64,000 bases of DNA, from contig CAZYBS010000002.1 in the NCBI GenBank assembly GCA_964645245.1, positions 18,161 through 82,160 of the forward strand. The letters are read 5' to 3'. This document shows positions 1 to 64,000 of the stretch, one piece after another (within the stretch, counting starts at the first letter, position 1; the number at the start of each line of letters is the position of its first letter). The position numbers and the translations under genes are program-made. The stretch comes from an uncultured Candidatus Saccharibacteria bacterium (lineage in GTDB: Bacteria; Patescibacteriota; Minisyncoccia; Phycocordibacterales; UBA9973). Under the pieces are notes generated by a model. The model was not told the origin of the DNA. It ran no database searches and saw only the letters and a list, made by a program, of their open reading frames with translations.

Positions 1-1171
1 AAGATTATACGAAATCATCGATTCCCGCACTTCTTACGAGTGCCAGTATGGGCTTTTCTTGAAAGACTGTTCAAGTTGTCTTTATTGTTTTGACTGCCGA
101 GGCTGTAATAATTGCTTCATGTCTTCGAACCTTCGCAATAAAAGCTATGTTTTTCGCAACAAACAGCTTTCTCGCGAAGAACATATGAAAAAGAAGAAAG
201 AATTGGAACTTTCTTCCTTTACCAATAGAGAAGGCCTGCGCAGGGAATGGTTAGACATGATGACAAATTCGATTCACCGATATGTCAGAAGCGCAAGAAA
301 TATAAATTCCACAGGCAGTTTTATTTATGATTGTAAAAATGTAACTCGATCTTTCGAAGTAGATAAAGGAGAAGACTCGAAACATCTGTATGCTACCATT
401 GACCCTAAAAACTGCATGGACCTCTACCATGTGGGTCTAAATCTTGAACTTTGTTATGAATGTCAGGGGTGCACGCGAACTTCCAACTGCCAATTTTGCC
501 ATCTGTGTTATGACAACATGAATGTTTCTTATTCCGATACTTGCCAAAACAGTCAGAACTTATTTGGCTGTGTATCTGTGAAAAAGGGTGAATATATGAT
601 TTTTAATAAAAAATATTCAAAAGCTGAATATGAAAAATTAAAAGCAAAAATCATTGAACACATGAGAAAAATAGGGGAGTACGGCGAATTTTTCCCGCCC
701 CAAAATGCGCCGGTGTATTACAATGAAACACAGGGCGCTCTCTATGTGCCAATGGAGAAAGAAGAAGTTTTAGCTAAAGGTTGGCATTGGGAAGACAATA
801 TTCCTGGGACTTTTGGGAAAGAAACAATCTCTGGTGGAGCTATACCCGATAAAATAGAGGATGTGCCGGACTCTTTTTTGAGTGAAGTTTTTTCTTGCGC
901 CACTTGTTCAAAAAATTATAATATTACTCAGAATGAACTTCTTTTCTTGAGAAAAGAGAGTGTGCCATTTCCCAGAAAATGCCCAAATTGCCGCTACAAG
1001 CGCAGATTTGATCTGCGTCCACCGAGAAGGCTTTGGCACAGGCAATGCATGTGCGACAGAAAAGACCATGGTCACGCGGGGAAATGTGATAATGAATTTG
1101 AGACCTCATACGCTCCTGGGCGACCAGAAAAAGTTTACTGCGAGAGCTGTTACAACAAAGAAGTATACTAA
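1..1171 (+). CDS. Cysteine-rich multi-CxxC protein, paralog 1 of 5 (5'-truncated by the window edge)
   Basis: Frame 2 is open from nt 2 upstream of the listed Met, so the gene starts before the window. The C-terminal ~150 aa module is conserved with the other paralogs (GEYGEFFP...PFPRKCPNCRYKRR...HGHAGKC...FETSYAPGRPEKVYCESCYNKEVY), and it has internal CxxCxxCxxC ladders. Confidence 0.75.
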   Translation, partial: RLYEIIDSRTSYECQYGLFLKDCSSCLYCFDCRGCNNCFMSSNLRNKSYVFRNKQLSREEHMKKKKELELSSFTNREGLRREWLDMMTNSIHRYVRSARNINSTGSFIYDCKNVTRSFEVDKGEDSKHLYATIDPKNCMDLYHVGLNLELCYECQGCTRTSNCQFCHLCYDNMNVSYSDTCQNSQNLFGCVSVKKGEYMIFNKKYSKAEYEKLKAKIIEHMRKIGEYGEFFPPQNAPVYYNETQGALYVPMEKEEVLAKGWHWEDNIPGTFGKETISGGAIPDKIEDVPDSFLSEVFSCATCSKNYNITQNELLFLRKESVPFPRKCPNCRYKRRFDLRPPRRLWHRQCMCDRKDHGHAGKCDNEFETSYAPGRPEKVYCESCYNKEVY

Positions 1172-1214
1172 AATCTTATTCTAGTATTTTGCAAAAGACT
1201 GAAATAATAAAAAC

Positions 1215-2894
1215 ATGAAAAGCGAAATAAAAATGTGCCAAAACTGCAAACAAGATTTCATTATAGAAGAGGAAGACTTCAATTTCTATGAGAAGATAAA
1301 AGTACCACCGCCGACTTTTTGCCTGGAGTGCCGGCAAGTAAGAAGAATGGTTTGCGCCAACGAGCGGGTATTCTATAAAAGAAAATCTGATCTTGGCGGA
1401 GCCGATATTTTCAGCATGTATCCTCCAGATACGCCTTTTCCGGTGTACGAAACTAAGGAATTTTACTCCGACGAATGGGATCCATATCAATATGGGGCTG
1501 ATTATGATTTCTCTCGACCGTTTTTTGAGCAGTTTAAAGAGTTGTTTGACAAAGTCCCGCGCATGGCGCTGGTTCGGCAGGGTTTTTCCATTAATAGCGA
1601 ATACACCCATCGAGTGCATGACCTAAAAAATTGTTATATGGTTTTCCGCGCTTCTGATTGTGAAGATTCGCTTTATACTTATACGGCCCTAGACGCTAAA
1701 AACTGCGTAGACTGCTTTAATGTAAATCACTCCGAGCTTTGTTATGAATGCATAGACTGCAATAAGTGCTATAAAACCAGATTTTCCCAAGAATCCGCCG
1801 AGTGCCGGGATTCCCTGTTTTTATACGCTTGCCGCAACTGCTCCAATTGCGTTGGCTGTGTGAATCTAGTAAATCAAGAATATTGTATTTGGAACGCCAA
1901 ATATTCAAAAGAAGAATATTTTAAGAAGCTCATTGACCTGAAGCTTAATACCGCTTCCGGTATTTCCAAAATGGAACGCAAATTTTCTGAACTCAAGAAA
2001 AAGTTTCCTCAAAGGGCGATTATGTCCCTTAAATCCAATAAAGTTTCAGGTAATTGGTTTTTGAATTGCGAAAATGTAAAAAATTCTTTCGGCTGCGTGA
2101 ATTTGAAAGACTGCAAATATATTTATTTCGCGTTCAATGAACAGGATTGCATGGATCATTTTCAGTGGGGCGATTCTTCCGAGCTCATATATGAGTCCGC
2201 CAATTGCGGCATAAACGACTCCAGGATTTTTTTCTGTTCGCAATGCTGGTCCAGCGCTCATGACCTGTATTACTGCGATTCATGTCCGAGCTCGAGCTAC
2301 TCGTTCGGGTGCATCGGCTTGAAGAAAGGCGAATATTCAATACTTAATAAAAAATACACTAAAGGAGAATATGAGAAGTTAGTGCCGAAAATTATTGAGC
2401 ATATGAAACAGACAGGGGAGTACGGCGAGTTCTTTCCGCATACATTAAGCCCTTTTGCCTACAACGAAACAGCCGCAATTGATTTCTATCCACTTGCCAA
2501 AGAAGAAGCCATACGGAGAGGCTACAAATGGAAAGACCGGGAAAAGAGGAATTATAATATAACCAAAGAGGGAAAAGAACTTCCGGAAACCATAAGGGAG
2601 GTCGACGATTCAATACTTAAAGAAGTTATCGGCTGCGCCGAGAAAGACAAAGTTTATTCTACCGGAGCTTACCGTATTACGGAAAATGAACTCTCTTTTT
2701 ATCGGAGAATGGATTTACCTCTCCCCAGAGTATGTTTTGATGTGCGGCATACTAGACGTTTAGGGAAACGCCCGCCGATGCGTACAATAAAACGCTTCTG
2801 TTCAAAATGTAATATAGAAGTTGAAACAGCTTATGATGAAAATTACGCTCCCATAATTTACTGCGAAAAATGTTATCAGCAGGAGGTGTATTAA
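1215..2894 (+). CDS. Cysteine-rich multi-CxxC protein, paralog 2 (N-terminal Zn-ribbon-like module, CxxC ladder, C-terminal FCS/YacG-like Zn ribbon)
   Basis: 559 aa. N-terminus CQNCKQDFIIEEEDFNFYEKIKVPPPTFCLECRQVRRM is near-identical in paralogs 3-5, and the C-terminus ends ...YCEKCYQQEVY. There are about 45 Cys residues. Confidence 0.8.
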   Translation: MKSEIKMCQNCKQDFIIEEEDFNFYEKIKVPPPTFCLECRQVRRMVCANERVFYKRKSDLGGADIFSMYPPDTPFPVYETKEFYSDEWDPYQYGADYDFSRPFFEQFKELFDKVPRMALVRQGFSINSEYTHRVHDLKNCYMVFRASDCEDSLYTYTALDAKNCVDCFNVNHSELCYECIDCNKCYKTRFSQESAECRDSLFLYACRNCSNCVGCVNLVNQEYCIWNAKYSKEEYFKKLIDLKLNTASGISKMERKFSELKKKFPQRAIMSLKSNKVSGNWFLNCENVKNSFGCVNLKDCKYIYFAFNEQDCMDHFQWGDSSELIYESANCGINDSRIFFCSQCWSSAHDLYYCDSCPSSSYSFGCIGLKKGEYSILNKKYTKGEYEKLVPKIIEHMKQTGEYGEFFPHTLSPFAYNETAAIDFYPLAKEEAIRRGYKWKDREKRNYNITKEGKELPETIREVDDSILKEVIGCAEKDKVYSTGAYRITENELSFYRRMDLPLPRVCFDVRHTRRLGKRPPMRTIKRFCSKCNIEVETAYDENYAPIIYCEKCYQQEVY

Positions 2895-2968
2895 AGTAAA
2901 GAAATAAATTTGTTGTGTGTTATAATTATAAAGTCGAAAATTATTAATTTAATTTTATAAATAATTTC

Positions 2969-3445
2969 ATGTTTAGAAAAACTTTAGTGTTTTCAGGTTT
3001 GCTTTTAGCATTATCGTTGGTAGTTGCTCCAGTGTCAGCAGAGACCACAACTGGAACGACTGCTCCAGTTTCCGCTTCAGCGAAAGCAGCAGCCAAATCT
3101 GCTGACGTAGCCGCTAAAATCGCATGTGTTGCGAGCGCTGTCAGTATTCGTGAAGCAGCTATTAGTACAGCCTTTGCGGCACATTCCCAAGCTGTTTCTG
3201 CTGCATATACCACTCGTGCTAATGAACTCTTGGGTGCGTACTCTAATACAACCGCGGCCAAAGTGCAGGTGGGGGTCAAAGTTTCTTGGGCTGGTTTTAA
3301 CAAGACAGTGAAGTCTGCTACCAATACTTGGAAAACAAGTCGCAATGCTGCTTGGTCAGCATTCAGATCTGCTGTGACAGCATGTAAAGCCCCCACAGGC
3401 GTTTCTGACTCTTCTAATTCCAGCTCTGAGCCAAGTGGACAATAG
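2969..3445 (+). CDS. Small Ala-rich secreted protein (signal peptide)
   Basis: N-terminus MFRKTLVFSGLLLALSLVVAPVSA is a classic signal peptide and the rest is Ala/Ser/Thr-rich. The overlapping antisense ORF 2944..3456 is judged spurious. Confidence 0.5.
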   Translation: MFRKTLVFSGLLLALSLVVAPVSAETTTGTTAPVSASAKAAAKSADVAAKIACVASAVSIREAAISTAFAAHSQAVSAAYTTRANELLGAYSNTTAAKVQVGVKVSWAGFNKTVKSATNTWKTSRNAAWSAFRSAVTACKAPTGVSDSSNSSSEPSGQ

Positions 3446-3499
3446 GAAAAATACATTTACGAAGTTAAATAAAAAATCCTTGACACAAATAAGGATTTT

Positions 3500-4018
3500 T
3501 TATTTCCCAAACGCTTCGAACAGAATTTTTTTTGTCTCCTCGTCTATAAATTGGGTGACAATGATCATCATTTCGGTTGTGAGTCCCAAGTCCTTTTTTA
3601 TATTCGTAAATAAGTGCTCAAAGGGGTAGGGGGAAATCCAGGCGGAATTTTTCAGGCAGACAAAGCCCGCTTTTTTAAGAAGGTAGCGCAGGCCCTCCCG
3701 CTCGCCTTTTCTGTTTTCCGGCAAATCCAAAAGAATAATTCTCCAGAATCCATCCCATGTTTGAGGGACCAGGGCGTCTTCGCTCTCTAGTGTCATGGTG
3801 TTCAGCTTGGTTTTTCCGTGAGCTGTGATTTTGGCGTAATTTTGCCTTTCTGTTGCATGCATTTCAGCATATCCGCCTTCCACCAGGTTTTTAAGAGCAC
3901 GGGCCAAAGCGTAGGAGGTTTTTGCGTCTTTGTCTTTTAGTTCCTCCACAGAAACTGCCGGCTTCTCAGCCAGCTTTTTAAGTATTTTTTTACTGTATTT
4001 TTCTTTTGGACTTGACAT
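3500..4018 (-). CDS. PaaX-like regulator with a Cas2-fold C-terminal domain (putative transcription factor)
   Basis: It has the WDGFWRIILLDLPE....R..LR..L...GF..L..SAWISP pattern (WDG...SVW-type PaaX_C/Cas2-like signature). It is divergent from dnaK. Confidence 0.45.
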   Translation of the reverse strand: MSSPKEKYSKKILKKLAEKPAVSVEELKDKDAKTSYALARALKNLVEGGYAEMHATERQNYAKITAHGKTKLNTMTLESEDALVPQTWDGFWRIILLDLPENRKGEREGLRYLLKKAGFVCLKNSAWISPYPFEHLFTNIKKDLGLTTEMMIIVTQFIDEETKKILFEAFGK

Positions 4019-4138
4019 GCTTATAGCCTATCATATATACTCTCATTATACAAGTTTTTCGTGGTCGCAAATTAAATGTTAATTATTAATTTAACCTTAT
4101 GCCGCCTATGCTAAAGCTATGGCGAGCCAAAGAAATAT

Positions 4139-6049
4139 ATGAGCAAAATTATAGGAATAGATTTGGGTACGACAAATTCGGCTGTTGCCGTGATTGAAGG
4201 GGGTGCACCAAAGATTGTTGAAAATGTGGAAGGCAATCGCACTACCCCTTCAGTAGTTTCGGTTGCTAAAAATGGAGACCGGCTGGTGGGCTTACTGGCC
4301 AAGAGGCAAGCGGTGACAAACCCGGAAAATACGGTTTATGGCATTAAGCGTTTTATGGGCCATAATTTTGATGATGCCGAAGTACAGAAAGATTTGAAAA
4401 ATGCGTCGTTCAAGGTTCAGAAATCCGCAAACGGCGGAGTAGAGGTGAAAATTGGTGATAAATGGATGCGCCCGGAAGAAGTTTCCGCGATGATTTTAGG
4501 AAAAATAAAAGGGGATGTAGAAGCAAAACTGGGAGAAAAGATTACCGAAGCAGTCATCACTGTGCCGGCCTATTTCAATGATGCGCAAAGAAAAGCCACC
4601 AAAGACGCCGGAGCGATTGCCGGACTAGACGTAAAACGCATCATTAACGAACCCACGGCAGCTGCTCTTGCTTACGGCTTTAATAAAAAGAAAAACGAAA
4701 AAATAGTGGTGTATGATTTTGGCGGGGGAACTTTTGATGTCTCTATTCTGGAGATTGGAGATGATGTAGTAGAAGTTAAATCCACGGACGGGGACAGCCA
4801 CTTAGGGGGCCGTGATATTGACCATAAAATCATAAACTTCATTGCGGAAGAATTTAAAAAAACTTCCGGTGTAGATGTACGCAAAGACAAGCTGGCCCTG
4901 CAGCGTCTGGACGAAGCGGCCGAGAAAGCCAAGATAGAGCTTTCAACTGCGGTTGAAACAGAAGTCAATATTCCGTTTATTACTTCTACCGCGGCCGGCC
5001 CTCAACATTTGCTTTTGAAAATGACTCGCGCTCAATTGGAATCCATTGCCGACGAGTATATTGCCCGTGCCGTAGAAATTACCAAGCGCGCGATGGCCGC
5101 TTCCGGTTTTAAAATTGAAGACATGAATGAAGTGATAATGGTCGGCGGACAGACCCGCATGCCGAAAATTGTGGAAGAAGTGAAAAAGATTTTTAATAAG
5201 ACTCCAAACTTATCCATCAACCCTGACGAAGTCGTGGCGCTCGGCGCGGCGGTGCAGGCTGGCGTATTGCAGGGGGATGTGCGCGACGTTCTCTTGCTTG
5301 ATGTCATACCGCTTTCACTTGGTATTGAAACATTGGGCGGAGTGGCTACTAAATTAATTGAAAGAAATACGACTATTCCATCCTCTAAGTCTCAAATATT
5401 CTCAACCGCGGCTGATAACCAGACTTCAGTGGAAATCCATATTGTGCAAGGGGAGCGTCCGATGGCATCTGACAATAAATCTCTTGGCAGGTTTATTCTA
5501 GACGGCGTGCCACCAGCGCCTCGCGGCATGCCGCAGATTGAGGTGGTCTTTGATGTGGATGCGAATGGAATTTTGAATGTGACGGCGAAAGATAAAGCTT
5601 CCGGTAAAACCCAGTCAATACGGATAGAAGCGAGCTCCGGATTAAAAGAAGAAGATATTAAGAAGATGCAAGCAGATGCAGAACTTCACGCCGAAGAAGA
5701 TAAAAAGAAAAAAGAAGTTGTAGATATAAAGAATACGGCGGAAATGATTATTTACACTGCCGAAAAAGCGCTCAAAGACAATGAAGCAAAAATCCCGGCA
5801 GAATTAAAAGACAGCGTCAATGCCAAAATATCTGCGCTCAAAACTGCCAAGGACGGCACTGACTCTGATGCAATTAAAAAAGCTACAGAAGAACTTTCTG
5901 CCGAAATGTCCAAAATAGGGGAAGCTATGGCTAAGGCCGGAGCAGACAACCCTTCGGCAAGCTCAGGACAGGCCCCCGAAGAACAAAACCCAGAAGTAAA
6001 AGATGCGGAGTTTAAGGAAAAGAAAAACGGGGAAGAGCCTAAATCCTAA
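4139..6049 (+). CDS. dnaK: Molecular chaperone DnaK (Hsp70)
   Basis: Motifs [27 protein letters not shown] and IVQGER are present across the full 636 aa. Confidence 0.97.
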
Positions 6050-6054
6050 TAAAT

Positions 6055-6996
6055 ATGAAAAATAATTTAATAAAGAAGAAAAAAGTTTTCATTTTCCTTT
6101 TTATTATTTTGAGTTTATTTTACGTGAATAGGTTTTCTTATGCGCAAACAACTTTTATTGAAGTTCGAAATCAAACTAAAGACAACACCCAGCGTATACA
6201 AGATATTGAAGACAAGATGCTAGATCTTAAGGATAACTATAGATTACTTTATGATGGGGCTAAAAATCAAAATGATCAACTAGGTAATCTGATTTCTTAT
6301 TCAGGGTATATTTTGGCTATTTTGGGTATTATTCTTGCTGCATATATAAATAGTCAGTATAAAAAAATTAAAGAGTTGAAAGACATTGTTGAAACTACTA
6401 AAGAGTACATTGATAAAGATAATAAAAAATTATATGAAAATATAACAAGAGACGAGACACTAAAATTACTTAAGAGATTGAAAGAAGTTCCAGAAGATAT
6501 TACAAATATTTATCACTTATTGTTTTCGCGAGATTTATTAGAAGAAGATTATATATCCCTTAAAGAACAATATTTAAAAATCAAAAATGACAACTCTCAA
6601 AGAGAGGCGAAAGATATTTATATTATGTTATTAATGCAACATTTCCCATATCAGTCCCTAAAAGATTCAGAATTAAAGACCGAAGTAATTTCTAAAATAG
6701 ACTTAGATAGCTTAAATAGTATGTTTAGTAGAGATATTAAAAATTTTTTTGTTGAAACATTAAAATATTTAAAAGAATTTGGTATTGGACATGAGCAAGA
6801 AAAGACAATTATAAAAAATTTATTCTATTTCTATTCAAAGTCCCATTTCCAAGCTAATGTTGAACTAAATAATTACATCAAAGAATCAGTTGTAAAATCT
6901 AGTCTAAATGTTTTAGATATTCACAGTGTGGCGAAAGAACAAGCTCCCACAGATTCAACATATACAAATTGGTTAAATTCTATTTTCTCTTCCTAA
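6055..6996 (+). CDS. Hypothetical membrane-anchored coiled-coil protein (extremely AT-rich gene)
   Basis: N-terminal hydrophobic segment, a second TM near aa 80-100, and Lys/Glu/Asn-rich low complexity. Its composition is clearly lower in GC than dnaK. Confidence 0.45.
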   Translation: MKNNLIKKKKVFIFLFIILSLFYVNRFSYAQTTFIEVRNQTKDNTQRIQDIEDKMLDLKDNYRLLYDGAKNQNDQLGNLISYSGYILAILGIILAAYINSQYKKIKELKDIVETTKEYIDKDNKKLYENITRDETLKLLKRLKEVPEDITNIYHLLFSRDLLEEDYISLKEQYLKIKNDNSQREAKDIYIMLLMQHFPYQSLKDSELKTEVISKIDLDSLNSMFSRDIKNFFVETLKYLKEFGIGHEQEKTIIKNLFYFYSKSHFQANVELNNYIKESVVKSSLNVLDIHSVAKEQAPTDSTYTNWLNSIFSS

Positions 6997-7035
6997 AGCT
7001 TTTAGTTTTGGCTATTTTTTGATATAATTTTATTC

Positions 7036-7482
7036 ATGGTTGAATACAAAAAAAGTTCTGCGGTATTAGTTTTTAATGATAAAGGTGAGCTTGCGTTACA
7101 GCTACGTGCTGCGAACGATAGCTCATTTCCTTCTCATTGGGATTTTTCGGCAGGTGGTGGAATTGATGAAGGAGAAGATAATAAATATTCTGCTGAAAGG
7201 GAACTAAAAGAAGAACTCGGTATTGATGCAGAAGTAGAATTTATAATTGAAGAGCATTATACATATCCAGCTTGGAATCCATCCGTGAAAAGGGAAGTAG
7301 ATCTTTTCATTTACAAAACTTTTCACAATGGACCATTTAATCCAGATCTCAAAGAAATTGAGAAAGTGGAGTTTTTTGCACTTGATACAATTAAAAAAAT
7401 GATTAAATCCAGTCAGAAATTTCATCCGGAATTTGTTCTATCATGGAATAAAGGAATTATTTCTCAAGCCCTTATAAATTAA
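7036..7482 (+). CDS. NUDIX hydrolase
   Basis: Perfect Nudix box GGGIDEGEDNKYSAERELKEELGI (GX5EX7REUXEEXGU). Confidence 0.85.
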   Translation: MVEYKKSSAVLVFNDKGELALQLRAANDSSFPSHWDFSAGGGIDEGEDNKYSAERELKEELGIDAEVEFIIEEHYTYPAWNPSVKREVDLFIYKTFHNGPFNPDLKEIEKVEFFALDTIKKMIKSSQKFHPEFVLSWNKGIISQALIN

Positions 7483-7596
7483 GGGCTTTTTGCTTGACTT
7501 TTAACATAAAATGTGCTATACTTGTACCGTTATCAGAATTGAGTTTCTGGTAGCCTCTACGGATGTTTCGTAGAGATTGTACATTGAAAGGTTCGT

Positions 7597-7743
7597 ATGA
7601 AAAAAAGGATTGCGTTTTTTGTCGTGATCGTGGCACCGAGCGTGGTAACCATGGTGCTCAGCGGAGTTCATCCTGGGTGGATCACGGCCAATGTGCTGTG
7701 GTTTGTCCTGTTGGCTGCCGTGCACAAACTCCGGCAAGACTAG
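7597..7743 (+). CDS. Possible small hydrophobic protein (48 aa), not in the ORF track
   Basis: ATG is preceded by gaaagg. The translation MKKRIAFFVVIVAPSVVTMVLSGVHPGWITANVLWFVLLAAVHKLRQD has two hydrophobic stretches. An imperfect hairpin follows at ~7836-7872. It lies in a locally GC-richer patch that overlaps two mutually overlapping listed ORFs. Confidence 0.25.
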   Translation: MKKRIAFFVVIVAPSVVTMVLSGVHPGWITANVLWFVLLAAVHKLRQD

Positions 7744-7964
7744 CTTGCAACACAAGAGCGCAAACTCTTGATAAAAAATCTTGCCGCCAGCGTTCGAGAG
7801 TTTACAGGCGTTAAAGTCAGAACTCTCAATATCATCATCTCTCACTCATTAGAACCTTCGGGTTTTCTAATAGTGAGCAGTACAATGAAGGTTTTTGTCT
7901 AAATCTTTATTCCTCTGCTCATAACTCCTTTAATTTTTGCGAATTTCTGCTATAATTTACCCAT

Positions 7965-9941
7965 ATGGACTTGCCGGAAATACCCATAAATAAAGAAATC
8001 ACCTATCTCGGAATTACTACTTACAGGGACAAAAACCAGCTTTTTGGCATCAAGCGCAAAGACAGGCGCCAGCATGTTTATCTGTTGGGAAAGTCCGGTA
8101 CCGGTAAATCAGTGCTGATGTTCAACATGATTATCCAGAATATCCAAAATGGCGACGGGGTCTGCATGGTTGACCCGCATGGAGAAAATGTTGAAGCAAT
8201 TCTCTCCGCCATCCCGCCGCACCGCATGAAGGATGTGGTTTATTTCAATCCGGCCGATGCTGATTATCATATCGGCTTTAATGTATTGGAGCTGATTGAC
8301 CCGCAATACAAGCACTTGGTGGCTTCGGGACTGATGGGCATTTTTACTAAAATTTGGGCCAATGCCTGGAGCGCCCGAATGGAATATATTTTAAATAATG
8401 CAATTCTGGCTTTGCTGGATACGCCGGGCACGACGCTCCTGGGGATTCCTCGAATGCTGGTGGACAAAGATTATCGCCAGAAAATAATTTCCAATTTAAA
8501 GGACCCGGTCATCAAGGCTTTCTGGGTGCACGAATATGAAGCTTGGCAAGATAAATTCCGTAATGAAGCGATCGCCCCGATTCAGAATAAAGTCGGGCAG
8601 TTTCTTTCCACTTCCATCATCCGCAATGTCGTCGGTCAGTCCAAGAGCACGATTAATATCTTTGACATGATGAATGAGAGGAAAATTTTTCTGGTGAATG
8701 TTTCCAAGGGGCGCATCGGAGAGGACAACTCCGGCCTTTTGGGCGGCATGATTATTACCAAAATCCAGCTGGCCGCCATGGAACGCGTGCGTATTCCGGA
8801 AGAGTCCCGCACCGACTTTTATCTTTATGTGGATGAATTTCAGAATTTCGTGACCGATGCTTTTGCCGGCATTTTATCGGAGGCCAGAAAATACAGATTG
8901 AACCTGACGGTGGCTCACCAATATACCGCTCAACTTATTTCCGACAAAAGTTCCGCTGTACGCGATGCCGTCTTCGGTAATGTCGGTACAATGATTGTCT
9001 TTCGAACAGGCGCCGATGACGCGGAATTTCTGGAAAAAGAATTTGATCCGGAATTTACTCCGCAGGATATAGTGAACTTGCCCAACTATAAAGCTTATTT
9101 GAAATTAATGATCGATGGCGTAACATCCCGTCCTTTTTCCGCCAAAACTTTGCCACCGCTGGTAAAATCCGGCAATAAAGAGATTGAAGAAGAGGTAATA
9201 AAATCTTCTCGTATATTGTATTGTCGGCCGAGAGAGGTTGTGGAAAGGGAAATCAATGACTGGAGCGGAATGTCGCTGGGTGATGAAAATGCCCCAGGCG
9301 GTAGTATAGAAAAATTTCCAGCTGTCTGTTCAAGTTGCAAGAAAGAGACTACAGTTCCCTTCAAGCCGGAAAAAGGGCGTCCAGTTTACTGTAAAGAATG
9401 CATAGCCAGGATAAAGTCTGGTGAGATAAAAGTAGAAAAAGGGTCAGAAAATCAAATTAAACATGATGAAACTAAATTTTTCAAGCCGTTGGCTGATTTG
9501 GGTATAGAGTTTGAACAAAAAGATAGGGGTAGAATTAAAGAAGCAGAAAGATATCCCGAGAGAATTGATAAACATGGAATCATAGGGGCCGTGAAAAAAG
9601 TTTTTACCAAAAGTGAGATGCCAGTCCCAACCAAAGTCGAGATTCCTAAAAAACCCAAGGAAAATTTAGCATTAAGGGAAGTTTTAAATAAAATAAGTGA
9701 ACCAGTTTCGCTTGATACTTTAAAAAATAAGACCAAAGAAACTATATCCTCTAAGGATCGTGCCGCTAGCCCGGAAGATATGAGTAAGTTAAAAGACCTA
9801 ATTTTAGAAAAAGTTCCCGAAGCTAAAGAGGAGGAAAAGGAGGAGAAAGCCCCGACGCCCGCAGGGGTCGGGGTCCCGACTTCTAAGAGCGTCGGGACAA
9901 AAGAAGTGCCGGAAGACGTTTTGAGAAAAGTTTTGGAATAA
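7965..9941 (+). CDS. Soluble VirD4/TraG/TraD-superfamily P-loop ATPase (AAA_10 / T4CP-like) with a C-terminal Zn ribbon and Lys/Glu-rich tail, paralog A
   Basis: Walker A LLGKSGTGKS, DPHGE, Walker B FYLYVDEFQNF, and ARKYRLNLTVAHQYTAQL (TraG-D_C-like). There are no N-terminal TM helices. Residues ~455-478 read CSSCKKETTVPFKPEKGRPVYCKEC. Confidence 0.7.
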   Translation: MDLPEIPINKEITYLGITTYRDKNQLFGIKRKDRRQHVYLLGKSGTGKSVLMFNMIIQNIQNGDGVCMVDPHGENVEAILSAIPPHRMKDVVYFNPADADYHIGFNVLELIDPQYKHLVASGLMGIFTKIWANAWSARMEYILNNAILALLDTPGTTLLGIPRMLVDKDYRQKIISNLKDPVIKAFWVHEYEAWQDKFRNEAIAPIQNKVGQFLSTSIIRNVVGQSKSTINIFDMMNERKIFLVNVSKGRIGEDNSGLLGGMIITKIQLAAMERVRIPEESRTDFYLYVDEFQNFVTDAFAGILSEARKYRLNLTVAHQYTAQLISDKSSAVRDAVFGNVGTMIVFRTGADDAEFLEKEFDPEFTPQDIVNLPNYKAYLKLMIDGVTSRPFSAKTLPPLVKSGNKEIEEEVIKSSRILYCRPREVVEREINDWSGMSLGDENAPGGSIEKFPAVCSSCKKETTVPFKPEKGRPVYCKECIARIKSGEIKVEKGSENQIKHDETKFFKPLADLGIEFEQKDRGRIKEAERYPERIDKHGIIGAVKKVFTKSEMPVPTKVEIPKKPKENLALREVLNKISEPVSLDTLKNKTKETISSKDRAASPEDMSKLKDLILEKVPEAKEEEKEEKAPTPAGVGVPTSKSVGTKEVPEDVLRKVLE

Positions 9942-10010
9942 AATGCAAAGTGAAATTAGAAATTGCCCCGCCTTCGCTAAAGCTACGGACGGGCAGGCAA
10001 AATTGCAAAT

Positions 10011-11777
10011 ATGGTGAAAGATAAAGAAAAGAAAATATGCCAGAACTGCCGTGGTGAATTTACTATAGAGCCCGAGGATTTTAATTTTTATGAAAAGATA
10101 AAGGTACCGTCACCGACTTTTTGCCCGCTTTGCCGAGCGCAGAGGCGAATGGCTTTTAGAAATGAGCGGAAACTTTTTAAAGTTAAAAATCATTTTACTG
10201 GTCAAGATATTTTCTCTACATATCCGGAAGAAAGCGGAAGAAAAATTATTACCCGGGAAGAGTGGTTTGGGGACAGTTGGGATGCGATGAAGCATGGAAG
10301 TGACTATGATTTTTCAAAGCCTTTTTTAAAACAACTAAAAGAACTTGATAAAGAGGTGCTAGTTTTTAATTATAATGTTCTTAGGATGGTTAATAGTCCA
10401 TATGCATTTAACGCCTCAGGTTTAAAAAATTGTTACCTTATTGTCAACTCTAGTTATTCAGAAGATTGCATGTATGGTAATGCAATAGATTTTTGCAAAG
10501 ACTCAATAGATAACTCACATATAACTCACTCTGAGCGATGCCATGAATCTTTTTGGTTGGAAAATTGTTATCAATGTTATTTTACAATAATGTCAGCAGA
10601 TTCTCGCAATCTGTATTTTTGTAGAGATTGTGTTGGCTGTAACGATTGTTTCGGTTGTGCAAATTTACGCAAGAAATCTTATTGCATCTTTAATAAGCAA
10701 TATTCTAAACTAGATTATCAGGAAGAGCTTAAAAAAATGAATCTTCAAACTATTTCAGGCTTATCAAAGGCACACAAAAAGGCAAGAGAATTCTGGAATA
10801 CCCAACCAATTAAATGTCATCAAGGATTAAAAAATTTAAATTCAACAGGCTCCTACGTAACAAATTGTAAAAATGTGAATGATAGCTATTTAATCAGAGA
10901 AAGTGAAAATATGCGTTATTGCCAATATCAACAAATACCGGGGAACAAAGATTGTTATGATGTAACTAATTGGGGAGAGTACACAGAACTCAGTTATGAA
11001 ACAGTAGAATGTGGTGATAATTCTTATTGCGATAAGTTTTCTAAAAATTGTTGGCCTGCCTGCAGGAATAATGAATATTGCATAAACCTTTTCAGCTCAT
11101 CCGATTGTTTTGGTTGCGTAGGGCTAAAGAAAAAACAATATTGCATTTTGAATAAACAATACACTAAGGAAGAATATGAAAAAATGGTGGAAAAAATTAA
11201 GCAGCATATGGATAAAATGCCTTATGTTGACTTACAAGGCCTCGTTTATAAATACGGGGAATTTTTTCCAATAGAATTTTCTCCTTTTGGATATAATAAT
11301 ACACTTGCTATGCAACATTTCCCGTTAAGTAAAGAAGAGGTAATGAAAAAAAATTATGGATGGGTGGAAGTACCTCGCGGTGAGTATAAAATAACTAAAA
11401 AAGCGGAAGATTTACCAGATTCAATTGAAAATGTTGCAAATGAAATCCTAAAAGAAGTTTTTGAATGCGATAGTTGTAAAAATCCTTATAGAATATTAGA
11501 AAATGAATTTATATTTTATAAAAAAGAAAAACTGCCGTTACCCCGCTTGTGTAGTGAATGTAGGCACGAGCGGCGCATTAAGGACAGACTTAAATTGTTT
11601 TTATACGAAAGGACTTGCATGTGCGCAGGTATTATAGACCAGACCAATACGTATAAAAATACTATTTCCCATATTCATAAAGATTTTCCTTGTGGAGAAA
11701 GATTTAAAACCGGATATGCTCCCGGCCGACTGGAGATAGTTTACTGCGAAAAGTGTTACCAGCAAGAAGTTTATTAA
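10011..11777 (+). CDS. Cysteine-rich multi-CxxC protein, paralog 3
   Basis: 588 aa with the conserved N-terminus CQNCRGEFTIEPEDFNFYEKIKVPSPTFCPLCRAQRRM and C-terminus ...YCEKCYQQEVY. Confidence 0.8.
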   Translation: MVKDKEKKICQNCRGEFTIEPEDFNFYEKIKVPSPTFCPLCRAQRRMAFRNERKLFKVKNHFTGQDIFSTYPEESGRKIITREEWFGDSWDAMKHGSDYDFSKPFLKQLKELDKEVLVFNYNVLRMVNSPYAFNASGLKNCYLIVNSSYSEDCMYGNAIDFCKDSIDNSHITHSERCHESFWLENCYQCYFTIMSADSRNLYFCRDCVGCNDCFGCANLRKKSYCIFNKQYSKLDYQEELKKMNLQTISGLSKAHKKAREFWNTQPIKCHQGLKNLNSTGSYVTNCKNVNDSYLIRESENMRYCQYQQIPGNKDCYDVTNWGEYTELSYETVECGDNSYCDKFSKNCWPACRNNEYCINLFSSSDCFGCVGLKKKQYCILNKQYTKEEYEKMVEKIKQHMDKMPYVDLQGLVYKYGEFFPIEFSPFGYNNTLAMQHFPLSKEEVMKKNYGWVEVPRGEYKITKKAEDLPDSIENVANEILKEVFECDSCKNPYRILENEFIFYKKEKLPLPRLCSECRHERRIKDRLKLFLYERTCMCAGIIDQTNTYKNTISHIHKDFPCGERFKTGYAPGRLEIVYCEKCYQQEVY

Positions 11778-11819
11778 GTGATATCAATATCATCATACTA
11801 GTGTGCTAGTATAAAAATT

Positions 11820-13544
11820 ATGAACAGTGAAAATAAAAATTGTCAGAATTGTAAAAAAGACTTCATCATCGAGCCGGAGGATTTTAATTTTTATGAGAAA
11901 ATAAAAGTTCCGCCACCGACTTTCTGTCCGGAGTGCCGGCTTCAAAGGCGCATGGCTTGGCGCAACGAGCGCACCCTTCATAGAAATAAGTGCGCCAAAA
12001 CAGGCAAAAGTTTGATTAGCTGCTTTTCTGCCGATTCGCCATTTACCGTTTACGATAGGGATATTTGGTGGGGAGACAAGTGGGATCCTACAGCATATGG
12101 AGTGGAATATGATTTCTCAAAGTCTTTCTTTAGCCAGTTCCGCAAACTTTTAGAAAAAGTTCCTCATCCAAATCTTTTTATAGGAAAATGCGTTAATACT
12201 TTCTATGGAAATTATATTGGTGAATTTAGAAATTCATACCTTGTATCAGCATCTTGGGTCGGAGATAACATAGCTTACGCATCACGTTGCAATAACTGCA
12301 AAGATTCTGTGGATATGTTTACCGTCAATAACTGTGAATTTTCTTATGAAGATGTTTCTTCTTCTAAGTGTTACGAAACTTTTTTCTCGCACAACGCTGA
12401 TTCCTGTACCAGTTCTTATTTTCTTTATGATTGTAAAAATTGCATAAATTGTTTTGGTTGCACATCACTTCGTAATAAATCTAACTGTATGTGGAACAAG
12501 CAACTTACCAAAGAAGAGTATGATAAAAAGTTTAAGGACTTAGATATTGGAAGTTTCGAAAATTTTAAAAAAATACAACAAGAATTCGAGGGACTTAAAT
12601 TAAAAGCTATTAGAAGATTTGCTAATATTATAAATTCTACTAATGTTTCTGGGGATGATATATTTCATTCTACTAATTCTCACTATTGTTTTGCTATATC
12701 AGATGATGTGAAGGATTGTAAGTTCATAATTAATTCTCTTGATCGTCTGTATAATAGTTATGATGGATACGGAACTGGTGCCAATACGGAATTGGTTTAT
12801 GAGGGAATGGACTCTGGCGTGAACGGATCCAGACAGTTATTCGTGCTTACAGTCTGGGAGTGCATGAATACAGAATATTCAATTAATTGTCATGGGTGCA
12901 ATAATATTTTTGGTTGCGCAGGCCTCCGTAAGAAAGATTATTGCATTTTTAACAAACAATATTCAAAAGAGGAATATGAAAAAATCAGGGCTCAGATAAT
13001 TGGACAGATGAATAAAATGCCATACGTTGACAAAAAAGGTCGTTCGTATAAATACGGGGAGTATTTCCCAGTGGAAATTTCTCCATTTGGATATAATGAA
13101 ACTGTATCGCAAGACTACTTCCCGCTTTCTAGAGAAGAAATTTTGAAGAACGGCTATAACTGGGTTGAACGAGAGAAACCAGAATATAAAACCACTTGTA
13201 CATCTAAAGATTTACCAGATCACATTAAAGATACTGATGAAAGTATTTTAAGTTTAGTCATTGAATGCGAATCCTGTAAAAGACCTTATAAAATTATTGA
13301 AAACGAGTATCTTTTTTTGAAAAGATTTAGTCTGCCGATACCACGGAAATGTTTTGAATGTCGCCACCAAGAACGATTTAAAAAGGTTAATCCGCCTAAA
13401 ATTTATCATAGGCAATGCATGTGCGAAAAAGGAAATCATTCTCATGGAGCAGGGAAGTGTACGGTAGAATTTGAAACATCCTACGCTCCCGACAGGCCTG
13501 AGATTATTTACTGCGAAAAATGTTACCAGCAGGAAGTGTATTAA
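11820..13544 (+). CDS. Cysteine-rich multi-CxxC protein, paralog 4
   Basis: 574 aa with the same N- and C-terminal modules (CQNCKKDFIIEPEDFNFYEKIKVPPPTFCPECRLQRRM ... FETSYAPDRPEIIYCEKCYQQEVY). Confidence 0.8.
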   Translation: MNSENKNCQNCKKDFIIEPEDFNFYEKIKVPPPTFCPECRLQRRMAWRNERTLHRNKCAKTGKSLISCFSADSPFTVYDRDIWWGDKWDPTAYGVEYDFSKSFFSQFRKLLEKVPHPNLFIGKCVNTFYGNYIGEFRNSYLVSASWVGDNIAYASRCNNCKDSVDMFTVNNCEFSYEDVSSSKCYETFFSHNADSCTSSYFLYDCKNCINCFGCTSLRNKSNCMWNKQLTKEEYDKKFKDLDIGSFENFKKIQQEFEGLKLKAIRRFANIINSTNVSGDDIFHSTNSHYCFAISDDVKDCKFIINSLDRLYNSYDGYGTGANTELVYEGMDSGVNGSRQLFVLTVWECMNTEYSINCHGCNNIFGCAGLRKKDYCIFNKQYSKEEYEKIRAQIIGQMNKMPYVDKKGRSYKYGEYFPVEISPFGYNETVSQDYFPLSREEILKNGYNWVEREKPEYKTTCTSKDLPDHIKDTDESILSLVIECESCKRPYKIIENEYLFLKRFSLPIPRKCFECRHQERFKKVNPPKIYHRQCMCEKGNHSHGAGKCTVEFETSYAPDRPEIIYCEKCYQQEVY

Positions 13545-13589
13545 ACACAACATTTTGCAAAATGACAAAATGTTGATAAGATAAATAAC

Positions 13590-13862
13590 ATGAGTTTACC
13601 ATATAAAAAAATCGAAAAAATAGTAAAAGGATTTGCAAATCATAGGCGACTTCAAATATTGGAGCTTCTAAGTAGAGTCCCTAATTTATCAGTTGATGAC
13701 ATATCTCAAAATTTAGATGTTGGATTTTTTACTATTTCAGATCATATACGCAAAGCGACTGATGCGGGATTAATTGAAAAGAAATATAAAGGTCGTTTTG
13801 TGCTTCACAGTCTTACAAAGAGAGGGAGGCATATTTTGTTATTTTGCAAAATGTTTAAATGA
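13590..13862 (+). CDS. ArsR/SmtB-family winged-helix transcriptional regulator
   Basis: 90 aa with HRRLQILELLSRVPNLSVDDISQNLDVGFFTISDHIRKATDAGLI (HTH plus wing). Confidence 0.6.
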   Translation: MSLPYKKIEKIVKGFANHRRLQILELLSRVPNLSVDDISQNLDVGFFTISDHIRKATDAGLIEKKYKGRFVLHSLTKRGRHILLFCKMFK

Positions 13863-13871
13863 GAAATTAAT

Positions 13872-14849
13872 GTGAAAAGTGAAACGAAAACTCTAAAAAA
13901 TAAAAAAGAATTTTTCATTTTCCCGACCTTACCATTTCATTTTGACGGCACATTTCACAAACCATCACATTTTCCAGATAAACTTAGTGATTGGCAAACT
14001 GGTAAGCATTGGCAAACCATTCGTCTTGGTAAAAGACTTTTCGGATTAAAAATTGAAAATAAAGGAGAGAAGCAAAAACCAAAAATAAAAGTTTCAGTTT
14101 TTTATAATAACACGATTTCTGGCAAGGAATTAGAAGATATTAAGCAGGAAATCATCTGGCGTTTTGATTTAAACGCTGATTTAAAAGAATTTAATAAACT
14201 AGCCAGAAATGACAAGCGTTTTTATCCGATTTTCAAAAAATGGCTAGGGATGCGAAACTCAAGTGCACATAATTTATATGAACTTCTGATCATTGCAGTG
14301 CTTTTGCAAAATGCAACAGTTAGACGAACAGTCCAAATGATAGGCACGCTTCTTGATAGTTATGGTACTAGGTTGAAATTTGATAAAAAAGAAATTTTTG
14401 CCATTTGGCTTCCGGAAAGATTGAAAAATGTTTCAGAGCAGGATTTAAGGAATTTAAAAATAGGTTATCGGGCAAAATTTATCAAGCGTTTATCAAAAGA
14501 TTTTGCCGAAAGTCAAGTTGATGAGCAGAAACTCAGATTACTTAATCAAGAAAGTGCAAAGAAAGAATTACTAAAACTTTTTGGAGTTGGACCGGAAACT
14601 GCCCGTATATTGCTTTTTGAAGTTTGTCACCAATACAATACTTTTGACCATATAGCACCATGGCAACAAAAAATATATTCTCGATTGTTTTATAAAAAGC
14701 CGCTAGTCTCTGTTAATAAAATTAGAGATGATATTAAAAAACAGTATGGCGAATACTCTATGCTGGCGGTTCACTATATCTGGGAAGATATTTTTTGGAG
14801 AAGAAAAAATGAAAGAATTGACTGGCTGGAAAGAGAAATCAGGCTTTAA
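13872..14849 (+). CDS. HhH-GPD superfamily DNA glycosylase (AlkA-like)
   Basis: Helix-hairpin-helix motif LLKLFGVGPETARILLFEV followed by an Asp (NTFDHIAPW), and an N-terminal AlkA-like region. Confidence 0.5.
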   Translation: MKSETKTLKNKKEFFIFPTLPFHFDGTFHKPSHFPDKLSDWQTGKHWQTIRLGKRLFGLKIENKGEKQKPKIKVSVFYNNTISGKELEDIKQEIIWRFDLNADLKEFNKLARNDKRFYPIFKKWLGMRNSSAHNLYELLIIAVLLQNATVRRTVQMIGTLLDSYGTRLKFDKKEIFAIWLPERLKNVSEQDLRNLKIGYRAKFIKRLSKDFAESQVDEQKLRLLNQESAKKELLKLFGVGPETARILLFEVCHQYNTFDHIAPWQQKIYSRLFYKKPLVSVNKIRDDIKKQYGEYSMLAVHYIWEDIFWRRKNERIDWLEREIRL

Positions 14850-14904
14850 TTATAAGCTAAATAACTGTTGGAAAATAATCTAAAATCGTGCTAAAATAGC
14901 CCAT

Positions 14905-16407
14905 ATGCCAAAACCGGGTCGAGTGCAAATAATCAAATATGGTCCGCCGCCGCCGGAATTGCCGGTTTTTGGAAAGATAGACCCGACCGAGGTGTCTTTC
15001 ATCGGACGTACAAATTACGTTGCCGCATTAGAGGAGAAAAAGTTTATATTCGGCATCAAGCGCATAGACCGCCGCCGGCATCTTTATATTGTCGGCAAGT
15101 CCGGCGTTGGTAAAACCAAACTTCTGGAACTTCTTATCCGTCAAGATATAACCTATGGCCATGGATTATGCCTGATTGACCCGCACGGCGATGTGATGGA
15201 GGCAATACTGGACTATATACCCAAGGAACGCATAGAAGATGTTTGCATTATCAACCCGCCCGACGTTGATTTTCCGGCCTCTTTCAACCCATTGGCGAAT
15301 GTTGATCCGATGTTTAAGTTTCAATTGACTCAAGGGTTGATTGAAGTTTTCCAAAAACAATTCGGAGCCAACTGGACGCCCAGGCTGGAGCACGTTTTCC
15401 GCTTTACCTGTTTGGCCTTGCTGGATTATCCGCACGCGACGATGCGCGGCATGATTTCCATGCTGACCGACCGAAATTACCGGCAGAAGGTGGTGGAGTA
15501 TATTACCGACGATATGGTAAAAAGATTCTTCGCTATTGAATTCGCCGACTGGTCGGAGAAGTTTGACACCGATGCCATTATCCCGCTAGTTAACAAGCTC
15601 GGGCAATTCCTCTCCGACCCGCTCTTGCGCAATATCTTCGGCCAAAAGCAGAACAAGATAGACATCAGTAAGCTGATGAACGAGCAAAAGATTATTCTAA
15701 TTAATATCTCCAAAGGCCGTCTGGGAGAAGAAAATTCCTCTTTTCTTGGTTCTATCTTTCTGACTAAAATAAAACAAGCGGGTATGGAGCGCGCGGCTAT
15801 ACCAGAAAAAGACCGTACGGACTTTTATCTATACGTGGATGAGTTTCACAATGTCGTTACTCAGACCTTTGAAAACATTTTATCCGAGGCCAGAAAATAT
15901 GCTTTAAGTTTAACTATGGCCCATCAATATGTTGGTCAGGTTATTCCCCGAGTTCACCAAGCGGTACTTGGTAATTGCGGTAGTGTGATTACTTTTCGTA
16001 TTAGTGGTGAAGACGCAGTTAAAATGAAACCGGAATTTGCGCCTTTGTTTGACGTGAAGGATATGATCAATCTGGCTGTCGCGGAATTTTATATAAAAAT
16101 GACCATTGACGGTGAGTCCTATGACCCATTTTCGGCTGAAACACTTCGAGTTCTTCCCCCGACTCATCCCTCATACAGAGAAGAAATTATGGCGGCCTCT
16201 CGCCGGAAATATTCAATACCAAAAGACGACGCGGCCAAGCTTATTGCCGAGGAAGAGGCGACAATCATCCGAAGCGCCGAAGAGAAGGCAATTATCGAGA
16301 GCAAAGCTAAAAGAAAAGCAAAAGAAAAAGGAGAAGATAATGGCGAAGAAGATGAAAAAGAAAAACCTAAAGCAAAAGCTTCACAAGAAGCCGAACCCAT
16401 GATATAA
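14905..16407 (+). CDS. Soluble VirD4/TraG/TraD-superfamily P-loop ATPase, paralog B
   Basis: Walker A IVGKSGVGKT, DPHGD, Walker B FYLYVDEFHNV, and ARKYALSLTMAHQYVGQV. It is colinear with paralog A over the first ~400 aa and has a Lys/Glu-rich C-terminal tail. Confidence 0.7.
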   Translation: MPKPGRVQIIKYGPPPPELPVFGKIDPTEVSFIGRTNYVAALEEKKFIFGIKRIDRRRHLYIVGKSGVGKTKLLELLIRQDITYGHGLCLIDPHGDVMEAILDYIPKERIEDVCIINPPDVDFPASFNPLANVDPMFKFQLTQGLIEVFQKQFGANWTPRLEHVFRFTCLALLDYPHATMRGMISMLTDRNYRQKVVEYITDDMVKRFFAIEFADWSEKFDTDAIIPLVNKLGQFLSDPLLRNIFGQKQNKIDISKLMNEQKIILINISKGRLGEENSSFLGSIFLTKIKQAGMERAAIPEKDRTDFYLYVDEFHNVVTQTFENILSEARKYALSLTMAHQYVGQVIPRVHQAVLGNCGSVITFRISGEDAVKMKPEFAPLFDVKDMINLAVAEFYIKMTIDGESYDPFSAETLRVLPPTHPSYREEIMAASRRKYSIPKDDAAKLIAEEEATIIRSAEEKAIIESKAKRKAKEKGEDNGEEDEKEKPKAKASQEAEPMI

Positions 16408-16414
16408 TACTTGT

Positions 16415-17521
16415 ATGTCAAAAGATTACTACAATATATTAGGTGTTAACAAAACTTCATCCAAAGAGGAAATTAAAAAAGCCTTTTATAAGTTAGCGCA
16501 TAAATATCATCCGGACAAAAAAGGCGGCAATGAAACGAAGTTTAAGCAAGTGAATGAAGCTTACCAAGTTCTTTCAGATGACTCCAAGCGTTCAAAATAC
16601 GATCAATATGGATCTGCTTTTGAAAATATGGGGCAGCAGAGAGGTGGAGGATATCAAGGGGGTGGATTTGAAGGCTTTGACTTCAGTAATTTTTCTGGGG
16701 GTTTTCAAAACGGCAATGCGGATTTTGATTTTGGAAATCTTAACGATATTTTTAGCGATTTCTTCACAGGGGGTATGGGTGGAGGCAGAAGAGAGACAAG
16801 ACGTGGTCGGGATATTTCGACCGAAGTCCAAATTTCTTTTTCTGATTCTATTTTTGGCACTAATAGGAAAATTTTAATTACTAAAACTTCAAATTGTCTT
16901 ACCTGCAATAGCTCTGGCGCAAAAACTGGGTCTAAAATGGAAACTTGCAAGCACTGCAATGGTCAAGGTAAAATACATGAAACAAAAAGGTCATTTCTTG
17001 GCACCATTTCCAGTACAAAAGTTTGCGAAGTATGCTTGGGTAGCGGTGAGGTACCAAAAGAAATTTGTGATAAATGCAAAGGCAAAGGAGTATTGCGCCG
17101 GGAAGAAGAAGTCTCAATTGTTATTCCCGCTGGCATACGTGATGGAGAGATGATTCGGATGTCGGGCTACGGTGAGGCAATATCCAAAGGAACAGCGGGA
17201 GACCTCTATATAAAAATAAATGTGGCGCCACATGGGATATTTAAGCGAGACGGGCACGACTTAGTCATGAATTTGAATTTGAAGCTCTCCGATGCGCTTT
17301 TGGGAACAGAATATCCCATCCAAACTTTGGACGGAGAAATTAAAGTTACTATTCCAGAGGGTGTGGCCATAAATGAAATTCTTCGCGTACGGGGCAAGGG
17401 TGTGCCAATTTCCAAAAATAAACGCGGGGACCTTTTAATCAAGCTTAATATCAAACTTCCGGGAAAATTATCCCGTAAATCTCGCGAACTAATGGAGGAG
17501 CTCAAAAAAGAGGGGATATAA
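16415..17521 (+). CDS. dnaJ: Chaperone DnaJ (Hsp40)
   Basis: J-domain with HPDKK (YYNILGVNKTSSKEEIKKAFYKLAHKYHPDKK), a Gly/Phe-rich linker, and four CxxCxGxG zinc-finger repeats. Confidence 0.95.
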   Translation: MSKDYYNILGVNKTSSKEEIKKAFYKLAHKYHPDKKGGNETKFKQVNEAYQVLSDDSKRSKYDQYGSAFENMGQQRGGGYQGGGFEGFDFSNFSGGFQNGNADFDFGNLNDIFSDFFTGGMGGGRRETRRGRDISTEVQISFSDSIFGTNRKILITKTSNCLTCNSSGAKTGSKMETCKHCNGQGKIHETKRSFLGTISSTKVCEVCLGSGEVPKEICDKCKGKGVLRREEEVSIVIPAGIRDGEMIRMSGYGEAISKGTAGDLYIKINVAPHGIFKRDGHDLVMNLNLKLSDALLGTEYPIQTLDGEIKVTIPEGVAINEILRVRGKGVPISKNKRGDLLIKLNIKLPGKLSRKSRELMEELKKEGI

Positions 17522-17524
17522 TCC

Positions 17525-18130
17525 ATGTTCCCTGAATATATAATTTATATTGCGATTCCTGTCAGCTTGGCAGCCTATTTTTATTATTTTAAAAATATTT
17601 TTTACGGGCAGACCAAGCCGAATTTAGTTTCTTGGTTTCTTTGGATGTTAGCTCCATTTATCGGAGTATTTTTCCAGCTTAAAGCTGGAGGAGGTCTTGC
17701 TGCCTTACCGGTATTTTTAGCCGGTTTCGGGCCTCTTTTGGTAATACTTGCTTCTCTTTGGAATAAAAATGCTTACTGGAAAATTACCAGATTGGATATA
17801 ACTTGCGGGATACTGGCAATGCTCGCCTTAGTATTTTATATTCTGACTCATAATTTAGGAATATCAGTCCTTTTTGCTATATCAAGCGATGGTTTAGCAG
17901 CTGTCCCGACACTTGTAAAATCTTGGAAATTTCCAGAAACTGAAACAGCGACAGTTTATCTGGCAGGAATTTTCAGCAATACTTTAGGATTACTCATTAT
18001 AAAAAATTGGATTTTTTCCATTTATTCTTTCGGTATTTATTTTATAGTAATGAATATAGCGATAGTATTTTGCATATACCGCAAAAAGATTTTTAAAAGT
18101 GAGCAAGGGGAGTCCTTGCTCAAGTTTTAG
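17525..18130 (+). CDS. Hypothetical integral membrane protein
   Basis: 201 aa with 5-6 predicted TM helices. No recognisable motif. Confidence 0.45.
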   Translation: MFPEYIIYIAIPVSLAAYFYYFKNIFYGQTKPNLVSWFLWMLAPFIGVFFQLKAGGGLAALPVFLAGFGPLLVILASLWNKNAYWKITRLDITCGILAMLALVFYILTHNLGISVLFAISSDGLAAVPTLVKSWKFPETETATVYLAGIFSNTLGLLIIKNWIFSIYSFGIYFIVMNIAIVFCIYRKKIFKSEQGESLLKF

Positions 18131-18135
18131 TAAGC

Positions 18136-18163
18136 TTGTATTTTATCATTAATATGTTATAAT
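18136..18163 (+). promoter_or_regulatory. Candidate sigma70-type promoter TTGTAT-16-TATAAT for the GC-rich gene
   Basis: TTGTAT at 18136-18141 and TATAAT at 18158-18163. Confidence 0.3.
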
Positions 18164-18200
18164 ACTAGAGTAATACGTTCTTTAAAATCTTTACGAAATT

Positions 18201-18244
18201 GCCACAGCAGAAAGTATCTTAATTTTAGGATTCTTTCTGCTGTG
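18201..18244 (+). promoter_or_regulatory. Perfect 14-bp inverted repeat (GCCACAGCAGAAAG / CTTTCTGCTGTGGC) in the leader of the GC-rich gene; a GCCACATGTGGC palindrome follows at ~18271-18282
   Basis: Read directly from the sequence. No U-tract follows, so it is more likely an operator or RNA structure than a terminator. Confidence 0.4.
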
Positions 18245-18305
18245 GCGAAACCCATGTTGGGCTAGCTATACAGCATGCCACATGTGGCAGAAAGGAGGTC
18301 GAGAC

Positions 18306-18929
18306 ATGTCTCGATACCTCGAAGGCACCACTCACCAACTGTGTGAACAACTGCAGGGGGCTGGCTTTAAAGAGAACGAAGTACATGTTCTCGGAGACAG
18401 ATCCCGCCTGGATCGTATTCTTGCCGAAATTCGTACTGGTGTAGTAATCGGTTCGTCGCCGGACTTGGACTCAATCAATCCAGTTCTGGTCGTGGACCGC
18501 ACTAAGGCGCCGGTTTACCCAAGGGCCATGACTGGTGGGCTCGTGCGACCCGATCTTGAGCTCACCGGGCCTGATCGTTTCAGCATCAACCATACGTTGA
18601 CTTTTCCCTTTACGACGTCCGAACCTGCGCTGGGGCAAGAGGTCTACGATAGGTGGATGAAGGACGATACGCCTCAAAGATATATCGACGGGTACGTCTC
18701 CCTGATCGACCTGATCGCGATTCGGGCCAGGGGTCCGATCTTTTACCACCTTCATTTTAGCGGAATGAAGCTGGTCGCCATGAAGTCAGCCGGTAAGTTC
18801 CACGAGAACGGGTCCGAGTTGGTCCGTGTACCATATTTGTACGAGGCAAAGAAATGTGTTCACCGTGGGTGGAGGTGGCTTGGGCACACGTTCACTCAAG
18901 AATACAAAGCGCTTCGTATCGTGACCTAG
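18306..18929 (+). CDS. Hypothetical protein encoded in a GC-rich island (probable start at the second ATG, with AAAGGAGG SD)
   Basis: ORF 18282..18929. The internal ATG at 18306 is preceded by AAAGGAGG-N7. Codon usage is GC-rich, unlike the neighbours. No recognisable family. Confidence 0.55.
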   Translation: MSRYLEGTTHQLCEQLQGAGFKENEVHVLGDRSRLDRILAEIRTGVVIGSSPDLDSINPVLVVDRTKAPVYPRAMTGGLVRPDLELTGPDRFSINHTLTFPFTTSEPALGQEVYDRWMKDDTPQRYIDGYVSLIDLIAIRARGPIFYHLHFSGMKLVAMKSAGKFHENGSELVRVPYLYEAKKCVHRGWRWLGHTFTQEYKALRIVT

Positions 18930-18966
18930 TAGTCTATACTTGTGGGTGTAATAGTTTAAACTCTCA

Positions 18967-19000
18967 GGCCGCGCGGCGTCACTCTGTGACACGCGCGGCC
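18967..19000 (+). terminator. GC-rich hairpin after the island gene (GGCCGCGCG...CGCGCGGCC)
   Basis: 9-bp perfect GC stem extended by GTCAC/GTGAC; only a weak T-tract follows. Confidence 0.4.
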
Positions 19001-19073
19001 TTCTCAATTTAATTAAATCTTTGCCTCGCCCGTAGGTCTATGGCCGAGGGAAATTTTTTGCGCTTTTAAAAAA

Positions 19074-19871
19074 CTATTTTAAAAGAGACCAAACAAGGTA
19101 GCATAAATACAGAAATGCCAGAACTACTAGTAGTTTCCTTAAATATTCCTCTGGGATTTTTTGGACGTGCTTAGTTACGAAGTGCGCACCAATAAAGGTT
19201 CCTACCCATAAAGTTAAAACGTATGGCCAGGCCAAAAGACCAGCAAGCGCAGTCATAATTATAGAAAAAATTGTAGTGGGCACATAAATTATGTTTGTGA
19301 TGCCAATTCCCTCCACCACTTTCATTCTAAGCAAACTAGAATAAGCAATTTTCTGGAAGGTCCCTGCTCCTACACCACTAACATTCGCATAGAGGCCTAA
19401 CCCTAGCATGATACTGCCTATTAAAGGATATTGTTTGCCGTTAATGCGCATCTCTTCTAAATTTCTAGGGGCCTTATTCTTGGACACTAGTATGTGTATT
19501 ACTAGAAGTGAAAGAGCGATGATAAGCAAATAGCTCAAAAGAGTGGCAGAAATTTTTGTAAGAAAAATTGTGCCGATAATTCCACCAATTAAAAAAGGTA
19601 AGCCAAGGAGGATGATTAATTTTTTATTACCCCAAATACTTTTTGGTGAGGCACTTACCGCTCCAACGCTTGACCCCAAACACCCCGCAATGTCAGTGGC
19701 AATCACTGTTGGTAATGGTATTCCTAAAAAAAGAAGAGCAAATTGAATTAGAATTCCTCCACCTCCCAAAACTACAGCATATCCCTCAGCGATTATTCCA
19801 GCTAAAAAGATAACTGGGAGATGCCATAAATGGAAAAAAGGTGGAATAAAATTTATAAAAAAGTTATACAT
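19074..19871 (-). CDS. TauE/SafE (DUF81) family membrane exporter
   Basis: 265 aa polytopic protein with the LAGIIAEGYAVVLGGGGILIQFALLFLGIP motif typical of TauE/SafE. Confidence 0.6.
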   Translation of the reverse strand: MYNFFINFIPPFFHLWHLPVIFLAGIIAEGYAVVLGGGGILIQFALLFLGIPLPTVIATDIAGCLGSSVGAVSASPKSIWGNKKLIILLGLPFLIGGIIGTIFLTKISATLLSYLLIIALSLLVIHILVSKNKAPRNLEEMRINGKQYPLIGSIMLGLGLYANVSGVGAGTFQKIAYSSLLRMKVVEGIGITNIIYVPTTIFSIIMTALAGLLAWPYVLTLWVGTFIGAHFVTKHVQKIPEEYLRKLLVVLAFLYLCYLVWSLLK

Positions 19872-19873
19872 TT

Positions 19874-21277
19874 TTAAATCTTTGAAATTTTCTGTCCTTC
19901 ACTTGTGTCCTTAATATCGTAACCCAGAGAATTTATTTTTTTGCGAAGTTCATCGGATTTTTTGAAGTTTTTATCAAGGCGGGCTTGCTCACGTTCTTTT
20001 ATAAGTTTTTGTATTTCTTCCGGTATTTTTTCTTCTTTTAAATCTGCAAAACCAAGTCCAAGTATTTTATCAAAATCCAAAATTGTCACTTTTTTGTCGG
20101 CATCGGACATATTTTCATCTTTTATTACATCCCAAAGGAGAGACAATGCTCTGGGGGTGTCTAAATCGTCTTCCATATATTCTCTAAACTTGTTTTGATA
20201 TTCTTGATGTACATTTCCAACATCCTTGCCTAGGCTCAGATAGAGGTTATAAAGCCGTTTTAGGGCGTTTTCCGCTCCTTCCAAGGCCTCCCAGTTAAAG
20301 TTCATTTTAGTGCGATAATTAGCCATTAGAAGCCAAAAGCGATAAGTTACAGAGTTTATGTTTTTATTGGTTAAATTTTCTAATTTTAAGAAATTATTTT
20401 CTGATTTGGACATTTTTACACCACCAGTATCAACAAATTCACTATACATCCAAAATTTAACGAAGGGCTTTTTACCAGTTGCACATTCCGATTGAGCTAT
20501 CTCATTGGTATGATGGGTGGTGATAAGGTCAATGCCCCCTGTATGGATATCAAATTGCTCGCCTAAGAATTTCATACTCATGGCTGAGCATTCTATGTGC
20601 CAACCAGGAAAACCCTTACTCCAGGGAGATTCAAAACCGATTTCGGATTCTTGTCCGCCTTTGGTGGAGAATTTCCAAAGCGCAAAGTCTTCCGGATTTT
20701 TCTTCTCAGAATTCTCAATAACTCTGGCGTGATTTTCCTGCCAAATTCTTTTTCCACCCCAAAGTATCCCATAGTCCGACATTTTTGAAATATCAAAATA
20801 AATTCCGTCGTTTGTTTTATATGTATATCCTTTTTCTTCCAGTTTTTTTATTAGATCTATATCTTCTTTTATATAATCGCTGGCAAAAGGCATTTTGTCC
20901 GGTATTTTAATATTTAATTTTTTCAAATTGTCCTTAAATTTTTCTGTATAGAATTCTGCCAACTCCCGCATATTTTTTAAATTCAAAACTTTTCCTTCAC
21001 GCAACAGTCCCTTAGTCATTTTATCTTCACCGGAGTCCGCATCGCTTGTTAGGTGTCCGATATCCGTAATGTTCATTACTTGTTTTACTTTTAGTCCGCT
21101 ATATTTGAGGGTGCGGCATAGAATATCAGCAAAAACATAAGAGCGTAAATTTCCTATATGCACATAATCATATACTGTCGGTCCGCAAGTATACATTCGG
21201 ACTTCGTCTTTATCAATAGGGGAGAAGTTTTCTTTTTTGCGCGTCAGAGTGTTATACAGTAATATTTTTTTGTGCAT
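19874..21277 (-). CDS. cysS: Cysteinyl-tRNA synthetase
   Basis: HIGH motif (CGPTVYDYVHIGNLRSY) and KMSKS. The ORF extends to 21292; the start is probably at MHKKILLYNTLTRKKE by comparison with the canonical CysS N-terminus. Confidence 0.9.
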   Translation of the reverse strand: MHKKILLYNTLTRKKENFSPIDKDEVRMYTCGPTVYDYVHIGNLRSYVFADILCRTLKYSGLKVKQVMNITDIGHLTSDADSGEDKMTKGLLREGKVLNLKNMRELAEFYTEKFKDNLKKLNIKIPDKMPFASDYIKEDIDLIKKLEEKGYTYKTNDGIYFDISKMSDYGILWGGKRIWQENHARVIENSEKKNPEDFALWKFSTKGGQESEIGFESPWSKGFPGWHIECSAMSMKFLGEQFDIHTGGIDLITTHHTNEIAQSECATGKKPFVKFWMYSEFVDTGGVKMSKSENNFLKLENLTNKNINSVTYRFWLLMANYRTKMNFNWEALEGAENALKRLYNLYLSLGKDVGNVHQEYQNKFREYMEDDLDTPRALSLLWDVIKDENMSDADKKVTILDFDKILGLGFADLKEEKIPEEIQKLIKEREQARLDKNFKKSDELRKKINSLGYDIKDTSEGQKISKI

Positions 21278-22289
21278 TTTCTTTGAATTCATTTCTATAA
21301 ATTGAGATAAGGGTGTAGAGTAAGCTTACCGTCAAAGGTCCTACTAAAATACCAACTGGACCCAAGAGCGAAACTCCGCCGAGCACTGAAAACAGAATCA
21401 AGAGGGAAGGCATATTTATTTTTTTGCCGACGATCAGCGGGCTTAAGAAATTGTCAATCATTCCTACCACCACGACTGCCCAGATTAAAAGACCTATAGC
21501 AGACGTGGTATCTCCAGTAATAAAAAGGAAAATAATTGCAGGAACTGAGACTAGAGCAGTACCAAAGGTCGGAATCAGAGATAGGACGGCAGCCACTACG
21601 CCCCAAAGTGCTCCATTGGGAATATTAAAAAGCCAAAATCCAAACCCCAAAAGTACTCCTTGGATCAGAGCTATTAAAAGAGATCCTTTTATTACAGCGT
21701 TGACGGCTTGCGCCAGCTTGGTAATTATTTTTTCATCATCTTTATCTCCCAGCGGACTAAGCACAACAATAGTTTCTCTCCATTTTGCTCCGTCTTTTAA
21801 AAAATAAAAAATAATTAAGAGCATTAATATAAATGAAAAGAAAGCGGAAATAGTAGTACTGAATATATTCGCTATATTATTTGATATGTAAGAAATAAAA
21901 TCCCTGGCTTTCTCGTTTATATTAAAAACTATACCTTCAGGCAATATTTTATTTACTGTATTGTTGATTGAATCCATGAATGGTTTAGCATTTCTTTCAT
22001 TTACAACTTGATGATAAACATTCTGACTTTGTTTAAAGACCATAGCGCTAATGCCTAAAAGCGGGCCACAGATTACTAGAGCAAAAAGACCCACAGTCAG
22101 AAAGGCAGAAAGCCAACTGGGCAATTTCCTATCATTGAGCCATTCGTATATAGGATAGAGCACAATGGAAAAAGAGATTCCAAGCACCAGCACTATCCAA
22201 AAAGGGCGGAAAATTAGAAAAGTGAAAAGAAGAGTTGCCAATAAGAGCCCGAAGAAAAAATATCTTTCAATAAATTTTGTTTGCATCAT
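21252..22289 (-). CDS. AI-2E family (UPF0118/PerM-like) membrane transporter
   Basis: 345 aa with ~8 TM helices and an architecture typical of the family. Confidence 0.5.
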   Translation of the reverse strand: MMQTKFIERYFFFGLLLATLLFTFLIFRPFWIVLVLGISFSIVLYPIYEWLNDRKLPSWLSAFLTVGLFALVICGPLLGISAMVFKQSQNVYHQVVNERNAKPFMDSINNTVNKILPEGIVFNINEKARDFISYISNNIANIFSTTISAFFSFILMLLIIFYFLKDGAKWRETIVVLSPLGDKDDEKIITKLAQAVNAVIKGSLLIALIQGVLLGFGFWLFNIPNGALWGVVAAVLSLIPTFGTALVSVPAIIFLFITGDTTSAIGLLIWAVVVVGMIDNFLSPLIVGKKINMPSLLILFSVLGGVSLLGPVGILVGPLTVSLLYTLISIYRNEFKENAQKNITV

Positions 22290-22336
22290 AGAATTATTAT
22301 AGCATATATTTGCTTTTTTACAAAATTTCTTATAAT
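22281..22336 (+). promoter_or_regulatory. Candidate promoter for rplU (TTGCAT...TATATT or TTGCTT-15-TATAAT); the ATG follows ~9 nt after the -10 with no SD, so the mRNA may be leaderless
   Basis: Read directly. Confidence 0.25.
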
Positions 22337-22345
22337 ATATAATTT

Positions 22346-22684
22346 ATGGAATTCGCGGTTATACAAACAGGCGGGAAGCAATACAAGGTCTCGAAGGGGA
22401 GCCTTGTTTCTATTGAGAAAATCAAGGGACCTGCCTCGCCGGTAGGCAGGGAATATAAAAAAGGAGACAAACTTTTTTTTGATAAAGTCTTGCTCGTTGA
22501 CGATGGCAAAGACACCACTATCGGCACGCCTTATATCGTCGGCGCAAAAGTGAATGCGGAAATTGTAGAAATCGGCCGGGCCCGAAAAATTCTCGTCGTA
22601 AAATATAAGCAAAAATCCCGTTACCTGCGCCGCGCCGGCCACCGCCAGCCTTTCTTTAAAGTAAAAATTACTTCGATTAAATAA
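22346..22684 (+). CDS. rplU: 50S ribosomal protein L21
   Basis: MEFAVIQTGGKQYKVSKGSLVSIEKI...YKQKSRYLRRAGHRQPFFKVKI. Confidence 0.9.
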   Translation: MEFAVIQTGGKQYKVSKGSLVSIEKIKGPASPVGREYKKGDKLFFDKVLLVDDGKDTTIGTPYIVGAKVNAEIVEIGRARKILVVKYKQKSRYLRRAGHRQPFFKVKITSIK

Positions 22685-22709
22685 CAGTTAATTAGTTTGA
22701 TATCAAGCT

Positions 22710-23417
22710 GTGATTAAATCTACATTTAGAATATTATGGTTTACTATATTTGCCATAACCTTACTTATTGGAGGATTTGTTGGATTTTATTTTGTAAAAA
22801 ATTATATAAAAGACCAATCTACGTTAAAACGGATTCCCGCAATAGTAAATTGGGTAGAAAATTTTTATACAAAAAAAGGACACTATCCGGCCAAAGAAGA
22901 ATTCGATAATAAGTTTCCGGATTTTCGTAAAATAAGCAAGAGAGGATACACCACATATAGTGATTCAGCTCAAAAGGCGCCACAAGATTTTTCTTTACCG
23001 TATGATTTATCTAAGGAGAGAAAAAACGCCATAGGCACCCCAAGTCGGACCCTTTTCTATGACGGCTATTATAATGTTCGGCCTTGTCCTCGGTGGGGTG
23101 TATTGGGTCTTGAGTCAAAAGAAACTGTACAGTCTCTTGAGGGTGGTCTTTACGTCTATCCACCCGAGGGTATGATTTTTGCAGATTTTTATGCGGGAGA
23201 AATTTACTTTTCACACATTGAAAATCACAAATTATTAAATGGTAAAACTACATTATTGAGTGGGTTAAATAAACCACGGGGGTTTTATTTGAATACAGGT
23301 AAAGTATTAGTAACTGATGGTCCTGACGTTTTTACCTATGATTGGGTGGGTAGTGAACTTAAACTAAAAAATCCTCAAAAAATTGGACAGGTTCCAACGG
23401 GTTGCCCTGTCTCTTAG
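22710..23417 (+). CDS. Hypothetical membrane-anchored protein
   Basis: N-terminal TM (FRILWFTIFAITLLIGGFVGFYFV); the rest is unrecognised. Confidence 0.4.
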   Translation: MIKSTFRILWFTIFAITLLIGGFVGFYFVKNYIKDQSTLKRIPAIVNWVENFYTKKGHYPAKEEFDNKFPDFRKISKRGYTTYSDSAQKAPQDFSLPYDLSKERKNAIGTPSRTLFYDGYYNVRPCPRWGVLGLESKETVQSLEGGLYVYPPEGMIFADFYAGEIYFSHIENHKLLNGKTTLLSGLNKPRGFYLNTGKVLVTDGPDVFTYDWVGSELKLKNPQKIGQVPTGCPVS

Positions 23418-23480
23418 CGAGAAATTTTATTGTCTATTCCTCAATGCATTTTTGTTATATAAGTATGCTATACTCAAATT

Positions 23481-24002
23481 ATGCTATCGCGGAATTCAAG
23501 TATTGAAAATATAATTTTTAGACTCTTGTTTGAACCAACGCATCGGTATAAAGGTATGCCTGTTAGCATGCTTGGATTACCTGCCATATTTCCGTTTAAA
23601 AAGCAGTCTATAAACAATACGCTTTCCCGATTAAACAAAAATGGTTTGATACTGAAAGAAAATAATTACATATCTTTACTCCCCAGGGGAAGAAAACATG
23701 TTGAAAATAAAAAAGTTAGATTTTTAACATTTGCTTCGCCGTATAAAAAAGAATCACCCAGGAACTTGCTTGTAATGTTTGATATTCCAGAAGTCAAAAA
23801 GGCGGAAAGAGAATGGTTTCGTTTCCACTTGCGACAATTTGACTATAAAATGATCCAGAAAAGCGTTTGGGTCGGACCATCACCTCTTCCGAAAGATTTC
23901 TTGGATTATGTAAAAGAAATTAAGCTTCGAGAATGTATTAAAACATTTAAACTAGCCAAACCCTACCCTACAATACTCAAACTTAGCGATAGCAGAATTT
24001 GA
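23481..24002 (+). CDS. PaaX-like / Cas2-fold putative regulator (paralog of 3500..4018)
   Basis: LLVMFDIPEVKKAEREWFRFHLRQFDYKMIQKSVWVGPSP matches the same C-terminal signature. Confidence 0.45.
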   Translation: MLSRNSSIENIIFRLLFEPTHRYKGMPVSMLGLPAIFPFKKQSINNTLSRLNKNGLILKENNYISLLPRGRKHVENKKVRFLTFASPYKKESPRNLLVMFDIPEVKKAEREWFRFHLRQFDYKMIQKSVWVGPSPLPKDFLDYVKEIKLRECIKTFKLAKPYPTILKLSDSRI

Positions 24003-24036
24003 GTATTTGACGTTTCTTTTTGTTGTAATTCACTTA

Positions 24037-24828
24037 CTAGGACGGATGGATAAACCAGCCACGGTTCTTGGCGTGCTTGTATCCGGCGATGTAAAGAAAA
24101 ATTCCAAGTGCTAAATAAATTAAATTAAGAGTAACAATTATAATTATGGTGGGACTTTCGGGGTTTTGTCCGTGCAAAATGAGTGCTCGCAGTCCCTCAA
24201 AAATATGACTGACCGGAAAAATACCGGCTACTTTTGCTACAAGAGGAGGCAGGGTATTAAGCGGATAAAAAACTCCGCTAATCGGATAGAGGATTGCAAT
24301 GAGTGACCAGGCCAATATTTGAACTCTAGTACCGAATCGAAATATTAAAGACGAAGTAATATAGCCGAATGCCCAACCGAACACAAAAATATTTAAAATA
24401 AAAAATGTGATCGGCCAACCATAGTAGAGTAGATTAAAACCAAACAAGCCAGAAGTCAGAAATAGTAAAAACGAAACTGTTATCAATGCTTTAATAAGCG
24501 ATAAAATCAGCGTTCCGATTATGACTTCCCCGATTGATATTGGCGAAGAAAATAAATTATATAAATTTCTACTCCATGCATCTTCTAAAAGCGATACAGT
24601 AATGTCTCTTTGTATATTATAAACAAGAGTCCACAATATCAGCCCTCCCAAAATAGCCGAGGCTATCCCAGCTTGGACGTTTAACTTGTCTATATAAACA
24701 GTCAGCAAGCCAAATGCCAGAAGATCAATGGTGGGCCAGAAAATAATATCAACTTTGCGATCAATTGTCGCTACGACCTCACACCAGTGGCGATATAAAA
24801 ATCCCTTTATTCTGTGAAGTTTAATCAT
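24037..24828 (-). CDS. ABC-2 type transporter permease
   Basis: 263 aa with 6 TM helices, immediately downstream of and overlapping the ABC ATPase. Confidence 0.6.
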   Translation of the reverse strand: MIKLHRIKGFLYRHWCEVVATIDRKVDIIFWPTIDLLAFGLLTVYIDKLNVQAGIASAILGGLILWTLVYNIQRDITVSLLEDAWSRNLYNLFSSPISIGEVIIGTLILSLIKALITVSFLLFLTSGLFGFNLLYYGWPITFFILNIFVFGWAFGYITSSLIFRFGTRVQILAWSLIAILYPISGVFYPLNTLPPLVAKVAGIFPVSHIFEGLRALILHGQNPESPTIIIIVTLNLIYLALGIFLYIAGYKHAKNRGWFIHPS

Positions 24829-25573
24829 ATTCCAATTCCCCTTTAGCTAACTTCAAAAATACTTCCTCCATACTTTCAACTTCCAAAAACTTTTGCAGAT
24901 TTTGTGGCGTATCTATTTTGTAAATTTCTCCCTTGTGCAGCAGGGCAACCCGGTTGCACATTTGTTCTACTTCCGGCATATTGTGGGATGTAAAAATAAT
25001 TGTTAGTTTTCTTTGTTTTTGGATTTTAAGCAGCATATTGCGTACGTGGGCAGCGATGGCCGGATCAAGACTGGCGGTTGGTTCATCTAAAAGCAAGAAT
25101 TCCGGGTCATTGATCAAACTTTTACAGAGATTTACGCGAGTTTTTTGTCCAGCAGATAGATCATTAATTTTCTGATTGCGTAAGTCGCTAATCTGGAACT
25201 GTTCAAGTAAACTTTCTATTTTATTTCTATAATTTTTAACTCCGTATAATAGCGCAAAGACTTTTAGATTTTTGTATATGGTTAAGTTATTTGCCAAATC
25301 AGCGTAAGCTGTGGCAATATTCATTCGGTCTTTTATTTCTTCTTCATGTTCAAAAAAATTTTTACCGAAAATTTTTACTGTTCCAGAAGTAGGGGACAGC
25401 AGTCCGATTAGAATATTCAGAGTGGTGGATTTGCCAGCGCCATTAGGACCTAAGATGCCGAAAATTTCTCCCTCGGATATCTTAAAATTTATACCCTTAA
25501 GAGCAAAGATCGGTTTCTTTTTTGAGCCATAAACTTTCTTTAGATTTTCTACTTCAATAATATTTCTAGCCAT
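24821..25573 (-). CDS. ABC transporter ATP-binding protein
   Basis: Walker A GILGPNGAGKST, signature LSAGQKTRV, and Walker B LLLDEPTASLD. Confidence 0.9.
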   Translation of the reverse strand: MARNIIEVENLKKVYGSKKKPIFALKGINFKISEGEIFGILGPNGAGKSTTLNILIGLLSPTSGTVKIFGKNFFEHEEEIKDRMNIATAYADLANNLTIYKNLKVFALLYGVKNYRNKIESLLEQFQISDLRNQKINDLSAGQKTRVNLCKSLINDPEFLLLDEPTASLDPAIAAHVRNMLLKIQKQRKLTIIFTSHNMPEVEQMCNRVALLHKGEIYKIDTPQNLQKFLEVESMEEVFLKLAKGELEYD

Positions 25574-25579
25574 ATTTTT

Positions 25580-26197
25580 TTACTGCCGATTTTTTAGGGC
25601 GTTTTTGAGGGTGTCGTTGTCTGAATATTCAAGTTCCGTGCCGGTGGAAAGACCTTTGCCCAGGGAGGAGATTTTAATACCGAGTGTTTTTGCAATTTCC
25701 TTGAGCTGTTCTCGAACGTAAGAGTCAGTATGGTTGCCTTGGGGATTTAAGGAAAAAGCGAGGATTATTTCTTTTAAATTATTTTTCGCTTCACCCTTTA
25801 TCTTTTCTTTTAGTTCTTCAATTCGAACTCGGCTTTTGGTATTCTTTTCAACAATCGGCACCAGTCCGCCTAAAATAAAATACTTGCCATTATAAACTCT
25901 GCTTTTCTTTACACTTTCCAAATCAGAATCTTTTTCAACAATCATCAAGGTAGAAGAATCTATATTTGCATCAGCGCATATTTCACAAATTTTCTCTTTG
26001 CTGTTTTTTATTATAAAAAATCTAAAACATTCTTTGCATTGCGCTATTTCTTTTTTTAAATCTAAAATCAAACTAGCTAAATTATCAATATAGCTTCCAT
26101 TTCTAGACATCAAAAAATAAACAAAGCGTCTGGCTTGCCGCTCTCCGATGCCGGGAAATTCCTTAAAAATTTGACTTAGTTTTTCAATAATGTCCAT
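25580..26197 (-). CDS. recR: Recombination protein RecR
   Basis: N-terminal HhH (FPGIGERQARRFVYFLM), C4 zinc finger (CKECF...CEIC), and a Toprim domain. Confidence 0.88.
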   Translation of the reverse strand: MDIIEKLSQIFKEFPGIGERQARRFVYFLMSRNGSYIDNLASLILDLKKEIAQCKECFRFFIIKNSKEKICEICADANIDSSTLMIVEKDSDLESVKKSRVYNGKYFILGGLVPIVEKNTKSRVRIEELKEKIKGEAKNNLKEIILAFSLNPQGNHTDSYVREQLKEIAKTLGIKISSLGKGLSTGTELEYSDNDTLKNALKNRQ

Positions 26198-26214
26198 TTC
26201 CTGATTCTAGCACA

Positions 26215-27621
26215 TTAAAATTCATCTAAGTCTCCTTTTACTTTCGATGGGGCGAATTCACTGATATTGCTTTTTTCAAGGTTTAAGAAGGTCGTGGTTT
26301 TTTCATCAAAATAGAGCTCAATTTTCCCCACCGGGCCGTTGCGGTGTTTTTCAATCAAAATTTCTGCAATATTTGTTTTTTCTGATTCATCTTTTCCTTT
26401 ATCTTCCCGATGAATGAACATTACAACATCCGCATCTTGCTCTATAGACCCCGAATCGCGAAGGTCAGATAATCTTGGTTTCCCGCCCCTGGACTCTACT
26501 GCGCGGGAGAGCTGGGAGAGCGCCAGTACTGGCACGTTCAGTTCTTTTGCCAAACTCTTAAGCGACCTTGAAATTTCTGTCACTTGGCTGACCATTGAAT
26601 CGTAATTTTTTGAAGTTGTCATCAGCTGCAGGTAATCAACGACGATAAGGTCAAGCCCTTTTTCCGCCTTGAGTCTGCGGGACAAGGCTTTCATCCGGAC
26701 AATGGAATTTCCCGGCTGGTCATCAATATAAATCTGCGCCTTGGCCAATTTGTCCAGCGAGTCCCGAAGTTGGGAGAATTCTCTGTCCGAAGACAAGCGT
26801 CCGGTGCGCAAGTTCCAAGCATTGACTCGGCTCTCGGCTGAAAGCATCCTATCCACTAATTGTTGAGAAGACATTTCCAAAGAGAATATCACTACCGACT
26901 TTTCGTGTACCACTGATGTCATGCGGGCGATATCCAGAGCCAGAGTAGTCTTACCCATGCTTGGTCTGGCCGCAATAATAATCAAATCAGCTTTTTGCAA
27001 ACCGGAGAGAATAGTATCCAGATCTCGGAAGCCAGTCGGAAGTCCGCGCAGCATTCCTTTATTTTCATGAAGTTTTTCCAGGCGCTCGTAAGCTTCCGGC
27101 AAAGCATCTTTCAAATGCACATATTTTTGATTCTTCGGCGAAGAGACGACGCTAAATACTTTTTTTTCTGCCATGTCCAAAATGTCTTCCATATGGTCGT
27201 CGCCCTCTTCAAAGGCGAGCTCAGAAACATAATCCGCCGCTTCAATCAAGCTTCGCAAGACATATTTTTTTTGCACGATATCAGCATAGTGTTTGACATT
27301 AATACTTGAGGGAACGACGTTGACTATTTCCGCCAGATATTGATTGCCTCCGACTTGCTCGAGCATTTTTTTCTCGGCCAGCTTGGTAGAGAGCGAAAGC
27401 ATGTCTATCGGCTCGTTCTTGAGGGACAGGTCAAGCATTGCCTGGAAAATCTTCTTGTGCTTCTGAACATAAAAAGATTCCGGCGATACCATATCCTCCA
27501 CCTCATGCATTGCGTCCTTGCGAAGCATGATGGATCCAAGTACCGCTTGTTCTGACTCAATACTCTGGGGTGGAATGCGCAGATTACTATTCTGCTTGTT
27601 GGTTTTTAGATTTCTGACCAT
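26215..27621 (-). CDS. dnaB: Replicative DNA helicase DnaB
   Basis: N-terminal DnaB domain and a RecA-like domain with Walker A AARPSMGKTTLALDIA. Confidence 0.9.
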   Translation of the reverse strand: MVRNLKTNKQNSNLRIPPQSIESEQAVLGSIMLRKDAMHEVEDMVSPESFYVQKHKKIFQAMLDLSLKNEPIDMLSLSTKLAEKKMLEQVGGNQYLAEIVNVVPSSINVKHYADIVQKKYVLRSLIEAADYVSELAFEEGDDHMEDILDMAEKKVFSVVSSPKNQKYVHLKDALPEAYERLEKLHENKGMLRGLPTGFRDLDTILSGLQKADLIIIAARPSMGKTTLALDIARMTSVVHEKSVVIFSLEMSSQQLVDRMLSAESRVNAWNLRTGRLSSDREFSQLRDSLDKLAKAQIYIDDQPGNSIVRMKALSRRLKAEKGLDLIVVDYLQLMTTSKNYDSMVSQVTEISRSLKSLAKELNVPVLALSQLSRAVESRGGKPRLSDLRDSGSIEQDADVVMFIHREDKGKDESEKTNIAEILIEKHRNGPVGKIELYFDEKTTTFLNLEKSNISEFAPSKVKGDLDEF

Positions 27622-27728
27622 AAAGCCATTTTAGCACAGTAGAAAAATTGTCAAAATGGAAAAATGGGCAAAATGTTATTAAAATGTGGACAAATATTTA
27701 GGCTGAAATAGTTAAAATATGCTAATAT

Positions 27729-28685
27729 ATGGGCATGTTTAAAAAAGTATTATTGTCCGGCATTCAGCCTTCCGGCAAACCCCATATTGGGAACTATTTT
27801 GGCATGATGAAGCAACTTGTGAATTTACAAGACGAATATGATGTATACGCGCTGATAGTTGATTATCATGCCATGAAGTCTGTCCAAGATCCAAAGGCTA
27901 TGCGGGAAAATATTATTGCTGTTTTGATTGATTTCTTGGCAATTGGCTTAGATCCAAAAAAAGTCACTCTTTTCAAGCAAAGTGATATTTCCGAGCATAC
28001 TGAACTGGCTTGGATTTTTGAAACTCTTACCACAATGCCGTATTTGATGCGAGCACACGCTTTCAAGGACGCACAGATGAAGAATAAAGAAATAGATGTT
28101 GGCACTTTTAATTATCCGATGCTGATGGCGGCAGATATTTTGCTTTATAGCTCTGATATAGTGCCTGTCGGAGCCGACCAAAAACAGCATATTGAGATTG
28201 CGCGTGATACTGCGGAGAAATTTAATAATACCTTCGGTGAGACTTTTAAGTTGCCAGAAGTGATGATTGTGAAAGATGTGGCTGTGGTACCCGGCACAGA
28301 TGGCAGAAAAATGAGCAAAAGTTATAGCAATACCATTGCGCTTTTTGCCGAATACGAAGAAATTAAAAAATGTGTGATGAGCATAGTCACAGATTCCAGA
28401 GAGGGGATTCCTAAAAATGTCTACGCAATACACAATCTGCTTCGCCCCGCCGAGGAGCTTTTGCCTATTTATAAAAGCAAGGTAGGAAAGTATAAAGAGC
28501 TCAAAGAAATCCTGATTGAAGACTTGGAGAAATTCATCGCGCCACTTCGTGAACGTCGCAAAGTATTTGAAAAAGATATTCCAAAAGCTCTGGCAATTCT
28601 AAAAGCCGGCGGTGAAAAAGCCAAAAAAGTCGCTTCCGCTAAAATGGCCGAAGTAAGGGAAAAAGTGGGGGTAGATGTTTATTAA
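27729..28685 (+). CDS. trpS: Tryptophanyl-tRNA synthetase
   Basis: SGIQPSGKPHIGNYFG (HIGH-type motif) and KMSKS. Confidence 0.9.
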   Translation: MGMFKKVLLSGIQPSGKPHIGNYFGMMKQLVNLQDEYDVYALIVDYHAMKSVQDPKAMRENIIAVLIDFLAIGLDPKKVTLFKQSDISEHTELAWIFETLTTMPYLMRAHAFKDAQMKNKEIDVGTFNYPMLMAADILLYSSDIVPVGADQKQHIEIARDTAEKFNNTFGETFKLPEVMIVKDVAVVPGTDGRKMSKSYSNTIALFAEYEEIKKCVMSIVTDSREGIPKNVYAIHNLLRPAEELLPIYKSKVGKYKELKEILIEDLEKFIAPLRERRKVFEKDIPKALAILKAGGEKAKKVASAKMAEVREKVGVDVY

Positions 28686-28697
28686 ATTTTTTAAAAT

Positions 28698-28994
28698 ATG
28701 AAACATCTTAATAAAAAAATTCCAGAGTACAAACACGAACTAATTAAAGTTTTTTCCCAAATTTACGGTAATCAGAAATTAATGAATGAATTTCTAGTAG
28801 ATATTCTCACGCCAAATGAGTTTGAAGCTTTGGCTTTAAGGTGGCAAATAGTTAAAAAACTAAATAAAGGAGAGACCCATAGGTCTGTAGCAGGGGACTT
28901 AGGCTTAGGTATAAGTACTGTAAATCGTGGCTCTCGCGAACTTCGCAACAAAAACGGCGGTTTTCATCTAATGTTAAAGAAATTGGGTAAATAG
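28698..28994 (+). CDS. TrpR-like (YerC/YecD family) DNA-binding protein
   Basis: LTPNEFEALALRWQIVKKL...SVAGDLGLGISTVNRGSRELR, the family HTH signature. It is immediately downstream of trpS. Confidence 0.6.
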   Translation: MKHLNKKIPEYKHELIKVFSQIYGNQKLMNEFLVDILTPNEFEALALRWQIVKKLNKGETHRSVAGDLGLGISTVNRGSRELRNKNGGFHLMLKKLGK

Positions 28995-29043
28995 AGTTAT
29001 CCACAGACCATTTTTAAATGACCTTGCTTCCTCTTTTTTATAT

Positions 29044-29069
29044 GTTATCATGTACTAGTACATGATAAC
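29044..29069. promoter_or_regulatory. Perfect 26-bp palindrome GTTATCATGTACTAGTACATGATAAC with a trp-operator-like GTACTAGTAC core
   Basis: Read directly from the sequence. It is 50 bp downstream of the TrpR-like gene. Confidence 0.5.
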
Positions 29070-29104
29070 AATAGAAATCAACCAAATAGGTAAATCATGG
29101 TGGG

Positions 29105-29150
29105 GCGCAAAGCATCTAGCTTTTGCGTCGTTTTGTTGATTTCTTTTTCT
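29105..29150 (+). terminator. Rho-independent terminator after the trpS/trpR-like unit
   Basis: CGCAAAGC-ATCTA-GCTTTTGCG hairpin followed by TCGTTTTGTTGATTTCTTTTT. Confidence 0.6.
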
Positions 29151-29417
29151 ACCAAATAATAAGGAATCCATTAAGTGGCGCATGAGCGTCATTTTTTGTT
29201 CTTTGTTTTTTGGGGGATTATGAGAAAAAAAATCTTTGTCTGGCTGGAAGATTTTATCTTCTGGCTTGAACAGATCTTATTTAGAGTTCGCAAAGCTCTT
29301 TGGAAGATTGATGGCTTGGGCGGGGGTGAATAAAAAAACTTCTACCAACAAAGTTTGGGGGCGTCGCTTGTTCTACAAGCGGCGTCCATCAAATATTAAC
29401 AAAATAAAAATACGAAT

Positions 29418-29612
29418 ATGAAACATCAATTTATGTCAAGAATTAAATGCCTCATGCTCACTGGTCATAGAATGGGGAAATACCAGAGTAAAATAGTCAA
29501 TGGAGTGTACGGTAAAGTGGAGGCTCAAAAGACAAGGTGTGCAGATTGTCAATATGTTCAAAAGTATTGGGTCATAAAAGAAAAATTAAGACAATCAGTA
29601 AGATGCAATTAA
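29418..29612 (+). CDS. Small 4-Cys (putative zinc-ribbon) protein, cassette copy 1
   Basis: 64 aa with Cys at 11, 41, 44 and 63. Its paralog is at 37495..37686(-), and its stop is 1 nt from the next ATG. Confidence 0.55.
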   Translation: MKHQFMSRIKCLMLTGHRMGKYQSKIVNGVYGKVEAQKTRCADCQYVQKYWVIKEKLRQSVRCN

Positions 29613-29613
29613 G

Positions 29614-29799
29614 ATGAATTTATTAAAAGGAATTTTTGAACTATGTGTTGTATTGCCTACATTGATGCTAATTGATGGAGGTAAAAGGTGGTCAAAATAT
29701 TTAAACGAAGACGATCCATTGGAAGCTTTTCTCTGGACCTTGTTGGTAATATTAGTTTTTGCGTTGATTGTATTGTTAATAAATGGTTATGAATATTAA
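29614..29799 (+). CDS. Small 2-TM membrane protein, cassette copy 1
   Basis: 61 aa with two hydrophobic segments. Its paralog is at 37311..37493(-). Confidence 0.55.
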   Translation: MNLLKGIFELCVVLPTLMLIDGGKRWSKYLNEDDPLEAFLWTLLVILVFALIVLLINGYEY

Positions 29800-29814
29800 G
29801 TAAAATATAAATTT

Positions 29815-30504
29815 ATGAAAACATTAGGAATTATAGGTGGGCTTGGCCCTGTAACAACCTCTGAATTTTATTTGGAGTTAATTTTCTCATGTAAGAAAAT
29901 AAATAGAAAAAGTTATCCTCACATATTAATTAATAGTATTCCTCTGACTTTTGATATTGAAAGAGATGCAATTGCAGAAGGTGTAGGAGAAGAGAGATGT
30001 TTGCCTTATCTTCTTGATGCGGCGAAAAGCTTAGAAAGAGCCGGTGCTGACTTTTTAGTATTGCCATGCAATTCTTTACATGTATTTATTGGGGACATTC
30101 GAAGAACAGTTAAAATTCCTGTCATAAGTATTTTAGAAGAAACCTCTAAATTTCTTAAAAGGCAGAGGATAGATAAAGTTGGAATTATTGCAACTCCAAT
30201 AACTATTAGGAATAAATTATATGAGAAGTTTCTAAATAGAAGTGGTATTAGACAAATTATTCCCAATAACTTACAACAAGCAAAAATTGGCAAGTTGATC
30301 CATAACTTAGTGTCAGATAGATATAACAACAAAGATAGAGAGATATTGATAAAAATAATTAAAGATTTTGCTGAAGGAAAAATCAAACATATTATATTGG
30401 CTTGTACTGATCTTCAATTATTGATGCCTCAAAATAATGGAATTAAAATCTATGACACTATGAAAATTTTAGCTGATGCAACAATAAAAAATATCACTAG
30501 CTAA
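29815..30504 (+). CDS. Asp/Glu racemase family protein (aspartate racemase-like)
   Basis: N-terminal LGIIGGLGPVTTSEFY; 229 aa. Confidence 0.6.
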   Translation: MKTLGIIGGLGPVTTSEFYLELIFSCKKINRKSYPHILINSIPLTFDIERDAIAEGVGEERCLPYLLDAAKSLERAGADFLVLPCNSLHVFIGDIRRTVKIPVISILEETSKFLKRQRIDKVGIIATPITIRNKLYEKFLNRSGIRQIIPNNLQQAKIGKLIHNLVSDRYNNKDREILIKIIKDFAEGKIKHIILACTDLQLLMPQNNGIKIYDTMKILADATIKNITS

Positions 30505-30546
30505 ACTATACTGTTTTTCTTTTTTATTTTATGATAAAATGATTTC

Positions 30547-31863
30547 ATGAAAAATCGGATATATATTAAAGATTTAAAAGACAATGTCGGAAAAGAAGTA
30601 ACTATTGCCGGATGGGTAGATGTCAGGCGCGACCAGGGGAAAATGGTTTTTTTTGATATGCGGGATATGACGGGCAAGGTGCAGTGCATAGCTTTACCAA
30701 GCCGAACGGAAGTTATAGAAAGAGCGAAAGAAATAAGACCTGAGTGGGTTTTAAAAATTAGTGGTCTTGTGAACAAGCGTCCAGAAAAAAATGTAAAGGC
30801 TGGAGTTTTGAATGGCGATGTGGAACTGGAAGTGACGGGTATAGAAGTACTTAGTGAAGCAAAAGATTTACCATTTGAAAAAGATACAGAAGTTAATTTA
30901 GATACGCATTTGGATTATTTGCCATTGACCTTGCGCAGTGAGCGAGGTAAAGATATTTTCAAAGTGCAAGAGACAATAATTCAGGCATTTCGGGAGGCAC
31001 TGATAAAAGAAAATTTTACAGAATTTCAAGCGCCAGCGATTGTCGGTGGAGATGCCGAGGGAGGAGCAATGGCATTCAAGGTTAATTACTATAATGACAA
31101 AACGGCGTTTCTGGCTACCAGTCCGCAATTTTACAAACAGATTATGGCCGGCGTATACGAACGTGTATTCACTACGCCCAAAATTTTCCGCGGCGAAAAA
31201 CATGCCACGACCAGACATTTGAGCGAGATAACCCAAATGGATTTTGAAATGGCATTTATAAAAGACGAGAAAGATGTCATGGAAGTTTTGGAAAAGGTGA
31301 TAAGGTATGTAGTTGCGAAAGTTGCAGAAAGTCATTCTGAAGTTTTTTCCAGATTTAATACGGAAGTTCCTCTTGTGCCGGAAAAGTTTCCTATTTTGAC
31401 ATTGCGTGAAGCGCAAAAGATTCTGGAAGTGGCGGAGGACCCAGACTTAGAACCAGAGCAAGAACGCAATATCTGCGAGTGGGCAAAAAAAGAACACGGT
31501 TCGGATTTTGTTTTCATTACGCGTTTCCCGACCGCAAAACGAGCATTTTACACTTACGAAGAGCCTGGAGAAGCCCCATATTCTCGAGGTTTTGACCTCT
31601 TATTCCGCGGGTTTGAAATAAATAGCGGGAGCCAGCGCATACATAATTACGACACCATGATTGAAAAAATGAAAGAAAGGGGTCTAGATCCGGAAAAATT
31701 CAGTTTCTATTTGCAAACTTTCAAATACGGCATGCCACCGCACGGAGGGTGTTCTACCGGACTAGAGCGCCTGACTGCCCGGATGCTTGAACTGGCCAAT
31801 ATAAAAGAAGCGGCGCTCTTTCCTCGCGATATAAATCGTATTGACACAAGACTTTCGGAATAA
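30547..31863 (+). CDS. aspS: Aspartyl-tRNA synthetase, archaeal/type-2 class IIb (possibly non-discriminating)
   Basis: OB-fold N-terminus, TSPQFYKQ, FRGEKHATTRHLSE, C-terminal GMPPHGGCSTGLERL...FPRDINRIDTRL, and a 438 aa length. Confidence 0.8.
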   Translation: MKNRIYIKDLKDNVGKEVTIAGWVDVRRDQGKMVFFDMRDMTGKVQCIALPSRTEVIERAKEIRPEWVLKISGLVNKRPEKNVKAGVLNGDVELEVTGIEVLSEAKDLPFEKDTEVNLDTHLDYLPLTLRSERGKDIFKVQETIIQAFREALIKENFTEFQAPAIVGGDAEGGAMAFKVNYYNDKTAFLATSPQFYKQIMAGVYERVFTTPKIFRGEKHATTRHLSEITQMDFEMAFIKDEKDVMEVLEKVIRYVVAKVAESHSEVFSRFNTEVPLVPEKFPILTLREAQKILEVAEDPDLEPEQERNICEWAKKEHGSDFVFITRFPTAKRAFYTYEEPGEAPYSRGFDLLFRGFEINSGSQRIHNYDTMIEKMKERGLDPEKFSFYLQTFKYGMPPHGGCSTGLERLTARMLELANIKEAALFPRDINRIDTRLSE

Positions 31864-31871
31864 AATTTCAG

Positions 31872-32237
31872 ATGAGCTACATAATTTCTGGCAGAGTTAT
31901 CAAAGGAGATGGTTACGGAAAGGAGATTGGTTTTCCGACGATAAATATAGACAGAAAAAATTTTTTAAATTTGAAACAGAGACCAGTTTTTGGAGTATAC
32001 GCTGGTCAGGTGAAGCTATCTGGTAAAATTTACAAAGCAGGAATAATCATTGGACCATTGGATAAACGCAGATTACCCAAAGTGGAAGCTCATTTAGTTG
32101 GCTATAAAGGTAATGCTCATGGCAAAAAAGCAATTTTTGAAATAAAAAAGTTTTTAAGAAAATTTGAAAAATTCAAAACAGATAAAGAGCTTATAGCACA
32201 AATTAAAAAAGATTTAAAAAAACTTGTCCCGTACTAA
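31872..32237 (+). CDS. Riboflavin kinase (flavokinase domain only)
   Basis: GRVIKGDGYGKEIGFPTINI. Confidence 0.8.
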   Translation: MSYIISGRVIKGDGYGKEIGFPTINIDRKNFLNLKQRPVFGVYAGQVKLSGKIYKAGIIIGPLDKRRLPKVEAHLVGYKGNAHGKKAIFEIKKFLRKFEKFKTDKELIAQIKKDLKKLVPY

Positions 32238-32293
32238 ATTTTTGATTACGTGTTATTATGATAAATATTAGTAAATAAAATTTTAGTACTGGG

Positions 32294-32866
32294 ATGTTCA
32301 CAGGCATAATTTCCAAAACCGCAAAAGTAAAAAAAGTAAATGCTAAAAGGGGTAGTTTTTCCATTGAAATTATTAATAATTTAAGAAAAGTAGAATTAGG
32401 AGAAAGTATTGCTGTAAACGGCGTCTGCTCCACTGTCAAGAGGTCAGGTAAAAATATCCATTTTGAATATATGCCGGAAACTTTAAAGCTTTCCAATTTA
32501 GGTTTTCTAAAGAAAGGTGATACAGTGAACGTTGAGCGATCAATGCGTTTAGGCGATAGGCTAGATGGGCATATAGTGCTTGGACATATTGATGAGAAAG
32601 GCGAAATTCTTAATATAACAAAAGAGAGAAATTCACGAGTATTCAACATAAAAGTACCGGACAGAAAGTTCTACAAGTTTTTATTTTATAAGGGGTCAGT
32701 CACAGTAGAAGGTATTAGTTTAACAGTGGCTAAAGTTTTTAAAAATTCTTTTGTTGTGAAGATTATTCCATATACTCTCAAACATACGAATTTAAAACAA
32801 AAGAAGAAAGGTAATTATGTGAATTTAGAGTTTGATATACTTGCCAAATATGCAAATCAAAAGTAA
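32294..32866 (+). CDS. ribE: Riboflavin synthase alpha subunit
   Basis: MFTGIIS... N-terminus and two lumazine-binding repeats. Confidence 0.85.
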   Translation: MFTGIISKTAKVKKVNAKRGSFSIEIINNLRKVELGESIAVNGVCSTVKRSGKNIHFEYMPETLKLSNLGFLKKGDTVNVERSMRLGDRLDGHIVLGHIDEKGEILNITKERNSRVFNIKVPDRKFYKFLFYKGSVTVEGISLTVAKVFKNSFVVKIIPYTLKHTNLKQKKKGNYVNLEFDILAKYANQK

Positions 32867-33323
32867 AACATACAAATATTTAAATGGAGAAAAGTTGAAG
32901 GTTGGTATTGTCGTGGCTAGATGGAATAATGAAATTACGGATGAGCTTTTAAAATCTGCATTGCTGATGTTGAAGAAAAACAAACTTAGCGAAGAAAAAA
33001 TAAAAATAGTGTCTGTCGCTGGTTCAGTGGAAATTCCTTTTGCTCTGCACAAGCTTGCACAATCCAAAAAACCTGCCCGACCAGGCGGTCGTTCGGGCGG
33101 GTATGATTTTTTGGTCGCTCTTGGGTGCATTATCAAAGGCAAGACTCCACATTTTGATTACGTTGCCAAAATGGTGCAAGAGGGTGTTTTAAAAGTTATG
33201 ATTGAAGATAATATGCCCGTCGGTTTCGGAGTGCTGACTGTGGATAACACCAAACAAGCAAGAGAGAGAACTCATGTTGGCGGAGAAGCCGCTTTTGCCG
33301 CACTCGAACTTGCTTTAATATAA
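32832..33323 (+). CDS. ribH: 6,7-dimethyl-8-ribityllumazine synthase
   Basis: [24 protein letters not shown] lies 5 nt upstream of the 32832 ATG. Confidence 0.88.
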
Positions 33324-33325
33324 AT

Positions 33326-34561
33326 ATGAAAAAGAATAAAAAAACTGAATTTAAATTAAATAAAATAGAAGATACTATTTTGGACATAAAATCTGGCAAG
33401 GTTGTAATCGTCGTGGATGACGCAAATCGGGAAAATGAAGGAGATTTTGTCGCAGCCGCAAGGAGTATAACTCCCGAAATAATAAATTTTGTGACGACTT
33501 ATGGGCGGGGGCTCCTATGTGTGTCCATCACGGAAGACAGGTGTAAAGAGCTTGAGCTTCCGATGATGACTTCTAAAAATACCTCTTTTCACTCTACATC
33601 TTTTACCGTTTCCGTGGATTTACTGGGCCATGGCTGCACTACTGGTATTTCCGCTCATGATCGGGCAAAAACAGTGCAGGCCCTAATTGACCCTTCTACC
33701 AAACCTGAAGATCTTGGCCGCCCCGGGCATGTTTTTCCCATTCAGGCGATGAATGGAGGAGTTTTAAGAAGAGCCGGGCATACGGAAGCAGCGGTGGATT
33801 TGGCGCGCTTAGCGGGAGTGGAACCGGCGGGCATTTTGGTTGAAATTATGAATAAAGACGGTACGATGGCTCGTTTGCCTGATTTAATGAAAATAGCGAA
33901 AAAATTTAATTTAAAGATTGTCAGCATAGAAGACCTGATTAGCTACAGATTAAAAAACGAAACTTTAATTAAAAGAGAAGTGCAGGTAAAACTCCCGTCG
34001 GAATGGGGCGATTTTGACTTATACGCTTATAGACGCACAGATACGGACGAAGAGCATTTGGCACTGGTAAAAGGAAAATGGGACAAAGACGAGCCTGTTT
34101 TGGTGCGTGTTCATTCTTCTTGTATTACCGGAGATGTTTTTGGTTCACTTCGCTGTGATTGCGGACCTCAACTTCATAGAGCTATGGAGCTAATAAATAC
34201 TCTGGGTAAGGGCGTGATTGTGTATATGAATCAAGAAGGCAGAGGGATAGGTCTTTTAAATAAGTTAAAAGCCTACAAGCTCCAAGAAAATGGTCTGGAT
34301 ACGGTGGAGGCGAATTTAAAACTCGGCTTTAAAATGGACGAACGGGATTATGGCATCGGAGCGCAGATTTTGCGGGATTTAGGTGTCTCTAAAATGCGGC
34401 TTTTGACCAACAATCCGAAAAAGCGCGCCGGACTTGTGGGCTATGGTCTGGAAATAGTGGAAAATATTCCCATAGAAATAAAATCAAATAGACACAACGA
34501 GCGATACCTCTTGACTAAACGCGATAAAATGGGCCACTTTTTTAATTTGGATGAGCTTTAA
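33326..34561 (+). CDS. ribBA: Bifunctional DHBP synthase / GTP cyclohydrolase II
   Basis: NRENEGDFV (RibB) and [20 protein letters not shown] (RibA). Confidence 0.92.
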
Positions 34562-34573
34562 AATTCCAAATTA

Positions 34574-35620
34574 TTATCTATTCACATAAGTCTGCAATTT
34601 ATCAGACCCGATTTTTTCCACTTTGGTCGGGCGTAGATTTATAACGGGCGCCTTGACGCCAGTCTTTATTTTTTTATTGGCCGTAAAGACGCGCATCTCA
34701 TCCCATAGATTATTTTTTATAAGGCTGTTCAGAAGTTGCGCTCCGCCTTCAATCATGACGGATTGGATTTTTCTTTTATAAAGCTCATTTAAAATTTGCG
34801 GAAGTATATTTTGCTTAAAATTAATTTTTACAAATTCCAAATTATGTTCCGAAACAGCGCTCCCGACTGTAAAGATTATAGTCGGCGTGCTTTTATCCAA
34901 TAAATTAAATTGCTTCGGTATTTTCAAATCTCGGTCTATTGCGATGCGCAGCGGATTTTTTCCTTTTACTTCGCGCGTTGTCAGATGCGGATTATCCAGC
35001 AGCGCTGTATTGGTGCCGACCATAATGGCCTGTGTTTGGCTTCTCAATTTATGCGTTAATATTTTATCCTGTTGATTGCTTATTGGTATTGCTTTTTTTG
35101 CGTTGTAAATATCGCGCTTGGCGTCAATAAAATGATCAGCAGTTTGAGCCCATTTTAAAATAACGTAAGGGCGTTTTTTTTCATGATAAGTAAAAAATTC
35201 TTTATTAAGTGTTCCACATTTGTTTTGGAGCACATTTACCCTTACATCAATGCCGGCTTTTTTTAGTTTTTTGATTCCTTGTCCGTTTACTTTTGCCGAA
35301 GCATCAATACAACCGATTACGACATATGGAATTTTGTGTTTAATGATTAAATCTGCGCAAGGCGGTGTTTTTCCAAAATGGGAACATGGCTCTAAATTTA
35401 CATACAGAGTGGCCCTTTTTAATAATTTTTTATCCAAAACCGAATTAATTGCATTAACTTCCGCATGGGCGCCCCCGTATTGCCGGTGATATCCAGCACC
35501 GATTATTTTATCATCAACCACAATCACGCTGCCCACCATTGGGTTGGGAGCCACTTTCCCTAAACCCTTTATCGCCAGCTTTAGGCAGCGCTCCATGTAT
35601 TTTTCATTTTTTGACGGCAT
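34574..35620 (-). CDS. ribD: Riboflavin biosynthesis deaminase/reductase RibD
   Basis: CMP/dCMP deaminase Zn motif HAEVNAI...PCSHFGKTPPCA plus a C-terminal reductase domain. Confidence 0.9.
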   Translation of the reverse strand: MPSKNEKYMERCLKLAIKGLGKVAPNPMVGSVIVVDDKIIGAGYHRQYGGAHAEVNAINSVLDKKLLKRATLYVNLEPCSHFGKTPPCADLIIKHKIPYVVIGCIDASAKVNGQGIKKLKKAGIDVRVNVLQNKCGTLNKEFFTYHEKKRPYVILKWAQTADHFIDAKRDIYNAKKAIPISNQQDKILTHKLRSQTQAIMVGTNTALLDNPHLTTREVKGKNPLRIAIDRDLKIPKQFNLLDKSTPTIIFTVGSAVSEHNLEFVKINFKQNILPQILNELYKRKIQSVMIEGGAQLLNSLIKNNLWDEMRVFTANKKIKTGVKAPVINLRPTKVEKIGSDKLQTYVNR

Positions 35621-35692
35621 ATATTTAATGATAAATTATATCATAGCTCTAAAAATCTATGTTTTCAACGATTTTTCAGGTATAATGTGTGA

Positions 35693-36028
35693 ATGTCCAA
35701 AAACGATTTATTAAAGAAAAAATGCGTGCCATGCGAAGGGGGAGTGAAGCCCTTGAGCCTAGAAGAGGCTAAAGACTATTTAGATGAAATTCCGGGCTGG
35801 ACTCTAAATGGGGAAGGCAAAAAAATCTCCAAAACTTTCAAATTTGCCGATTTCATCGGGGCGATAAATTTTGTGGAGCGCGTGGCCGACGTGGCCGAAA
35901 TGGAAAACCATCATCCCGATATTCACATCCATTATAACAAAGTCTTGCTGGAGCTCTGGACTCATGCCATCGGCGGACTTTCCGAAAATGACTTTATTGT
36001 TGCTGCGAAAATTGATGCGCGTAAATAA
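35693..36028 (+). CDS. Pterin-4a-carbinolamine dehydratase
   Basis: EMENHHPDIHIHYNKVLLELWTH. Confidence 0.85.
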   Translation: MSKNDLLKKKCVPCEGGVKPLSLEEAKDYLDEIPGWTLNGEGKKISKTFKFADFIGAINFVERVADVAEMENHHPDIHIHYNKVLLELWTHAIGGLSENDFIVAAKIDARK

Positions 36029-36037
36029 AATTTACAT

Positions 36038-36070
36038 ATCTCTAATTCGCGCGAATAGGCGAATAGTTAT
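36038..36070. repeat. Intergenic repeat R1 (ATCTCTAATTCGCGCGAATAGGCGAATAGTTAT) containing the palindrome ATTCGCGCGAAT; copy 1 of 3
   Basis: Related copies are at 40734..40766 and 47190..47257. Confidence 0.6.
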
Positions 36071-36118
36071 CTGATTAAAGTATTCTAATATTCTATAGAA
36101 TTGTAGAATGGAAATATT

Positions 36119-36159
36119 AAAGGGACGGATTGTCGTTTGACAAATCCGTCCCTTTGCGT
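36119..36159 (-). terminator. 12-bp perfect hairpin AAAGGGACGGAT-N13-ATCCGTCCCTTT, likely the terminator of the minus-strand GNAT unit
   Basis: Read directly; on the minus strand it is followed by TTTAATATTT. Confidence 0.5.
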
Positions 36160-36189
36160 TGGCCAGCGCGATGTCGGCCTTTTATCCGT

Positions 36190-36270
36190 TTACTTCTTCG
36201 GTTTGGGTGGTTCGGGAGCCTTCGGTGGTTGTGGTTTTGTGTCCTCGTCGTCTGGGCTCATGTAATACAT
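36190..36270 (-). CDS. Possible 26-aa Pro/Lys-rich peptide (MYYMSPDDEDTKPQPPKAPEPPKPKK) with a perfect SD
   Basis: AAAGGAGA lies 7 nt upstream of the ATG on the minus strand, inside the GC-rich island between the GNAT gene and the hairpin. Confidence 0.2.
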   Translation of the reverse strand: MYYMSPDDEDTKPQPPKAPEPPKPKK

Positions 36271-36331
36271 GGCTTTTATCTCCTTTCAATCAGATCCAAT
36301 CCGAAGGTATTGGTAACGGTAGCTTTCCTTT

Positions 36332-36976
36332 TTACTTTTCTTCGGACTCTAGTGGTGGAACGAGTCTATAAGCATCACGATACAGCTTATAGAGTAGCTC
36401 AACCGAGTCGCGCCTATAGTAGATTCCATCCACGTTTGCGCGAATCGCCCCCGGCAGGATCCCGACGGAGCGGAATCCTAGCTTGTGGAACAACTTGAGT
36501 GTCACCGTGTGGAAACGAGCCACAGATACGGTGGCAAGTTCAGCGCCGGATTCCTCAGCGTAGCGATCGAGAATCTTTGTCGCCGTAGTTGCCGATAGAC
36601 GTCCCCTGAAATCCGGGTGGACTACACCTAGCGTAAAATCCACTGAGAGATTCAGAGAATCCGTGCGCAAGAGTGCAGAACCAGCGATATGCCCTTCTGA
36701 CGTTTCAAGCGCGAAAACCTCATGTCCTTCCATCGGAAGGTTGCCGTACCACTCAGGTTCCAGAAGGAACCCGAACGTACCTCGATAGAGTTCCGGGAAT
36801 CCTTTTGCCCATACGTCAGCTAGCGTTTCCGCTGTCTCCCTGCTTACGTTGTTGAGTCGCTTGATTGTAGATCCGCGCCCCAAGGATTGTGGATCGAACG
36901 TGGTCCAATTCCACCGCCCTTCCTCCCATGGTTTTACTGGCGTATTGTACAGTTTAAAGTTTCTTCCCAGTTCCAT
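36332..36976 (-). CDS. GNAT-family acetyltransferase-like protein (GC-rich island)
   Basis: VHPDFRGRLSATTATKIL...FHKLGFRSVG resembles GNAT motif A. The start is assigned to the internal Met (MELGRN...) preceded by AAAGGAGA; the ORF extends to 37045. Confidence 0.5.
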   Translation of the reverse strand: MELGRNFKLYNTPVKPWEEGRWNWTTFDPQSLGRGSTIKRLNNVSRETAETLADVWAKGFPELYRGTFGFLLEPEWYGNLPMEGHEVFALETSEGHIAGSALLRTDSLNLSVDFTLGVVHPDFRGRLSATTATKILDRYAEESGAELATVSVARFHTVTLKLFHKLGFRSVGILPGAIRANVDGIYYRRDSVELLYKLYRDAYRLVPPLESEEK

Positions 36977-37268
36977 AGCTTCTCCTTTCAAAGAACAGAT
37001 TTGTCGTCTCGGAACATCCGAGCATACATGAAAGAACAAAAACACCAGCCGAGAGGGCTGGTGTTTGAGTTGTAAGTTGAGTTTTAGTTTTTTTACAGCG
37101 CAAATATCAGCCTTCTAATGGAAAGCTGGTAATAAGCATTTAATATTGAAGTATTTCTTTGTTGTTGAATATTACTATTCATATTTCGCATACTAGCATG
37201 TTTTGATAAAAAGCGCAAGCGAATTTGTAGAAGTCATAATTCCGCTTATACTATCTACTTCACTCAAT

Positions 37269-37293
37269 TAAAGTACTTTAGTTAAGTAAAGTA
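37269..37293. promoter_or_regulatory. Repeat R2 (TAAAGTACTTTAGTTAAGTAAAGTA), same as the putative operator at 40681..40705
   Basis: 24 of 25 nt are identical to the 40681 copy, and it contains TAAAGTA/TACTTTA half-sites. Confidence 0.45.
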
Positions 37294-37310
37294 ATGGATA
37301 TAAATAATAT

Positions 37311-37493
37311 TTATCTATAGCCCATTAATAAAAGTATAATTAATACACAAACTAATATTATTAATAAGGTCCACAAAAAAGCATTCCAAGGGTCTTCTTC
37401 ATTTAAATATTTTGACCATTTCTTACTTCCATCGATTAATATCAGTATTGGTAGCTGAATACATAAAAAGAAAATTGGTTCAAAAACTCCCAT
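37311..37493 (-). CDS. Small 2-TM membrane protein, cassette copy 2
   Basis: Paralog of 29614..29799 (LPILILIDGSKKWSKYLNEEDP...). Confidence 0.55.
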   Translation of the reverse strand: MGVFEPIFFLCIQLPILILIDGSKKWSKYLNEEDPWNAFLWTLLIILVCVLIILLLMGYR

Positions 37494-37494
37494 G

Positions 37495-37686
37495 TTAGTT
37501 GCACCTTACTGGTGATCTTAGCTTTTCTTTGGCGACCCAAAATTTTTCAATATAAAAACAGTTCACGCATCTTGTTCTTTGCGCTTCGACTTTGCCATAG
37601 ACTCCGTTTACCATCTTGGTTTGGTATTTTTTCATTTTGTGGCTGGTCAATAGGCAGCATTTAATTCTTAAAATTATTTTATTCAT
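37495..37686 (-). CDS. Small 4-Cys protein, cassette copy 2
   Basis: Paralog of 29418..29612 (KMVNGVYGKVEAQRTRCVNC...VRCN). Confidence 0.55.
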   Translation of the reverse strand: MNKIILRIKCCLLTSHKMKKYQTKMVNGVYGKVEAQRTRCVNCFYIEKFWVAKEKLRSPVRCN

Positions 37687-37761
37687 GGCTTTGTAAGTAA
37701 TAAAAATTTTTGGAGGAAGGGAAGGGTGATGTGCCCAACCCTTCCGCCAATGTATCTATCT

Positions 37762-38817
37762 CTATCTACTGGCTGTGATTACCGTCAGGATGCTTTCGCG
37801 CTTACCGCACCGCTGGAGGTTCCTTGCCAGTTCTGTTGCAGCTAGAAAGTTGGCACCCGCAGAGCTTGCTCCGTCGATACCAAAGGTCTTCAGTAGCCGA
37901 ACACCTTCTCTCGCTTCTTTGTCCGTAACGATACGAACTTGTTCTACGCTTGGCAGATGGTCAAGAACAAGCCTCGTCGGATCCCCGACGCCCAAACCTT
38001 CAATACCGATAACCTTTGATACTACTCGCGGGAAGTCGATATTGATGTCGAACCAGTTCTCCGGACTTCTTTGTGGATGGCAGCTGAGCGAAACTATCAT
38101 CCCCGCAGTTTCGTATGCCCGGAGGGCTTTTTCGACAGCTCTCTTTTTGACCTCGTACTTGTCTCTGGCACGCAAGTAGGCATGCCAGAGAGTTAAGGTT
38201 GAACCCACCCCTTCAACGGCTATGATTCGGGTATGAGGATTCACTTCGCGCAACGCCAATCCAATTCCGAAGAGGGTACCACCCGTGCCGACCCCAGCCA
38301 CGAGGTGGCTAGGTGCCCCGAGTCGTTCCACGATAGCCCTCCCGAATGTTCGTTTCTGGATATCGAGGATGACCGGCTGCTCGTGCTGTTCGAGCAACAT
38401 GTATCCTCTCTTCCGGCAGAGCTTTTTTGCCGTGGTGAGGCGACCGGTTCGGCCTTCGCGACGCGGGGTTTCCATAACCACTTCAATACCCATCGTCTTG
38501 AGTTTCTCGACGACGGGCCGACTGGTTTCGACGTATACAACCGCGGTGACCCCGACTCTGACCCCGAGTTCGTCTACGGCAAGTTTTACACCTTGTACGG
38601 TGTTTCCTCCGCCGACAACGACTACGGATCGAGTTGTATCCTTGATCTTCCCGGTGTCAAGGTAGTGCGCTAGCAGGCACTTGCCGATGGAGGTTTTGAC
38701 TCCAGCCGGCAATGTGTCGGCCCGAAAGAGAACAATTTTTTGTCCATGCCTTTTGGTGGTGCACAAAGGGACAGACAAAGCCCTTTCGTACTCTCTCTGT
38801 ACTGTCTCTTTGTACAC
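37762..38817 (-). CDS. PLP-dependent cysteine synthase / CBS-like (fold type II) enzyme, GC-rich; GTG start
   Basis: GVGTGGTLFGIG glycine loop and VVVGGGNTVQG. The start codon is GTG, 5 nt after AAAGGAGG. Confidence 0.6.
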   Translation of the reverse strand: MYKETVQREYERALSVPLCTTKRHGQKIVLFRADTLPAGVKTSIGKCLLAHYLDTGKIKDTTRSVVVVGGGNTVQGVKLAVDELGVRVGVTAVVYVETSRPVVEKLKTMGIEVVMETPRREGRTGRLTTAKKLCRKRGYMLLEQHEQPVILDIQKRTFGRAIVERLGAPSHLVAGVGTGGTLFGIGLALREVNPHTRIIAVEGVGSTLTLWHAYLRARDKYEVKKRAVEKALRAYETAGMIVSLSCHPQRSPENWFDINIDFPRVVSKVIGIEGLGVGDPTRLVLDHLPSVEQVRIVTDKEAREGVRLLKTFGIDGASSAGANFLAATELARNLQRCGKRESILTVITASR

Positions 38818-39047
38818 CTTTGCCTCCTTTCAAAAGATGCTCCGTGGCGGCAATTTTACCCGCCACGGAGCAAGCCGACTCGACGAGACTACCGGACGTG
38901 CATGTGCACGTGCCGGCGCGCCTTGCGGCTTACACGGATGCGCATAAAGAACAATCCTTTCTGAGCTCCTAATAGACAAGAGGTTTCTCGTCCTAGGGCT
39001 CTTGAAATTTTCTTTTGCTTTAAAGAAAACTCGGAAGAGCCCAGCGA
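38818..39047 (-). promoter_or_regulatory. Structured GC-rich leader of the CysK-like gene
   Basis: 11-bp perfect hairpin (38840-38850/38860-38870) plus UCUUUU immediately before the RBS, and a second GC hairpin at 38896-38920. Confidence 0.35.
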
Positions 39048-40208
39048 CTACACATATCTACGATCTACTTTTTCCGGGATACGACTCAAAAACTCATAAT
39101 TATTCTGTTTTATGCTCCTGCAGATTTCTTCCAGTTTTATTTCTTTTCCTTTTTGTTTTCCTAAAATAACAACCTCGTCGCCGGCCTTGATGGTTTTTTT
39201 GCTACCGATGTTCACAAAACAATTTGTCATGTTAATTCCGCCGACCAACGGATATTTAACTCCGCCAATTATTACTTTCCCTCCATTTACAAGCCGAGAG
39301 TCAAGGCCATAGGAGTAACCAGGAAGAAGAATAGCAATTCGAGTTTTCCGTTTGGCAATAAACTTTCTTCGATAAAATATGCCCTCACCCTTTTCAAGCT
39401 CTTTAATGCAGGCAATTATGGTTTTGAAAGAAACTACAGGAAACAGGTCTATTGTGCTTTTTCGTCTAGCTTCTAGTGAGGGATAAAAGCCAAAAAGTGA
39501 AATGCCAAGACGCACCATATCGAGAAGGGATTCCGAGAAAAGAAAAGCAGCTTCACTTGAAGCGATGCTCCATAAAGGAATTTTGATTTTCTCTTTTTGA
39601 CAACTTTCTTTAATCGCTATGAAGCGTTTAAATTGGATCTTGTCGAACTTTTTTTCTTCTGTAAAACTACTCAAGACACCTTCGATTTTTATGTTTTTCG
39701 ACTGCGAAACAGCACGTATAAATTTCAAAGCATCTTGATATGGCACACCAAGACGTCCTAAGCCAGTATCAATTTTTATCCACACTCCGCTTCTCATCTT
39801 GAGTTTTCTAGATACACTCTCAAAATTTCTAAGCATGGTATAGGTAAAAATAGTAGGATTAATTTGATTTTTTACGAGCTTTTCCCCATCTTCAAAACTA
39901 TATATTCCGAGGTTCACGATTGGCTTTGTAATTCCACCTTTTCTTAAAGTTATTGCTTCCTTTATTCCCACAACACCAAATACATCTATATATTTTTGAA
40001 GGGTATTGGACACACCCAAAACCCCCAAGCCATATGCATTTGCTTTCAACACCGCCATTATTTTACTTGGTTTGGTTATTCGTTTCATTTGGGCAATGTT
40101 TTTCAACAGATTTGCCTTATTAATTTCTATCCAAACTAATGGTTTTTTAATTTTTCTTTCACTATTTACAATTCTCATTTTTTTATTTTTTAAATTTCTA
40201 ATAAACAA
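39048..40208 (-). CDS. alr: Alanine racemase
   Basis: AVLKANAYGLGV PLP-Lys motif; 386 aa. Confidence 0.85.
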   Translation of the reverse strand: MFIRNLKNKKMRIVNSERKIKKPLVWIEINKANLLKNIAQMKRITKPSKIMAVLKANAYGLGVLGVSNTLQKYIDVFGVVGIKEAITLRKGGITKPIVNLGIYSFEDGEKLVKNQINPTIFTYTMLRNFESVSRKLKMRSGVWIKIDTGLGRLGVPYQDALKFIRAVSQSKNIKIEGVLSSFTEEKKFDKIQFKRFIAIKESCQKEKIKIPLWSIASSEAAFLFSESLLDMVRLGISLFGFYPSLEARRKSTIDLFPVVSFKTIIACIKELEKGEGIFYRRKFIAKRKTRIAILLPGYSYGLDSRLVNGGKVIIGGVKYPLVGGINMTNCFVNIGSKKTIKAGDEVVILGKQKGKEIKLEEICRSIKQNNYEFLSRIPEKVDRRYV

Positions 40209-40254
40209 AAACCCCTGCCTAAACTTAGGCAGGGGTTAGCTTCAAAAAATAAAT

Positions 40255-40662
40255 TTACGAGCTTAAAGATAACCCACGCCTAAGTTTAGGTGAGTTGTGG
40301 TGATGTGAAGAGACATTAGAAAGGCGAGCGAGGATTAACCTGTACCCGCCGAGCGAGCCGTAGAGCCACTTTGCGATGCGGGCAATGGTGGCGGAAGAGA
40401 GACCGGTAGATTCACTGATTGCATTATATTGCACGTCATTGGCAAGGAGCCGGGCGGCTTCAAATCTGTTTGTGAATTCTTTGATTTCCGCCGGTGTCAT
40501 CAAATCGCGAAGAAAACGCTTGGTCTCATCGGCATTTTTGAGCTCCAAAATTCCAGCAATTAATTGCCTGTTTTCCTTAGTATTCCAGTCCATATCCGGG
40601 CCAATTTCTTGTATTAGCCGTACGGTTCTTATGGATGTATTTTTATTCATTCCTTTACTCAT
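40255..40662 (-). CDS. TrpR-like (YerC/YecD family) DNA-binding protein, paralog 2
   Basis: MTPAEIKEFTNRFEAARLL...AISESTGLSSATIARIAKWL. Confidence 0.6.
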   Translation of the reverse strand: MSKGMNKNTSIRTVRLIQEIGPDMDWNTKENRQLIAGILELKNADETKRFLRDLMTPAEIKEFTNRFEAARLLANDVQYNAISESTGLSSATIARIAKWLYGSLGGYRLILARLSNVSSHHHNSPKLRRGLSLSS

Positions 40663-40666
40663 ACAG

Positions 40667-40706
40667 CTACTTTAGCAGACTAAAGTACTTTAGTCAAGTA
40701 AAGTAG
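40667..40706. promoter_or_regulatory. Nested palindrome CTACTTTAGCAGACTAAAGTACTTTAGTCAAGTAAAGTAG (includes the 14-bp perfect palindrome CTAAAGTACTTTAG) 5 nt upstream of the TrpR-like start
   Basis: Read directly; it is made of TAAAGTA half-sites. Confidence 0.5.
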
Positions 40707-40733
40707 CTAGGGGAGGTGTGGATAACTTATTAT

Positions 40734-40766
40734 ATCCCTAATTCGCGCGAATGAGCCTATACTTAT
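40734..40766. repeat. Intergenic repeat R1 copy 2 (ATCCCTAATTCGCGCGAATGAGCCTATACTTAT)
   Basis: Shares ATC(T/C)CTAATTCGCGCGAAT with 36038..36070. Confidence 0.55.
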
Positions 40767-40781
40767 TGCAAGTAATTGATA

Positions 40782-41363
40782 TTAGGCAGGGAATTTGCCT
40801 TCAAAGATTATTTCTTCCAGGGGCTTTCGGTTGCTTGGGGTCTCGCGGGCGCGGAGGTCTTCTGGCAGGTCTTCAATTTTTCCAGGTTTGCCGACAGCAA
40901 TCATCATTTCTACATTGTAATCGTCGGGGACGCCTAGCTTTTCCTTCGCCATTTTATAATCAAATCCTTCCATACCGTGAGCAACGAGTCCCATAGTTTG
41001 CGCCTGGAGAGCCAAATTTTCCCAAGCAGATCCAGAGTCAAAGGAGTGAGTGATGGAGAATTTTCCACTAGTGCTTGTTTTTTTGGAAATCGTTACGATC
41101 AACGCTCCAGCATTTTTGCACCAATCTTTATTAAATTGCACAAGAAAGGAAAATAAATTCTCAAATTCCGGCGTATCCCGCATAGCATATATAAATCTCC
41201 ACGGCTGGGCATTGTAAGAAGACGGCGCCCAGCGGGCGGCCTCAAAAAGAGTTATCAGTTCTTCTTTGGAAATTTTTTCTCCCGACATCGCCCTCGGCGA
41301 ATGCCTTTTAAGAAACATGTCGTCAATGGGGTATTCTGTTGTCCTTCCGTTTACTGTTTTCAT
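40782..41363 (-). CDS. Nitroreductase family protein (moderately GC-rich)
   Basis: RHSPRAM and APSSYNAQPWRF. Confidence 0.8.
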   Translation of the reverse strand: MKTVNGRTTEYPIDDMFLKRHSPRAMSGEKISKEELITLFEAARWAPSSYNAQPWRFIYAMRDTPEFENLFSFLVQFNKDWCKNAGALIVTISKKTSTSGKFSITHSFDSGSAWENLALQAQTMGLVAHGMEGFDYKMAKEKLGVPDDYNVEMMIAVGKPGKIEDLPEDLRARETPSNRKPLEEIIFEGKFPA

Positions 41364-41377
41364 CTATCCAGTATACA

Positions 41378-44098
41378 CTACCTGTCAAGTAGAAATTTCT
41401 CTATTATCTTCCCATCTCTTTTGAGCCAGGCGATGTTGCCTTCTAGGCGTTCTAGGACCTGGTCTATTGCGCGCTTGGCGCCGGGGGCTTCGTGGGTGGC
41501 GAAAAATTTTTTGAAAGATTTTAGGTGTTTTTCTTCGGCGCTGCCACCGATGGTTTTGATTAAACGTGCCAAGTGATGTCCGCCTTCACCATAGCGGGAG
41601 ACGAGAGTTTTCCAATTTTTACTTATGGAAGACCACCAGATATCGCGCCCGGGGGGGTTTGAGGCTACGGAAGAGAGGATGCCGACTGTATCTTGTATGC
41701 GCACATCTTTTGAGAAGGCAAAATGGGTTACTTCGCACAACACTTTATCTTGCGTGAAGTCCCCCAATGCATTTCCGATTCGGTTTTTTTCTTCGTGGAG
41801 AGTTTCTTTTTTATACCTCGCCACAAGGGCTCGGTATTCCTTCATTCCGCCGTGTGTGGCGATGATAGAATACACGGCTCCGCGGATGTCTGGGTGAATA
41901 TGGCCTGTCCTGAATTTATTTTTTGCTTCTTTAATTATTTTTTTATCACCGGCTCTGCCGGCGCGAGAGATGGCAAGGGAACGCAAAAGGGCATCTGTAT
42001 GAGTTTCTTTTGGTTTTTTGTTCCAGCCCAATTTATGCGCAAGAGGGGAAAATAATTCAAGAATAAGCTTTTCCAGTTGTTTTCCCGCTTTCTGCGGGAC
42101 CCCGCCAACGGCGGTGGTTGCCATTATTTGTTCCAAGCGGGCAAGCCCGCTTGCGAGTTCCACCCACACGGTGTAATTGTCTTCTTTTTTATAAGCATCT
42201 AAAAATTCCAAGGCATCGGTGGTGGGAATTGTACCTGCTTCGGCCAGGGCAAAAAGGTCACGAATGATGCCGAGCCTGTCGCGAGGAGATAATATTTTCT
42301 TTTCTACTGGCATTTTTAATTTTTCTAAAAGTTTTCCGGAATAAGCCGTCCGATAAAATCCAGCTTCGCCAAAATTTATTTTTAACCAGTTTGTGCCCCT
42401 CGTTGCAGGCACACTTTTTAGAAAGCCTTGCGCAGGCGGGTAGCCGAGCAGTTCGCTCCCAAAGCTTTGGGAGATAGATTGCTTTATAAAAAGTTGTGCC
42501 AAGAAAGAGGGGCGAAATTGCGACGAGTTTTGGCTTTTTATAGATATCGGTATTTGCCAGGTAGTTTTATCCCCTCCACGGCGGGCAAGTTTGGATTTCT
42601 TCTTTGATATCGGACTGGCGAAGAATCTTTCTTGAGACAAAAGAATTTTATTATTTTTTATTTTAGCTTTTATGACCGGGTAGCCACCTTTGCTCGTCCA
42701 ATTGTGCATTATCTTGGCCACGGGTTTCTTGGAAACTTTCTCAAAAGCCTGCCAGAGATGCACCGTTTCGGTATTTCTATAACTATGCTTTTTTAAATAA
42801 TAGCGTAGTCCATCACGAAAATCTTTTTCACCCAAATAGTCGGCCAGCATACGAATAATACATGCTCCTTTGGAATATGATACTTCATCAAAAATCTCGC
42901 CAATTTCATCCGGATGATGCACAGGTATTTCTATCGGATGCGTATGGAGAAGTCCGTCTAACTGTAATGCTCTGCCAAGTTCGTTGGTAGAGAACTGCGT
43001 CCAAATATCCCACTTTGGAAAAAGTTTATCAACCGCCAAGTATTCTATGTATGAAGCAAAACCCTCATTAAGCCATAAATGCGTCCACCACTCCATCGTT
43101 ACCAAATTGCCGAACCATTGATGAGCCATCTCATGGGTGATAACTAATGCCACCCATTGTTTGTTTGAGGCGGAAGAATGCTCTTCATCCACAAGAAGCG
43201 TGCTCTCGCGGTAAGTAATTGCGCCCCAATTCTCCATCGCCCCGGAAGCAAGGTCCGGAATAGCTATCATGTCCAGAGTATTGAGTGGATAGGCAATATC
43301 AAAATATCTTTCATAAAAGTCTAGAGTCTTGACCGCGCACTCCAAGGCAAATCTTGCCTGATGTTTTTTGCCCGGGGTGGTGTAAACCCGCACCCTGACC
43401 CCCTCGCCCTTGGCACTCCCCCTTCGCAGGGGGAGAGGGAACCCTCCCCTCCTTTTTGAGGAGGGGTTTGGGGTGGTTGCTTCTATATATTCAAAGTCTC
43501 CCGCAATGAAAGCAAGAAGGTAAGTGGACATTTTTGGCGTGGGAAGGAATTTTACAATTTCAAATCCGGCTTCGTGTTCTTGCACGGATGCGGGCAAAGT
43601 ATTAGAAATAACCGTTTTGCCCTTCGGAATAACCATTGATATATGAAATATCGCTTTTTGGGCGGGCTCATCAAAGCAGGGGAAAGCCCGGCGCGCGTCG
43701 GTCGCTTCAAATTGGGTGGTTGCCATATATTGCTCTTTCCCATTAAGAAAATATTTACTCTTATAAAATCCGCGCATTTTATCATTGAGTATTCCCTTAA
43801 AGACAAGAGTTAATTTAACTTTGCTAGTTGGAATAATTTTAGGAAAAAGAAAAGTTACTGTTTCGTTTTTTTCATTATAAGAAATTTTTGCATATACTTT
43901 ATTTCTTCCAGCCATTATCTCAGCAGTTTCTATCTCAAGTTCTTTAGAGTGCAGAATCAGTATTTTCGTCTTTTTTAAGATATTTAGGGTTATTATTTCG
44001 CTACCCTCAAAAGTGAAGTTTTTTAAATCCGGGCGTAATTGGATATCGTACTTAATTGGAACAACATTTTTTGAAAGGCGGACATTTCTATTTTTCAT
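41378..44098 (-). CDS. pepN: Aminopeptidase N (M1 family)
   Basis: HEMAHQWFGNLVTMEWWTHLWLNEGFA (HExxH...E); 906 aa. Confidence 0.9.
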   Translation of the reverse strand: MKNRNVRLSKNVVPIKYDIQLRPDLKNFTFEGSEIITLNILKKTKILILHSKELEIETAEIMAGRNKVYAKISYNEKNETVTFLFPKIIPTSKVKLTLVFKGILNDKMRGFYKSKYFLNGKEQYMATTQFEATDARRAFPCFDEPAQKAIFHISMVIPKGKTVISNTLPASVQEHEAGFEIVKFLPTPKMSTYLLAFIAGDFEYIEATTPNPSSKRRGGFPLPLRRGSAKGEGVRVRVYTTPGKKHQARFALECAVKTLDFYERYFDIAYPLNTLDMIAIPDLASGAMENWGAITYRESTLLVDEEHSSASNKQWVALVITHEMAHQWFGNLVTMEWWTHLWLNEGFASYIEYLAVDKLFPKWDIWTQFSTNELGRALQLDGLLHTHPIEIPVHHPDEIGEIFDEVSYSKGACIIRMLADYLGEKDFRDGLRYYLKKHSYRNTETVHLWQAFEKVSKKPVAKIMHNWTSKGGYPVIKAKIKNNKILLSQERFFASPISKKKSKLARRGGDKTTWQIPISIKSQNSSQFRPSFLAQLFIKQSISQSFGSELLGYPPAQGFLKSVPATRGTNWLKINFGEAGFYRTAYSGKLLEKLKMPVEKKILSPRDRLGIIRDLFALAEAGTIPTTDALEFLDAYKKEDNYTVWVELASGLARLEQIMATTAVGGVPQKAGKQLEKLILELFSPLAHKLGWNKKPKETHTDALLRSLAISRAGRAGDKKIIKEAKNKFRTGHIHPDIRGAVYSIIATHGGMKEYRALVARYKKETLHEEKNRIGNALGDFTQDKVLCEVTHFAFSKDVRIQDTVGILSSVASNPPGRDIWWSSISKNWKTLVSRYGEGGHHLARLIKTIGGSAEEKHLKSFKKFFATHEAPGAKRAIDQVLERLEGNIAWLKRDGKIIEKFLLDR

Positions 44099-44120
44099 AA
44101 AGAAATGTTAGCATATAAGC

Positions 44121-44870
44121 ATGGAAACGGAAAGTTATAAAATCAAGACCAGTCTTTTTGAGGGGCCATTTGGGCTACTTTTAAATTTGGTGGAAAAAAG
44201 AAAACTCTTTATAAATGATCTTTCTCTGGCGGAGGTCACAGAAGATTACTTGAAATATATAAATAGCCTGGGAAAACTGCCTCCCGAGGAAGCGTCCAGT
44301 TTTTTGGTTGTGGCTTCCACGCTTCTTTTAATTAAATCAAAGTCGCTTTTGCCGAATCTGGACTTAACTGACGAAGAAAAAGGCGATATTCAAAATTTAG
44401 AAGAGAGATTACGTTTATATGAACTTTTTACAAAATTGGGAGGTAATATAAAAAATAGTTTTGGCAAGAAAATAATTTTTGCTCCGCTGGAGCGGAAAAA
44501 CGATGTCTTGATATTTTTGCCAGATGAACAGATTACACAAAAATCCATGATGACTTTCGCCCGGAGCGCGCTGGGAGCAATGCCGAAAAAAGTAATGCTC
44601 CCGAAAGTGGAGGTGAAAAAAGTAATCAGCATAGAAGAGATGCTGGATAGACTAGTGAGCAGAATAAAAGACACTCTCAAGATGAGCTTTAGGGAATTCG
44701 CGGGCCATGGCAGAGGCGGCAAAGAAGAGAAAGTGGTTATGATTGTCGGCTTTCTGGCAATGCTGGAGCTTGTCCGGCAGGGAATAATTCACGCTATGCA
44801 AGAGAGTGATTCCGGAGACATTTTTCTTGAAAAAGTGGAAGAGAATTACGAATTAAAAATTACGAATTAG
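44121..44870 (+). CDS. scpA: Segregation and condensation protein A
   Basis: LFEGPFGLLLNLVEKRKL. Confidence 0.8.
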   Translation: METESYKIKTSLFEGPFGLLLNLVEKRKLFINDLSLAEVTEDYLKYINSLGKLPPEEASSFLVVASTLLLIKSKSLLPNLDLTDEEKGDIQNLEERLRLYELFTKLGGNIKNSFGKKIIFAPLERKNDVLIFLPDEQITQKSMMTFARSALGAMPKKVMLPKVEVKKVISIEEMLDRLVSRIKDTLKMSFREFAGHGRGGKEEKVVMIVGFLAMLELVRQGIIHAMQESDSGDIFLEKVEENYELKITN

Positions 44871-44872
44871 AA

Positions 44873-45424
44873 ATGGAAATAGAAAAGCAGATAGAAGCAA
44901 TATTATTTTGGAAAGGAGAGCCGATTTCACGAAAAAAACTCGGAGAAATTTTAAAAGTGGGCCAGACCGAAATAAATGATGGTATTGAAAAGCTTAAGGA
45001 AAATTTGAAAGAGAGAGGAATAGTGCTGATAGAAAAAGAAAACGAGATTGCGCTCGGTACCGCTCCGGAGCATTCTCGTCTGATAGAGCATTTACAAAAA
45101 GAAGAATTAAATAAAGAGCTTTCAAAGGCCAGCTTGGAAACATTATCTATTGTTCTTTACAAAAACGGGGCGAACAGAGCAGAAATTGATTACATTAGGG
45201 GAGTAAACTCTAGTTTCACTTTGCGTGCGTTATCTGTGCGTGGACTGATAGAAAAAATTCTGGACCCGAAAGACGCGAGACGCTATATCTATAAACCAAG
45301 TTTTGAGCTTTTGTCTTATATGGGCATAAAATCCATAGAGGAGTTGCCGGATTACGGCGAGGTTAGTGACTCTATTGATATTGCGGCACAAAATTTAGAG
45401 GAAGAAAATAAAAGAGAAAATTAA
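44873..45424 (+). CDS. scpB: Segregation and condensation protein B
   Basis: IEAILFWKGEPISRKKLGEIL and tandem winged-helix domains. Confidence 0.8.
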   Translation: MEIEKQIEAILFWKGEPISRKKLGEILKVGQTEINDGIEKLKENLKERGIVLIEKENEIALGTAPEHSRLIEHLQKEELNKELSKASLETLSIVLYKNGANRAEIDYIRGVNSSFTLRALSVRGLIEKILDPKDARRYIYKPSFELLSYMGIKSIEELPDYGEVSDSIDIAAQNLEEENKREN

Positions 45425-45463
45425 TTAATGTTCCAAAGTTCGTTAGAACATTAGAATAAAGAT

Positions 45464-47188
45464 ATGAGTAATATTAGCGAAAAGAGAATATGTACAAATT
45501 GTCGTGGCGAATTTATTATTGAGCCGGATGATTTTGGATTTTATCAGAAAATCAAAGTCCCTCCGCCGACTTTTTGCCCGGAATGCCGATTTCAGCGGCG
45601 ACTAATGTTTAGAAACGAGCGAAGTTTTTACAAAAGGAAATGCGATTTATGCGAAAAGGATATTATCGCATCATATCCTTCCAACACAGCTTTTCCAGTT
45701 TATTGCGTGAAGTGCTGGTGGAGCGATAAGTGGGACCCAACGGGTTATGGTAAGGATTTTAATTTCTCGCGTCCATTTTTTGGACAGTTTAAGGAACTTT
45801 TGCTTCGTGTCCCAGTGCTTTCAATAATGAATGATGATGGCGTGGGAAGCGTAAACTCCGAGTGGTCATATGATTGGGCATTTAGCAAGAATTGTTATCT
45901 TGGAGCGTGCGGCTGGCATGTGCAGAATGGCGCCTATATGTATAATGCGAATTATGATAAGGACGTGGTGGATATCTGGAGTGTAACTAATTCCGAACTT
46001 GTCTATGAGGGTGTTACTTGTGATAACTGCTACAACATAAAATACTGCACTTTGTGTTTTAACTCAAATCACTGTACGCTTGGTTTTGATCTCCGGGGAT
46101 GTTCGGATTGTACAATGTGCGTTGGGCTTCGAAGCGTAAAATATTGCATTCTCAATCAACAGTATTCAAAAGAAGAGTATGAACAAAAAGTGAAAGAATT
46201 GCATCTTGAAAGCCGAAAATCACTTGAGGCGCATATGAAAGAATTTCAAGAGTTAGTTCTTAAGATTCCACGGAAATTCGCATACAATAGTAAAACAATT
46301 AATTCAACAGGCAACAATCTTATTGAGGTGAAAATGTCCAAGGATTGTTTTTTTATCATCGGTCCGACGGAAAATTCACGATTCGTTGTTGTGAATGATA
46401 GGGCTAAAGATTGTTATGACCTTAACAATACTGGCAATACAGAACTATGTTATGAATCAGTTACGCCAGATAACTCGCGCGGAAATAAAAGCACAATATT
46501 TTGCTGGAAATGTGTTGAGGCGGAATATTCAAATAATTGCCATTCCTGTATAAGTGTATTTGGTTCCAGCGGCCTCAAGCACACTTCATATGCAATTCTC
46601 AATAAGCGATATTCCAAAGAAGACTATGTTTCACTTCGCGCGCGTATAATTGAGCACATGAAAACGACGGGTGAATGGGGCGAGTTTTTCCCTCATACAA
46701 TAAGCCCCTTTGCCTACAACGAAACAGCGGCGCTTGAGTGGTTTCCATTGACCAAAGAGAAAGCAATAGCCAAGGGATATTGTTGGAAAGATAACGAAAA
46801 AAGAAACTACATCCCAACCAAAACTATTTCTAATCTTCCAGACACTATTCAAGGGGTTGATGATAATTTTTTAAATGAGATTTTTGAGTGTGCACATAAA
46901 GGTAAATGTGATGAAAGGTGTACTGAAGCATTTCGAATTATTCCCCGGGAACTTCAATTTTACCGTAGAATGAATATTCCTCTTCCTGTGTTGTGCCCTA
47001 ACTGCCGGCATTATCAAAGATTTAAGATTAAAAATCCACCACGACTCTGGCACAGGCAATGTATGTGCGACAAAGAAAATCATTTTCACGGGGCCGGGAA
47101 GTGTCAAGTAGAATTTGAAACAAGCTATGCACCAGACCGGCCGGAGATTGTGTATTGCGAGAAATGCTACCAGCAAGAAGTGTACTGA
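45464..47188 (+). CDS. Cysteine-rich multi-CxxC protein, paralog 5 (singleton)
   Basis: 574 aa with CTNCRGEFIIEPDDFGFYQKIKVPPPTFCPECRFQRRL ... FETSYAPDRPEIVYCEKCYQQEVY. Confidence 0.8.
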   Translation: MSNISEKRICTNCRGEFIIEPDDFGFYQKIKVPPPTFCPECRFQRRLMFRNERSFYKRKCDLCEKDIIASYPSNTAFPVYCVKCWWSDKWDPTGYGKDFNFSRPFFGQFKELLLRVPVLSIMNDDGVGSVNSEWSYDWAFSKNCYLGACGWHVQNGAYMYNANYDKDVVDIWSVTNSELVYEGVTCDNCYNIKYCTLCFNSNHCTLGFDLRGCSDCTMCVGLRSVKYCILNQQYSKEEYEQKVKELHLESRKSLEAHMKEFQELVLKIPRKFAYNSKTINSTGNNLIEVKMSKDCFFIIGPTENSRFVVVNDRAKDCYDLNNTGNTELCYESVTPDNSRGNKSTIFCWKCVEAEYSNNCHSCISVFGSSGLKHTSYAILNKRYSKEDYVSLRARIIEHMKTTGEWGEFFPHTISPFAYNETAALEWFPLTKEKAIAKGYCWKDNEKRNYIPTKTISNLPDTIQGVDDNFLNEIFECAHKGKCDERCTEAFRIIPRELQFYRRMNIPLPVLCPNCRHYQRFKIKNPPRLWHRQCMCDKENHFHGAGKCQVEFETSYAPDRPEIVYCEKCYQQEVY

Positions 47189-47189
47189 T

Positions 47190-47257
47190 ATCTCTAATTC
47201 CTGCCAGAGGCAGGCAAACGCGCCTGTCCGCCTTTGGTGGAAATAGGCGAATGGTTA
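47190..47257. repeat. Intergenic repeat R1 copy 3, carrying a 43-bp GC-rich hairpin insert (CCTGCCAGAGGCAGG...)
   Basis: ATCTCTAATTC ... AATAGGCGAATGGTTAT matches the ends of copy 1, with foreign sequence in place of the central GCGCG. Confidence 0.5.
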
Positions 47258-47297
47258 TATATGTATAAGATTTCTGCATATGCGGATTTTCTGTACA

Positions 47298-48119
47298 CTA
47301 CAAACAAGCTGGGTTGATGGCTAAAACATAGCCATTGATTAGATTAAGAGAGGGCACATAGGCATCCCCCAAGAAACCTTTGATGTCTTCATCTTTTATC
47401 AAAGTTTTATATTCTTCCATAAAAACTCTCGCGAGCGGCAAGTAGGACCAATGCCATTTTTCTTCATTGTAGCCGGTCGGTCTGATACTACCTTTTAAGT
47501 TATAAGTCTGGCAAAAGCCGAAACGGTAAGCATTTTGAGCGAGCCATTCATATTCCTTTTCACCTTTTTCCGAATCAAAGTATGAAAGATTTGCATCGTT
47601 GATATCTATCTCGGTGCCCCAGTGATGTCTGGATGTGCCCGGCACGGCGCTGTATTCTAATATTTTTTTGAATCTTTCCTGTCCATCAGGAATTTCAATA
47701 CTTAGATTTTGTCCATCAACAAATGTGGCTCCAGACCACTTGTTATCCCAAATGTTTTTTTGATAAATAAAGTTTCTGGTGGCGGAAGCGATTTTTAAAT
47801 CTATATTGTCAAGGTCTGCAGCGCTTCGCATTTGCAAATATGCTTCATACGTTTCTTTTCTTAAGTACATTTTATTCTTTTCCTGTCCGCCCACTGCATA
47901 TTGCGGCGGGATCAAAACAAAATCTTCCCTTTGTGCCGGGTCAAATTTGCCCGTCAAATAAATTTTTTCTTTTTCATTTAAATATTTCTGATAATTTTCT
48001 TCATTCTCTTTTTTCTGTCTCAGGTTCAAGAAATCCGAAGTAAAGTAAGGTGTGAATATAAGAAATACTAAAGAGAAAGTTGCCAGAGATAATGTAATTT
48101 TTGAAATGTACTTTTCCAC
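47298..48119 (-). CDS. VanY-like M15B D,D-carboxypeptidase family protein (membrane anchored)
   Basis: SAVPGTSRHHWGTEIDIN (SxHxxGxAxD-like) and an N-terminal TM. Confidence 0.6.
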   Translation of the reverse strand: MEKYISKITLSLATFSLVFLIFTPYFTSDFLNLRQKKENEENYQKYLNEKEKIYLTGKFDPAQREDFVLIPPQYAVGGQEKNKMYLRKETYEAYLQMRSAADLDNIDLKIASATRNFIYQKNIWDNKWSGATFVDGQNLSIEIPDGQERFKKILEYSAVPGTSRHHWGTEIDINDANLSYFDSEKGEKEYEWLAQNAYRFGFCQTYNLKGSIRPTGYNEEKWHWSYLPLARVFMEEYKTLIKDEDIKGFLGDAYVPSLNLINGYVLAINPACL

Positions 48120-48173
48120 TTAAAAACAATAACATATTGACACATTTTAATCAAAAAATGCTATAGTTTATAG

Positions 48174-49226
48174 ATGTATTTGGACTTAGTTAAGATTTTT
48201 GTGCCGACTGCTCTAGCCTTTTTTCTCGGCCTTTTATTTACGCCAATTGCGACCCATTTTTTCTATAAATATAAAATGTGGAAAAAGTATTCTAGAAACG
48301 CCGATACTGTTGCAGATTTCACAAAAATACACAATGAAAAAGAAGAACTCCGGACGCCGCGCGTCGGCGGGATGATAATCTGGATTTCCGTCCTTTCAAC
48401 GACACTTATTTTTTATTTAATATCAGTTTTATTTCCCTCGGCCAACAGTGCTAAAATGAATTTCCTAAGCCGAAATCAGACCCTGATACCCCTTTTTACG
48501 CTTCTGGTCGGGTCACTTATCGGACTTTGGGACGATTTTATTCAAATTTATGGGACAAGCAAATTTGCCCGCGATGATGCTTCTTGGCGCAAATGGAAAG
48601 CTTTTCTAGTGGCATTGATGTCTCTTTTGATCGGTCTTTGGTTTTTTTATAAATTAGGCATGACCTCGTTGCATGTTCCATTTATCGGAGAAATGTATTT
48701 AGGTATTTTAATTATTCCATTTTTTATAATGGTTGCGCTGGCGACTTTCTCCGGAGGAGTGATTGATGGAATAGATGGGCTCTCCGGAGGAGTTCTAGCT
48801 TCCATTTTTGCCGCCTACTCGGCTATCGCCTATGCCAACAATCAAATAGACCTTGCCGCCTTTTCGGGAGTTATCACCGGAGCGAGCCTGGCATTTCTTT
48901 GGTTTAATATTCCGCCGGCCAGGTTTTACATGGGTGAGACGGGCATCATGGGACTGACCATTACTCTAGCGACCCTGGCATTTTTAACTGATTCAGTTTT
49001 AATTCTTCCGATTGTCGCATTGCCTCTGGTCCTAACATCCGGCTCAGTTATTTTACAAATGTTTTCAAAAAAATTAAGAGGAGGCAAAAGATTATTTAAA
49101 CTCTCTCCGATCCATCACCACTTTGAGGCAATTGGCTGGTCATCTTATAAAGTTACCATGCGTTTTTGGGTTTTATCAGTCGTCTTTGCCATTATTGGTA
49201 TAATTTTAGCAATTATAAGCAGATGA
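48174..49226 (+). CDS. mraY: Phospho-N-acetylmuramoyl-pentapeptide transferase
   Basis: DD motif GLWDDFIQI and VIDGIDGLSGG (NxxNxxDGxDGL) within a 10-TM architecture; it sits next to ftsW and murG. Confidence 0.85.
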   Translation: MYLDLVKIFVPTALAFFLGLLFTPIATHFFYKYKMWKKYSRNADTVADFTKIHNEKEELRTPRVGGMIIWISVLSTTLIFYLISVLFPSANSAKMNFLSRNQTLIPLFTLLVGSLIGLWDDFIQIYGTSKFARDDASWRKWKAFLVALMSLLIGLWFFYKLGMTSLHVPFIGEMYLGILIIPFFIMVALATFSGGVIDGIDGLSGGVLASIFAAYSAIAYANNQIDLAAFSGVITGASLAFLWFNIPPARFYMGETGIMGLTITLATLAFLTDSVLILPIVALPLVLTSGSVILQMFSKKLRGGKRLFKLSPIHHHFEAIGWSSYKVTMRFWVLSVVFAIIGIILAIISR

Positions 49227-49269
49227 CCCTTCGACATGAACTCAGGGTCATGGTGAGTAACATCGAACC

Positions 49270-50373
49270 ATGAAAGAAAAAAAGATAGACAGATTTTTTT
49301 TAATAATCGTCGGCCTTCTTATTACTCTTGGAATTGCCATGTTTGTTTCCGCCTCCTTGGGAATTTTAGCCAAAAATGAAAAGATTTTTTATTCAGTGCT
49401 TTTTAGCCAGTTAGTTCTGGGTCTGGGTGCAGGACTGCTTGGCCTGTATATTTGTTTAAAAATAAGCTACAAGTTCTGGCGCAAATATGCTTTTTTTATT
49501 TTCTTGGGAGCAATATTGCTGACGGCGTCGGTTTTTATTCCTGATTTAGGCTGGAGTCATGGGGGAGCATTAAGATGGATAAAACTCGGACCAGTATCTT
49601 TTCAGCCAGTGGAAATTTTAAAATTTGGCTTTATTATTTATTTTGCCGCCTGGTTGTCTTGGGCTAAAAACAGAGTGCAGGATTTTAAATTCGGAATTTT
49701 ACCACTTTGCGTAATGCTGGCAATTATCGCTGTAATTTTGCTTAAACAGCCTGATACTAAAAGTTTTATTTTAATTGCCCTGACTGGAATCTCCATGCTT
49801 TTTATTTCCGGTGTTCCGATGAAATATATTTTAGGCGTCGGAGCCGTGGGTCTGCTGATTCTAATATCTCTGGTATTTTTTACGCCGTATCTTCAAGAAC
49901 GGGTAAAAACTTTCATTGATCCGTCACAAGATCCGCGAGGGTCTTCTTACCAAATTCAGCAGTCGCTCATTGCCCTGGGGTCGGGCGGAGTATTCGGGCG
50001 GGGGTTTGGGCAAAGTATTCAAAAATTCAGTTATCTTCCGGAGCCGCAAGGGGATTCTATTTTTGCCGTTTTGGGCGAGGAGCTCGGTTTCGTCGGGGCG
50101 GTAGGGACAATCATGCTTTACCTATTGTTTGCCTTGCGCGGATTTCGCGTTGCTAATAATTCCCCGGACCTCTTCGGTAGACTTTTGGTCTCCGGAATTG
50201 TTATACTGATTACCGTGCAGTCATTTATGCATATTGCTGCTATTACCGGAGTTTTTCCGCTAACGGGAGTGCCTTTAGTTTTTATGAGCCATGGAGGTAC
50301 TTCACTGATGGTATATCTGGCGGTGATGGGTATCGTGCTACAAGTATCAAAATATAACAAAAATCAATCATGA
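49270..50373 (+). CDS. ftsW: SEDS-family peptidoglycan glycosyltransferase FtsW/RodA
   Basis: 367 aa polytopic protein with a SEDS pattern, located between mraY and murG. Confidence 0.8.
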   Translation: MKEKKIDRFFLIIVGLLITLGIAMFVSASLGILAKNEKIFYSVLFSQLVLGLGAGLLGLYICLKISYKFWRKYAFFIFLGAILLTASVFIPDLGWSHGGALRWIKLGPVSFQPVEILKFGFIIYFAAWLSWAKNRVQDFKFGILPLCVMLAIIAVILLKQPDTKSFILIALTGISMLFISGVPMKYILGVGAVGLLILISLVFFTPYLQERVKTFIDPSQDPRGSSYQIQQSLIALGSGGVFGRGFGQSIQKFSYLPEPQGDSIFAVLGEELGFVGAVGTIMLYLLFALRGFRVANNSPDLFGRLLVSGIVILITVQSFMHIAAITGVFPLTGVPLVFMSHGGTSLMVYLAVMGIVLQVSKYNKNQS

Positions 50374-51500
50374 AAATAGTTTTTACAGGCGGAGGGACAG
50401 GCGGGCACTTTTATCCGATTATCGCTGTCGCTCAAAAAGTCAATCAAATAATAGACCATGAAAATATACTAGGAGCCAAGCTTTATTATATTTCCGACAG
50501 CCCCTATGACAAGGAAATGCTTTTTGAGAATGGGCTTTTATATGAAGAAATAAATACCGGCAAAATGCGCACTTATTTTTCCCTGAAAAATTTTTCCGAT
50601 ATTTTAAAAGTTTTTTTTGGCGTTATCAACGCGCTTTTCAAAATGTTCTCAATTTATCCGGATGTTGTTTTCGGCAAAGGCGGATATGCTTCATTTCCAA
50701 CAATTTTTGCCGCCAGAATTTTACGTATTCCCGTGGTAATTCACGAATCAGATTCCGCTCCCGGCCGAGTAAATAAGTGGGCTGGTCATTTTGCTAAAAA
50801 AGTCGCTGTTTCTTTTATAGAAACGGCGGATTATTTTCCGAAAAAAAATGTTGCTTGGATGGGTCAACCTATCAGAACGGAAATAGAAAATCCCGCTTTA
50901 CGCAAGGAAGCGCTTGAATATTTTAAACTAGAGTCAGACCCGCCGGTTATATTAGTTTTAGGAGGTTCTCAAGGCGCCGAACTTATCAATAACACCACTT
51001 TAGACGCGCTGCCCAGACTGGTTAAAAATTATCAGATTATTCATCAAACGGGCGTCAGAAATTTTAAAATGGTTACGGACAGAGCCGAAGTTGCACTAAC
51101 TGACAATCAACATAAATTAAGATATTTATCTGTGCCTTTTCTCAGTCCTCTGCCTCTGAAAATGGCTGCCGGCGCGGCAGCTATCATCATTTCCAGAGCC
51201 GGTTCAATGTTATTTGAAATAGCTTCTTGGGGCGTGCCATCTATTTTAGTGCCGATAACAAATACAAATATGGACCATCAAAAAAAGAATGCTTTTAATT
51301 ATGCTCGGGCGGGAGCTTGCAGTGTAGTTGAGGAGATGAATATGACGGCTAATATTTTAAGTTCAGAGATTGAAAGAATAATAGAAGACAAAGCGGGCTA
51401 CAAACAAATGGCGCTAAACGCGAAAGCCTTCAATAAACCTGACGCTGCTATGAAAATTGCCCGCGCCTTAGTAAATATGGCTTTGAGCCACGAGAAATAA
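50370..51500 (+). CDS. murG: UDP-GlcNAc:undecaprenyl-PP-MurNAc-pentapeptide GlcNAc transferase
   Basis: MKIVFTGGGTGGHFYP and a GT28 architecture. Confidence 0.9.
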   Translation: MKIVFTGGGTGGHFYPIIAVAQKVNQIIDHENILGAKLYYISDSPYDKEMLFENGLLYEEINTGKMRTYFSLKNFSDILKVFFGVINALFKMFSIYPDVVFGKGGYASFPTIFAARILRIPVVIHESDSAPGRVNKWAGHFAKKVAVSFIETADYFPKKNVAWMGQPIRTEIENPALRKEALEYFKLESDPPVILVLGGSQGAELINNTTLDALPRLVKNYQIIHQTGVRNFKMVTDRAEVALTDNQHKLRYLSVPFLSPLPLKMAAGAAAIIISRAGSMLFEIASWGVPSILVPITNTNMDHQKKNAFNYARAGACSVVEEMNMTANILSSEIERIIEDKAGYKQMALNAKAFNKPDAAMKIARALVNMALSHEK

Positions 51501-51516
51501 ATGCTAAAATGGTTTT

Positions 51517-52845
51517 ATGCGGGAAAAAGTTACAGAGAAAGTTGTTACCCGGATGCCGCCATCGCCGACCGGATTGTTTCATATTGGGTCTGTCAGGACC
51601 GCTCTATATAATTATTTATATGCCAGGCAGAATGGTGGGAAATTTATATTGAGAATAGAAGACACAGACAGAGAAAGATCAAAAAAAGAGTTTGAAGATA
51701 ATATTGTTGAGTCTTTTAAATGGTTGAAAATGCCGTATCAAGAATTTTACCGGCAATCGGAAAGAACGGAAATTTATAAAGAATATTTAAAAAAATTAAT
51801 TGAGCAAAATTTGGCTTATATCTCTAAAGAAGAGCCAAAAGACGAGGGCGAGAGGGGAGAGGTCATAAGATTTAAGAACCCGAATAAAAAAATAAAATTT
51901 AGTGATTTGGTTTTGGGTGAAATTGAATTTAACACGACTGATCTTAAAGATTTTGTTCTGGCGAAAGATTTGGATACTCCGCTTTATCATTTTGCGGTAG
52001 TGGTGGACGATATGGAGATGGGAGTAACTCATGTGATCCGCGGACAGGACCTTATTTCCAGCACCCCAAGGCAGATTTTAATACTAGAAGCCCTGGGCGG
52101 GGAGAGACCTCAATATGCGCACATTCCTCTTATCCTTTCTCCCGACAAGTCCAAGCTTTCCAAGAGGCATGGAGCTTTGTCAGCCTTGGAATATAAGGAA
52201 ATAGGATATCTACCAGAAGCTATATTAAATTTTGTTGCTTTGATTGGCTGGAATCCAGGCACTCCCAAAGAAATTTTTACCTTAGAAGAGTTAACGAAGG
52301 AATTTAGTATAGAAAAGATACACAAGAGCGGGGGAGTATTCAATATTGAAAAATTAAACTGGCTCAACAAAGAACACATCAAATTGCTTCCACCAGAAGA
52401 AATAGAAAAGAATATTCTTAAGTATTTGCCGGACAATATGCGCAATCCTAAACTTGTCCCTATTATTTTTGAACGGATTTCAAAATGGGGCGATATAAAA
52501 GAAATGGTTCAAAGAGGGGAGTTGGATTTCTTTTTTAAACAACCGGAATATGGCAAGGAAGAATTTAGGGAAAAGCTTGTTTATAAGAATTCAGGAATGG
52601 AGAAAACTGTTCATAATTTAAAAATAGCGATTAAAGCACTGGAAAACTTAGATGAAGGAAACTTTACCGCCGAGAATATAAAGAACACTTTAATGTTAAT
52701 AGCCGACGCGCAGGCTAATCGAGGCGAATTATTGCATCCGGTGCGTTTTGCTCTCTCTGGAAAGGAAAAATCGCCTGATCCGTTCATAATAGCTTCTATA
52801 ATAGGAAAAAATGAAACTTTATCACGCTTACAAAAAGCAATTTAG
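51517..52845 (+). CDS. gltX: Glutamyl-tRNA synthetase
   Basis: HIGH-type motif PSPTGLFHIGSVRTALYNY and KLSKR. Confidence 0.9.
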   Translation: MREKVTEKVVTRMPPSPTGLFHIGSVRTALYNYLYARQNGGKFILRIEDTDRERSKKEFEDNIVESFKWLKMPYQEFYRQSERTEIYKEYLKKLIEQNLAYISKEEPKDEGERGEVIRFKNPNKKIKFSDLVLGEIEFNTTDLKDFVLAKDLDTPLYHFAVVVDDMEMGVTHVIRGQDLISSTPRQILILEALGGERPQYAHIPLILSPDKSKLSKRHGALSALEYKEIGYLPEAILNFVALIGWNPGTPKEIFTLEELTKEFSIEKIHKSGGVFNIEKLNWLNKEHIKLLPPEEIEKNILKYLPDNMRNPKLVPIIFERISKWGDIKEMVQRGELDFFFKQPEYGKEEFREKLVYKNSGMEKTVHNLKIAIKALENLDEGNFTAENIKNTLMLIADAQANRGELLHPVRFALSGKEKSPDPFIIASIIGKNETLSRLQKAI

Positions 52846-54094
52846 CATAATAGTTTTGATAATTCTCCTGATAGCTCCGACTGTTTTTACTTATGCGCAA
52901 ACGGCCCTGGATCTGCAAAATAAAATAAGCCAAAAAGATGCCGATATAGCCAAGCTGGAAGAAGAAATAAAAGCCTATCAAATAGAACTTGATAATTTAG
53001 AAAAACAAAAAAGTTCTCTGTCCGGCTCGATTAAGCAACTTGATTTAATTAGAAAAAAATTAGTAGCTGATATAAACGTAACTCAAAAAAAAATTGATAA
53101 AACAAATCTTAAAATACAAAATTTAAGCTCCAACATAAGTAATAAACAGGATATTATAACCAACCACCTAGAATCTATTAAGTTGGAGATTCGAAAAACC
53201 AATGAATTTGAACTTGAATCTATATTGGAAACTATACTGTCGGAAAATGATTTTACAATAATTTGGAACGATCTAGACAACATAGTTACTGTTCGGGAAA
53301 AAATTAGAAAAGATATAATTAAATTAAAGCAGATAAAAGGTGAGTTGGAAGACACTAGAAAAGAAACTGTTAATGCCAAAAATGAACTTACCAGGCTTAA
53401 GTCCAAGCTTTCGGATCAACAAAAAATAGTAATACAAAATACCAATGAGAAGAATAGACTTCTGAAACAGACAAAAAACAATGAAACCAATTATCAAAAA
53501 CTACTCAAAGACCGAATCGCCAAAAGGGATGCGTTTGAGCAAGAATTGCGCGATTATGAAGCGCAACTGCAATTTATTCTGGATCCGTCCAAGCTGCCTT
53601 CCGGCGGGGTTTTAAGCTGGCCATTAGAAAAGATATTTATAACTCAGCTTTTTGGCAAAACGGTCGATTCTAAGCGCCTTTACGCTTCTGGCACGCACAA
53701 TGGCGTGGACTTTCGTGCGTCTTTTGCTACTCCGGTTATGGCTATGGCAGATGGCCTGGTCTTGGGTACAGGGGACACAGATTTAACTTGTTCCGGAGCC
53801 TCTTTTGGAAAATTTATTTTTATTAAATACAATAATGGACTTTCCAGTACCTTTGGTCATCTTTCGCTGATAAAAATGGGTGAGGGAGATCAGGTAAAAA
53901 GAGGGGAGATAGTGGCTTATAGTGGCAATACGGGTCACACGACGGGCCCGCATCTGCACGTTTCTTTATACGCATCGGAAGCGGTTAAAATGGAGTCTAG
54001 GCCAAGTAAAGCTTGTGATGGGCGTGTTTATAGATTGCCGGTTGCGGCGGTGAACGCTTATCTGGACGCGCTGTACTATTTACCTCGTTTATAG
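52811..54094 (+). CDS. M23 peptidase with an N-terminal coiled coil (EnvC/NlpD-like)
   Basis: Signal peptide, long coiled coil, HNGVDF...GNTGHTTGPHLHVSLY. Confidence 0.8.
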   Translation: MKLYHAYKKQFSIIVLIILLIAPTVFTYAQTALDLQNKISQKDADIAKLEEEIKAYQIELDNLEKQKSSLSGSIKQLDLIRKKLVADINVTQKKIDKTNLKIQNLSSNISNKQDIITNHLESIKLEIRKTNEFELESILETILSENDFTIIWNDLDNIVTVREKIRKDIIKLKQIKGELEDTRKETVNAKNELTRLKSKLSDQQKIVIQNTNEKNRLLKQTKNNETNYQKLLKDRIAKRDAFEQELRDYEAQLQFILDPSKLPSGGVLSWPLEKIFITQLFGKTVDSKRLYASGTHNGVDFRASFATPVMAMADGLVLGTGDTDLTCSGASFGKFIFIKYNNGLSSTFGHLSLIKMGEGDQVKRGEIVAYSGNTGHTTGPHLHVSLYASEAVKMESRPSKACDGRVYRLPVAAVNAYLDALYYLPRL

Positions 54095-54109
54095 TATAAT
54101 CCATAGATT

Positions 54110-54277
54110 ATGAAAAATATTATGAGAAATAAGAAAGGGGGTTTTTTACAATTAATAATAATTATCGTTGTCGCTTTTCTTTTATTGCGTTATTTTAATA
54201 TTACCGTAGCTCAAATTTTAGGTTACGTATCTCAAGCGATTGATTGGCTCAAGGGTCTGTTTAATAGTGTTCAATAA
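54110..54277 (+). CDS. Possible small membrane protein (55 aa), not in the ORF track
   Basis: MKNIMRNKKGGFLQLIIIIVVAFLLLRYFNITVAQILGYVSQAIDWLKGLFNSVQ; a ~15-bp inverted repeat (54290-54330) follows. Confidence 0.3.
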   Translation: MKNIMRNKKGGFLQLIIIIVVAFLLLRYFNITVAQILGYVSQAIDWLKGLFNSVQ

Positions 54278-54345
54278 ATAGCCTACCGGAATATGTTTTA
54301 GGTCGTATAACGACCCAAAACATATATTGTGCGACGTGGTATATT

Positions 54346-54702
54346 CTATCTGCAGGAGCTGGAAAGCTCATACCCTGCCCGCTCGGCTTCTTCTCTAGTT
54401 GCAAAATAAATTTTGTTTTCTTGTTTAATTATTTTACCGGCCGAGCAGCCGATGGAATAATATTTGCTTCCCCTGTTTGAGGCGAAAAAAGTTTTGCCGG
54501 TTGAAGATGAAAGAATATTCGCTTCTTGTTCGCTATTTTGTAATAAGTATTCTTTGGGATATTCTATTTTTATACCCGGGTTTTCATTCCCCTTAGATAG
54601 TCTGCCTAGCCCGAATGAGCCCAAACCGACTAAAATTACGATGATAACGATTAAAATGTCTTTCCCCTTCTCGCTTTCCAAAAATAACTTGATTTTTTCC
54701 AT
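54346..54702 (-). CDS. Hypothetical membrane-anchored protein with a Cys-containing C-terminal domain
   Basis: N-terminal TM and C-terminal YYSIGCSAGKIIKQENKIYFATREEAERAGYELSSSC. Confidence 0.45.
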   Translation of the reverse strand: MEKIKLFLESEKGKDILIVIIVILVGLGSFGLGRLSKGNENPGIKIEYPKEYLLQNSEQEANILSSSTGKTFFASNRGSKYYSIGCSAGKIIKQENKIYFATREEAERAGYELSSSCR

Positions 54703-54768
54703 AGAATTGTTATACTCTTAATTGTTTTTATTATAAACTAGAACCTAGAACCTAACAACTAATTTACC

Positions 54769-55041
54769 ATGGCACATAGAAAAGCCGGCGGAACGGCCAA
54801 AAACTTAAGAGATTCAAATCCCAAATACCTCGGTATTAAGCTGGCGGATGGCCAAAAGGCCCAATCTGGCTCTATTATCGTCCGCCAGCGCGGTACGGTC
54901 GTTATGGCGGGCAATAACGTCTCTATAGGCCGTGATCATACCCTTTTCGCTCTCAAGCCCGGCACCGTCAAATTCGGCTCTCGTCGCAAGATTTCCTTCA
55001 ACGGCAGAATGATAGTAAAAAAAGTGGTGAATGTAGTATAA
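54769..55041 (+). CDS. rpmA: 50S ribosomal protein L27
   Basis: [24 protein letters not shown]...IIVRQRGT...GRDHTLFAL. Confidence 0.92.
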
Positions 55042-55104
55042 TACTAGCAACCCGCCTTAGTTCGTTCGTTTCCTTTCCGGGCCTAATTGTGAGGGAATCG
55101 GATG

Positions 55105-55200
55105 GATTTCCTTACTCTGGTAGTCCCCTTTGCCCTGCTCCCTAGTCTCCTGACTAGATTCGAGCGGGGCTTCCTTTTTATACAAATTATTTTCCACTTT
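55105..55200 (+). terminator. Nested hairpin (GCCCTGCTC[CTAGTC-TCCT-GACTAG]...GAGCGGGGC) plus a T-run after rpmA
   Basis: Read directly. Confidence 0.35.
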
Positions 55201-55246
55201 AGTTTAATAAAGTCGTTAGACTGGAACTTCTTGATCAAAAGGTAAA

Positions 55247-55789
55247 TTAATTGATTTCTTTTAATAATTCAGGTATCGTATCAACCTTTTTACCAAAGTG
55301 TCCTCTATCATCAAATTCTAAGAATTTTGCATTTAAACCTTGGGCATTTTCCTCCCCTGCCTTAAATGGTACCCATTCATCGTCACGCGAATGAAGAACA
55401 ACAAAATTATCGCAATGCGATTTTATTTTTTTGAAATTATATCCCTCCTTTGTAAAAAAGCCCTTACTGTTTTCCGTCTCGTTCATCTTTTCTGAATTTC
55501 CTGAATTGGTTCCAATTAAAATAACTTTATGGACTTTTCTATTTGTAGGAAGTTTTTCCAACCATCTTAGAATAGCAACACCTCCGCGAGAGTGTCCAAC
55601 TAGAATTGTATCCTTATCTGGGTTTGTTTTTTCTAATATTGAAATCCATTTATCAATATTTGGATCATGAGGATCGGGTAATATGGGAGAACTAAAATCC
55701 ATTCCTAGATTTTTAATTTCTTTTGCAAACCACGGATACCATTTCTGGTTTGGATCTGTATCTTTGCCATGCATTAAAGTTACTTTCAT
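55247..55789 (-). CDS. Alpha/beta hydrolase, RBBP9/YdeN-like serine esterase
   Basis: GHSRGG nucleophile elbow; 180 aa. Confidence 0.6.
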   Translation of the reverse strand: MKVTLMHGKDTDPNQKWYPWFAKEIKNLGMDFSSPILPDPHDPNIDKWISILEKTNPDKDTILVGHSRGGVAILRWLEKLPTNRKVHKVILIGTNSGNSEKMNETENSKGFFTKEGYNFKKIKSHCDNFVVLHSRDDEWVPFKAGEENAQGLNAKFLEFDDRGHFGKKVDTIPELLKEIN

Positions 55790-55792
55790 AAT

Positions 55793-56236
55793 TTAAATTC
55801 CTTCCACTACTAGCCTAAACGAAGATTTTTTGTCTTTAATGGAAATCGGAATTTCGAACTCCCCTACTGCTTTAATCGGTTTTTCTAGAACGATAAATTC
55901 TTCGCTAATGTCCGCATGATGCTCAGCGTGCATGGCTTCCATGATTTCTTTTTTATGAATTGCGGAAAAGAGATGCCCTTGTTCATTGGCTTTGCCTTTG
56001 ATGGTAATAGTTTTGCCTTTTATTTCCTCTAAATTTTTCATTAAAAGATCTTCTTGCACTTCCCTTTCCAGTATGATTTCCTTCTGGCGCATTTCCAGCT
56101 CGGCTATGGCTCTCGGCGTGGCATTTTGCGCCAATTTTCTGGGCAATAAAAAATTCATGGCATAACCGTCATTTACTTCTTTGATATCATACTTTTTCCC
56201 TACCCTGGGCACGTCTTTTAAAAATATTACTCGCAT
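55793..56236 (-). CDS. rplI: 50S ribosomal protein L9
   Basis: MRVIFLKDVPRVGKKYDIKEVNDGYAMNFLLPRKLA. Confidence 0.9.
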   Translation of the reverse strand: MRVIFLKDVPRVGKKYDIKEVNDGYAMNFLLPRKLAQNATPRAIAELEMRQKEIILEREVQEDLLMKNLEEIKGKTITIKGKANEQGHLFSAIHKKEIMEAMHAEHHADISEEFIVLEKPIKAVGEFEIPISIKDKKSSFRLVVEGI

Positions 56237-56252
56237 AATTAGGTTCTAGGTT

Positions 56253-57476
56253 CTAGTGACTAGGTTCTAGTAATAATTGAACTGCTTTATCCATCTGCGG
56301 GTCCTTTTTACTTTCTAAATCCTTTTTATTTATTTCCACGAGGAAATCCGGAGTCAATCCTTCTTCGGCAATCAAATTTCCATTCGGCGTAAGCCATTTG
56401 GCCACCGTAATTTTCAAAAGGGTATCCGGAGTGACTTTCACCGTTTCTTGTACCGAGCCTTTGCCAAAACTTTTATCACCCACTAATTTGGCGCGTCCGT
56501 GGTCTTGCATTGCGCCGGCGACAATTTCCGATGCCGAAGCGGACCCGCTGTTTATCAAAATAACAAACTTCAACTTATCATTGAATATATTATAACCTCT
56601 GCTCCTGAATATTTCCGGTTTTTTGTCATCGCCATAGTCTTCGGTCACAATGGTTTTCCCTCCCGGCAGGAACCAGCTTGATATATCAACAGCCGCGTCC
56701 AAATACCCGCCCGGATTTCCTCGCAAATCCAGTATTAGCTTGTCGGTTCCGGACCGGGCAAAGTTTTGAATTGCATTACGGAAAAGATTGGCCGAATTAG
56801 CCGAAAAACTATAAAGCTTGAGTACAAAAATGCCATCTGGCCGGAGTTCCGTATCCAGAGTCGGTATGTTGATAATATCTCTGACAATTTTTATTTCTAT
56901 CGGGTCCTTGTCTCCTTCGCGAAAAATCGTGAGCATGACCGTCGTGCCTTTTTCTCCGCGAATTAATTTAATTGCCTTTTCAATGCTCAAGCCGGCAGTG
57001 ACTGTTTTATCAATTTTCAGAATTTTATCACCCGGCTTGATATTTGCCCGATAAGCGGGGGTGTCTTTAAGCGGAGCGATAACGGTCAGTACTTTATCTT
57101 TTATACCAACTTCCATGCCGACCCCGGTAAAATTACCGGCTATTTCGTCTTCAAATGATTTTGCCTCGTCCGGATTGAAAAAGACGCTGTATGGGTCATC
57201 TAAAGAGCCCACCAGGCCCGAAATAGCCCCATAAATTCGGTTCTGATCATTTATTTTGCCAGCTTTTGGATATTTTTCGTTAATGGTATTCCAAACTTTC
57301 CAAAAAGGAGAAAAGTCTGCCTTGGTTGCGACTTCCGTCTGCTTATTGGAGAGACCCATAACTTTATCTATTTCGGGACGGTTATGGTTGCCGATATAAA
57401 CGCCCCCCAAAAAAGTAAGAAAAAATAGAGCGACGGACAGAGTGACATTAGTGATGTGTCTTGTTTTATCCAGCAT
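56253..57476 (-). CDS. C-terminal processing peptidase (S41, Ctp)
   Basis: PDZ and S41 domains with GNPGGYLDAAV and SGSASASEIVAGAMQD. Confidence 0.85.
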   Translation of the reverse strand: MLDKTRHITNVTLSVALFFLTFLGGVYIGNHNRPEIDKVMGLSNKQTEVATKADFSPFWKVWNTINEKYPKAGKINDQNRIYGAISGLVGSLDDPYSVFFNPDEAKSFEDEIAGNFTGVGMEVGIKDKVLTVIAPLKDTPAYRANIKPGDKILKIDKTVTAGLSIEKAIKLIRGEKGTTVMLTIFREGDKDPIEIKIVRDIINIPTLDTELRPDGIFVLKLYSFSANSANLFRNAIQNFARSGTDKLILDLRGNPGGYLDAAVDISSWFLPGGKTIVTEDYGDDKKPEIFRSRGYNIFNDKLKFVILINSGSASASEIVAGAMQDHGRAKLVGDKSFGKGSVQETVKVTPDTLLKITVAKWLTPNGNLIAEEGLTPDFLVEINKKDLESKKDPQMDKAVQLLLEPSH

Positions 57477-57485
57477 AATTAGATG

Positions 57486-57689
57486 TTATATATTTTCTGA
57501 AAAATTATCAAAAGTTTTCTCTTCTTTAATTTCCTCTGTTTTAGATTCTTGATATAGCATGTAGCTGAAATAAATGAGCCCGAGTCCGGAGAGAGTGAAT
57601 AAGATATCTTTCCAAGCATAGGGAAAACCCAAGTACGGCAAAACTGCCACCCAAATGCCTAAAATTAAAAGTATCCGCGCTTTGCTCAT
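57486..57689 (-). CDS. Small 2-TM membrane protein
   Basis: 67 aa, hydrophobic; its start overlaps the stop of the upstream gene. Confidence 0.4.
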   Translation of the reverse strand: MSKARILLILGIWVAVLPYLGFPYAWKDILFTLSGLGLIYFSYMLYQESKTEEIKEEKTFDNFSENI

Positions 57690-59113
57690 AAAATTTTAAG
57701 AGTAAATGTCTCCCAGATCCAAGCCGCAATTCGGTCGGCGGCGACCCAGCGTCCCCCACCGCTTTCTGCTACTACAAAGTTAATTCCATTCCAGGTACGG
57801 ATAGAAATCTGACTACCGTTAACGATAGTCGGATAACCCTGAATATTTTGAACAGTAAATGTTTCCCACGGACCAAGCGCCCGAGCGGTGGCATCCATGG
57901 TGGACCCGCCTCCGCCCTCGGCTCTGAAATAATAGCCCGAGTCCGTGCTAAACCCAACCGAATCACCGCTGATAAGCTGCCCTCCGTTAAGGTCGGTCAT
58001 TGTGAATGTCTCCCAGGCATAAGCATTATTCCTGTTCGCATTGATAATCCCTCCTCCGTTCAATTCCGCCACGACATACTGGCCGTTATTAGCCTGCAAG
58101 TTGACTGTATAGGTCGCCGGAGGCAAAGGAGTCGGGGCGGGAACCACGCAGTAGGGGTCTCCCAGCATCTGACAACCGATTGATTTTTGGTGATAAACAA
58201 GATCGGGATAGCTTCTGACTCCTATGAAGCCACTGGTATTAGCGTAAATAAACCACAAGAAAGATTGTATATTGTATTTTCCGCTTAAAGCTAGGTCTGA
58301 ATACCATTGCATCTGACACTTAGATAGCATCTTCCACGGACCACCGACAAAAGAAGGAGCAACCATCATCATCGGCTTATTATATTTCACGGCAGCATCA
58401 AAATATAGCAACACTTCCTGATTAAATTTAGTTTTCTGATCCGAACTGCAATATTCATGGTCGGGTATGTAGTAAGCATCAATACCAAGAACGTCAACGT
58501 TAGACGGTGGAGTTGGATAAGGCAAAATATTTTCAACAATAACCGTTGGGATGCCAGGAAATGTATTCTTAACATCACTGATTATCTTTTCCAGATATGA
58601 CTTGGCGATGGCAAACTTTTGTTCTTTGGTTTTGCCTTGAAATATTGGCCATTTATCGTAGTACCCCTGACTAATAAGCACATACCATTCCTCATAAATG
58701 GCTATGTAGGCAAGGGATGACATAAAGTTAGTATTTACCATGTCCTGCTTGATTTTATTTAAATAGGCACGCCTGGCTGTCGCATTAACAAATAATGTCT
58801 GGTCTGTATCTGTTCCGAAAGGCACTTGCAGCATTGCTTTAACTCCGGCGTTTCTTATCCGGCTTGCGGCTGTCGGATCCCAACTATTATTGGAGCCATT
58901 GTCGTATCGTACATTGATGATATTGATCGAGCCCTTGACCTCGTTAATATACGCCTGGTTCTTTGCCGGATCTTCAACGAAATAATAACCGTAATATTTG
59001 GGGGCGCTGGCTTGAGAAAAAGAAAAAGGACCCCACAAAGACAGGGTCACAGCGACCACAAATGAAATAGCAAAAATAAAGATTAAGTGTCCGCGTTTAA
59101 TGTGTTTTCTCAT
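57686..59113 (-). CDS. Secreted protein with a glycoside-hydrolase-like N-terminal domain and three C-terminal beta-trefoil (fascin-like) repeats
   Basis: Signal/TM at the N-terminus; three repeats of ..GGG...A.R....WETF.. at the C-terminus. Confidence 0.5.
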   Translation of the reverse strand: MRKHIKRGHLIFIFAISFVVAVTLSLWGPFSFSQASAPKYYGYYFVEDPAKNQAYINEVKGSINIINVRYDNGSNNSWDPTAASRIRNAGVKAMLQVPFGTDTDQTLFVNATARRAYLNKIKQDMVNTNFMSSLAYIAIYEEWYVLISQGYYDKWPIFQGKTKEQKFAIAKSYLEKIISDVKNTFPGIPTVIVENILPYPTPPSNVDVLGIDAYYIPDHEYCSSDQKTKFNQEVLLYFDAAVKYNKPMMMVAPSFVGGPWKMLSKCQMQWYSDLALSGKYNIQSFLWFIYANTSGFIGVRSYPDLVYHQKSIGCQMLGDPYCVVPAPTPLPPATYTVNLQANNGQYVVAELNGGGIINANRNNAYAWETFTMTDLNGGQLISGDSVGFSTDSGYYFRAEGGGGSTMDATARALGPWETFTVQNIQGYPTIVNGSQISIRTWNGINFVVAESGGGRWVAADRIAAWIWETFTLKIL

Positions 59114-59191
59114 TTACATTTAATTATAGCCCCTCAGACTAAAAACACAAGCAAAAGTTTTCCACTGCTGAAATCTTATGTATTAAAGTGA

Positions 59192-60865
59192 TTACTTAAA
59201 ATATTCCGGAGTATTGATAGACATCCAGTCTAGCAGTTGGCGCATAATGGGGGGCGCGCCGGCCCCGCCGCCGGCGGGGCCGGCTTCCATCATAATTGCG
59301 AACGCGTATTTTGGATTTTCGTACGGGAAAAAACCGATGACCCAAGAGTTTACTTTATTTTTTGCGACACCCAGTTGTGCCGTACCGGTCTTGGCGGCGA
59401 CTTCTATATAAGGTACATTTAACGCTGCGGCGGTGCCGTAAGAGACCGCTTGCCTCATTCCCCTATGCACAACATCAAAATATTCTTTTTTTATATTTAT
59501 TATAGAAACTTGGTTTTCCTTTTCGGTATCACCCAATATAAAATGGGGGTTTACGAGCTTGCCATTATTCGCAATAGCTCCTACCGCGCGCGCCATTTCT
59601 ATTAAAGTAACTTGGAACCCGTACTGCCCGATAGCAGTGTGATAAGTGTCTCCAACGCGCCAGGGGTCGCCTTTGAAATTTTCCATTTTCCACTGTGGAC
59701 TGGGAACAGTGCCTCCTTTTTCATCCGGCAAATCAACTCCAGTTTTCTCTCCAACGCCGAAAAGTTTGGCATACTTCCCAATATTCACGATTCCGAGGCC
59801 TTTTTGCTCTTCAAATCCTCCTCCAATTGTATAAAAATAAACATCCGAAGAAACAGCCAGAGCTTGCGCCATATCCGTCCAACCGTGCGCCTTCCAATCT
59901 TTAAAAATATTCTTTTGATTTGGGAAATAAGGATTTGGGATTGAAATAGAGCCGGTTGAAAGAATTTTTTTATCTGGATCAATCACACCTTCCATTAAAG
60001 CGCCTAAAGCAAAAAAGGGCTTGACGATTGAACCTGGAGTATAAAGTCCGGAAACAACTCTGTCTAAAAAGAATTTTCTTTTATCAGTTATATAGTTTTT
60101 AATCTTATTTACGTCTTTGCCTAGAGATAAAATTTCTGAATTATATTCTGGAAAACTAGTAGCAGTTATAATTTCTCCATTTCGAACGTCCATTATAATT
60201 CCAGCCCCGCCGGTAAAAGAATTACTTTCCGATAGATTTTTAATAAGAGAAAACAACTGCTTTTGAATTCGTGAATCAATGCTTGTTATCAAATCGTCCC
60301 CTCGCTTTGGGGCATTTATGATGTTTTCTGAATGTATTTCTCCTAACGCGTTTATTTCTATTATCTTTGACCCGTTTTCACCTTTTATTTTATTATTGTA
60401 TTCTTTTTCGAGCCCATCTTTGCCTATAAACTCACTTTGCCAGTAGCGTCCCGCATTGTCTTTTGTCGGATAGCTCACATAGCCCAGTATGTGCGAGAAT
60501 CCCGGCGATATATAAGCACGGGTGGAAATAACAGATAAGTCCTCCATTTTCTTGTTCCAAGTTAGTTCTTTTTTATTTCTATCGTAAATTATCCCTCTTT
60601 CACTGAAAATAGTGACTTTTTCCAGGGTATTGTTCTCGCTTCTTTTTCTATAGCTATCTCCATTCGCGACTTGGAGGTATACTAGTCGAGTCCCGAATAT
60701 TAAAGTTATAGTCAGAAAAAAAATGCCCAGAAGTAGAATAGTTTTTTTAGGAATCGGTTTTTCTATCCGGCCTTCAAATTGTTGGCGGTCAAAGTTCTGC
60801 AAATTTTTAGAATCAAGAAAAATTTCATCCGGATCAACAAAAAGGTTTTTATTTTTATCAAACAT
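59192..60865 (-). CDS. Class B penicillin-binding protein (PBP2/FtsI-like transpeptidase)
   Basis: SIVKPF (SxxK), SSD(SxN-like) and KTGTA motifs, plus an N-terminal TM. Confidence 0.8.
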   Translation of the reverse strand: MFDKNKNLFVDPDEIFLDSKNLQNFDRQQFEGRIEKPIPKKTILLLGIFFLTITLIFGTRLVYLQVANGDSYRKRSENNTLEKVTIFSERGIIYDRNKKELTWNKKMEDLSVISTRAYISPGFSHILGYVSYPTKDNAGRYWQSEFIGKDGLEKEYNNKIKGENGSKIIEINALGEIHSENIINAPKRGDDLITSIDSRIQKQLFSLIKNLSESNSFTGGAGIIMDVRNGEIITATSFPEYNSEILSLGKDVNKIKNYITDKRKFFLDRVVSGLYTPGSIVKPFFALGALMEGVIDPDKKILSTGSISIPNPYFPNQKNIFKDWKAHGWTDMAQALAVSSDVYFYTIGGGFEEQKGLGIVNIGKYAKLFGVGEKTGVDLPDEKGGTVPSPQWKMENFKGDPWRVGDTYHTAIGQYGFQVTLIEMARAVGAIANNGKLVNPHFILGDTEKENQVSIINIKKEYFDVVHRGMRQAVSYGTAAALNVPYIEVAAKTGTAQLGVAKNKVNSWVIGFFPYENPKYAFAIMMEAGPAGGGAGAPPIMRQLLDWMSINTPEYFK

Positions 60866-61121
60866 AAAATTTAAGTTTCTTTTTGAAAAATTCTACTAAC
60901 ACCAGAAACAAAATAAAAATAATAGAAGAGATAAAAACCATGTCGAAAAATCTAGCCTCTTTTACCCCAAAAAGTAAATCTGATAGAAAAAGCAAAATAA
61001 CGGCTTCTAGAAAAAAAGAGAAATAGGCCATGCCGGCAAAGGCCAAAATAGCAGATACCCCAAAAGGCATAAAAAGCACTGAAAATAAAAGTATGATAGA
61101 AGCTAAAATACGAAGTGCCAT
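60858..61121 (-). CDS. Small polytopic membrane protein (MreD-like position upstream of PBP2; speculative)
   Basis: 87 aa and very hydrophobic. Confidence 0.35.
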   Translation of the reverse strand: MALRILASIILLFSVLFMPFGVSAILAFAGMAYFSFFLEAVILLFLSDLLFGVKEARFFDMVFISSIIFILFLVLVEFFKKKLKFYV

Positions 61122-61957
61122 ATATAACGTAGCAAAAAGAAAATAATAAAGGCTAAAATAATATAGAAAATGAATTTGTTGTTAAAAATAAAAGATAAAA
61201 AAGTAAAAAAGAAAAGTTCTGTATATTTAAAAGGTTTTAAAAATTTACTTGCTTCCGTGTTTTCTGTATCTCCTGAAGTTTTTGCATTATTTAAGGCTTT
61301 TATCTGGTTCTGCACTGTTTCTTTTTCTTCTTTTAAGAATGTGCCTGTATCAGAACGAAGTTTTTCAATTGTATTGGTAGTCAGAATGACAGGTTTAGTT
61401 ATAAACTCCGGTGTTTTTTCCTCTATTACTTTTTCAATATTTTTAATTGATTCGGAGCCAATGCTGCTAACACTATCTATTATTGAATCAGGATTTTCGC
61501 TTATGTTGGTGGTCTTTAAAATTATTTTTTTACTTACTGTACGTGAGCTTTTGCTTGTTTCATTCTCGGCCAGATATACTTCTTCATACTTCCCTTTGGA
61601 TACTAAAAATTTAGCATTTTCAATTTTGCCAAAAATGTTATGAGCTCCAACCGTTGCCATCCAATCTATAGATATATCTTTAACGCCTTTGGCCAGAGCG
61701 ATGAAATCTTTTTTACCTAAAAAAATATTATTGTCAAAAAAAACCACCGTCCCCGACAATTCCCTTTCGTCCGGATTGAAAATTAAAGTGTAGATTTTAA
61801 TTTTATCTCCTTCCTCAAATGGATCTATAGAATACCAAATATTTCCCGGCACAAAACCGGCGTTCGAAACCTGCGCATAGCTTTTTATTGGCAAGATGGT
61901 AAATAGTAGAAATAAAATTATTACAGTTTTTTTAGACATTATATTACTTTGAAGCAA
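61103..61957 (-). CDS. Hypothetical bitopic protein (N-terminal signal, C-terminal TM)
   Basis: 284 aa; Ser/Thr/Lys-rich middle region. Confidence 0.4.
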   Translation of the reverse strand: MLQSNIMSKKTVIILFLLFTILPIKSYAQVSNAGFVPGNIWYSIDPFEEGDKIKIYTLIFNPDERELSGTVVFFDNNIFLGKKDFIALAKGVKDISIDWMATVGAHNIFGKIENAKFLVSKGKYEEVYLAENETSKSSRTVSKKIILKTTNISENPDSIIDSVSSIGSESIKNIEKVIEEKTPEFITKPVILTTNTIEKLRSDTGTFLKEEKETVQNQIKALNNAKTSGDTENTEASKFLKPFKYTELFFFTFLSFIFNNKFIFYIILAFIIFFLLRYIWHFVF

Positions 61958-63326
61958 GTTTGGAAGCTAGTCCGGTATAATTTTGAGGGGTGATTTTTAA
62001 TAACTCTTTCTTTATCTTATCGCTAACTTCCAAAGTGCTAATAAATTTATGAATATTAAGAAGCCTAGTTTGTTTGCCGCGAGTCAGGCCTTTTAATCTT
62101 TCATATGGCATTTTTACGCCCTCGCGCCGCAGAATCGTCTGGATGGCTTCGGCTATAACTTCAGGATGTGCATTTAAAACTTCACGGACTTTATTCTCGT
62201 TTACTTTGATGTTCGCTAAACCCTTAAGAAGATATTCATACGCGATAAGTGAATGTGAAAATGCCGTGCCAATGTTGCGTGATACAGTAGAATCAGACAA
62301 ATCTCTCTGTAATCTAGAAATTGGCAATTTTCTGCCGAAAAATTCGAATAAAGCATTTGCAAGCCCCAAGTTGCCCTCGCTATTTTCGAACTTTATAGGA
62401 TTTATCTTGTGAGGCATAGTGGAAGAGCCGACATCACCAATCGGCTTTTGCACTATCCACTCATCGCTAATATAACGCCAAATGTCCTGGTTCATATCTA
62501 GAAGAATAGTGTTTATTCTTCTTAAATTATCAAAAATTTCTACATAAGAATCATGCGGCTCGATTTGAGTAGTAAATAAATTAGGAACTAGATGAAAAAT
62601 ACTAGGCGTAAAATCAGATAAGGTTTTAATAAAATGTTCTGTAAAATTTATCCAGTCCACGTCCGGAAAAGCCACTAAGTGTGCATTGTAATTGCCGGTA
62701 GCGCCGTTTAGCTTGCAAAGAATTTCTTGCTTGGATAGATGGCTTACTTGGCGTTCTAGTCGAGAAGAAAAAATCTTGAATTCTTTCCCAAAAGTGGTTG
62801 GGGTAGCACCCTGACCATGAGTTTGAGCTAGCATACTAAGATCGCTATGCTTTTTTGCTAAATGATTGATTTCTTTTACTACTTGGTCTAGTTGTTTTAA
62901 TAATAATACGATGCCGTCTCGTAGCATTAACGCATAAGCTAGGTTGATAGTATCTTCGCTGGTTAATCCAAAATGAATCCATTCTAAAGTATCCTTAAGC
63001 GAAGTTTCCACCAGTTTTTCTTTCATGAAATACTCTACTGCTTTAGTGTCATGATCAGTGGCCTTGATATTCTTGTAACCCTTTATTTCAATATCAGAAA
63101 TTATTTGCGCACCTTCGTCTGTCAAATTATAAAGGGCTCTAATTAATTTTTTTTCTTTGGTAGTTATCTTTCTTAATTTGATTTTTAATTCAGAAAGTGC
63201 AATCAAATACTCTCCTTCGACAATAATTCGATATTGCATAAATCCTTTCTCGCTAAAAATTGAGGCAAGCGCAGAAGTGATTTTTCCGTAACGTCCATCT
63301 ATTGGTGAAATTGAATTTAATGACAT
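61944..63326 (-). CDS. purB: Adenylosuccinate lyase
   Basis: SPIDGRYG and the fumarate-lyase signature GSSTMPHKINP. Confidence 0.9.
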   Translation of the reverse strand: MSLNSISPIDGRYGKITSALASIFSEKGFMQYRIIVEGEYLIALSELKIKLRKITTKEKKLIRALYNLTDEGAQIISDIEIKGYKNIKATDHDTKAVEYFMKEKLVETSLKDTLEWIHFGLTSEDTINLAYALMLRDGIVLLLKQLDQVVKEINHLAKKHSDLSMLAQTHGQGATPTTFGKEFKIFSSRLERQVSHLSKQEILCKLNGATGNYNAHLVAFPDVDWINFTEHFIKTLSDFTPSIFHLVPNLFTTQIEPHDSYVEIFDNLRRINTILLDMNQDIWRYISDEWIVQKPIGDVGSSTMPHKINPIKFENSEGNLGLANALFEFFGRKLPISRLQRDLSDSTVSRNIGTAFSHSLIAYEYLLKGLANIKVNENKVREVLNAHPEVIAEAIQTILRREGVKMPYERLKGLTRGKQTRLLNIHKFISTLEVSDKIKKELLKITPQNYTGLASKLASK

Positions 63327-63331
63327 AATAT

Positions 63332-64000
63332 TTATATTTGATAATTTCTAAGATTATTTTCTATTCTTTTGGCAATATCTCCATTTTCAACTTTGAAAGG
63401 AATGCCGGTAATTTGCTCGCAAATTTTTACATATCTTCTGGAGAGCTCAGCCACCATTTCTGCCGGAGCTTCTGGCAATTTTTCATCTTTATAAGGGTCG
63501 CAGTTGTCTTTGAACCACAAACGCAAAAATTCCTTGTCAAAATTTTCCGGTTCTAAACCATTCCTGATGCGCTCTTCATAAGTTTTTGCTTGCCAATATC
63601 TGGAAGAATCGGGAGTGTGGATTTCATCTATTAACATTATTTCCCCATTTTTCGTAAGTCCAAATTCATATTTCGTATCTACTAAAATTAGTCCTCTATC
63701 TAGGGCTATTTCTTGCCCGCGGGCAAAAAGTTTTAAAGCTATATCAGAAACTTTTTGCCAAATTGCCGGCGTCATAATTTTTTCTTCCAAAATAATTTTG
63801 CTAGTCAGAGGCCTATCGTGGGCTTCAAATTTTGTGGTGGGAGTTATGACCGGTTTTCCCAATTTTTGATTTTTATGCATGCCATCCGGCAAAATAAAAT
63901 CACCAAAATCTCTTAAGCCTTTTTGGTACAGCGTCCAGGTGGAAGTGCCAGTCACCCCGGTAATATAACCGCGCACTACCATTTCCACCGGAAGCACGGT
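63332..64000 (-). CDS. purC: SAICAR synthetase (N-terminus lies beyond the window)
   Basis: VVRGYITG...LILVDTKYEFG...DEIHTPDSSRYW. The minus-strand ORF is still open at the window edge. Confidence 0.8.
   Translation of the reverse strand, partial: TVLPVEMVVRGYITGVTGTSTWTLYQKGLRDFGDFILPDGMHKNQKLGKPVITPTTKFEAHDRPLTSKIILEEKIMTPAIWQKVSDIALKLFARGQEIALDRGLILVDTKYEFGLTKNGEIMLIDEIHTPDSSRYWQAKTYEERIRNGLEPENFDKEFLRLWFKDNCDPYKDEKLPEAPAEMVAELSRRYVKICEQITGIPFKVENGDIAKRIENNLRNYQI

Follow-up and report, generated by a model that had tools for sequence, protein, structure and literature searches.

The window, that is, the whole 64-kb stretch of Saccharibacteria DNA analysed here, carries a small GC-rich gene that is probably a stand-alone, no longer diversified DGR-type gene for a ligand-binding protein, which has kept the leader RNA of its class. 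The island would be one transcription unit, made up of a promoter, a structured leader, the gene of a 207-aa protein and a terminator, and this unit would belong to a group of small GC-rich genes, found in ultra-small Patescibacteria-type (CPR) bacteria, whose products are targets of diversity-generating retroelements (DGRs). In the cassette-linked members of this class, a reverse transcriptase (RT) rewrites the last ~40 residues from a template repeat (TR). In the window genome and in two sister lineages, the gene appears to stand alone beside cysS, with its former VR under purifying selection. Because of this selection, and because neither a TR nor an RT lies nearby, the product would most likely be a fixed ('retired') variable protein whose binding specificity has settled.

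A self-contained GC-rich unit

The ORF at 18306-18929 encodes 207 aa (a longer in-frame version begins at 18282) and lies on the forward (+) strand, as do all the features given below. Residues 1-45 correspond to an N-terminal three-helix module and residues ~55-207 to a putative C-type-lectin-like domain. The initial annotation had pointed to a jump in composition, an SD-N7-ATG start and a TTGTAT-16-TATAAT promoter, and our analysis agrees on the three points. The gene has a GC content of 53.4% (GC3 61%, A 23%) against a window mean of 39.3%, with z = 2.7 and a rank in the top 1.1% among 624-nt windows of the 64-kb stretch, in which only two other stretches, 36.1-37.0 kb and 37.7-39.0 kb, exceed 50% GC. 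The Shine-Dalgarno sequence AAAGGAGG (18291-18298) is followed by 7 bases and then by the ATG at 18306. The promoter (18136-18163), as read from the sequence, consists of a -35 box TTGTAT (18136-18141), a 16-nt spacer and a -10 box TATAAT (18158-18163) that is extended by a TG at 18155-18156 (TGtTATAAT). It was missed by a consensus scanner because its -35 box matches at just 3/6 positions. Every homologous locus has a promoter in the corresponding place, where it resembles TTGACA-N17-TATACT and keeps an equal distance from the leader hairpin.

Two palindromes lie next to the translation start. One is the leader palindrome already reported, GCCACATGTGGC at 18277-18288, which is specific to this clade, being identical in the sister loci L001 and L003 and missing from other loci of the class. 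The other one had escaped the initial annotation: a 16-nt perfect palindrome, TCGAGACATGTCTCGA (18299-18314), has the start codon at its centre. It is 100% identical across the window, L001 and L003, whose proteins are merely 45-62% identical, and the predicted fold of this region places the AUG in a loop.

Directly past the stop codon there is a 3′ box, ACTTGTGGGTGTA (18938-18950), which L001, L003 and their re-assemblies have in identical form and which is found at no other locus of the class. It is followed by a GC-rich hairpin that is the probable terminator (18966-19001). A hairpin with an inner stem of 5 bp had been described here before, and both hairpin and inner stem are present, though the arms have to be corrected to 10 bp (18966-18975/18992-19001). 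The 3′ region folds better than its shuffles (z = -4.7); the hairpin is near-identical in L003 and a different hairpin takes its place in L001. As had been proposed, the gene comes with its own regulatory elements: promoter, leader and terminator form with it a compositionally distinct, self-contained unit that relatives have preserved as a whole, among neighbouring genes that differ. A GC-rich structured non-coding RNA in place of a protein is argued against by the pattern of substitutions by codon position and by the existence of a protein family with 93 members.

A leader hairpin that accompanies DGR-target-type genes

At or near the 5′ end of the predicted transcript, which would start near 18170, lies a box, GTTCTTTAAAA (18177-18187), with the class consensus (G)GTYCTTTGA, whose position is conserved in L001, L003, the cassette-linked locus L004 and most of the ~100 loci of the class. 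The class-defining hairpin follows at 18199-18251 and comprises a basal stem (GCCACAGCAGAAAG/CTTTCTGCTGTGGC), a covarying apical stem and a GAAAC tail. The 14-bp perfect inverted repeat that had been noticed in the leader is part of it, but its arms are located at 18201-18214 and 18233-18246, a correction of the earlier coordinates, and they can be extended to 22 nt with 91% complementarity. The leader has a folding energy far below that of its shuffles (z = -6.3), and it ranks third among the 190 matches of a covariance model (match at 18195-18291, 88.7 bits on the + strand vs 49.6 on the - strand). The consensus structure computed with RNAalifold contains 3 covarying apical pairs, and the length of the hairpin loop varies among loci. 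A small second hairpin, CCCA-TGT-TGGG (18251-18261), lies outside this consensus; its CCC/GGG stem is replaced by CTC/GAG in L001, a compensatory change, and comparable small hairpins (CCGTTCGGG, CCCATTCGGG) trail the main one at many loci.

The two arms of the basal stem are not equally constrained. Of 67 unique hairpins, 64 share the same 3′ arm. Hairpin loci were collected using sequence anchors and, within the symmetrically ascertained subset, the 5′ arm varies in 14/54 hairpins and the 3′ arm in 3/54. Of the basal-stem pairs, 838 are Watson-Crick, 17 are G·U, 4 are A·C and 12 are of other kinds, and in the unbiased hairpin set the G·U and A·C counts that bear on function at the RNA level are only 7 vs 4. 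With its apical covariation, its asymmetric arms and its strand scores, the leader behaves as a sense-strand hairpin.

Does the leader correspond to any known element? Rfam 15, including RT-1 to RT-19 and riboswitches, gave no match at the gathering score in the window, a relaxed search (E <= 10) over 18050-19100 retrieved only miRNA-hairpin noise, and nothing except tRNAs was detected on 10 related loci. The leader pattern had no match among viral contigs. Full arm motifs matched nothing in the literature searched, apart from a 13-nt substring in an unrelated human methylation study, and keyword searches of the literature returned nothing on the leader of CPR DGR target genes. Several functional categories were also considered and discarded. 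As to a riboswitch or thermosensor that sequesters the SD, 67 leaders gave a pairing probability of 0.47 for the SD, vs 0.65 in 21 control genes of the window. A B-DNA palindromic operator does not fit a spacer between the arms that varies by ~14-32 nt and itself covaries as a stem. As regards an IS200/IS605-like element, an integron cassette (attC) or a retron, no gene for a transposase, integrase or RT is present, the hairpin is always placed between promoter and SD in one copy per gene, and the sole flanking direct repeat is a 24-nt pair with 79% identity.

The leader hairpin was seen in 19 GTDB genomes and 81 metagenome contigs. The titles of the GTDB genomes are mostly of Patescibacteria type (Parcubacteria, Paceibacterota, Kaiserbacteria, Saccharibacteria); several of the remaining ones read 'bacterium' only, two have other phylum labels and Vreelandella looks like a chance match. 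In 84 of 103 leader loci an SD and an ORF lie immediately downstream. These ORFs are mostly small (median 209 aa for 39 unique complete leader genes) and GC-rich, and they belong to several unrelated families. An adenine-biased TR was found ~300-400 nt past the stop codon in 30 of 74 complete ORFs and an RT at 31 loci; ~40% of complete leader ORFs have one or the other; the order in the cassettes is target, TR, RT, and the RTs across class lineages are 44-66% identical to that of L004. The window shares its layout with ~100 other loci, namely a promoter, a GTYCTTTGA-like box, the hairpin 3′ arm TCTGCTGTGGCG, an SD and a GC-rich ORF of ~200 aa. The leader hairpin is a class marker for DGR-target-type genes.

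High GC characterises the gene class as a whole. Mean GC is 56.0% in the 39 leader genes vs 49.0% in their flanks, the leader genes of 12 low-GC hosts have 53.5% vs 39.7% in the flanks, and genes of the class stay at ~53-60% GC whatever the GC of the host (r = 0.34). The persistence of a high GC content after long residence in a genome is not explained by the retirement of a former DGR target.

Protein family and state of the C-terminal segment

The protein had been described as having no recognisable motif. In agreement with this, sequence and profile searches with the window protein against Pfam, NCBIfam, PADLOC, PHROGs and PDB sequences gave no match and Foldseek found nothing significant in PDB and BFVD. 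Even so, the protein falls into a family for which 93 representatives reach E <= 1e-3. One of them, P0007 from locus L004, aligns over residues 12-204 of the window protein with 31% identity (E = 4.8e-14). In L004, 15 mismatches separate the VR (900-1028) from the TR (1358-1486). TR adenines account for 14 of these, and farther downstream comes an RVT_1 gene. Variants of the P0007 cluster are identical over residues 1-208 and differ at ~18 positions, all in the last 40 residues. By this pattern P0007 is a proven DGR target, and by the alignment the window protein is homologous to a DGR-diversified protein. Another locus of the same family, L036, also has a TR. The C-terminal domain is probably a divergent C-type-lectin ligand-binding fold, and the closest known systems are DGR variable proteins with this fold: Mtd of Bordetella phage BPP-1, TvpA of Treponema denticola, AvpA of Nanoarchaeota and TaqVP.

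Is the segment equivalent to the VR still diversified in the window? It spans residues ~160-207 (18783-18926), aligns to the VR of P0007 and is the best-conserved part of the protein within the clade (73-75% identical to L001). Between the window and L001, the last 45 codons show 0.18/0.16/0.47 differences per site at codon positions 1/2/3, vs 0.29/0.22/0.07 (L014-L021) and 0.13/0.27/0.18 (L060-L082) in control pairs of DGR type. In this comparison with L001, hypervariability confined to codon positions 1-2 of the C-terminal segment was not found, and the segment surpasses the gene body in conservation. The substitution pattern indicates that the VR-equivalent is under ordinary purifying selection. 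A TR-like copy of the 3′ part of the gene was found neither in the 64-kb window nor in the 10 kb that adjoin it on either side, the L004 RT retrieved nothing from the same region by tblastn, and no RVT_1 gene was called on the orthologous contigs L005 and L029. The region searched for TR and RT covers ~82 kb of a contig of 212.6 kb, and further contigs exist. The repeats that follow the VR (..GGGACTCGGTC..CTTTGAAC..) in cassette-linked and in other stand-alone genes of the class, and that may act as recognition signals, are absent here, where only the clade-specific ACTTGTGGGTGTA box remains past the VR-equivalent.

Alternative readings and implications

An alternative that we regard as unlikely, though deserving of attention, is that the gene remains the active target of a remote DGR, whose cassette, >28 kb upstream, >56 kb downstream or on another contig, would rewrite the C-terminal segment, perhaps rarely. 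About half of the leader genes with enough flanking sequence have no adjacent TR or RT, other stand-alone genes (L014, L021) display a VR-type signature, the contigs L084 and L086 bear two leaders each, and the MAG CAIKZD01 contains two leader genes, L018 and L020, with a cassette only at L018 (L020 ends ~300 nt into the gene). DGR targets >100 kb away are also documented (Wu et al. 2018, PMC5758913); in remote targets such as those of Treponema a DGR-type gene lies, as here, apart from RT and TR, but they were defined by a TR match with A-to-N changes only, whereas the window gene has no TR within ~82 kb and a conservative segment. Across species no other part of the protein is as well conserved as that segment, in which most changes fall at third codon positions, and the gene lacks the post-VR repeat motif. 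Window residues at the positions equivalent to hypervariable ones include K, E and Q, which AAY-codon mutagenesis would be unable to yield. Nor were sequence variants seen among assemblies, the L003-type protein being identical in four of them, from samples that may be the same or related. This evidence leads us to favour a protein that is no longer diversified. Whether the leader hairpin might instead act as DNA, as a cruciform or single-stranded hairpin for a recombinase, replication or retrohoming, and so mark a mobile cassette or a DGR substrate, is a separate matter, and we think it quite improbable. Both arms are conserved in sequence well beyond what pairing needs, neighbouring genes vary around the conserved unit and, the hairpin being nearly palindromic, the opposite strand too obtains ~45-50 bits from the covariance model. 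Nevertheless, the hairpin always sits in a single orientation between the promoter and the SD of the downstream ORF, 600-700 nt away from the VR and with no transposase or integrase nearby, and the constraint is asymmetric, with a fixed 3′ arm and a 5′ arm that tolerates U·G (wobble vs A·C 17 vs 4). The target signals known in DGRs are at the 3′ end of the VR (the IMH and hairpin of BPP-1).

The initial annotation had interpreted the gene as a recent acquisition from a high-GC donor and this, or a chimeric assembly, now seems most improbable. The compositional contrast is strong, the unit brings its own promoter and terminator, and the DGR literature reads atypical GC as a sign of transfer (PMC5758913). 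However, the best homologues are found in close low-GC relatives, an outcome that the initial annotation itself had set against its proposal. Two other lineages (L001/L005 and L003/L029) have orthologues at this site, with protein identities of 62% and 45%; these converge on cysS downstream of a DnaJ/membrane-protein block and are as GC-rich as the window gene (~52-53% vs 37-41% in the flanks). With such protein identities, the sister lineages are not near-identical strains, and the presence of orthologues next to cysS in three lineages makes the gene a long-term resident. Against recent import stand also the GC-richness of the class regardless of host GC, the lack of tRNAs in the window and of an integrase or transposase adjoining the gene, and the fact that the only flanking direct repeat is the weak, unconvincing 24-nt pair mentioned above. 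Against a chimera, the identical locus was independently assembled in Logan SRR8863434 and ENA ERZ27284378.

If the gene is a fixed DGR-type protein gene that has kept its leader, what might the leader do? Stem-loops at the 5′ terminus of mRNAs, such as the hairpin in the ompA 5′-UTR, stabilise transcripts or bind regulators, and the leader resembles them in being a strong hairpin that precedes the SD and lies a few tens of bases from where the transcript is predicted to start. This 5′-proximal hairpin has a basal stem of 13 bp that hardly varies. For a stabiliser, structure alone would suffice, and the stem sequence is near-invariant although the RTs are only 44-66% identical, which implies sequence-specific recognition. 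The sense-strand mRNA may carry in its leader a putative site for a conserved factor that controls the expression or stability of variable-protein mRNAs. We tentatively suggest, as a possibility that falls somewhat short of an even chance, that hairpin and 5′ box represent an undescribed class of structured RNA specific to Patescibacteria DGR variable-protein genes, and that a conserved factor, possibly a DGR component, recognises the invariant 3′ arm and so marks all the transcripts of variable proteins in a cell or regulates them jointly. Structured RNAs associated with DGRs and other RTs have been described as motifs RT-1 to RT-19, of which RT-10 lies in the TR-RT spacer of BPP-1 (Weinberg et al. 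2017, PMC5737381). Like them, the leader is a conserved structured element physically tied to DGR cassettes; unlike them, it sits 5′ of the target gene instead of beside RT or TR, and it persists on DGR-free genes. By habitat and taxon (groundwater, aquifer and lake-sediment CPR MAGs), the related loci would fit the Patescibacteria-restricted cellular DGRs called 'DGR clade 2' (Roux et al. 2021, PMC8144416), to which they may belong. According to that study, the targets of Patescibacteria DGRs are small and, like those of the present class, have neither transmembrane nor other recognisable domains; a conserved leader of target genes is not mentioned in the passages searched.

These results turn a 'hypothetical', foreign-looking gene into that of a probable ligand-binding protein derived from hypermutated receptors, in bacteria believed to live on other cells, of whose surface and binding biology very little is known. 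Apparently, a DGR-type protein can become fixed and persist for long without its retroelement. Since the near-invariant hairpin retrieved ~100 loci, it suggests that stand-alone genes of the class can be found without locating an RT or TR first; surveys centred on the RT miss such genes by design (PMC8144416). The leader also points to an unstudied regulatory or recognition layer of DGR systems. If hairpin and 5′ box do form an RNA class of the kind suggested above, the window gene would show that the leader element outlives the link to the retroelement and, if the factor belongs to the DGR, the leader would be the first case in which a DGR target gene has a target-side signal at its 5′ end.

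The gene unit and its protein

The window gene (18306-18929, forward strand; 207 aa) is the sole ORF of its region, with an alternative in-frame longer start at 18282. Upstream lie a TTGTAT-16-TATAAT promoter that also shows an extended -10 (18136-18163), a perfect 14-bp inverted repeat in the leader (arms 18201-18214 and 18233-18246), GCCACATGTGGC (18277-18288) and, at the 5′ end of the ORF, the ribosome-binding site and start AAAGGAGG-N7-ATG; downstream lies a GC hairpin of 10+5 bp (18966-19001). Every one of these elements had been listed in the initial annotation and was located in the sequence, with two extents corrected: the repeat ends at 18246 rather than 18244, and the 3′ hairpin had been given as 9+5 bp at 18967-19000. 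Compared with shuffled controls, both the leader (z = -6.3) and the 3′ region (z = -4.7) fold into far more stable structures. The gene unit is real and self-contained. An element that had gone unlisted is a 16-nt perfect palindrome, TCGAGACATGTCTCGA (18299-18314), with the start codon at its centre.

The protein had been described as having no recognisable motif. This holds for Pfam, NCBIfam, PADLOC, PHROGs and PDB sequences, which gave zero matches, but not for its kinship: while a word-indexed search of 5.8 billion proteins returned only the protein itself and a single relative (62% identity), an exhaustive HMMER search retrieved 93 representatives (E <= 1e-3). Family members are mostly 150-220 aa long, match residues ~55-205 of the window protein and carry no Pfam domain (0 of 69 aligned members). 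Differences from the 62% orthologue follow the order codon position 3 > 1 > 2 in all segments, as expected of a translated gene. The ORF thus encodes a real protein of an uncharacterised family. The family domain was also seen, in one or many copies, inside far longer proteins, namely P0004 (658 aa), P0005 (1780 aa, with 17 matching stretches) and P0006 (792 aa); the contigs bearing P0004 and P0006 reach up to 72 kb.

The N-terminal three-helix module (18306-18440, residues 1-45) resembles the N-terminus of the L012 gene (hhalign E = 2.8e-4, probability 41%), which belongs to a leader-class family otherwise unrelated to the window protein. In L003, a locus of a sister lineage, this module is entirely missing while the leader and first five codons (MSRYL) are retained, and the sequences compared suggest a shared, dispensable adaptor. 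The TCGAGACATGTCTCGA palindrome and MSRYL are 100% conserved in 3/3 clade members, L003 included despite its deletion; the start codon of the more distant locus L004 is surrounded by a different palindrome.

A long-resident GC-rich gene

The jump in composition noted in the initial annotation was confirmed by windowed GC: GC is 53.4% in the gene (GC3 61%, A 23%), whereas the window averages 39.3% (z = 2.7, top 1.1% among same-size windows), and GC exceeds 50% elsewhere in the window only at 36.1-37.0 kb and 37.7-39.0 kb. The proposed explanation, recent acquisition from a high-GC donor, is contradicted by two sister lineages. Relatives at 62% (L001/L005) and 45% identity (L003/L029) occupy the same chromosomal site, where the gene converges on cysS, with an AI-2E transporter and L21 beyond and a DnaJ/small-membrane-protein block upstream, and both are equally GC-rich (~52-53% in the gene vs 37-41% in the flanks). 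Because the best homologues are syntenic, GC-rich genes of close low-GC relatives, a recent foreign insertion is very unlikely and the gene is a long resident of its site. Immediate neighbours vary, with a CN-hydrolase/PAD pair upstream in the relatives and a TauE gene downstream in the window; the window locus was assembled identically by two independent assemblies.

Elevated GC extends to the genes sharing this leader: 56.0% vs 49.0% in the flanks (n = 39 genes) and 53.5% vs 39.7% in low-GC hosts. Across these 39 genes (L001-L112), gene GC stays at ~53-60% irrespective of host GC (weak correlation, r = 0.34), and amelioration seems not to act on the class. The two other islands of the window (51-54% GC) hold a 237-aa ORF lacking Pfam matches (36332-37045, reverse strand; island 36100-37050) and a PALP-family pyridoxal-phosphate enzyme (37762-38817, reverse strand; island 37700-39000); both show a strong SD, and their leaders or terminators are rich in hairpins, but the class leader hairpin is absent from both. 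Genes for TrwB/VirD4-like coupling-protein ATPases, adjoining large ORFs without Pfam match, were observed nearby in the window (14905-16407) and in L025 (16751-18727).

A leader hairpin shared by a gene class

No part of the gene is as conserved as the leader, which defines the class. Identity of the window to L001 is ~93% over 18201-18345 and 100% over 18298-18327, against 37-73% per 30-nt bin in the coding body, and the L004 leader is recognisably homologous though the protein is just 31% identical. The pattern GCAGAAA-N(14-30)-TCTGCTGTGGCGAAAC matched 19 GTDB species genomes, most titled as Patescibacteria-type, several merely as "bacterium" or "uncultured bacterium" and two with other phylum labels (Nitrospira, Gammaproteobacteria); the Vreelandella match (L010), devoid of the surrounding features, looks like a chance match. 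A 5′-arm pattern added 81 metagenome contigs from groundwater, aquifer and sediment. The order is stereotyped: promoter, (G)GTYCTTTGA box, ~15-25 nt, hairpin (18199-18251 in the window), 40-100 nt, SD and ORF, the last two present in 84/103 loci. The ORFs (median 209 aa in 39 unique complete genes) fall into several families without mutual match in profile comparisons, some having the N-terminal helical module in common.

The basal stem (13 bp) is near-invariant: across 67 unique hairpins, its pairs are Watson-Crick in 838 cases, G·U in 17, A·C in 4 and of other kinds in 12. The apical stem covaries (three pairs with double changes) and loop length is variable, which favours an extruded hairpin over a B-DNA operator. 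In the metagenome set, where the pattern could match both strands and ascertainment was thus symmetric, the 5′ arm varied in 14/54 and the 3′ arm in 3/54 (simple binomial p ~0.006); a covariance model scored the coding strand ~40 bits above the opposite strand and found one copy in the window. Sequestration of the SD was rejected, its pairing probability being 0.47 in leaders vs 0.65 in control genes. Most likely, we infer, the hairpin is a sequence-specifically recognised 5′ mRNA element. No Rfam 15 family matches the leader in the window or related loci, and a literature search for the hairpin sequence found nothing meaningful. The RT-10 motif, linked to diversity-generating retroelements (DGRs), differs in sitting between template repeat (TR) and reverse transcriptase (RT) (PMC5737381), whereas the hairpin lies in the target-gene leader.

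DGR targets and the state of the window gene

The protein family of the window gene is a DGR target family. In L004, which encodes the 31% identical P0007, the last ~130 nt of the P0007 gene (900-1028) have a second copy at 1358-1486; of the 15 mismatches between the two, 14 fall on adenines of this second copy, and an RVT_1 gene (331 aa) lies beyond. Four sequences of the P0007 90% cluster show no difference over residues 1-208, and all of their ~18 variable positions lie in the last 40 residues. Such adenine mismatches, RT and C-terminal-only variation are the defining behaviour of a DGR with its variable protein. Class ORFs likewise have W/D/G/R/Y/C-rich C-termini that look like DGR variable regions (VRs); an adenine-biased TR, usually starting 300-400 nt past the stop codon, accompanies 30/74 complete ORFs, and an RT (44-66% identical to that of L004) is found in 31 loci. 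DGR targets of Patescibacteria-type (CPR) bacteria are reported to be without recognisable domains and possibly to include new C-Lec variants (PMC8144416), a description that the window family fits; a C-type-lectin fold of the window protein is suggestive only.

The stop-to-TR spacer of the cassettes (~300-400 nt) is itself conserved (L004 1034-1357; equivalents in L017, L036, L038, L040, L042, L059, L072, L097, L103 and L109), with a second sequence type in L049, L055, L060, L069, L075, L082 and L110. It contains post-VR repeats (..GGGACTCGGTC..CTTTGAACTTTGTCC..), a terminator hairpin and a promoter, followed by a conserved element of ~200 nt (GGTAGTAGGCGAATA..CCGAAYCCAGTATCCATAC..GACACTTCAAAAAATGAAGATACTTGGTG) that abuts the TR on its 5′ side. 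This element probably forms the 5′ portion of the DGR template RNA; Rfam at gathering score gave no match in L004 and L017.

Neither a TR-like copy nor an RT was found in the window and 10 kb past each end (contig ~42.8-124.9 kb of 212.6 kb), or in the orthologous contigs. Remote DGR targets are documented (PMC5758913), and a DGR elsewhere in the genome might still diversify the gene. Two leader-bearing genes share a contig in L084 (92-186, 6362-6447) and L086 (2807-2899, 6688-6784), and MAG CAIKZD01 has two (L018, L020) with a cassette located at L018 only, consistent with a single DGR serving several leader-marked targets. Although the known remote cases and this MAG speak for it, we regard remote diversification as unlikely. 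No part of the protein is better conserved than the VR-equivalent (residues ~160-207; 73-75% vs 47-61% elsewhere), and differences in the last 45 codons fall chiefly at position 3 (0.18/0.16/0.47 for positions 1/2/3). DGR-type pairs show the opposite pattern in this segment (L014-L021 0.29/0.22/0.07, L060-L082 0.13/0.27/0.18, L017-L042 0.11/0.20/0.18), their gene bodies evolving normally. The post-VR repeat motif of cassettes and other stand-alone class genes is also missing, only a clade-specific ACTTGTGGGTGTA box being left after the VR-equivalent. The L003-type protein is identical across four assemblies, from samples that are perhaps not independent. Taken together, these observations indicate that the window gene is probably no longer hypermutated.

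Of the 30 loci whose downstream sequence extends for 2.5 kb or more, a TR is present in 13 and an RT in 18, so that a substantial fraction of class genes stand alone, as the window gene does. The window gene is a long-resident, stand-alone member of a Patescibacteria class of DGR variable-protein genes, marked by a near-invariant leader hairpin undescribed in Rfam.

Follow-up and report, generated by a model that had tools for sequence, protein, structure and literature searches.

Two TrpR-superfamily regulators in one window

The stretch of patescibacterial DNA analysed here (the window, 64 kb) carries two genes for regulators of the TrpR superfamily, as the original prediction had it, and both products match Pfam PF01371 (Table 1). 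The first follows trpS at a distance of 13 nt, in an order that is retained in related loci, and the two genes are probably co-transcribed. Behind it lie a predicted promoter overlapped by a long palindrome, a leader and a variable set of genes; the second gene, on the opposite strand, is preceded by a double palindrome. The palindrome adjoining each gene is a conserved, very probably cognate, predicted binding site, and extra copies exist for both site types, both points having been anticipated. No trp or his genes were found within the 64-kb window, and literature searches on TrpR or attenuation in CPR/Patescibacteria gave nothing relevant. What the analysis shows directly is how far sequences are conserved, where RNA pairs covary, which families the proteins belong to and which genes lie nearby; the pairing of proteins with sites, the ligands, the transcription start points and the stalling of ribosomes are inferred.

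Table 1. Features at the two regulator genes and at related sites (window coordinates; a dot marks sites given without a strand)
Feature	Position	Strand	Basis or remark
Candidate degenerate TrpR-type site, ATACTAGTGTGCTAGTAT	11795..11812	+	Overlaps -10-like TAGTAT (11807-11812); 7 nt before ATG of Cys-rich paralog 4
trpS (tryptophanyl-tRNA synthetase)	27729..28685	+	Pfam tRNA-synt_1b, 1.7e-64
TrpR-like repressor gene, 98 aa	28698..28994	+	PF01371, E 8e-17
AGTTATCCACA box (DnaA-box consensus), upstream of -35	28995..29005	+	Same position in nearly all of 18 related loci, one-base variants included
-35-like TTGCTT, 16 nt before -10	29024..29029	+	Putative, from sequence and conservation; TTGCAT in relatives
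Extended -10, TGT-TATCAT	29043..29051	+	Putative promoter; TGnTA(T/C)(C/T)AT kept in most of 18 loci
Predicted TrpR-type operator, perfect 28-bp palindrome TGTTATCATGTACTAGTACATGATAACA	29043..29070	.	Core ATGTACTAGTACAT at 29050-29063
Leader peptide ORF, MITIEINQIGKSWWGAKHLAFASFC	29062..29139	+	Tandem Trp codons TGGTGG 29098-29103; stop TGA 29137-29139
Whole attenuator	29086..29222	+	Covariance model from 13 other genomes, 125.6 bits, E 5.8e-24
Segment 1:2 hairpin	29091..29143	+	29104-29112 with 29121-29129; outer helix 29091-29096 with 29138-29143; then U-rich run
Antiterminator, segment 2:3	29120..29186	+	29120-29129 with 29177-29186; RNAalifold consensus
Segment 3:4 intrinsic terminator	29173..29205	+	Stem 29174-29192, U run 29193-29205; terminator scan
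Genes 3' of attenuator	29229..30504	+	Small ORFs 29229-29333, 29418-29612, 29614-29799; amino-acid racemase 29815-30504
Second HisR-type double site, TACTTTACTTAACTAAAGTACTTTAATTGAGTGAAGTA on minus strand	37256..37293	-	Motif match
Terminator hairpin after HisR-like gene	40210..40237	-	13-bp-arm inverted repeat, then T run on minus strand
HisR-like (YerC/YecD family) repressor gene, 135 aa	40255..40662	-	TIGR02531 65.8 bits, cut-off 42.2; PF01371 6.5e-17
Predicted double HisR-type operator, two TACTTTA-N6-TAAAGTA units overlapping 2 bp	40668..40705	-	Conservation and published motif
AGTTATCCACA box, upstream of hisR promoter	40716..40726	-	Sequence match
Weaker single HisR-like site, CACTTTAGTTTAATAAAGTC	55195..55214	.	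0 mismatches to ACTTTA-N6-TAAAGT core; between convergent features

A TrpR-like repressor and a predicted operator at the next transcription unit

The product of the first gene scored 61.5 bits on PF01371 (Pfam cut-off 27) and 45.5 bits on the TIGR01321 equivalog model, below its cut-off of 67.25; the score on the yecD_yerC model was lower (30.8). Its best PDB matches are to the E. coli Trp repressor (E 2.7e-7), and homologs with 77-89% identity occur in Nomurabacteria/Patescibacteria. Like E. coli TrpR, it is predicted to be a small all-helical PF01371 repressor, in which a HMMER alignment to 1TRR finds the equivalents of Trp-pocket and DNA-contact residues kept (T38=T44, R48=R54, I51=I57, V52=V58, R62=R69, I72=I79, T74=T81, R77=R84 and G78=G85), with three positions differing (A80S, T83N, S88E). 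Residue roles were taken from established TrpR structures and from the accessible text of PMC9413887.

The 26-bp perfect palindrome previously noted after this gene is present at 29044-29069, but it is the interior of a zero-gap perfect 28-mer. With an arm of 14, this is the longest such palindrome in the window; the longest arm in 200 first-order Markov simulations was 12. Its core is kept in all 18 related Nomurabacteria loci, always just 3' of the TrpR-like gene. The sole internal core variant is the symmetric ATGCACTAGTGCAT, found in L008 and L013, and only these two loci carry I72M, a change at the equivalent of the E. coli TrpR DNA-contact residue Ile79. As L008 and L013 look like sister taxa, this co-change of operator and protein may be a single event.

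The 28-mer overlaps the extended -10 element, and the predicted transcription start, at about 29058, would fall within it. The -35-like hexamer was missed by the promoter scan because only 3 of its 6 positions match the consensus. Given the conservation of the core in 18 of 18 loci and the overlap with the extended -10, we read the palindrome not as an autoregulatory site, which would have tied it to expression of the first gene itself, but as the operator of the next transcription unit. The TrpR-like protein would bind it with L-Trp as co-repressor, and a bound repressor would block initiation, since the palindrome overlaps both the extended -10 and the predicted start of that promoter.

The resemblance to the E. 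coli trp operator proposed for the core GTACTAGTAC holds for one aspect and fails for another. The half-site TGTACTAG is identical, and in both cases the operator lies, here by prediction, over the -10 and the start point of a promoter preceding a trp leader. Compared with the TGTACTnGTnnACnAGTACA-type operator (GNACT half-sites, 8-bp spacer), however, the halves here abut on and share one CTAG. The E. coli site is described as a 20-bp element with two CTAGs 8 bp apart, and the published TrpR consensus is TGTAcTnGTnnACnAgTACA (both from the accessible text of PMC9413887), whereas the patescibacterial operator has a single central CTAG, a core of 12-14 bp and a palindrome of up to 28 bp. With one central CTAG in place of GNACT-N8-AGTNC, the protein would have to bind in a different geometry or as tandem dimers.

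A predicted trpL-type attenuator behind the operator

The leader that follows the operator is, as judged from its sequence and alternative folds, a ribosome-mediated attenuator of the trpL type. Its tandem TGGTGG codons are retained in 14 of 15 leaders, the remaining one (L001) having TGGCGG. The hairpin of segments 1 and 2 is a terminator-like site, with 93.7% of alignment cells paired and 3 pairs changed on both sides. In the antiterminator form pairing reaches 99.6% of cells, with both sides changed at 5 pairs, and its inner helix joins GTTGATTTCT (29135-29144) to AGGAATCCAT (29162-29171). For the terminator form the values are 90.7% and 6-7 pairs; slid controls for these two forms gave 33-56%, and those for the antiterminator 33-55%. 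One pair of the 3:4 terminator, for example, occurs as UA six times and as CG four times. Covariation at alignment column 61 extends to each of its two alternative partners, and a z of -5.0 was obtained for the fold of 29058-29215.

The covariance model that recovered the attenuator (Table 1) was built without the window sequence, and its next match in the window reached 12 bits. It found no copy in the other 56 loci searched (48 hisR-type and 8 Cys-rich-homolog; L012, L013 and L015 among the TrpR loci). No Rfam family, including Trp_leader (RF00513), was matched in the whole window at the gathering score or in 28990-29420 at E <=10, and a search for tRNAs found none. A Trp-codon leader-peptide attenuator was absent from the original prediction.

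Transcripts that start would be almost leaderless, opening with a 25-codon ORF whose two adjacent Trp codons lie directly 5' of segment 1. Under scarcity of charged tRNA-Trp, the ribosome would stall on UGG-UGG and cover segment 1, and segment 2 would then pair with segment 3. With this antiterminator in place, which the GUUGAUUUCU/AGGAAUCCAU helix would reinforce, RNA polymerase would read through. When Trp is plentiful, the ribosome would reach the UGA and cover segment 2, upon which the 3:4 terminator would form and transcription would stop.

The likeness to E. coli trpL (RF00513) thus extends to a short ORF in which a pair of adjacent Trp codons immediately precedes segment 1, the alternative 1:2, 2:3 and 3:4 pairings, an intrinsic terminator with a U run and a position behind a promoter predicted to be TrpR-controlled. 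Unlike trpL and related amino-acid leaders, the patescibacterial leader matches no Rfam leader in sequence or structure. Its ORF, at 21-34 codons, is longer; it extends through both segment 1 and segment 2 and ends within an extra inner helix of the antiterminator, and the mRNA would be nearly leaderless here.

Downstream, the racemase scored 166.8 bits on TIGR00035 (cut-off 93.1) and is followed by aspS from 30547; no further terminator on the + strand was predicted up to 29900. In related loci the cassette stands before trpE (L003; 542 bits, cut-off 517.7), a trpE-like gene with trpG and a TrpC-like ORF (L005) or a lone trpB (L017; 575 bits, cut-off 392). The cassette would drive trpE, trpE and trpG with the TrpC-like ORF, or trpB in relatives, and the small ORFs and the racemase here.

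A HisR-like gene with a double site in its own promoter

The best PDB matches of the second protein are 3FRW, 3G1C (E. eligens HisR) and 3KOR. Directly downstream of its gene, at least 8 related loci have hisG (188.9 bits, cut-off 75.75) or hisI. According to the accessible text of Ashniev et al. (2022, PMC9413887), YerC was identified as the histidine repressor HisR, its motif cacTTTAnnnnnnTAAAgtg (a 20-bp palindrome, cACTTTA-N6-TAAAGTg) was validated in vitro, and autoregulation was reported for about half of hisR genes.

The 40-mer CTACTTTAGCAGACTAAAGTACTTTAGTCAAGTAAAGTAG described before this gene is present at 40667-40706; the gap between it and the start codon (CAT at 40660-40662 on the + strand) is 4 nt where 5 had been given. 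It contains two exact ACTTTA-N6-TAAAGT cores at 40669-40704, equal to the core of the published HisR consensus (PMC9413887, accessible text). The 38-mer double site is almost invariant across 80 metagenomic loci, whose proteins share 50-83% identity. Embedded in it on the minus strand are a -35 (TTGACT, 40697-40692) and a -10 (TAAAGT, 40674-40669). The ATG lies 6 nt past the -10, which implies a leaderless mRNA, and a spacing of 6-7 nt is seen at 67 of 74 loci. The protein is a HisR ortholog that would bind two overlapping 20-bp ACTTTA-N6-TAAAGT palindromes; as both hexamers of its own leaderless promoter lie inside them, binding would result in autorepression.

An alanine racemase gene (39048-40208) follows on the far side of a strong terminator hairpin and is therefore probably a separate unit; co-transcription with the HisR-like gene was considered and is unlikely.

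Like the HisR proteins of Firmicutes, Actinobacteria and Synergistetes, the patescibacterial protein belongs to TIGR02531, has a 20-bp cACTTTA-N6-TAAAGTg site before its own gene and has his genes as neighbours in some genomes (PMC9413887, accessible text). Patescibacteria do not appear among the phyla listed in that text. The patescibacterial system differs from the published one in that its sites are always two, overlapping and containing the promoter hexamers of a leaderless mRNA; in that the protein, of 130-140 aa, has a conserved C-terminal HHHNSSKLRKGLSLS tail; and in that many of the extra sites adjoin genes without a histidine link.

Extra copies of the two site types

As predicted, TAAAGTACTTTAGTTAAGTAAAGTA recurs in a near-identical copy at 37269-37293, and the similarity spans a whole second double site (37256-37293), which the HisR-like protein would also be expected to bind. 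This site lies about 40 nt upstream of a promoter for a Tyr/Phe leader peptide and a GNAT gene, and more than 20 related loci have additional double sites similar to it. In relatives, many such additional HisR-type sites stand either 3' of a gene for pterin-4a-carbinolamine dehydratase or in front of a fusion of a transporter with riboflavin kinase. Since neither is a histidine gene, the ligand of the patescibacterial protein may not be histidine.

Two further suspected identities were rejected. Antisense ORFs had suggested that the extra sites in relatives precede rRNA genes, but Rfam found no rRNA, and the ORFs are antisense to the pterin-4a-carbinolamine dehydratase gene. A PLP enzyme at 37762-38817, considered as a possible TrpB, gave only weak matches to cysteine synthase and dehydratase models.

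The inverted repeat ATACTAG-tgtg-CTAGTAT reported before Cys-rich paralog 4 was likewise found, ahead of the ATG at 11820; the exact form TACTAG-N4-CTAGTA occurs exactly once in the window. A positional ortholog (L099, GCA_964367135.1) has a perfect TrpR operator, ACTATGTACTAGTACATAGATAC, with its CTAG equally far from the ATG. The two-CTAG type of site, with 8 bp between, is seen at 11796-11811 and in L098, where it stands behind a box and a promoter. A TrpR-type site is missing from 7 of the 8 fetched homologs of Cys-rich paralog 4, and the candidate site here is lineage-specific. An enrichment of Trp in the Cys-rich paralogs, sought as a reason for TrpR control, was not found.

Motif counts within the window were not significantly raised for TAAAGTACTTTAG (6 matches with <=2 mismatches, 2.7 expected), GTACTAGTAC (1 with <=1 mismatch, 0.4 expected), TGTACTAGTACA (2 with <=2 mismatches, 0.87 expected) or TTATCCACA (17 with <=1 mismatch, 16.5 expected). 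Enrichment, which had been put forward as a check on the regulon, is thus not significant in the window alone, and the window alone cannot establish a regulon; it is the other genomes that speak for the orphan sites.

Discussion

Together, these data make it probable that the window holds two independent amino-acid-responsive switches of known types, namely a TrpR operator with a trpL-type attenuator and a HisR/YerC gene with its site. They would be two separate small regulons, of kinds already known and new for Patescibacteria (CPR), and here both would govern variable genes, not complete amino-acid pathways.

The most serious alternative, which we nonetheless regard as unlikely, concerns the second switch: the YerC/YecD-like protein may keep the HisR DNA motif and no longer sense histidine, serving as a more general regulator of, for example, flavin/pterin-related or transport genes, or the repeat may be mainly promoter architecture. 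The changed ligand would fit the extra sites in front of an EamA transporter/riboflavin-kinase fusion, in front of an FMN-reductase-like gene and after the pterin dehydratase gene, the neighbours in the window (a nitroreductase and alanine racemase, with no his genes) and the N- and C-terminal extensions that are absent from solved HisR-like structures; the hisG or hisI genes directly downstream of hisR in relatives argue against it. The embedding of both promoter hexamers in the repeat would suit promoter architecture, but the dyad symmetry reaches well past both hexamers and matches the HisR motif validated in vitro (PMC9413887, accessible text). A HisR ortholog at a double operator is the reading we prefer.

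Somewhat less probable again is that the Trp leader acts mainly in trans, through products that termination sets free (a small RNA, a small peptide or both), and not as a switch in cis, which would explain its persistence without trp genes. The element is conserved in spite of downstream genes that vary in almost every genome, conservation in stretches such as AAGGAAUCCAUUAAG exceeds what pairing by itself demands, and a trans-acting attenuator RNA, rnTrpL, has reportedly been documented in Sinorhizobium. Yet every conserved stretch joins one or other of the alternative helices, and the element always stands between a promoter and genes on the same strand. The trans and cis models are not mutually exclusive.

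It is very improbable that the 28-bp palindrome works solely as a hairpin in RNA, terminating or stabilising the trpS-trpR transcript at its 3' end. Its position 49 nt past the stop codon, its ability to fold as a perfect hairpin and the complementarity preserved in its single variant would allow this. However, no U run follows it on either strand and the terminator scan made no call there; 14 bp are invariant in sequence, and not merely in pairing, across 18 species in which nearby real hairpins vary freely with compensation. The palindrome also overlaps the conserved TGnTAnnAT -10 and has a core equal to the TrpR half-site, and in L099 the same 25-mer promoter/operator module directly precedes a gene start, not a gene end. 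On these grounds its candidacy as the trpS-trpR terminator was rejected, and an operator remains our interpretation.

Just as improbable is the original model of two TrpR paralogs with one small shared regulon linking GC islands and Cys-rich genes, for although both proteins match PF01371 and the same upstream AGTTATCCACA box stands at both promoters, the proteins fall in different curated families with different best structural relatives (the first nearest E. coli TrpR, the second YerC/YecD, that is, HisR), their motifs are unrelated in sequence (GTACTAGTAC versus ACTTTA-N6-TAAAGT), each motif co-occurs only with its own regulator (18 TrpR loci, 80 HisR loci), and in relatives the first type has trp genes as neighbours, the second his genes.

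Gene regulation has hardly been explored in Patescibacteria (CPR), which are considered to be auxotrophs that possess few regulators. The present analysis offers two concrete predicted regulator/site pairs, one joining a TrpR-like protein to a CTAG-centred palindrome, the other a HisR-like protein to a double ACTTTA-N6-TAAAGT site, along with a predicted classical ribosome-mediated attenuator that is backed by covariation and lies outside every Rfam model. The textbook pairing of repressor and attenuator from E. coli would accordingly exist far beyond Proteobacteria, and the single-CTAG operator bears on the long-standing issue of TrpR half-site register and tandem binding.

The setting differs from that in E. 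coli: the CPR repressor gene has been joined to a trpS operon and lacks its own operator, its product scores below the TIGR01321 cut-off, and the regulated genes are mostly not trp genes. A further parallel is trpRBA of Chlamydia trachomatis, where TrpR is kept in a reduced genome over a salvage fragment only, which may be compared with the lone trpB of L017; the Chlamydia gene, however, is autoregulated and in the same operon as trpBA. Attenuation of trpRBA has been reported to occur via YtgR and not via a classical leader with a terminator (PMC7755916, accessible text).

We tentatively suggest, as a possibility that falls short of an even chance, that the Nomurabacteria TrpR operator and trpL-type attenuator, and likewise the HisR promoter/operator, have outlived their pathways and are now portable amino-acid-starvation switches before a hypervariable cargo slot. 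The cargo would comprise remnants used in salvage, for instance a lone trpB or trpE, as well as PRPP synthetase, PEP-utilising enzymes, racemases, small membrane and zinc-ribbon proteins, and Cys-rich paralogs. If so, auxotrophic symbionts would sense tryptophan or histidine supplied by the host and switch genes for host interaction or scavenging, and a released leader RNA or peptide might also act in trans. Because the cassette is conserved while the genes it governs are exchanged or lost, the use of a Trp-starvation signal in an obligate symbiont becomes directly approachable.

A minor observation concerns the DnaA-box-like element upstream of the two promoters: in 385 kb of related loci, 85 of 105 such boxes precede TrpR-type or HisR-type sites.

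Two separate regulatory systems

The window genome belongs to the Patescibacteria (Nomurabacteria-like), as which the homologs of both regulators are also named by their sources. Both gene 1 (28698-28994, +) and gene 2 (40255-40662, −) hit Pfam Trp_repressor (8e-17 and 6.5e-17, respectively). The original prediction assigned two TrpR paralogs, with cognate palindromes and orphan sites, to one small regulon. Apart from small coordinate corrections, the 40-mer, the 37256-37293 repeat and the 11795-11812 inverted repeat exist as described there, and the idea of cognate sites with orphan copies elsewhere is supported. A single regulon under two paralogs is not; instead, there are two separate systems of known kinds, one TrpR/operator plus trp leader attenuator, the other HisR/operator. 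In the searchable literature, we found neither described for Patescibacteria. Most interesting are an attenuator that is absent from Rfam and has covariation support, a single-CTAG operator, and regulatory cassettes conserved before exchangeable genes in organisms with pathway fragments at most.

Table. Coordinates of regulatory features and associated ORFs
Feature	Position	Strand	Remark
Box (A)GTTATCCACA/TTGTCCACA	28995-29005; 40716-40726; 27685-27693	+; −; −	
Perfect 28-mer palindrome	29043-29070		after gene 1
Trp leader ORF	29062-29139	+	begins ~4 nt past predicted start point
Tandem Trp codons	29098-29103	+	
Segment 1:segment 2 hairpin	29104-29112:29121-29129	+	
Outer helix extending 1:2	29091-29096 with 29138-29143	+	
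Segments 3 and 4	29174-29192	+	terminator with U run, scan call
Antiterminator	GUUGAUUUCU (29135-29144) with AGGAAUCCAU (29162-29171)	+	plus segment 2 with segment 3
Small ORFs behind attenuator	29229-29333; 29418-29612; 29614-29799	+	
Racemase behind attenuator	29815-30504	+	
40-mer	40667-40706		before gene 2
Terminator after gene 2	40210-40237		then alanine racemase
Second attenuator promoter	37218-37213; 37195-37190	−	TTGCGC; TAGTAT
Second attenuator leaderless ORF	37182-37093	−	encodes MNSNIQQQRNTSILNAYYQLSIRRLIFAL
Inverted repeat	11795-11812		before Cys-rich paralog 4

A TrpR-like protein and its predicted operator

Gene 1 starts 13 nt downstream of trpS (27729-28685). Among solved structures, E. 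coli Trp repressors match it best (E 2.7e-7), and it keeps the residues aligning with E. coli TrpR T44, R54, I57, V58, R69, I79, T81, R84 and G85; we call it TrpR-like because its TIGR01321 score (45.5) is under the cut-off (67.25).

The palindrome after gene 1 has an arm of 14, compared with a longest arm of 12 in 200 Markov simulations. Across 18 related genome loci (protein identity 70-86%), its core ATGTACTAGTACAT is invariably positioned 60-90 nt past the TrpR-like stop codon, and is preceded in most by AGTTATCCACA, TTGCAT, a 16-nt spacer and the −10 element TGnTA(T/C)(C/T)AT, whose final two bases are the first two of the core. Because it overlaps this conserved −10, the palindrome is the predicted operator of a promoter directed away from gene 1, and we therefore rejected it as an autoregulatory site of gene 1. 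It was likewise rejected as a terminator, having no U run and no call in the terminator scan.

The sole internal core variant, ATGCACTAGTGCAT, is symmetric and occurs in two loci (L008 and L013), to which I72M in the recognition helix, aligning with E. coli TrpR Ile79, is also restricted. This coincidence points to recognition of the site by the adjacent protein, although the co-change may be one evolutionary event. Dimers of E. coli TrpR reportedly bind in tandem in an 8-bp register, as described by Lawson and Carey in 1993. PMC9413887 gives the TrpR consensus as TGTAcTnGTnnACnAgTACA, in which GNACT half-sites are spaced 8 bp; here the same half-sites abut on a single CTAG. This 8-bp difference would be consistent with a pair of dimers bound in tandem on the 28-bp palindrome.

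A probable trp leader attenuator

The attenuator beyond the palindrome had been missed in the original prediction. In 15 of 19 genomes (the window and the 18 related loci, two of them near-identical), a short ORF of the type MKNNFKINK..KSWWGxK lies behind the promoter, and 14 of these 15 ORFs carry tandem TGG codons. In the window, four RNA segments lie directly 3′ of these codons. The RNAalifold consensus is the antiterminator form. In a 14-genome alignment, pairing reaches 99.6% for the antiterminator, where 5 pairs have changed on both sides, and 90.7% for the terminator, with 6-7 such pairs, compared with 33-56% in slid controls; column 61 covaries with each of its two alternative partners. 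The leader stop codon (29137-29139) lies just 3′ of segment 2. A ribosome there would mask segment 2, so that the terminator can form, and one stalled at UGG-UGG would mask segment 1, so that the antiterminator can form, the same logic of ribosome position as in E. coli trpL.

A covariance model built from 13 other genomes, leaving out the window, matches 29086-29222 (125.6 bits, E 6e-24; rest of the window ≤12 bits). Among 61 other loci, its copies are confined to L010, L011 and L107, all TrpR loci; the 48 hisR loci in the set have none. No Rfam family matches the attenuator.

Genes behind the switch

The flanks are syntenic across related loci, with recR and dnaB on one side, then trpS and trpR, and aspS past the cassette. 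The slot between attenuator and aspS is hypervariable, its gene content differing in nearly every genome (L001-L018). It holds a lone trpE in L003 (542 bits, cut-off 517.7), a TrpC-like ORF, a trpE-like gene and trpG in L005, and a lone trpB in L017 (575 bits, cut-off 392); elsewhere it holds PRPP synthetase, PEP-utilising enzymes of 760-820 aa, an AstE/AspA-like enzyme, unknown proteins and several families without a Pfam match. An amino-acid racemase occupies the slot in the window, L008 and L013, in the last directly after the operator. The predicted tryptophan link of the switch is thus shown by the relatives' genes, not by the window genome. In the window, the unit runs on into three small ORFs and then the racemase gene; no further terminator was predicted past the attenuator up to 29900, where the scanned stretch ends.

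A small Trp-rich protein (..WGPxRxxLxWE..) is common to the L005 and L008 slots. Separately, a two-gene cassette encoding a 64-aa CxxC protein and a 61-aa membrane protein, both without a family match, is duplicated in inverted orientation at 70% identity (29425-29790, +; 37317-37682, −), one copy behind the Trp attenuator and the other immediately before the second HisR-type site.

The HisR-like protein and its predicted sites

Gene 2 scores above the YerC/YecD cut-off (65.8 versus 42.2 bits), and its nearest solved relatives are 3FRW, 3G1C and 3KOR. PMC9413887 identifies YerC as HisR, a histidine-dependent repressor, with the site cacTTTAnnnnnnTAAAgtg frequently upstream of hisR itself. On the coding strand, the 40-mer reads TACTTTA-cttgac-TAAAGTA and TACTTTA-gtctgc-TAAAGTA with a two-base overlap. 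This 38-mer is near-invariant across 80 metagenomic loci (protein identity 50-83%); it contains TTGACT in the first spacer and, as −10, TAAAGT, whose distance to the ATG is 6-7 nt in 67 of 74 cases. This arrangement of promoter hexamers and start codon implies a leaderless, autorepressed mRNA. Directly 3′ of hisR, hisG (188.9 bits, cut-off 75.75) or hisI is found in at least 8 loci, of which the close relative L107 is one.

In >20 loci there are additional HisR-type sites, often double, which either precede an EamA transporter/riboflavin-kinase fusion or are located 3′ of the gene for a pterin-4a-carbinolamine dehydratase. The second double site of the window (37256-37293) is of this class and lies ~40 nt upstream of the promoter for a Tyr/Phe leader peptide preceding the GNAT gene. 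Because many such targets have no histidine link, the ligand or role of the protein might have shifted in Patescibacteria, which we consider unlikely.

The Patescibacteria HisR-like proteins have a conserved C-terminal tail, ..HHHNSSKLRKGLSLSS (gene 2, 40255-40300; homologs P0121-P0240), absent from the solved ~100-aa HisR-like proteins. HH or HHH occurs in the tail of 108/120 homologs, a curious run of His codons within a putative histidine repressor.

A second leader-peptide attenuator lies upstream of the GNAT ORF (37036-37218, −; fold z = −4.9). The Tyr-Tyr of its MNSNIQQQRNTSILNAYYQLSIRRLIFAL leader immediately precedes the hairpin CCAGCUUUC/GAAGGCUG; the hairpin's 3′ arm could alternatively pair with the 5′ arm of the terminator at 37066-37040. 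Given the homologous leaders SYFFFSF (L006) and SYFLFFSS (L014), it looks like a Phe/Tyr attenuator. At 55036-55190 (+), a TATAAT box is followed by a GC-rich stretch of ~150 nt ending in a hairpin and T run and lacking an ORF, a possible small RNA; Rfam has only an insignificant match (Atu_C7, E 0.1). Next comes a single HisR-like site (55195-55214).

The site before Cys-rich paralog 4

For the 11795-11812 site, statistics alone are not compelling, and the right half reads TAGTAT, a −10-like hexamer 7 nt before the ATG. The positional ortholog in GCA_964367135.1 (L099) has TTACTATGTACTAGTACATAGATAC, the same 25-mer promoter/operator module as behind trpR in that genome, at a CTAG-to-ATG distance equal to that of the first CTAG of the window site. 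The window-type TACTAG-N4-CTAGTA also occurs in L098, behind a AGTTATCCACA box and a TTGTAT-N17-TAGTAT promoter; seven other homologs of the paralog lack such a site. From these comparisons, it is probably a diverged candidate TrpR-type operator. A similar inverted repeat, ATACTA-N11-TAGTAT, with a longer spacer and its first arm overlapping a stop codon, lies at 1172-1214 between tandem Cys-rich paralogs (59-1171 and 1215-2894).

DnaA-type boxes and leaderless genes

The box (A)GTTATCCACA, which matches the DnaA-box consensus exactly, is found 8-25 nt 5′ of the −35 in the TrpR-controlled and hisR promoters (window and related loci L001-L098), and the dnaB promoter has one upstream in the form TTGTCCACA. 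Of the 105 boxes in 385 kb of related loci, 85 immediately precede TrpR-type or HisR-type sites.

Several window genes appear leaderless, since a −10-like TAGTAT or TAAAGT 6-7 nt before the ATG (11807-11819, 37190-37196, 40669-40674 and others) leaves no room for a Shine-Dalgarno sequence. Most of the recurring ATACTAG strings are reverse complements of such −10 boxes, or else TATAAT followed by ACTAG (18165, 55044).

Follow-up and report, generated by a model that had tools for sequence, protein, structure and literature searches.

Two copies of a two-gene cassette lie in the window (the whole stretch of 64,000 nucleotides analysed here); we refer to the first gene of each copy as A and the second as B. 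Calling of open reading frames places all four genes exactly where the original prediction had put them, and a tblastn search of the window finds the pair exactly twice. The genes, together with their neighbours and the signals around them, are as follows.

28698..28994, plus strand: TrpR-family repressor gene, 98 aa (PF01371, E 8e-17), following trpS and heading the copy-1 region
29043..29070: perfect 28-bp palindrome with GTACTAGTAC, TrpR-operator-like, upstream of the copy-1 operon in the conserved leader
29095..29200, plus strand: conserved leader, in which two hairpin/U-run elements lie (29104-29129 and 29173-29194)
29353..29394, plus strand: GC-rich stable hairpin whose end lies some 25 nt before the A1 start (folding energy -26.5 kcal/mol, z -7.2)
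29418-29612, plus strand: A1, ORF of 64 aa, basic zinc-ribbon-like protein, copy 1
29614-29799, plus strand: B1, ORF of 61 aa, predicted acidic helical-hairpin membrane protein, copy 1
29815..30504, plus strand: amino-acid racemase of the Asp/Glu type, with 15 nt between B1 and it (PF01177, E 2e-34; TIGR00035, E 6e-49)
30547..31863, plus strand: aspS, non-discriminating/archaeal-type AspRS (NF003483, E 1.5e-141), downstream operon member
36332..36976, minus strand: GNAT-like gene, 214 aa (weak PF13673/PF00583), downstream of copy 2
37256..37293: palindrome of the same type as that at 40665..40708, 18-55 nt past the stop of B2
37493-37311, minus strand: B2, ORF of 60 aa, paralogue of B1, copy 2
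37686-37495, minus strand: A2, ORF of 63 aa, paralogue of A1, copy 2
37710..37750, minus strand: GC-rich stable hairpin in the interval from the stop of PALP to the start of A2 (folding energy -26.2 kcal/mol, z -4.5)
37762..38817, minus strand: divergent fold-type II PLP enzyme (PALP), 351 aa, 54% GC (PF00291, E 6e-29), directly upstream of A2
39048..40208, minus strand: alanine racemase (alr), called as 376 aa (TIGR00492, E 5.5e-87), upstream of PALP
40255..40662, minus strand: YerC/YecD-type TrpR-related regulator (TIGR02531, E 3.5e-18), heading the copy-2 cluster
40665..40708: 44-bp palindrome with a TACTTTAGTCAAGTAAAGTA core, upstream of the YerC-like gene and overlapping a promoter-like site

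One gene caller overlooked these very small genes or put them in the wrong frame. In copy 1 as in copy 2, a single nucleotide separates the stop of A from the start of B. The identity of about 65% claimed for the paired proteins agrees with our alignments (A1/A2 65%, BLASTP E 3e-32; B1/B2 63%, BLASTP E 4e-20), and every motif that had been quoted is present (IKC, TRCxxC, VRCN, (I/M)VNGVYGKVEAQ and K(R/K)WSKYLNE(D/E)DP). At the DNA level the two copies are 71% identical over 375 nt; the similarity stops at the ends of the genes and does not reach into the flanks. The synonymous sites of A have reached saturation (pS 0.82) and those of B have diverged strongly (dS 1.2), which makes the duplication old, as had been proposed. 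Both genes are under purifying selection with dN/dS between 0.06 and 0.43 (A1 against its orthologues 0.09-0.36; A2 and B2 against the related locus L020 0.10 and 0.12, respectively), and a protein identical to A2 (P0007) is found on an independent Logan contig (L011). A and B are real protein-coding genes.

We turn to the distribution of the pair. In all related loci the two genes are kept in frame and as a pair, so that the original prediction withstands the refutation it had itself proposed, and every related metagenomic locus that reaches past the stop of A has B after it with a gap of 0-3 nt; the suggested translational coupling of A and B is plausible given the conservation of this gap. 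This holds also for distant loci such as L021 (35% identity) and L023 (about 43%). The family has 5 representatives among 1.84 billion proteins, and it was not found in 185,579 species-representative genomes; phage collections, plasmid collections and viral contigs gave 0 matches. No entry of Pfam, NCBIfam, PADLOC or the PDB matches A or B. The PHROG scan matched no holin or toxin family, its sole match, to phrog_2993, a family of unknown function, being weak (E 8e-4); for B it returned only matches with E >= 0.18, all to families of unknown function. The pair loci all fall within one narrow clade and share their gene order, with vertical inheritance of the synteny. A-B is a previously undescribed, lineage-restricted two-gene unit present as ancient paralogues. 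At present it stands as a well-supported narrow orphan family, useful for annotation correction and a candidate for small-protein study, and no surprise to the specialist.

Protein A is strongly basic (pI 10.0, 14-15 Lys and Arg). Four conserved cysteines had been claimed for it; the alignment gives a different set of putative ligands, C11/H17/C41/C44 (Cys/His/Cys/Cys), in which C11, C41 and C44 are invariant and H17 is conserved except in homologue P0013, where it is replaced by Cys. The Cys of VRCN is present in both window copies and in one distant homologue, and among the family members whose C-terminus is present (9 besides the window copies) its position is Tyr in 6. The proposal that A binds zinc fares better, as the conserved Cys/His/Cys/Cys set makes metal binding probable. 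Of the two putative zinc knuckles, C41-x2-C44 is invariant and the first pair, C11-x4-5-H17, is atypical. The AF2 model of A, which like that of B is of moderate confidence and built from five sequences, contains a helix (residues 2-13) and three strands (pLDDT 70). Its best structural neighbours include the zinc ribbon of NrdR, at a non-significant score; NrdR and A100, both weak neighbours, bind DNA. A would then be a cytoplasmic protein in which C11, H17 (or Cys in the one homologue) and C41-x2-C44 hold one Zn ion within a zinc-ribbon-like fold, and its closest known counterparts would be small zinc-ribbon proteins, for example the N-terminal zinc ribbon of NrdR. A comparison can also be made with the ZAS anti-sigma factors (H-x3-C-x2-C), some of which are membrane-tethered and whose Cys/His/Cys/Cys set, including C-x2-C, resembles that of A. 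A differs from them in having Gln37, not His, four residues before C41 of the CxxC, and in being predicted beta-rich, not helical. Lacking H-x3-C-x2-C and any zf-HC2 Pfam match, and with a beta-rich predicted fold, A was rejected as a ZAS anti-sigma factor; no sigma factor gene occurs among the annotated neighbours of the pair.

Protein B is acidic (pI 4.4-4.9). The two hydrophobic helices that had been noticed in it are consistent with the hydropathy profile and with the AF2 model, which predicts a helical hairpin (helices 2-31 and 35-60, pLDDT 72). The conservation of B peaks in its polar loop, not in its hydrophobic segments, with the invariant pattern W-x3-LNE-x2-P-x2-AFLW (W26, P35). With the membrane topology expected of such a hairpin, this loop would be juxtamembrane.

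The neighbourhood of copy 1 has a PF01371 gene and, as a predicted site at the operon promoter, a CTAG palindrome (29043-29070), which we take to be akin to the E. coli trp operator; this combination points to a TrpR-regulated operon. A CTAG-repeat, operator-like ACTAGT-N2-ACTAGT occupies the equivalent place in L005 and L010. The leader at 29095..29200 corresponds to no Rfam family. The racemase is the gene immediately before A in relatives (L001, L005 and others), and in the L001 and L005 lineages its stop overlaps the start of A as ATGA. In the window it comes after the pair (A-B-racemase instead of racemase-A-B), so its linkage to the pair has outlived a rearrangement. The aspS gene follows the pair in L001, L005, L014 and the distant L021, and L028 has neither the Asp/Glu racemase nor the copy-1 pair beside aspS. 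EamA, flavokinase and pcd genes are also near the pair in relatives. Copy 1 belongs to a putatively TrpR-operator-controlled operon of the form (DTD2)-Asp/Glu racemase-A-B-aspS.

Copy 2 comes after the genes of an alanine racemase and of a divergent PLP enzyme, in a cluster headed by a YerC/TrpR-like regulator. This regulator shows no BLAST similarity to the TrpR of copy 1, the two racemases are non-homologous (PF01177 at copy 1, PF01168/PF00842 at copy 2), and the subfamily scores of the PALP enzyme are weak only. The alr order of the window is kept in L011, L028, L029 and L032; in L028, which is another species, YerC-like regulator, alr, PALP, A and B follow one another as they do here, with Alr 84% and PALP 79% identical, and the GNAT-like gene is missing. 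In the window the GNAT-like gene has a hairpin/terminator leader of its own, near 37031-37128. Hairpins comparable to that at 29353..29394 precede every free-standing A gene (W2, L022, L023, L028).

A palindrome had been reported near each copy, as part of the picture of the cassette. The palindromes are there (29043-29070 upstream of copy 1, 37256-37293 downstream of copy 2) and are not cassette features. They represent two different operator types, and that at 37256-37293 matches 40681-40705 over 25 nt at 96% identity. We take them to be operators belonging to the adjacent regulators of the TrpR family and not part of the A-B cassette, the one at 37256-37293 probably being the operator of the gene after B2.

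With these surroundings, the pairs look like housekeeping accessory genes, and the uncultured groundwater bacterium carries each of them within an operon for an amino-acid racemase. Since both copies sit with racemases, an Asp/Glu racemase at copy 1 and an alanine racemase at copy 2, we place A-B in D-amino-acid metabolism. With moderate confidence, we infer a membrane-anchored, two-subunit accessory complex that is linked to the racemases and takes part in D-amino-acid handling at the membrane. A and B would be made in fixed proportion, B probably being translationally coupled to A, and the basic A would dock on the acidic loop of B to form a membrane-anchored heterocomplex. Expressed together with the amino-acid racemases, this heterocomplex would be an accessory or regulatory subunit, and it may couple the supply of D-amino acids to cell-wall precursor use, export or sensing. 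A bolder version is tentative and, in our estimate, unlikely: that A-B is a new two-subunit membrane device for D-amino-acid metabolism in this groundwater lineage, probably one of the Candidate Phyla Radiation. It would have a zinc-ribbon subunit on a hairpin subunit, its task would be to tether or regulate racemases, or else to export their D-amino-acid products or sense them, and it would have been recruited twice, into the Asp/Glu-racemase and the alanine-racemase operons.

Several observations count against the racemase link. The evidence comes from one narrow lineage and in effect from two independent racemase contexts, with L021, L022 and L023 in addition; the genes upstream of the pair in L021 and L022 have no recognisable racemase domain; and at copy 2 the spacing from PALP to the pair (75-155 nt), together with the strong hairpin, means that co-transcription with PALP is only presumed. 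Compact genomes, moreover, mix unrelated genes in operons. The racemase neighbourhood may be inherited synteny only. A-B would then be a small membrane complex peculiar to the lineage, or a pair of small proteins acting independently, in a role unrelated to D-amino acids, such as that of accessory subunit in a different membrane machine. This reading, which we also consider unlikely, gains from the common gene order of loci that all belong to one narrow clade, from the distant L021, L022 and L023, where no recognisable racemase stands beside the pair, and from EamA, flavokinase and pcd being likewise retained nearby in relatives. It has difficulty with two paralogues being flanked by two non-homologous racemases, with a racemase-A-B linkage that outlasts a change in gene order and includes an ATGA overlap, and with the joint absence of the Asp racemase and the copy-1 pair from L028. 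The charge of A (pI 10, 14-15 Lys and Arg), its predicted zinc-ribbon-like fold with weak neighbours, NrdR and A100, that bind DNA, and the very stable hairpins (z -4 to -7) ahead of all free-standing A genes would suit a different role, that of a membrane-tethered regulator binding DNA or RNA, possibly its own upstream hairpins or the operon leader, with B sequestering or releasing A; we rate this as distinctly improbable.

The original prediction was reminded of toxin-antitoxin or holin-like modules, and we find very little probability in that comparison, under which B would be a membrane-damaging peptide and A its neutraliser, loosely as in GhoS/GhoT. The outward form is suitable: two small, adjacent, co-oriented and tightly coupled genes with a minimal gap (1 nt; 0-3 nt across loci), present in two copies per genome, the soluble protein first and a hydrophobic hairpin of about 60 aa second, as a membrane toxin and its small antidote might look. 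Against it, toxin, antitoxin, holin and defence models (Pfam, NCBIfam, PADLOC, PHROG) are all unmatched, and no pair occurs on the phages, plasmids and viral contigs searched. Toxin-antitoxin families are usually patchy and mobile, whereas this one is extremely narrow and vertically inherited; the pair is situated inside housekeeping operons, even overlapping the racemase by ATGA, and the best-conserved stretch of B is the polar loop rather than a hydrophobic segment. GhoS/GhoT-type and other small-membrane-toxin pairs thus share with A-B the order of a soluble small protein and a ~60-aa hairpin membrane peptide in one operon, and differ in being non-homologous to it, in mobility, in genomic setting (racemase/aaRS operons for A-B), in breadth of distribution and in the conserved loop of B. 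A holin/antiholin pair was rejected: the neighbourhood has no phage genes and no endolysin or lysis cassette, the neighbours being trpR, racemases, aspS, PALP and the GNAT-like gene. The suggestion that the inverted copies serve as recombination substrates flipping the 7.5-kb rib/aspS segment is extremely unlikely. The copies are oppositely oriented with 7,511 bp between them, in agreement with the ~7.5 kb claimed, but they are 71% identical and their longest shared exact run is 17 nt, which counts against inversion because RecA-dependent exchange generally needs about 20-30 bp of perfectly matching sequence. The genes called between 19 and 44 kb include no recombinase, the junctions are identical in the ENA contig and in the Logan contigs, which were assembled independently from the source sample, and the layout around the copy-2 position is unchanged in the relative L028. 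With no near-identical repeats, no recombinase in that interval and a single orientation in the two assemblies and in L028, an invertible segment bounded by inverted repeats was rejected, and the inverted arrangement has no evident significance for genome dynamics.

If the racemase link is true, A-B would give the metabolism of D-amino acids and cell-wall precursors an uncharacterised small-protein partner, in an uncultured and poorly understood groundwater lineage, and it would show that very small genes of the kind that one gene caller missed or misframed can be conserved operon components. By functional analogy, B may be compared with small membrane proteins that modulate larger partners, of the AcrZ, KdpF, MgtS or DltX type, with which it would share a size of about 60 aa and a place in the operon of the pathway served; B differs from them in its conserved polar loop and in having a dedicated, predicted soluble zinc-ribbon partner.

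The gene pair occurs twice in the window, once on each strand; A is a tiny basic zinc-ribbon-like protein and B a tiny, predicted helical-hairpin membrane protein:

29418-29612, plus strand: A1, open reading frame, copy 1
29614-29799, plus strand: B1, open reading frame, copy 1
37686-37495, minus strand: A2, open reading frame, copy 2
37493-37311, minus strand: B2, open reading frame, copy 2

The original prediction had placed all four reading frames exactly, with one nucleotide between the A stop and the B start in both copies. In protein comparisons A1 and A2 are 65% identical (E 3e-32) and B1 and B2 63% (E 4e-20). The DNA of the two copies is 71% identical across 375 nt with a longest common exact run of 17 nt, and the likeness ends at the ends of the coding regions. 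A tblastn search within the window, which belongs to a 212.6-kb ENA contig, finds only these two copies. Synonymous sites are saturated between A1 and A2 (pS 0.82) and dS is 1.2 between B1 and B2, with non-synonymous divergence between the copies of about 0.2. Because of this pattern and of dN/dS values of 0.06-0.43 against orthologues, A and B are real, old, selected protein-coding genes.

The concern that the small reading frames might not be kept elsewhere as an in-frame pair does not hold: B comes 0-3 nt after A in every related metagenomic locus that reaches beyond the A stop. This includes L001 and L006, where one gene caller missed A or put it in the wrong frame. The distant locus L021 keeps the pair at about 35% identity (A 70 aa, B 62 aa), as do the distant L023 and L025 (A 67 aa, B 47 aa). 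Every contig that carries the pair comes from a groundwater or sediment metagenome, and these sample types hint that the window may stem from the Candidate Phyla Radiation. The spread of the pair is vertical and very narrow. Word-index searches of 5.8 billion protein clusters return five A clusters and four B clusters, and an exhaustive search of 1.84 billion representatives with an HMM of A returns five proteins in all. Neither protein has a sequence match in Pfam, NCBIfam, PADLOC or the PDB, and we found no description of such a pair in the literature. The B motif is missing from 185,579 GTDB species-representative genomes, also when searched as the degenerate pattern LNExDPxxAFLW, the single match there (Loktanella) being a false positive. 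Searches of 2.9 million viral contigs and of phage and plasmid records likewise turn up no copy of it. We judge it quite improbable that the pair is a module of the toxin-antitoxin or holin-like kind, of which it had at first seemed reminiscent. A and B are outside any described family, yet the building blocks are familiar, and the combination of a zinc-ribbon-like mini-protein with a helical-hairpin membrane mini-protein is a variant made of known elements. Small proteins confined to one lineage are frequent among uncultured bacteria of groundwater.

Protein A is strongly basic (pI 10.0; 14-15 Lys plus Arg against 3 Asp plus Glu). Across ten family members C11, M19, K25, V27, A36, C41, C44 and W51 are invariant, and H17 is conserved save for one Cys replacement (in the homologue P0013), a swap that would be expected for a metal ligand. 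The fourth conserved Cys of the original prediction (in VRCN) does not survive the comparison, since Tyr takes its place in six of nine further family members with the C-terminus present, and it is kept only in the two window copies and L021. An AlphaFold2 model from a five-sequence alignment (pLDDT 70) has a helix at 2-13 and strands at 19-29, 32-41 and 47-53. From these features we infer that A probably binds zinc. The match of C11, C41 and C44 to the zinc-ligand numbering of RsrA is a coincidence, as A has neither the H-x3-C motif nor the helical fold. Protein B is acidic (pI 4.4-4.9). The model predicts a hairpin of two helices, at 2-31 and 35-60 (pLDDT 72), of which the second is strongly hydrophobic and the first, truncated in the 47-aa variant of L023, only moderately so. 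The invariant residues of B (W26, L30-N31-E32, P35, A38-F39-L40-W41) all lie within or beside the polar connecting segment.

We turn to the surroundings of copy 1. The order in the window is trpS, a TrpR-family gene (28698-28994), a leader of about 420 nt, A1, B1, an Asp/Glu-type racemase (29815-30504) and aspS, whereas relatives have trpS, trpR, (in L010) a DTD2-like deacylase, the racemase, A, B and aspS. Since the gene order differs, the racemase-A-B linkage outlasts rearrangement. In the L001 and L005 lineages the racemase stop overlaps the A start as ATGA. In L019 (93-362) the racemase 5' of the pair is cut to 89 aa with A and B intact; the pair can therefore outlive the decay of the adjoining racemase, which argues weakly against its strict dependence on that enzyme. 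The leader after trpR is conserved among the window (28995-29200), L005 (1505-1700) and L010 (2558-2800), and in the window it contains:

28997-29005: perfect, DnaA-box-like TTATCCACA box, after the TrpR-family gene
29043-29070: perfect 28-mer CTAG-type palindrome containing GTACTAGTAC, in the promoter/leader of the copy-1 operon

The counterpart of this palindrome in relatives is ACTAGT-N2-ACTAGT. Two conserved hairpin/U-run elements lie 3' of the palindrome, followed by an SD-like AAGGAAT and the start of a short ORF (MAHERHF...). The leader matches no Rfam family, and a T-box reading likewise lacks Rfam support; it may act as an attenuator, encode a leader peptide or yield a small RNA.

Several differences lie 3' of the copy-1 pair. 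In L014 (886-1331) a GC-rich insertion of 446 nt, which has a terminator-like hairpin of its own, precisely separates B from aspS. It is also found in L001, L002, L003, L004, L038, L041 and L043, all of one lineage, and is missing from the otherwise collinear L005 lineage; it has no Rfam match and could be either a gene for a structured RNA or a mobile element of small size. The aspS gene is a mosaic (window 30547-31863; L014 1355-2749; L021 808-2193; L028 12870-14219). The window and L014 proteins show 80% identity in their N-terminal 95 residues (the anticodon-binding OB fold) but only 32% in the remainder, and the catalytic core is of the archaeal/non-discriminating type in the window and L028 and of the bacterial type in L014 and L021, which suggests a domain-level replacement right 3' of the cassette. 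Where relatives have a flavokinase and then an EamA/DMT transporter (L001 3347-4572; L028 11643-12880), the window has ribE, ribH, ribBA and ribD (31872-35620). It looks as if riboflavin import had been swapped for biosynthesis; the window gave no hit to an FMN riboswitch.

Around copy 2 the minus-strand order is a YerC/YecD-type TrpR-related regulator (40662-40255), alanine racemase (Alr), the divergent fold-type II PLP enzyme PALP (38817-37762; 54% GC), A2, B2 and a GNAT-like gene. L028, a 42.7-kb contig of a different species, has YerC-like, alr, PALP, A and B in the same order, with protein identities to the window of 84% (Alr), 79% (PALP) and 76% (YerC-like). Its pair is convergent with pcd, and EamA, flavokinase and aspS then follow on the opposite strand, which is the window layout seen from copy 2; beside its aspS there is neither a racemase nor a second pair. 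Copy 2 thus holds an orthologous position that has been conserved, and did not arrive by recent insertion. No similarity is detectable between the two TrpR-family proteins, so the duplication took in no regulator; as the two racemases have unrelated folds as well, the parallel contexts are not a remnant of one larger duplication. In a neighbor-joining tree of concatenated A and B, the racemase/aspS-linked pairs (window copy 1, L001, L005, L010, L019) form a clade at 100% bootstrap with window copy 2 and L020 outside. Copy 2 is nearer to that clade at 70% bootstrap and its sister status with L020 is not settled, but synteny says that the two are positional orthologues despite the tree.

The two copies had also been proposed as substrates for inversion. 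RecA-dependent exchange is generally efficient only with some 20-30 bp of perfect identity, and at 71% identity with no exact run above 17 nt the copies are poor substrates for homologous recombination. No recombinase is found among the genes called at 19-44 kb, the junctions are identical in the ENA contig and in independent Logan contigs of the same sample, and the layout around copy 2 is common to the window and L028. We therefore consider inversion between the copies highly improbable.

The pair is thus embedded in two gene clusters, each containing a racemase and headed by a TrpR-family gene. Our proposal is that A and B would be co-produced and would join, by way of the B loop, into a complex anchored in the membrane, because of their charge complementarity and the location of the conserved residues. 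The complex may serve D-amino-acid metabolism, as suggested by the two non-homologous racemases, the ATGA coupling, the linkage surviving rearrangement, the joint absence of racemase and copy 1 from L028, and DTD2 and aspS as neighbors. The overall picture (a zinc-binding A, a membrane complex, a D-amino-acid link) has in our estimate an even chance of being right, and a specific D-amino-acid role is a tentative suggestion, possible but on the doubtful side. That the pair is unrelated to the racemases and the linkage is inherited synteny only is also rather doubtful. A further alternative, that A is a membrane-tethered nucleic-acid-binding regulator, is favored by the charge of A and by very stable GC-rich hairpins, 15-40 nt before the start of every A gene without an upstream gene overlap (-26 to -45 kcal/mol, z -4 to -7):

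29353-29394, window: hairpin before A1
37710-37750, window: hairpin before A2
1188-1220, L022: hairpin before A
160-200, L023: hairpin before A
9930-9965, L028: hairpin before A

We nevertheless regard such a regulator as unlikely. An A-rich spacer without a U-run lies 3' of these hairpins. Those of L023 and L028 are 74% identical over 86 nt, and their reading as group II intron domain V/VI lacks Rfam support.

A TrpR-family palindrome had been noted near each copy. A palindrome is indeed present at both, but the two are of different operator types. The one at copy 2 is:

37256-37293: palindrome just 3' of B2, a near copy of the palindrome at 40665-40708 upstream of the YerC-like gene

After it come a conserved leader made up of a hairpin and a terminator (about 37128-37031, minus strand) and then the GNAT-like gene, so that its target is most likely this gene rather than A2-B2. 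This leader element of about 100 nt occurs also in L019 (900-1000) and L028 (16795-16866 and 17138-17237). It consists of a hairpin CAGCTTTC..GAAGGCTG, then TGCGCTGTAAAAA, a linker and a terminator AAACACCAGCC..GGCTGGTGTTT, and in other genomes it recurs 5' of tiny ORFs such as MYTYGGPDDEGYY. It belongs to no Rfam family (the NrrF match is weak, E 0.04) and looks riboswitch- or leader-like.

PALP (37762-38817, 54% GC) and the GNAT-like gene (36332-36976, about 50%) stand out against neighbors at 31-35% and a window mean of 39%; the bias of PALP is present in L028 too (8787-9845), and the composition suggests either that the genes were acquired horizontally long ago or that selection on composition is strong. 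For the proteins encoded upstream of A in the distant loci L021 (a 125-aa fragment) and L022 (372 aa), Pfam, NCBIfam and the PDB yield no match, nor is either similar to a window gene; an ATP-grasp-like character of the L022 protein is unsupported. Elsewhere in the window, two VirD4/TraD-like coupling-protein genes (7965-9941 and 14905-16407), one with a CxxC-x17-CxxC domain, may be a sign of a type IV secretion or conjugation-like system.
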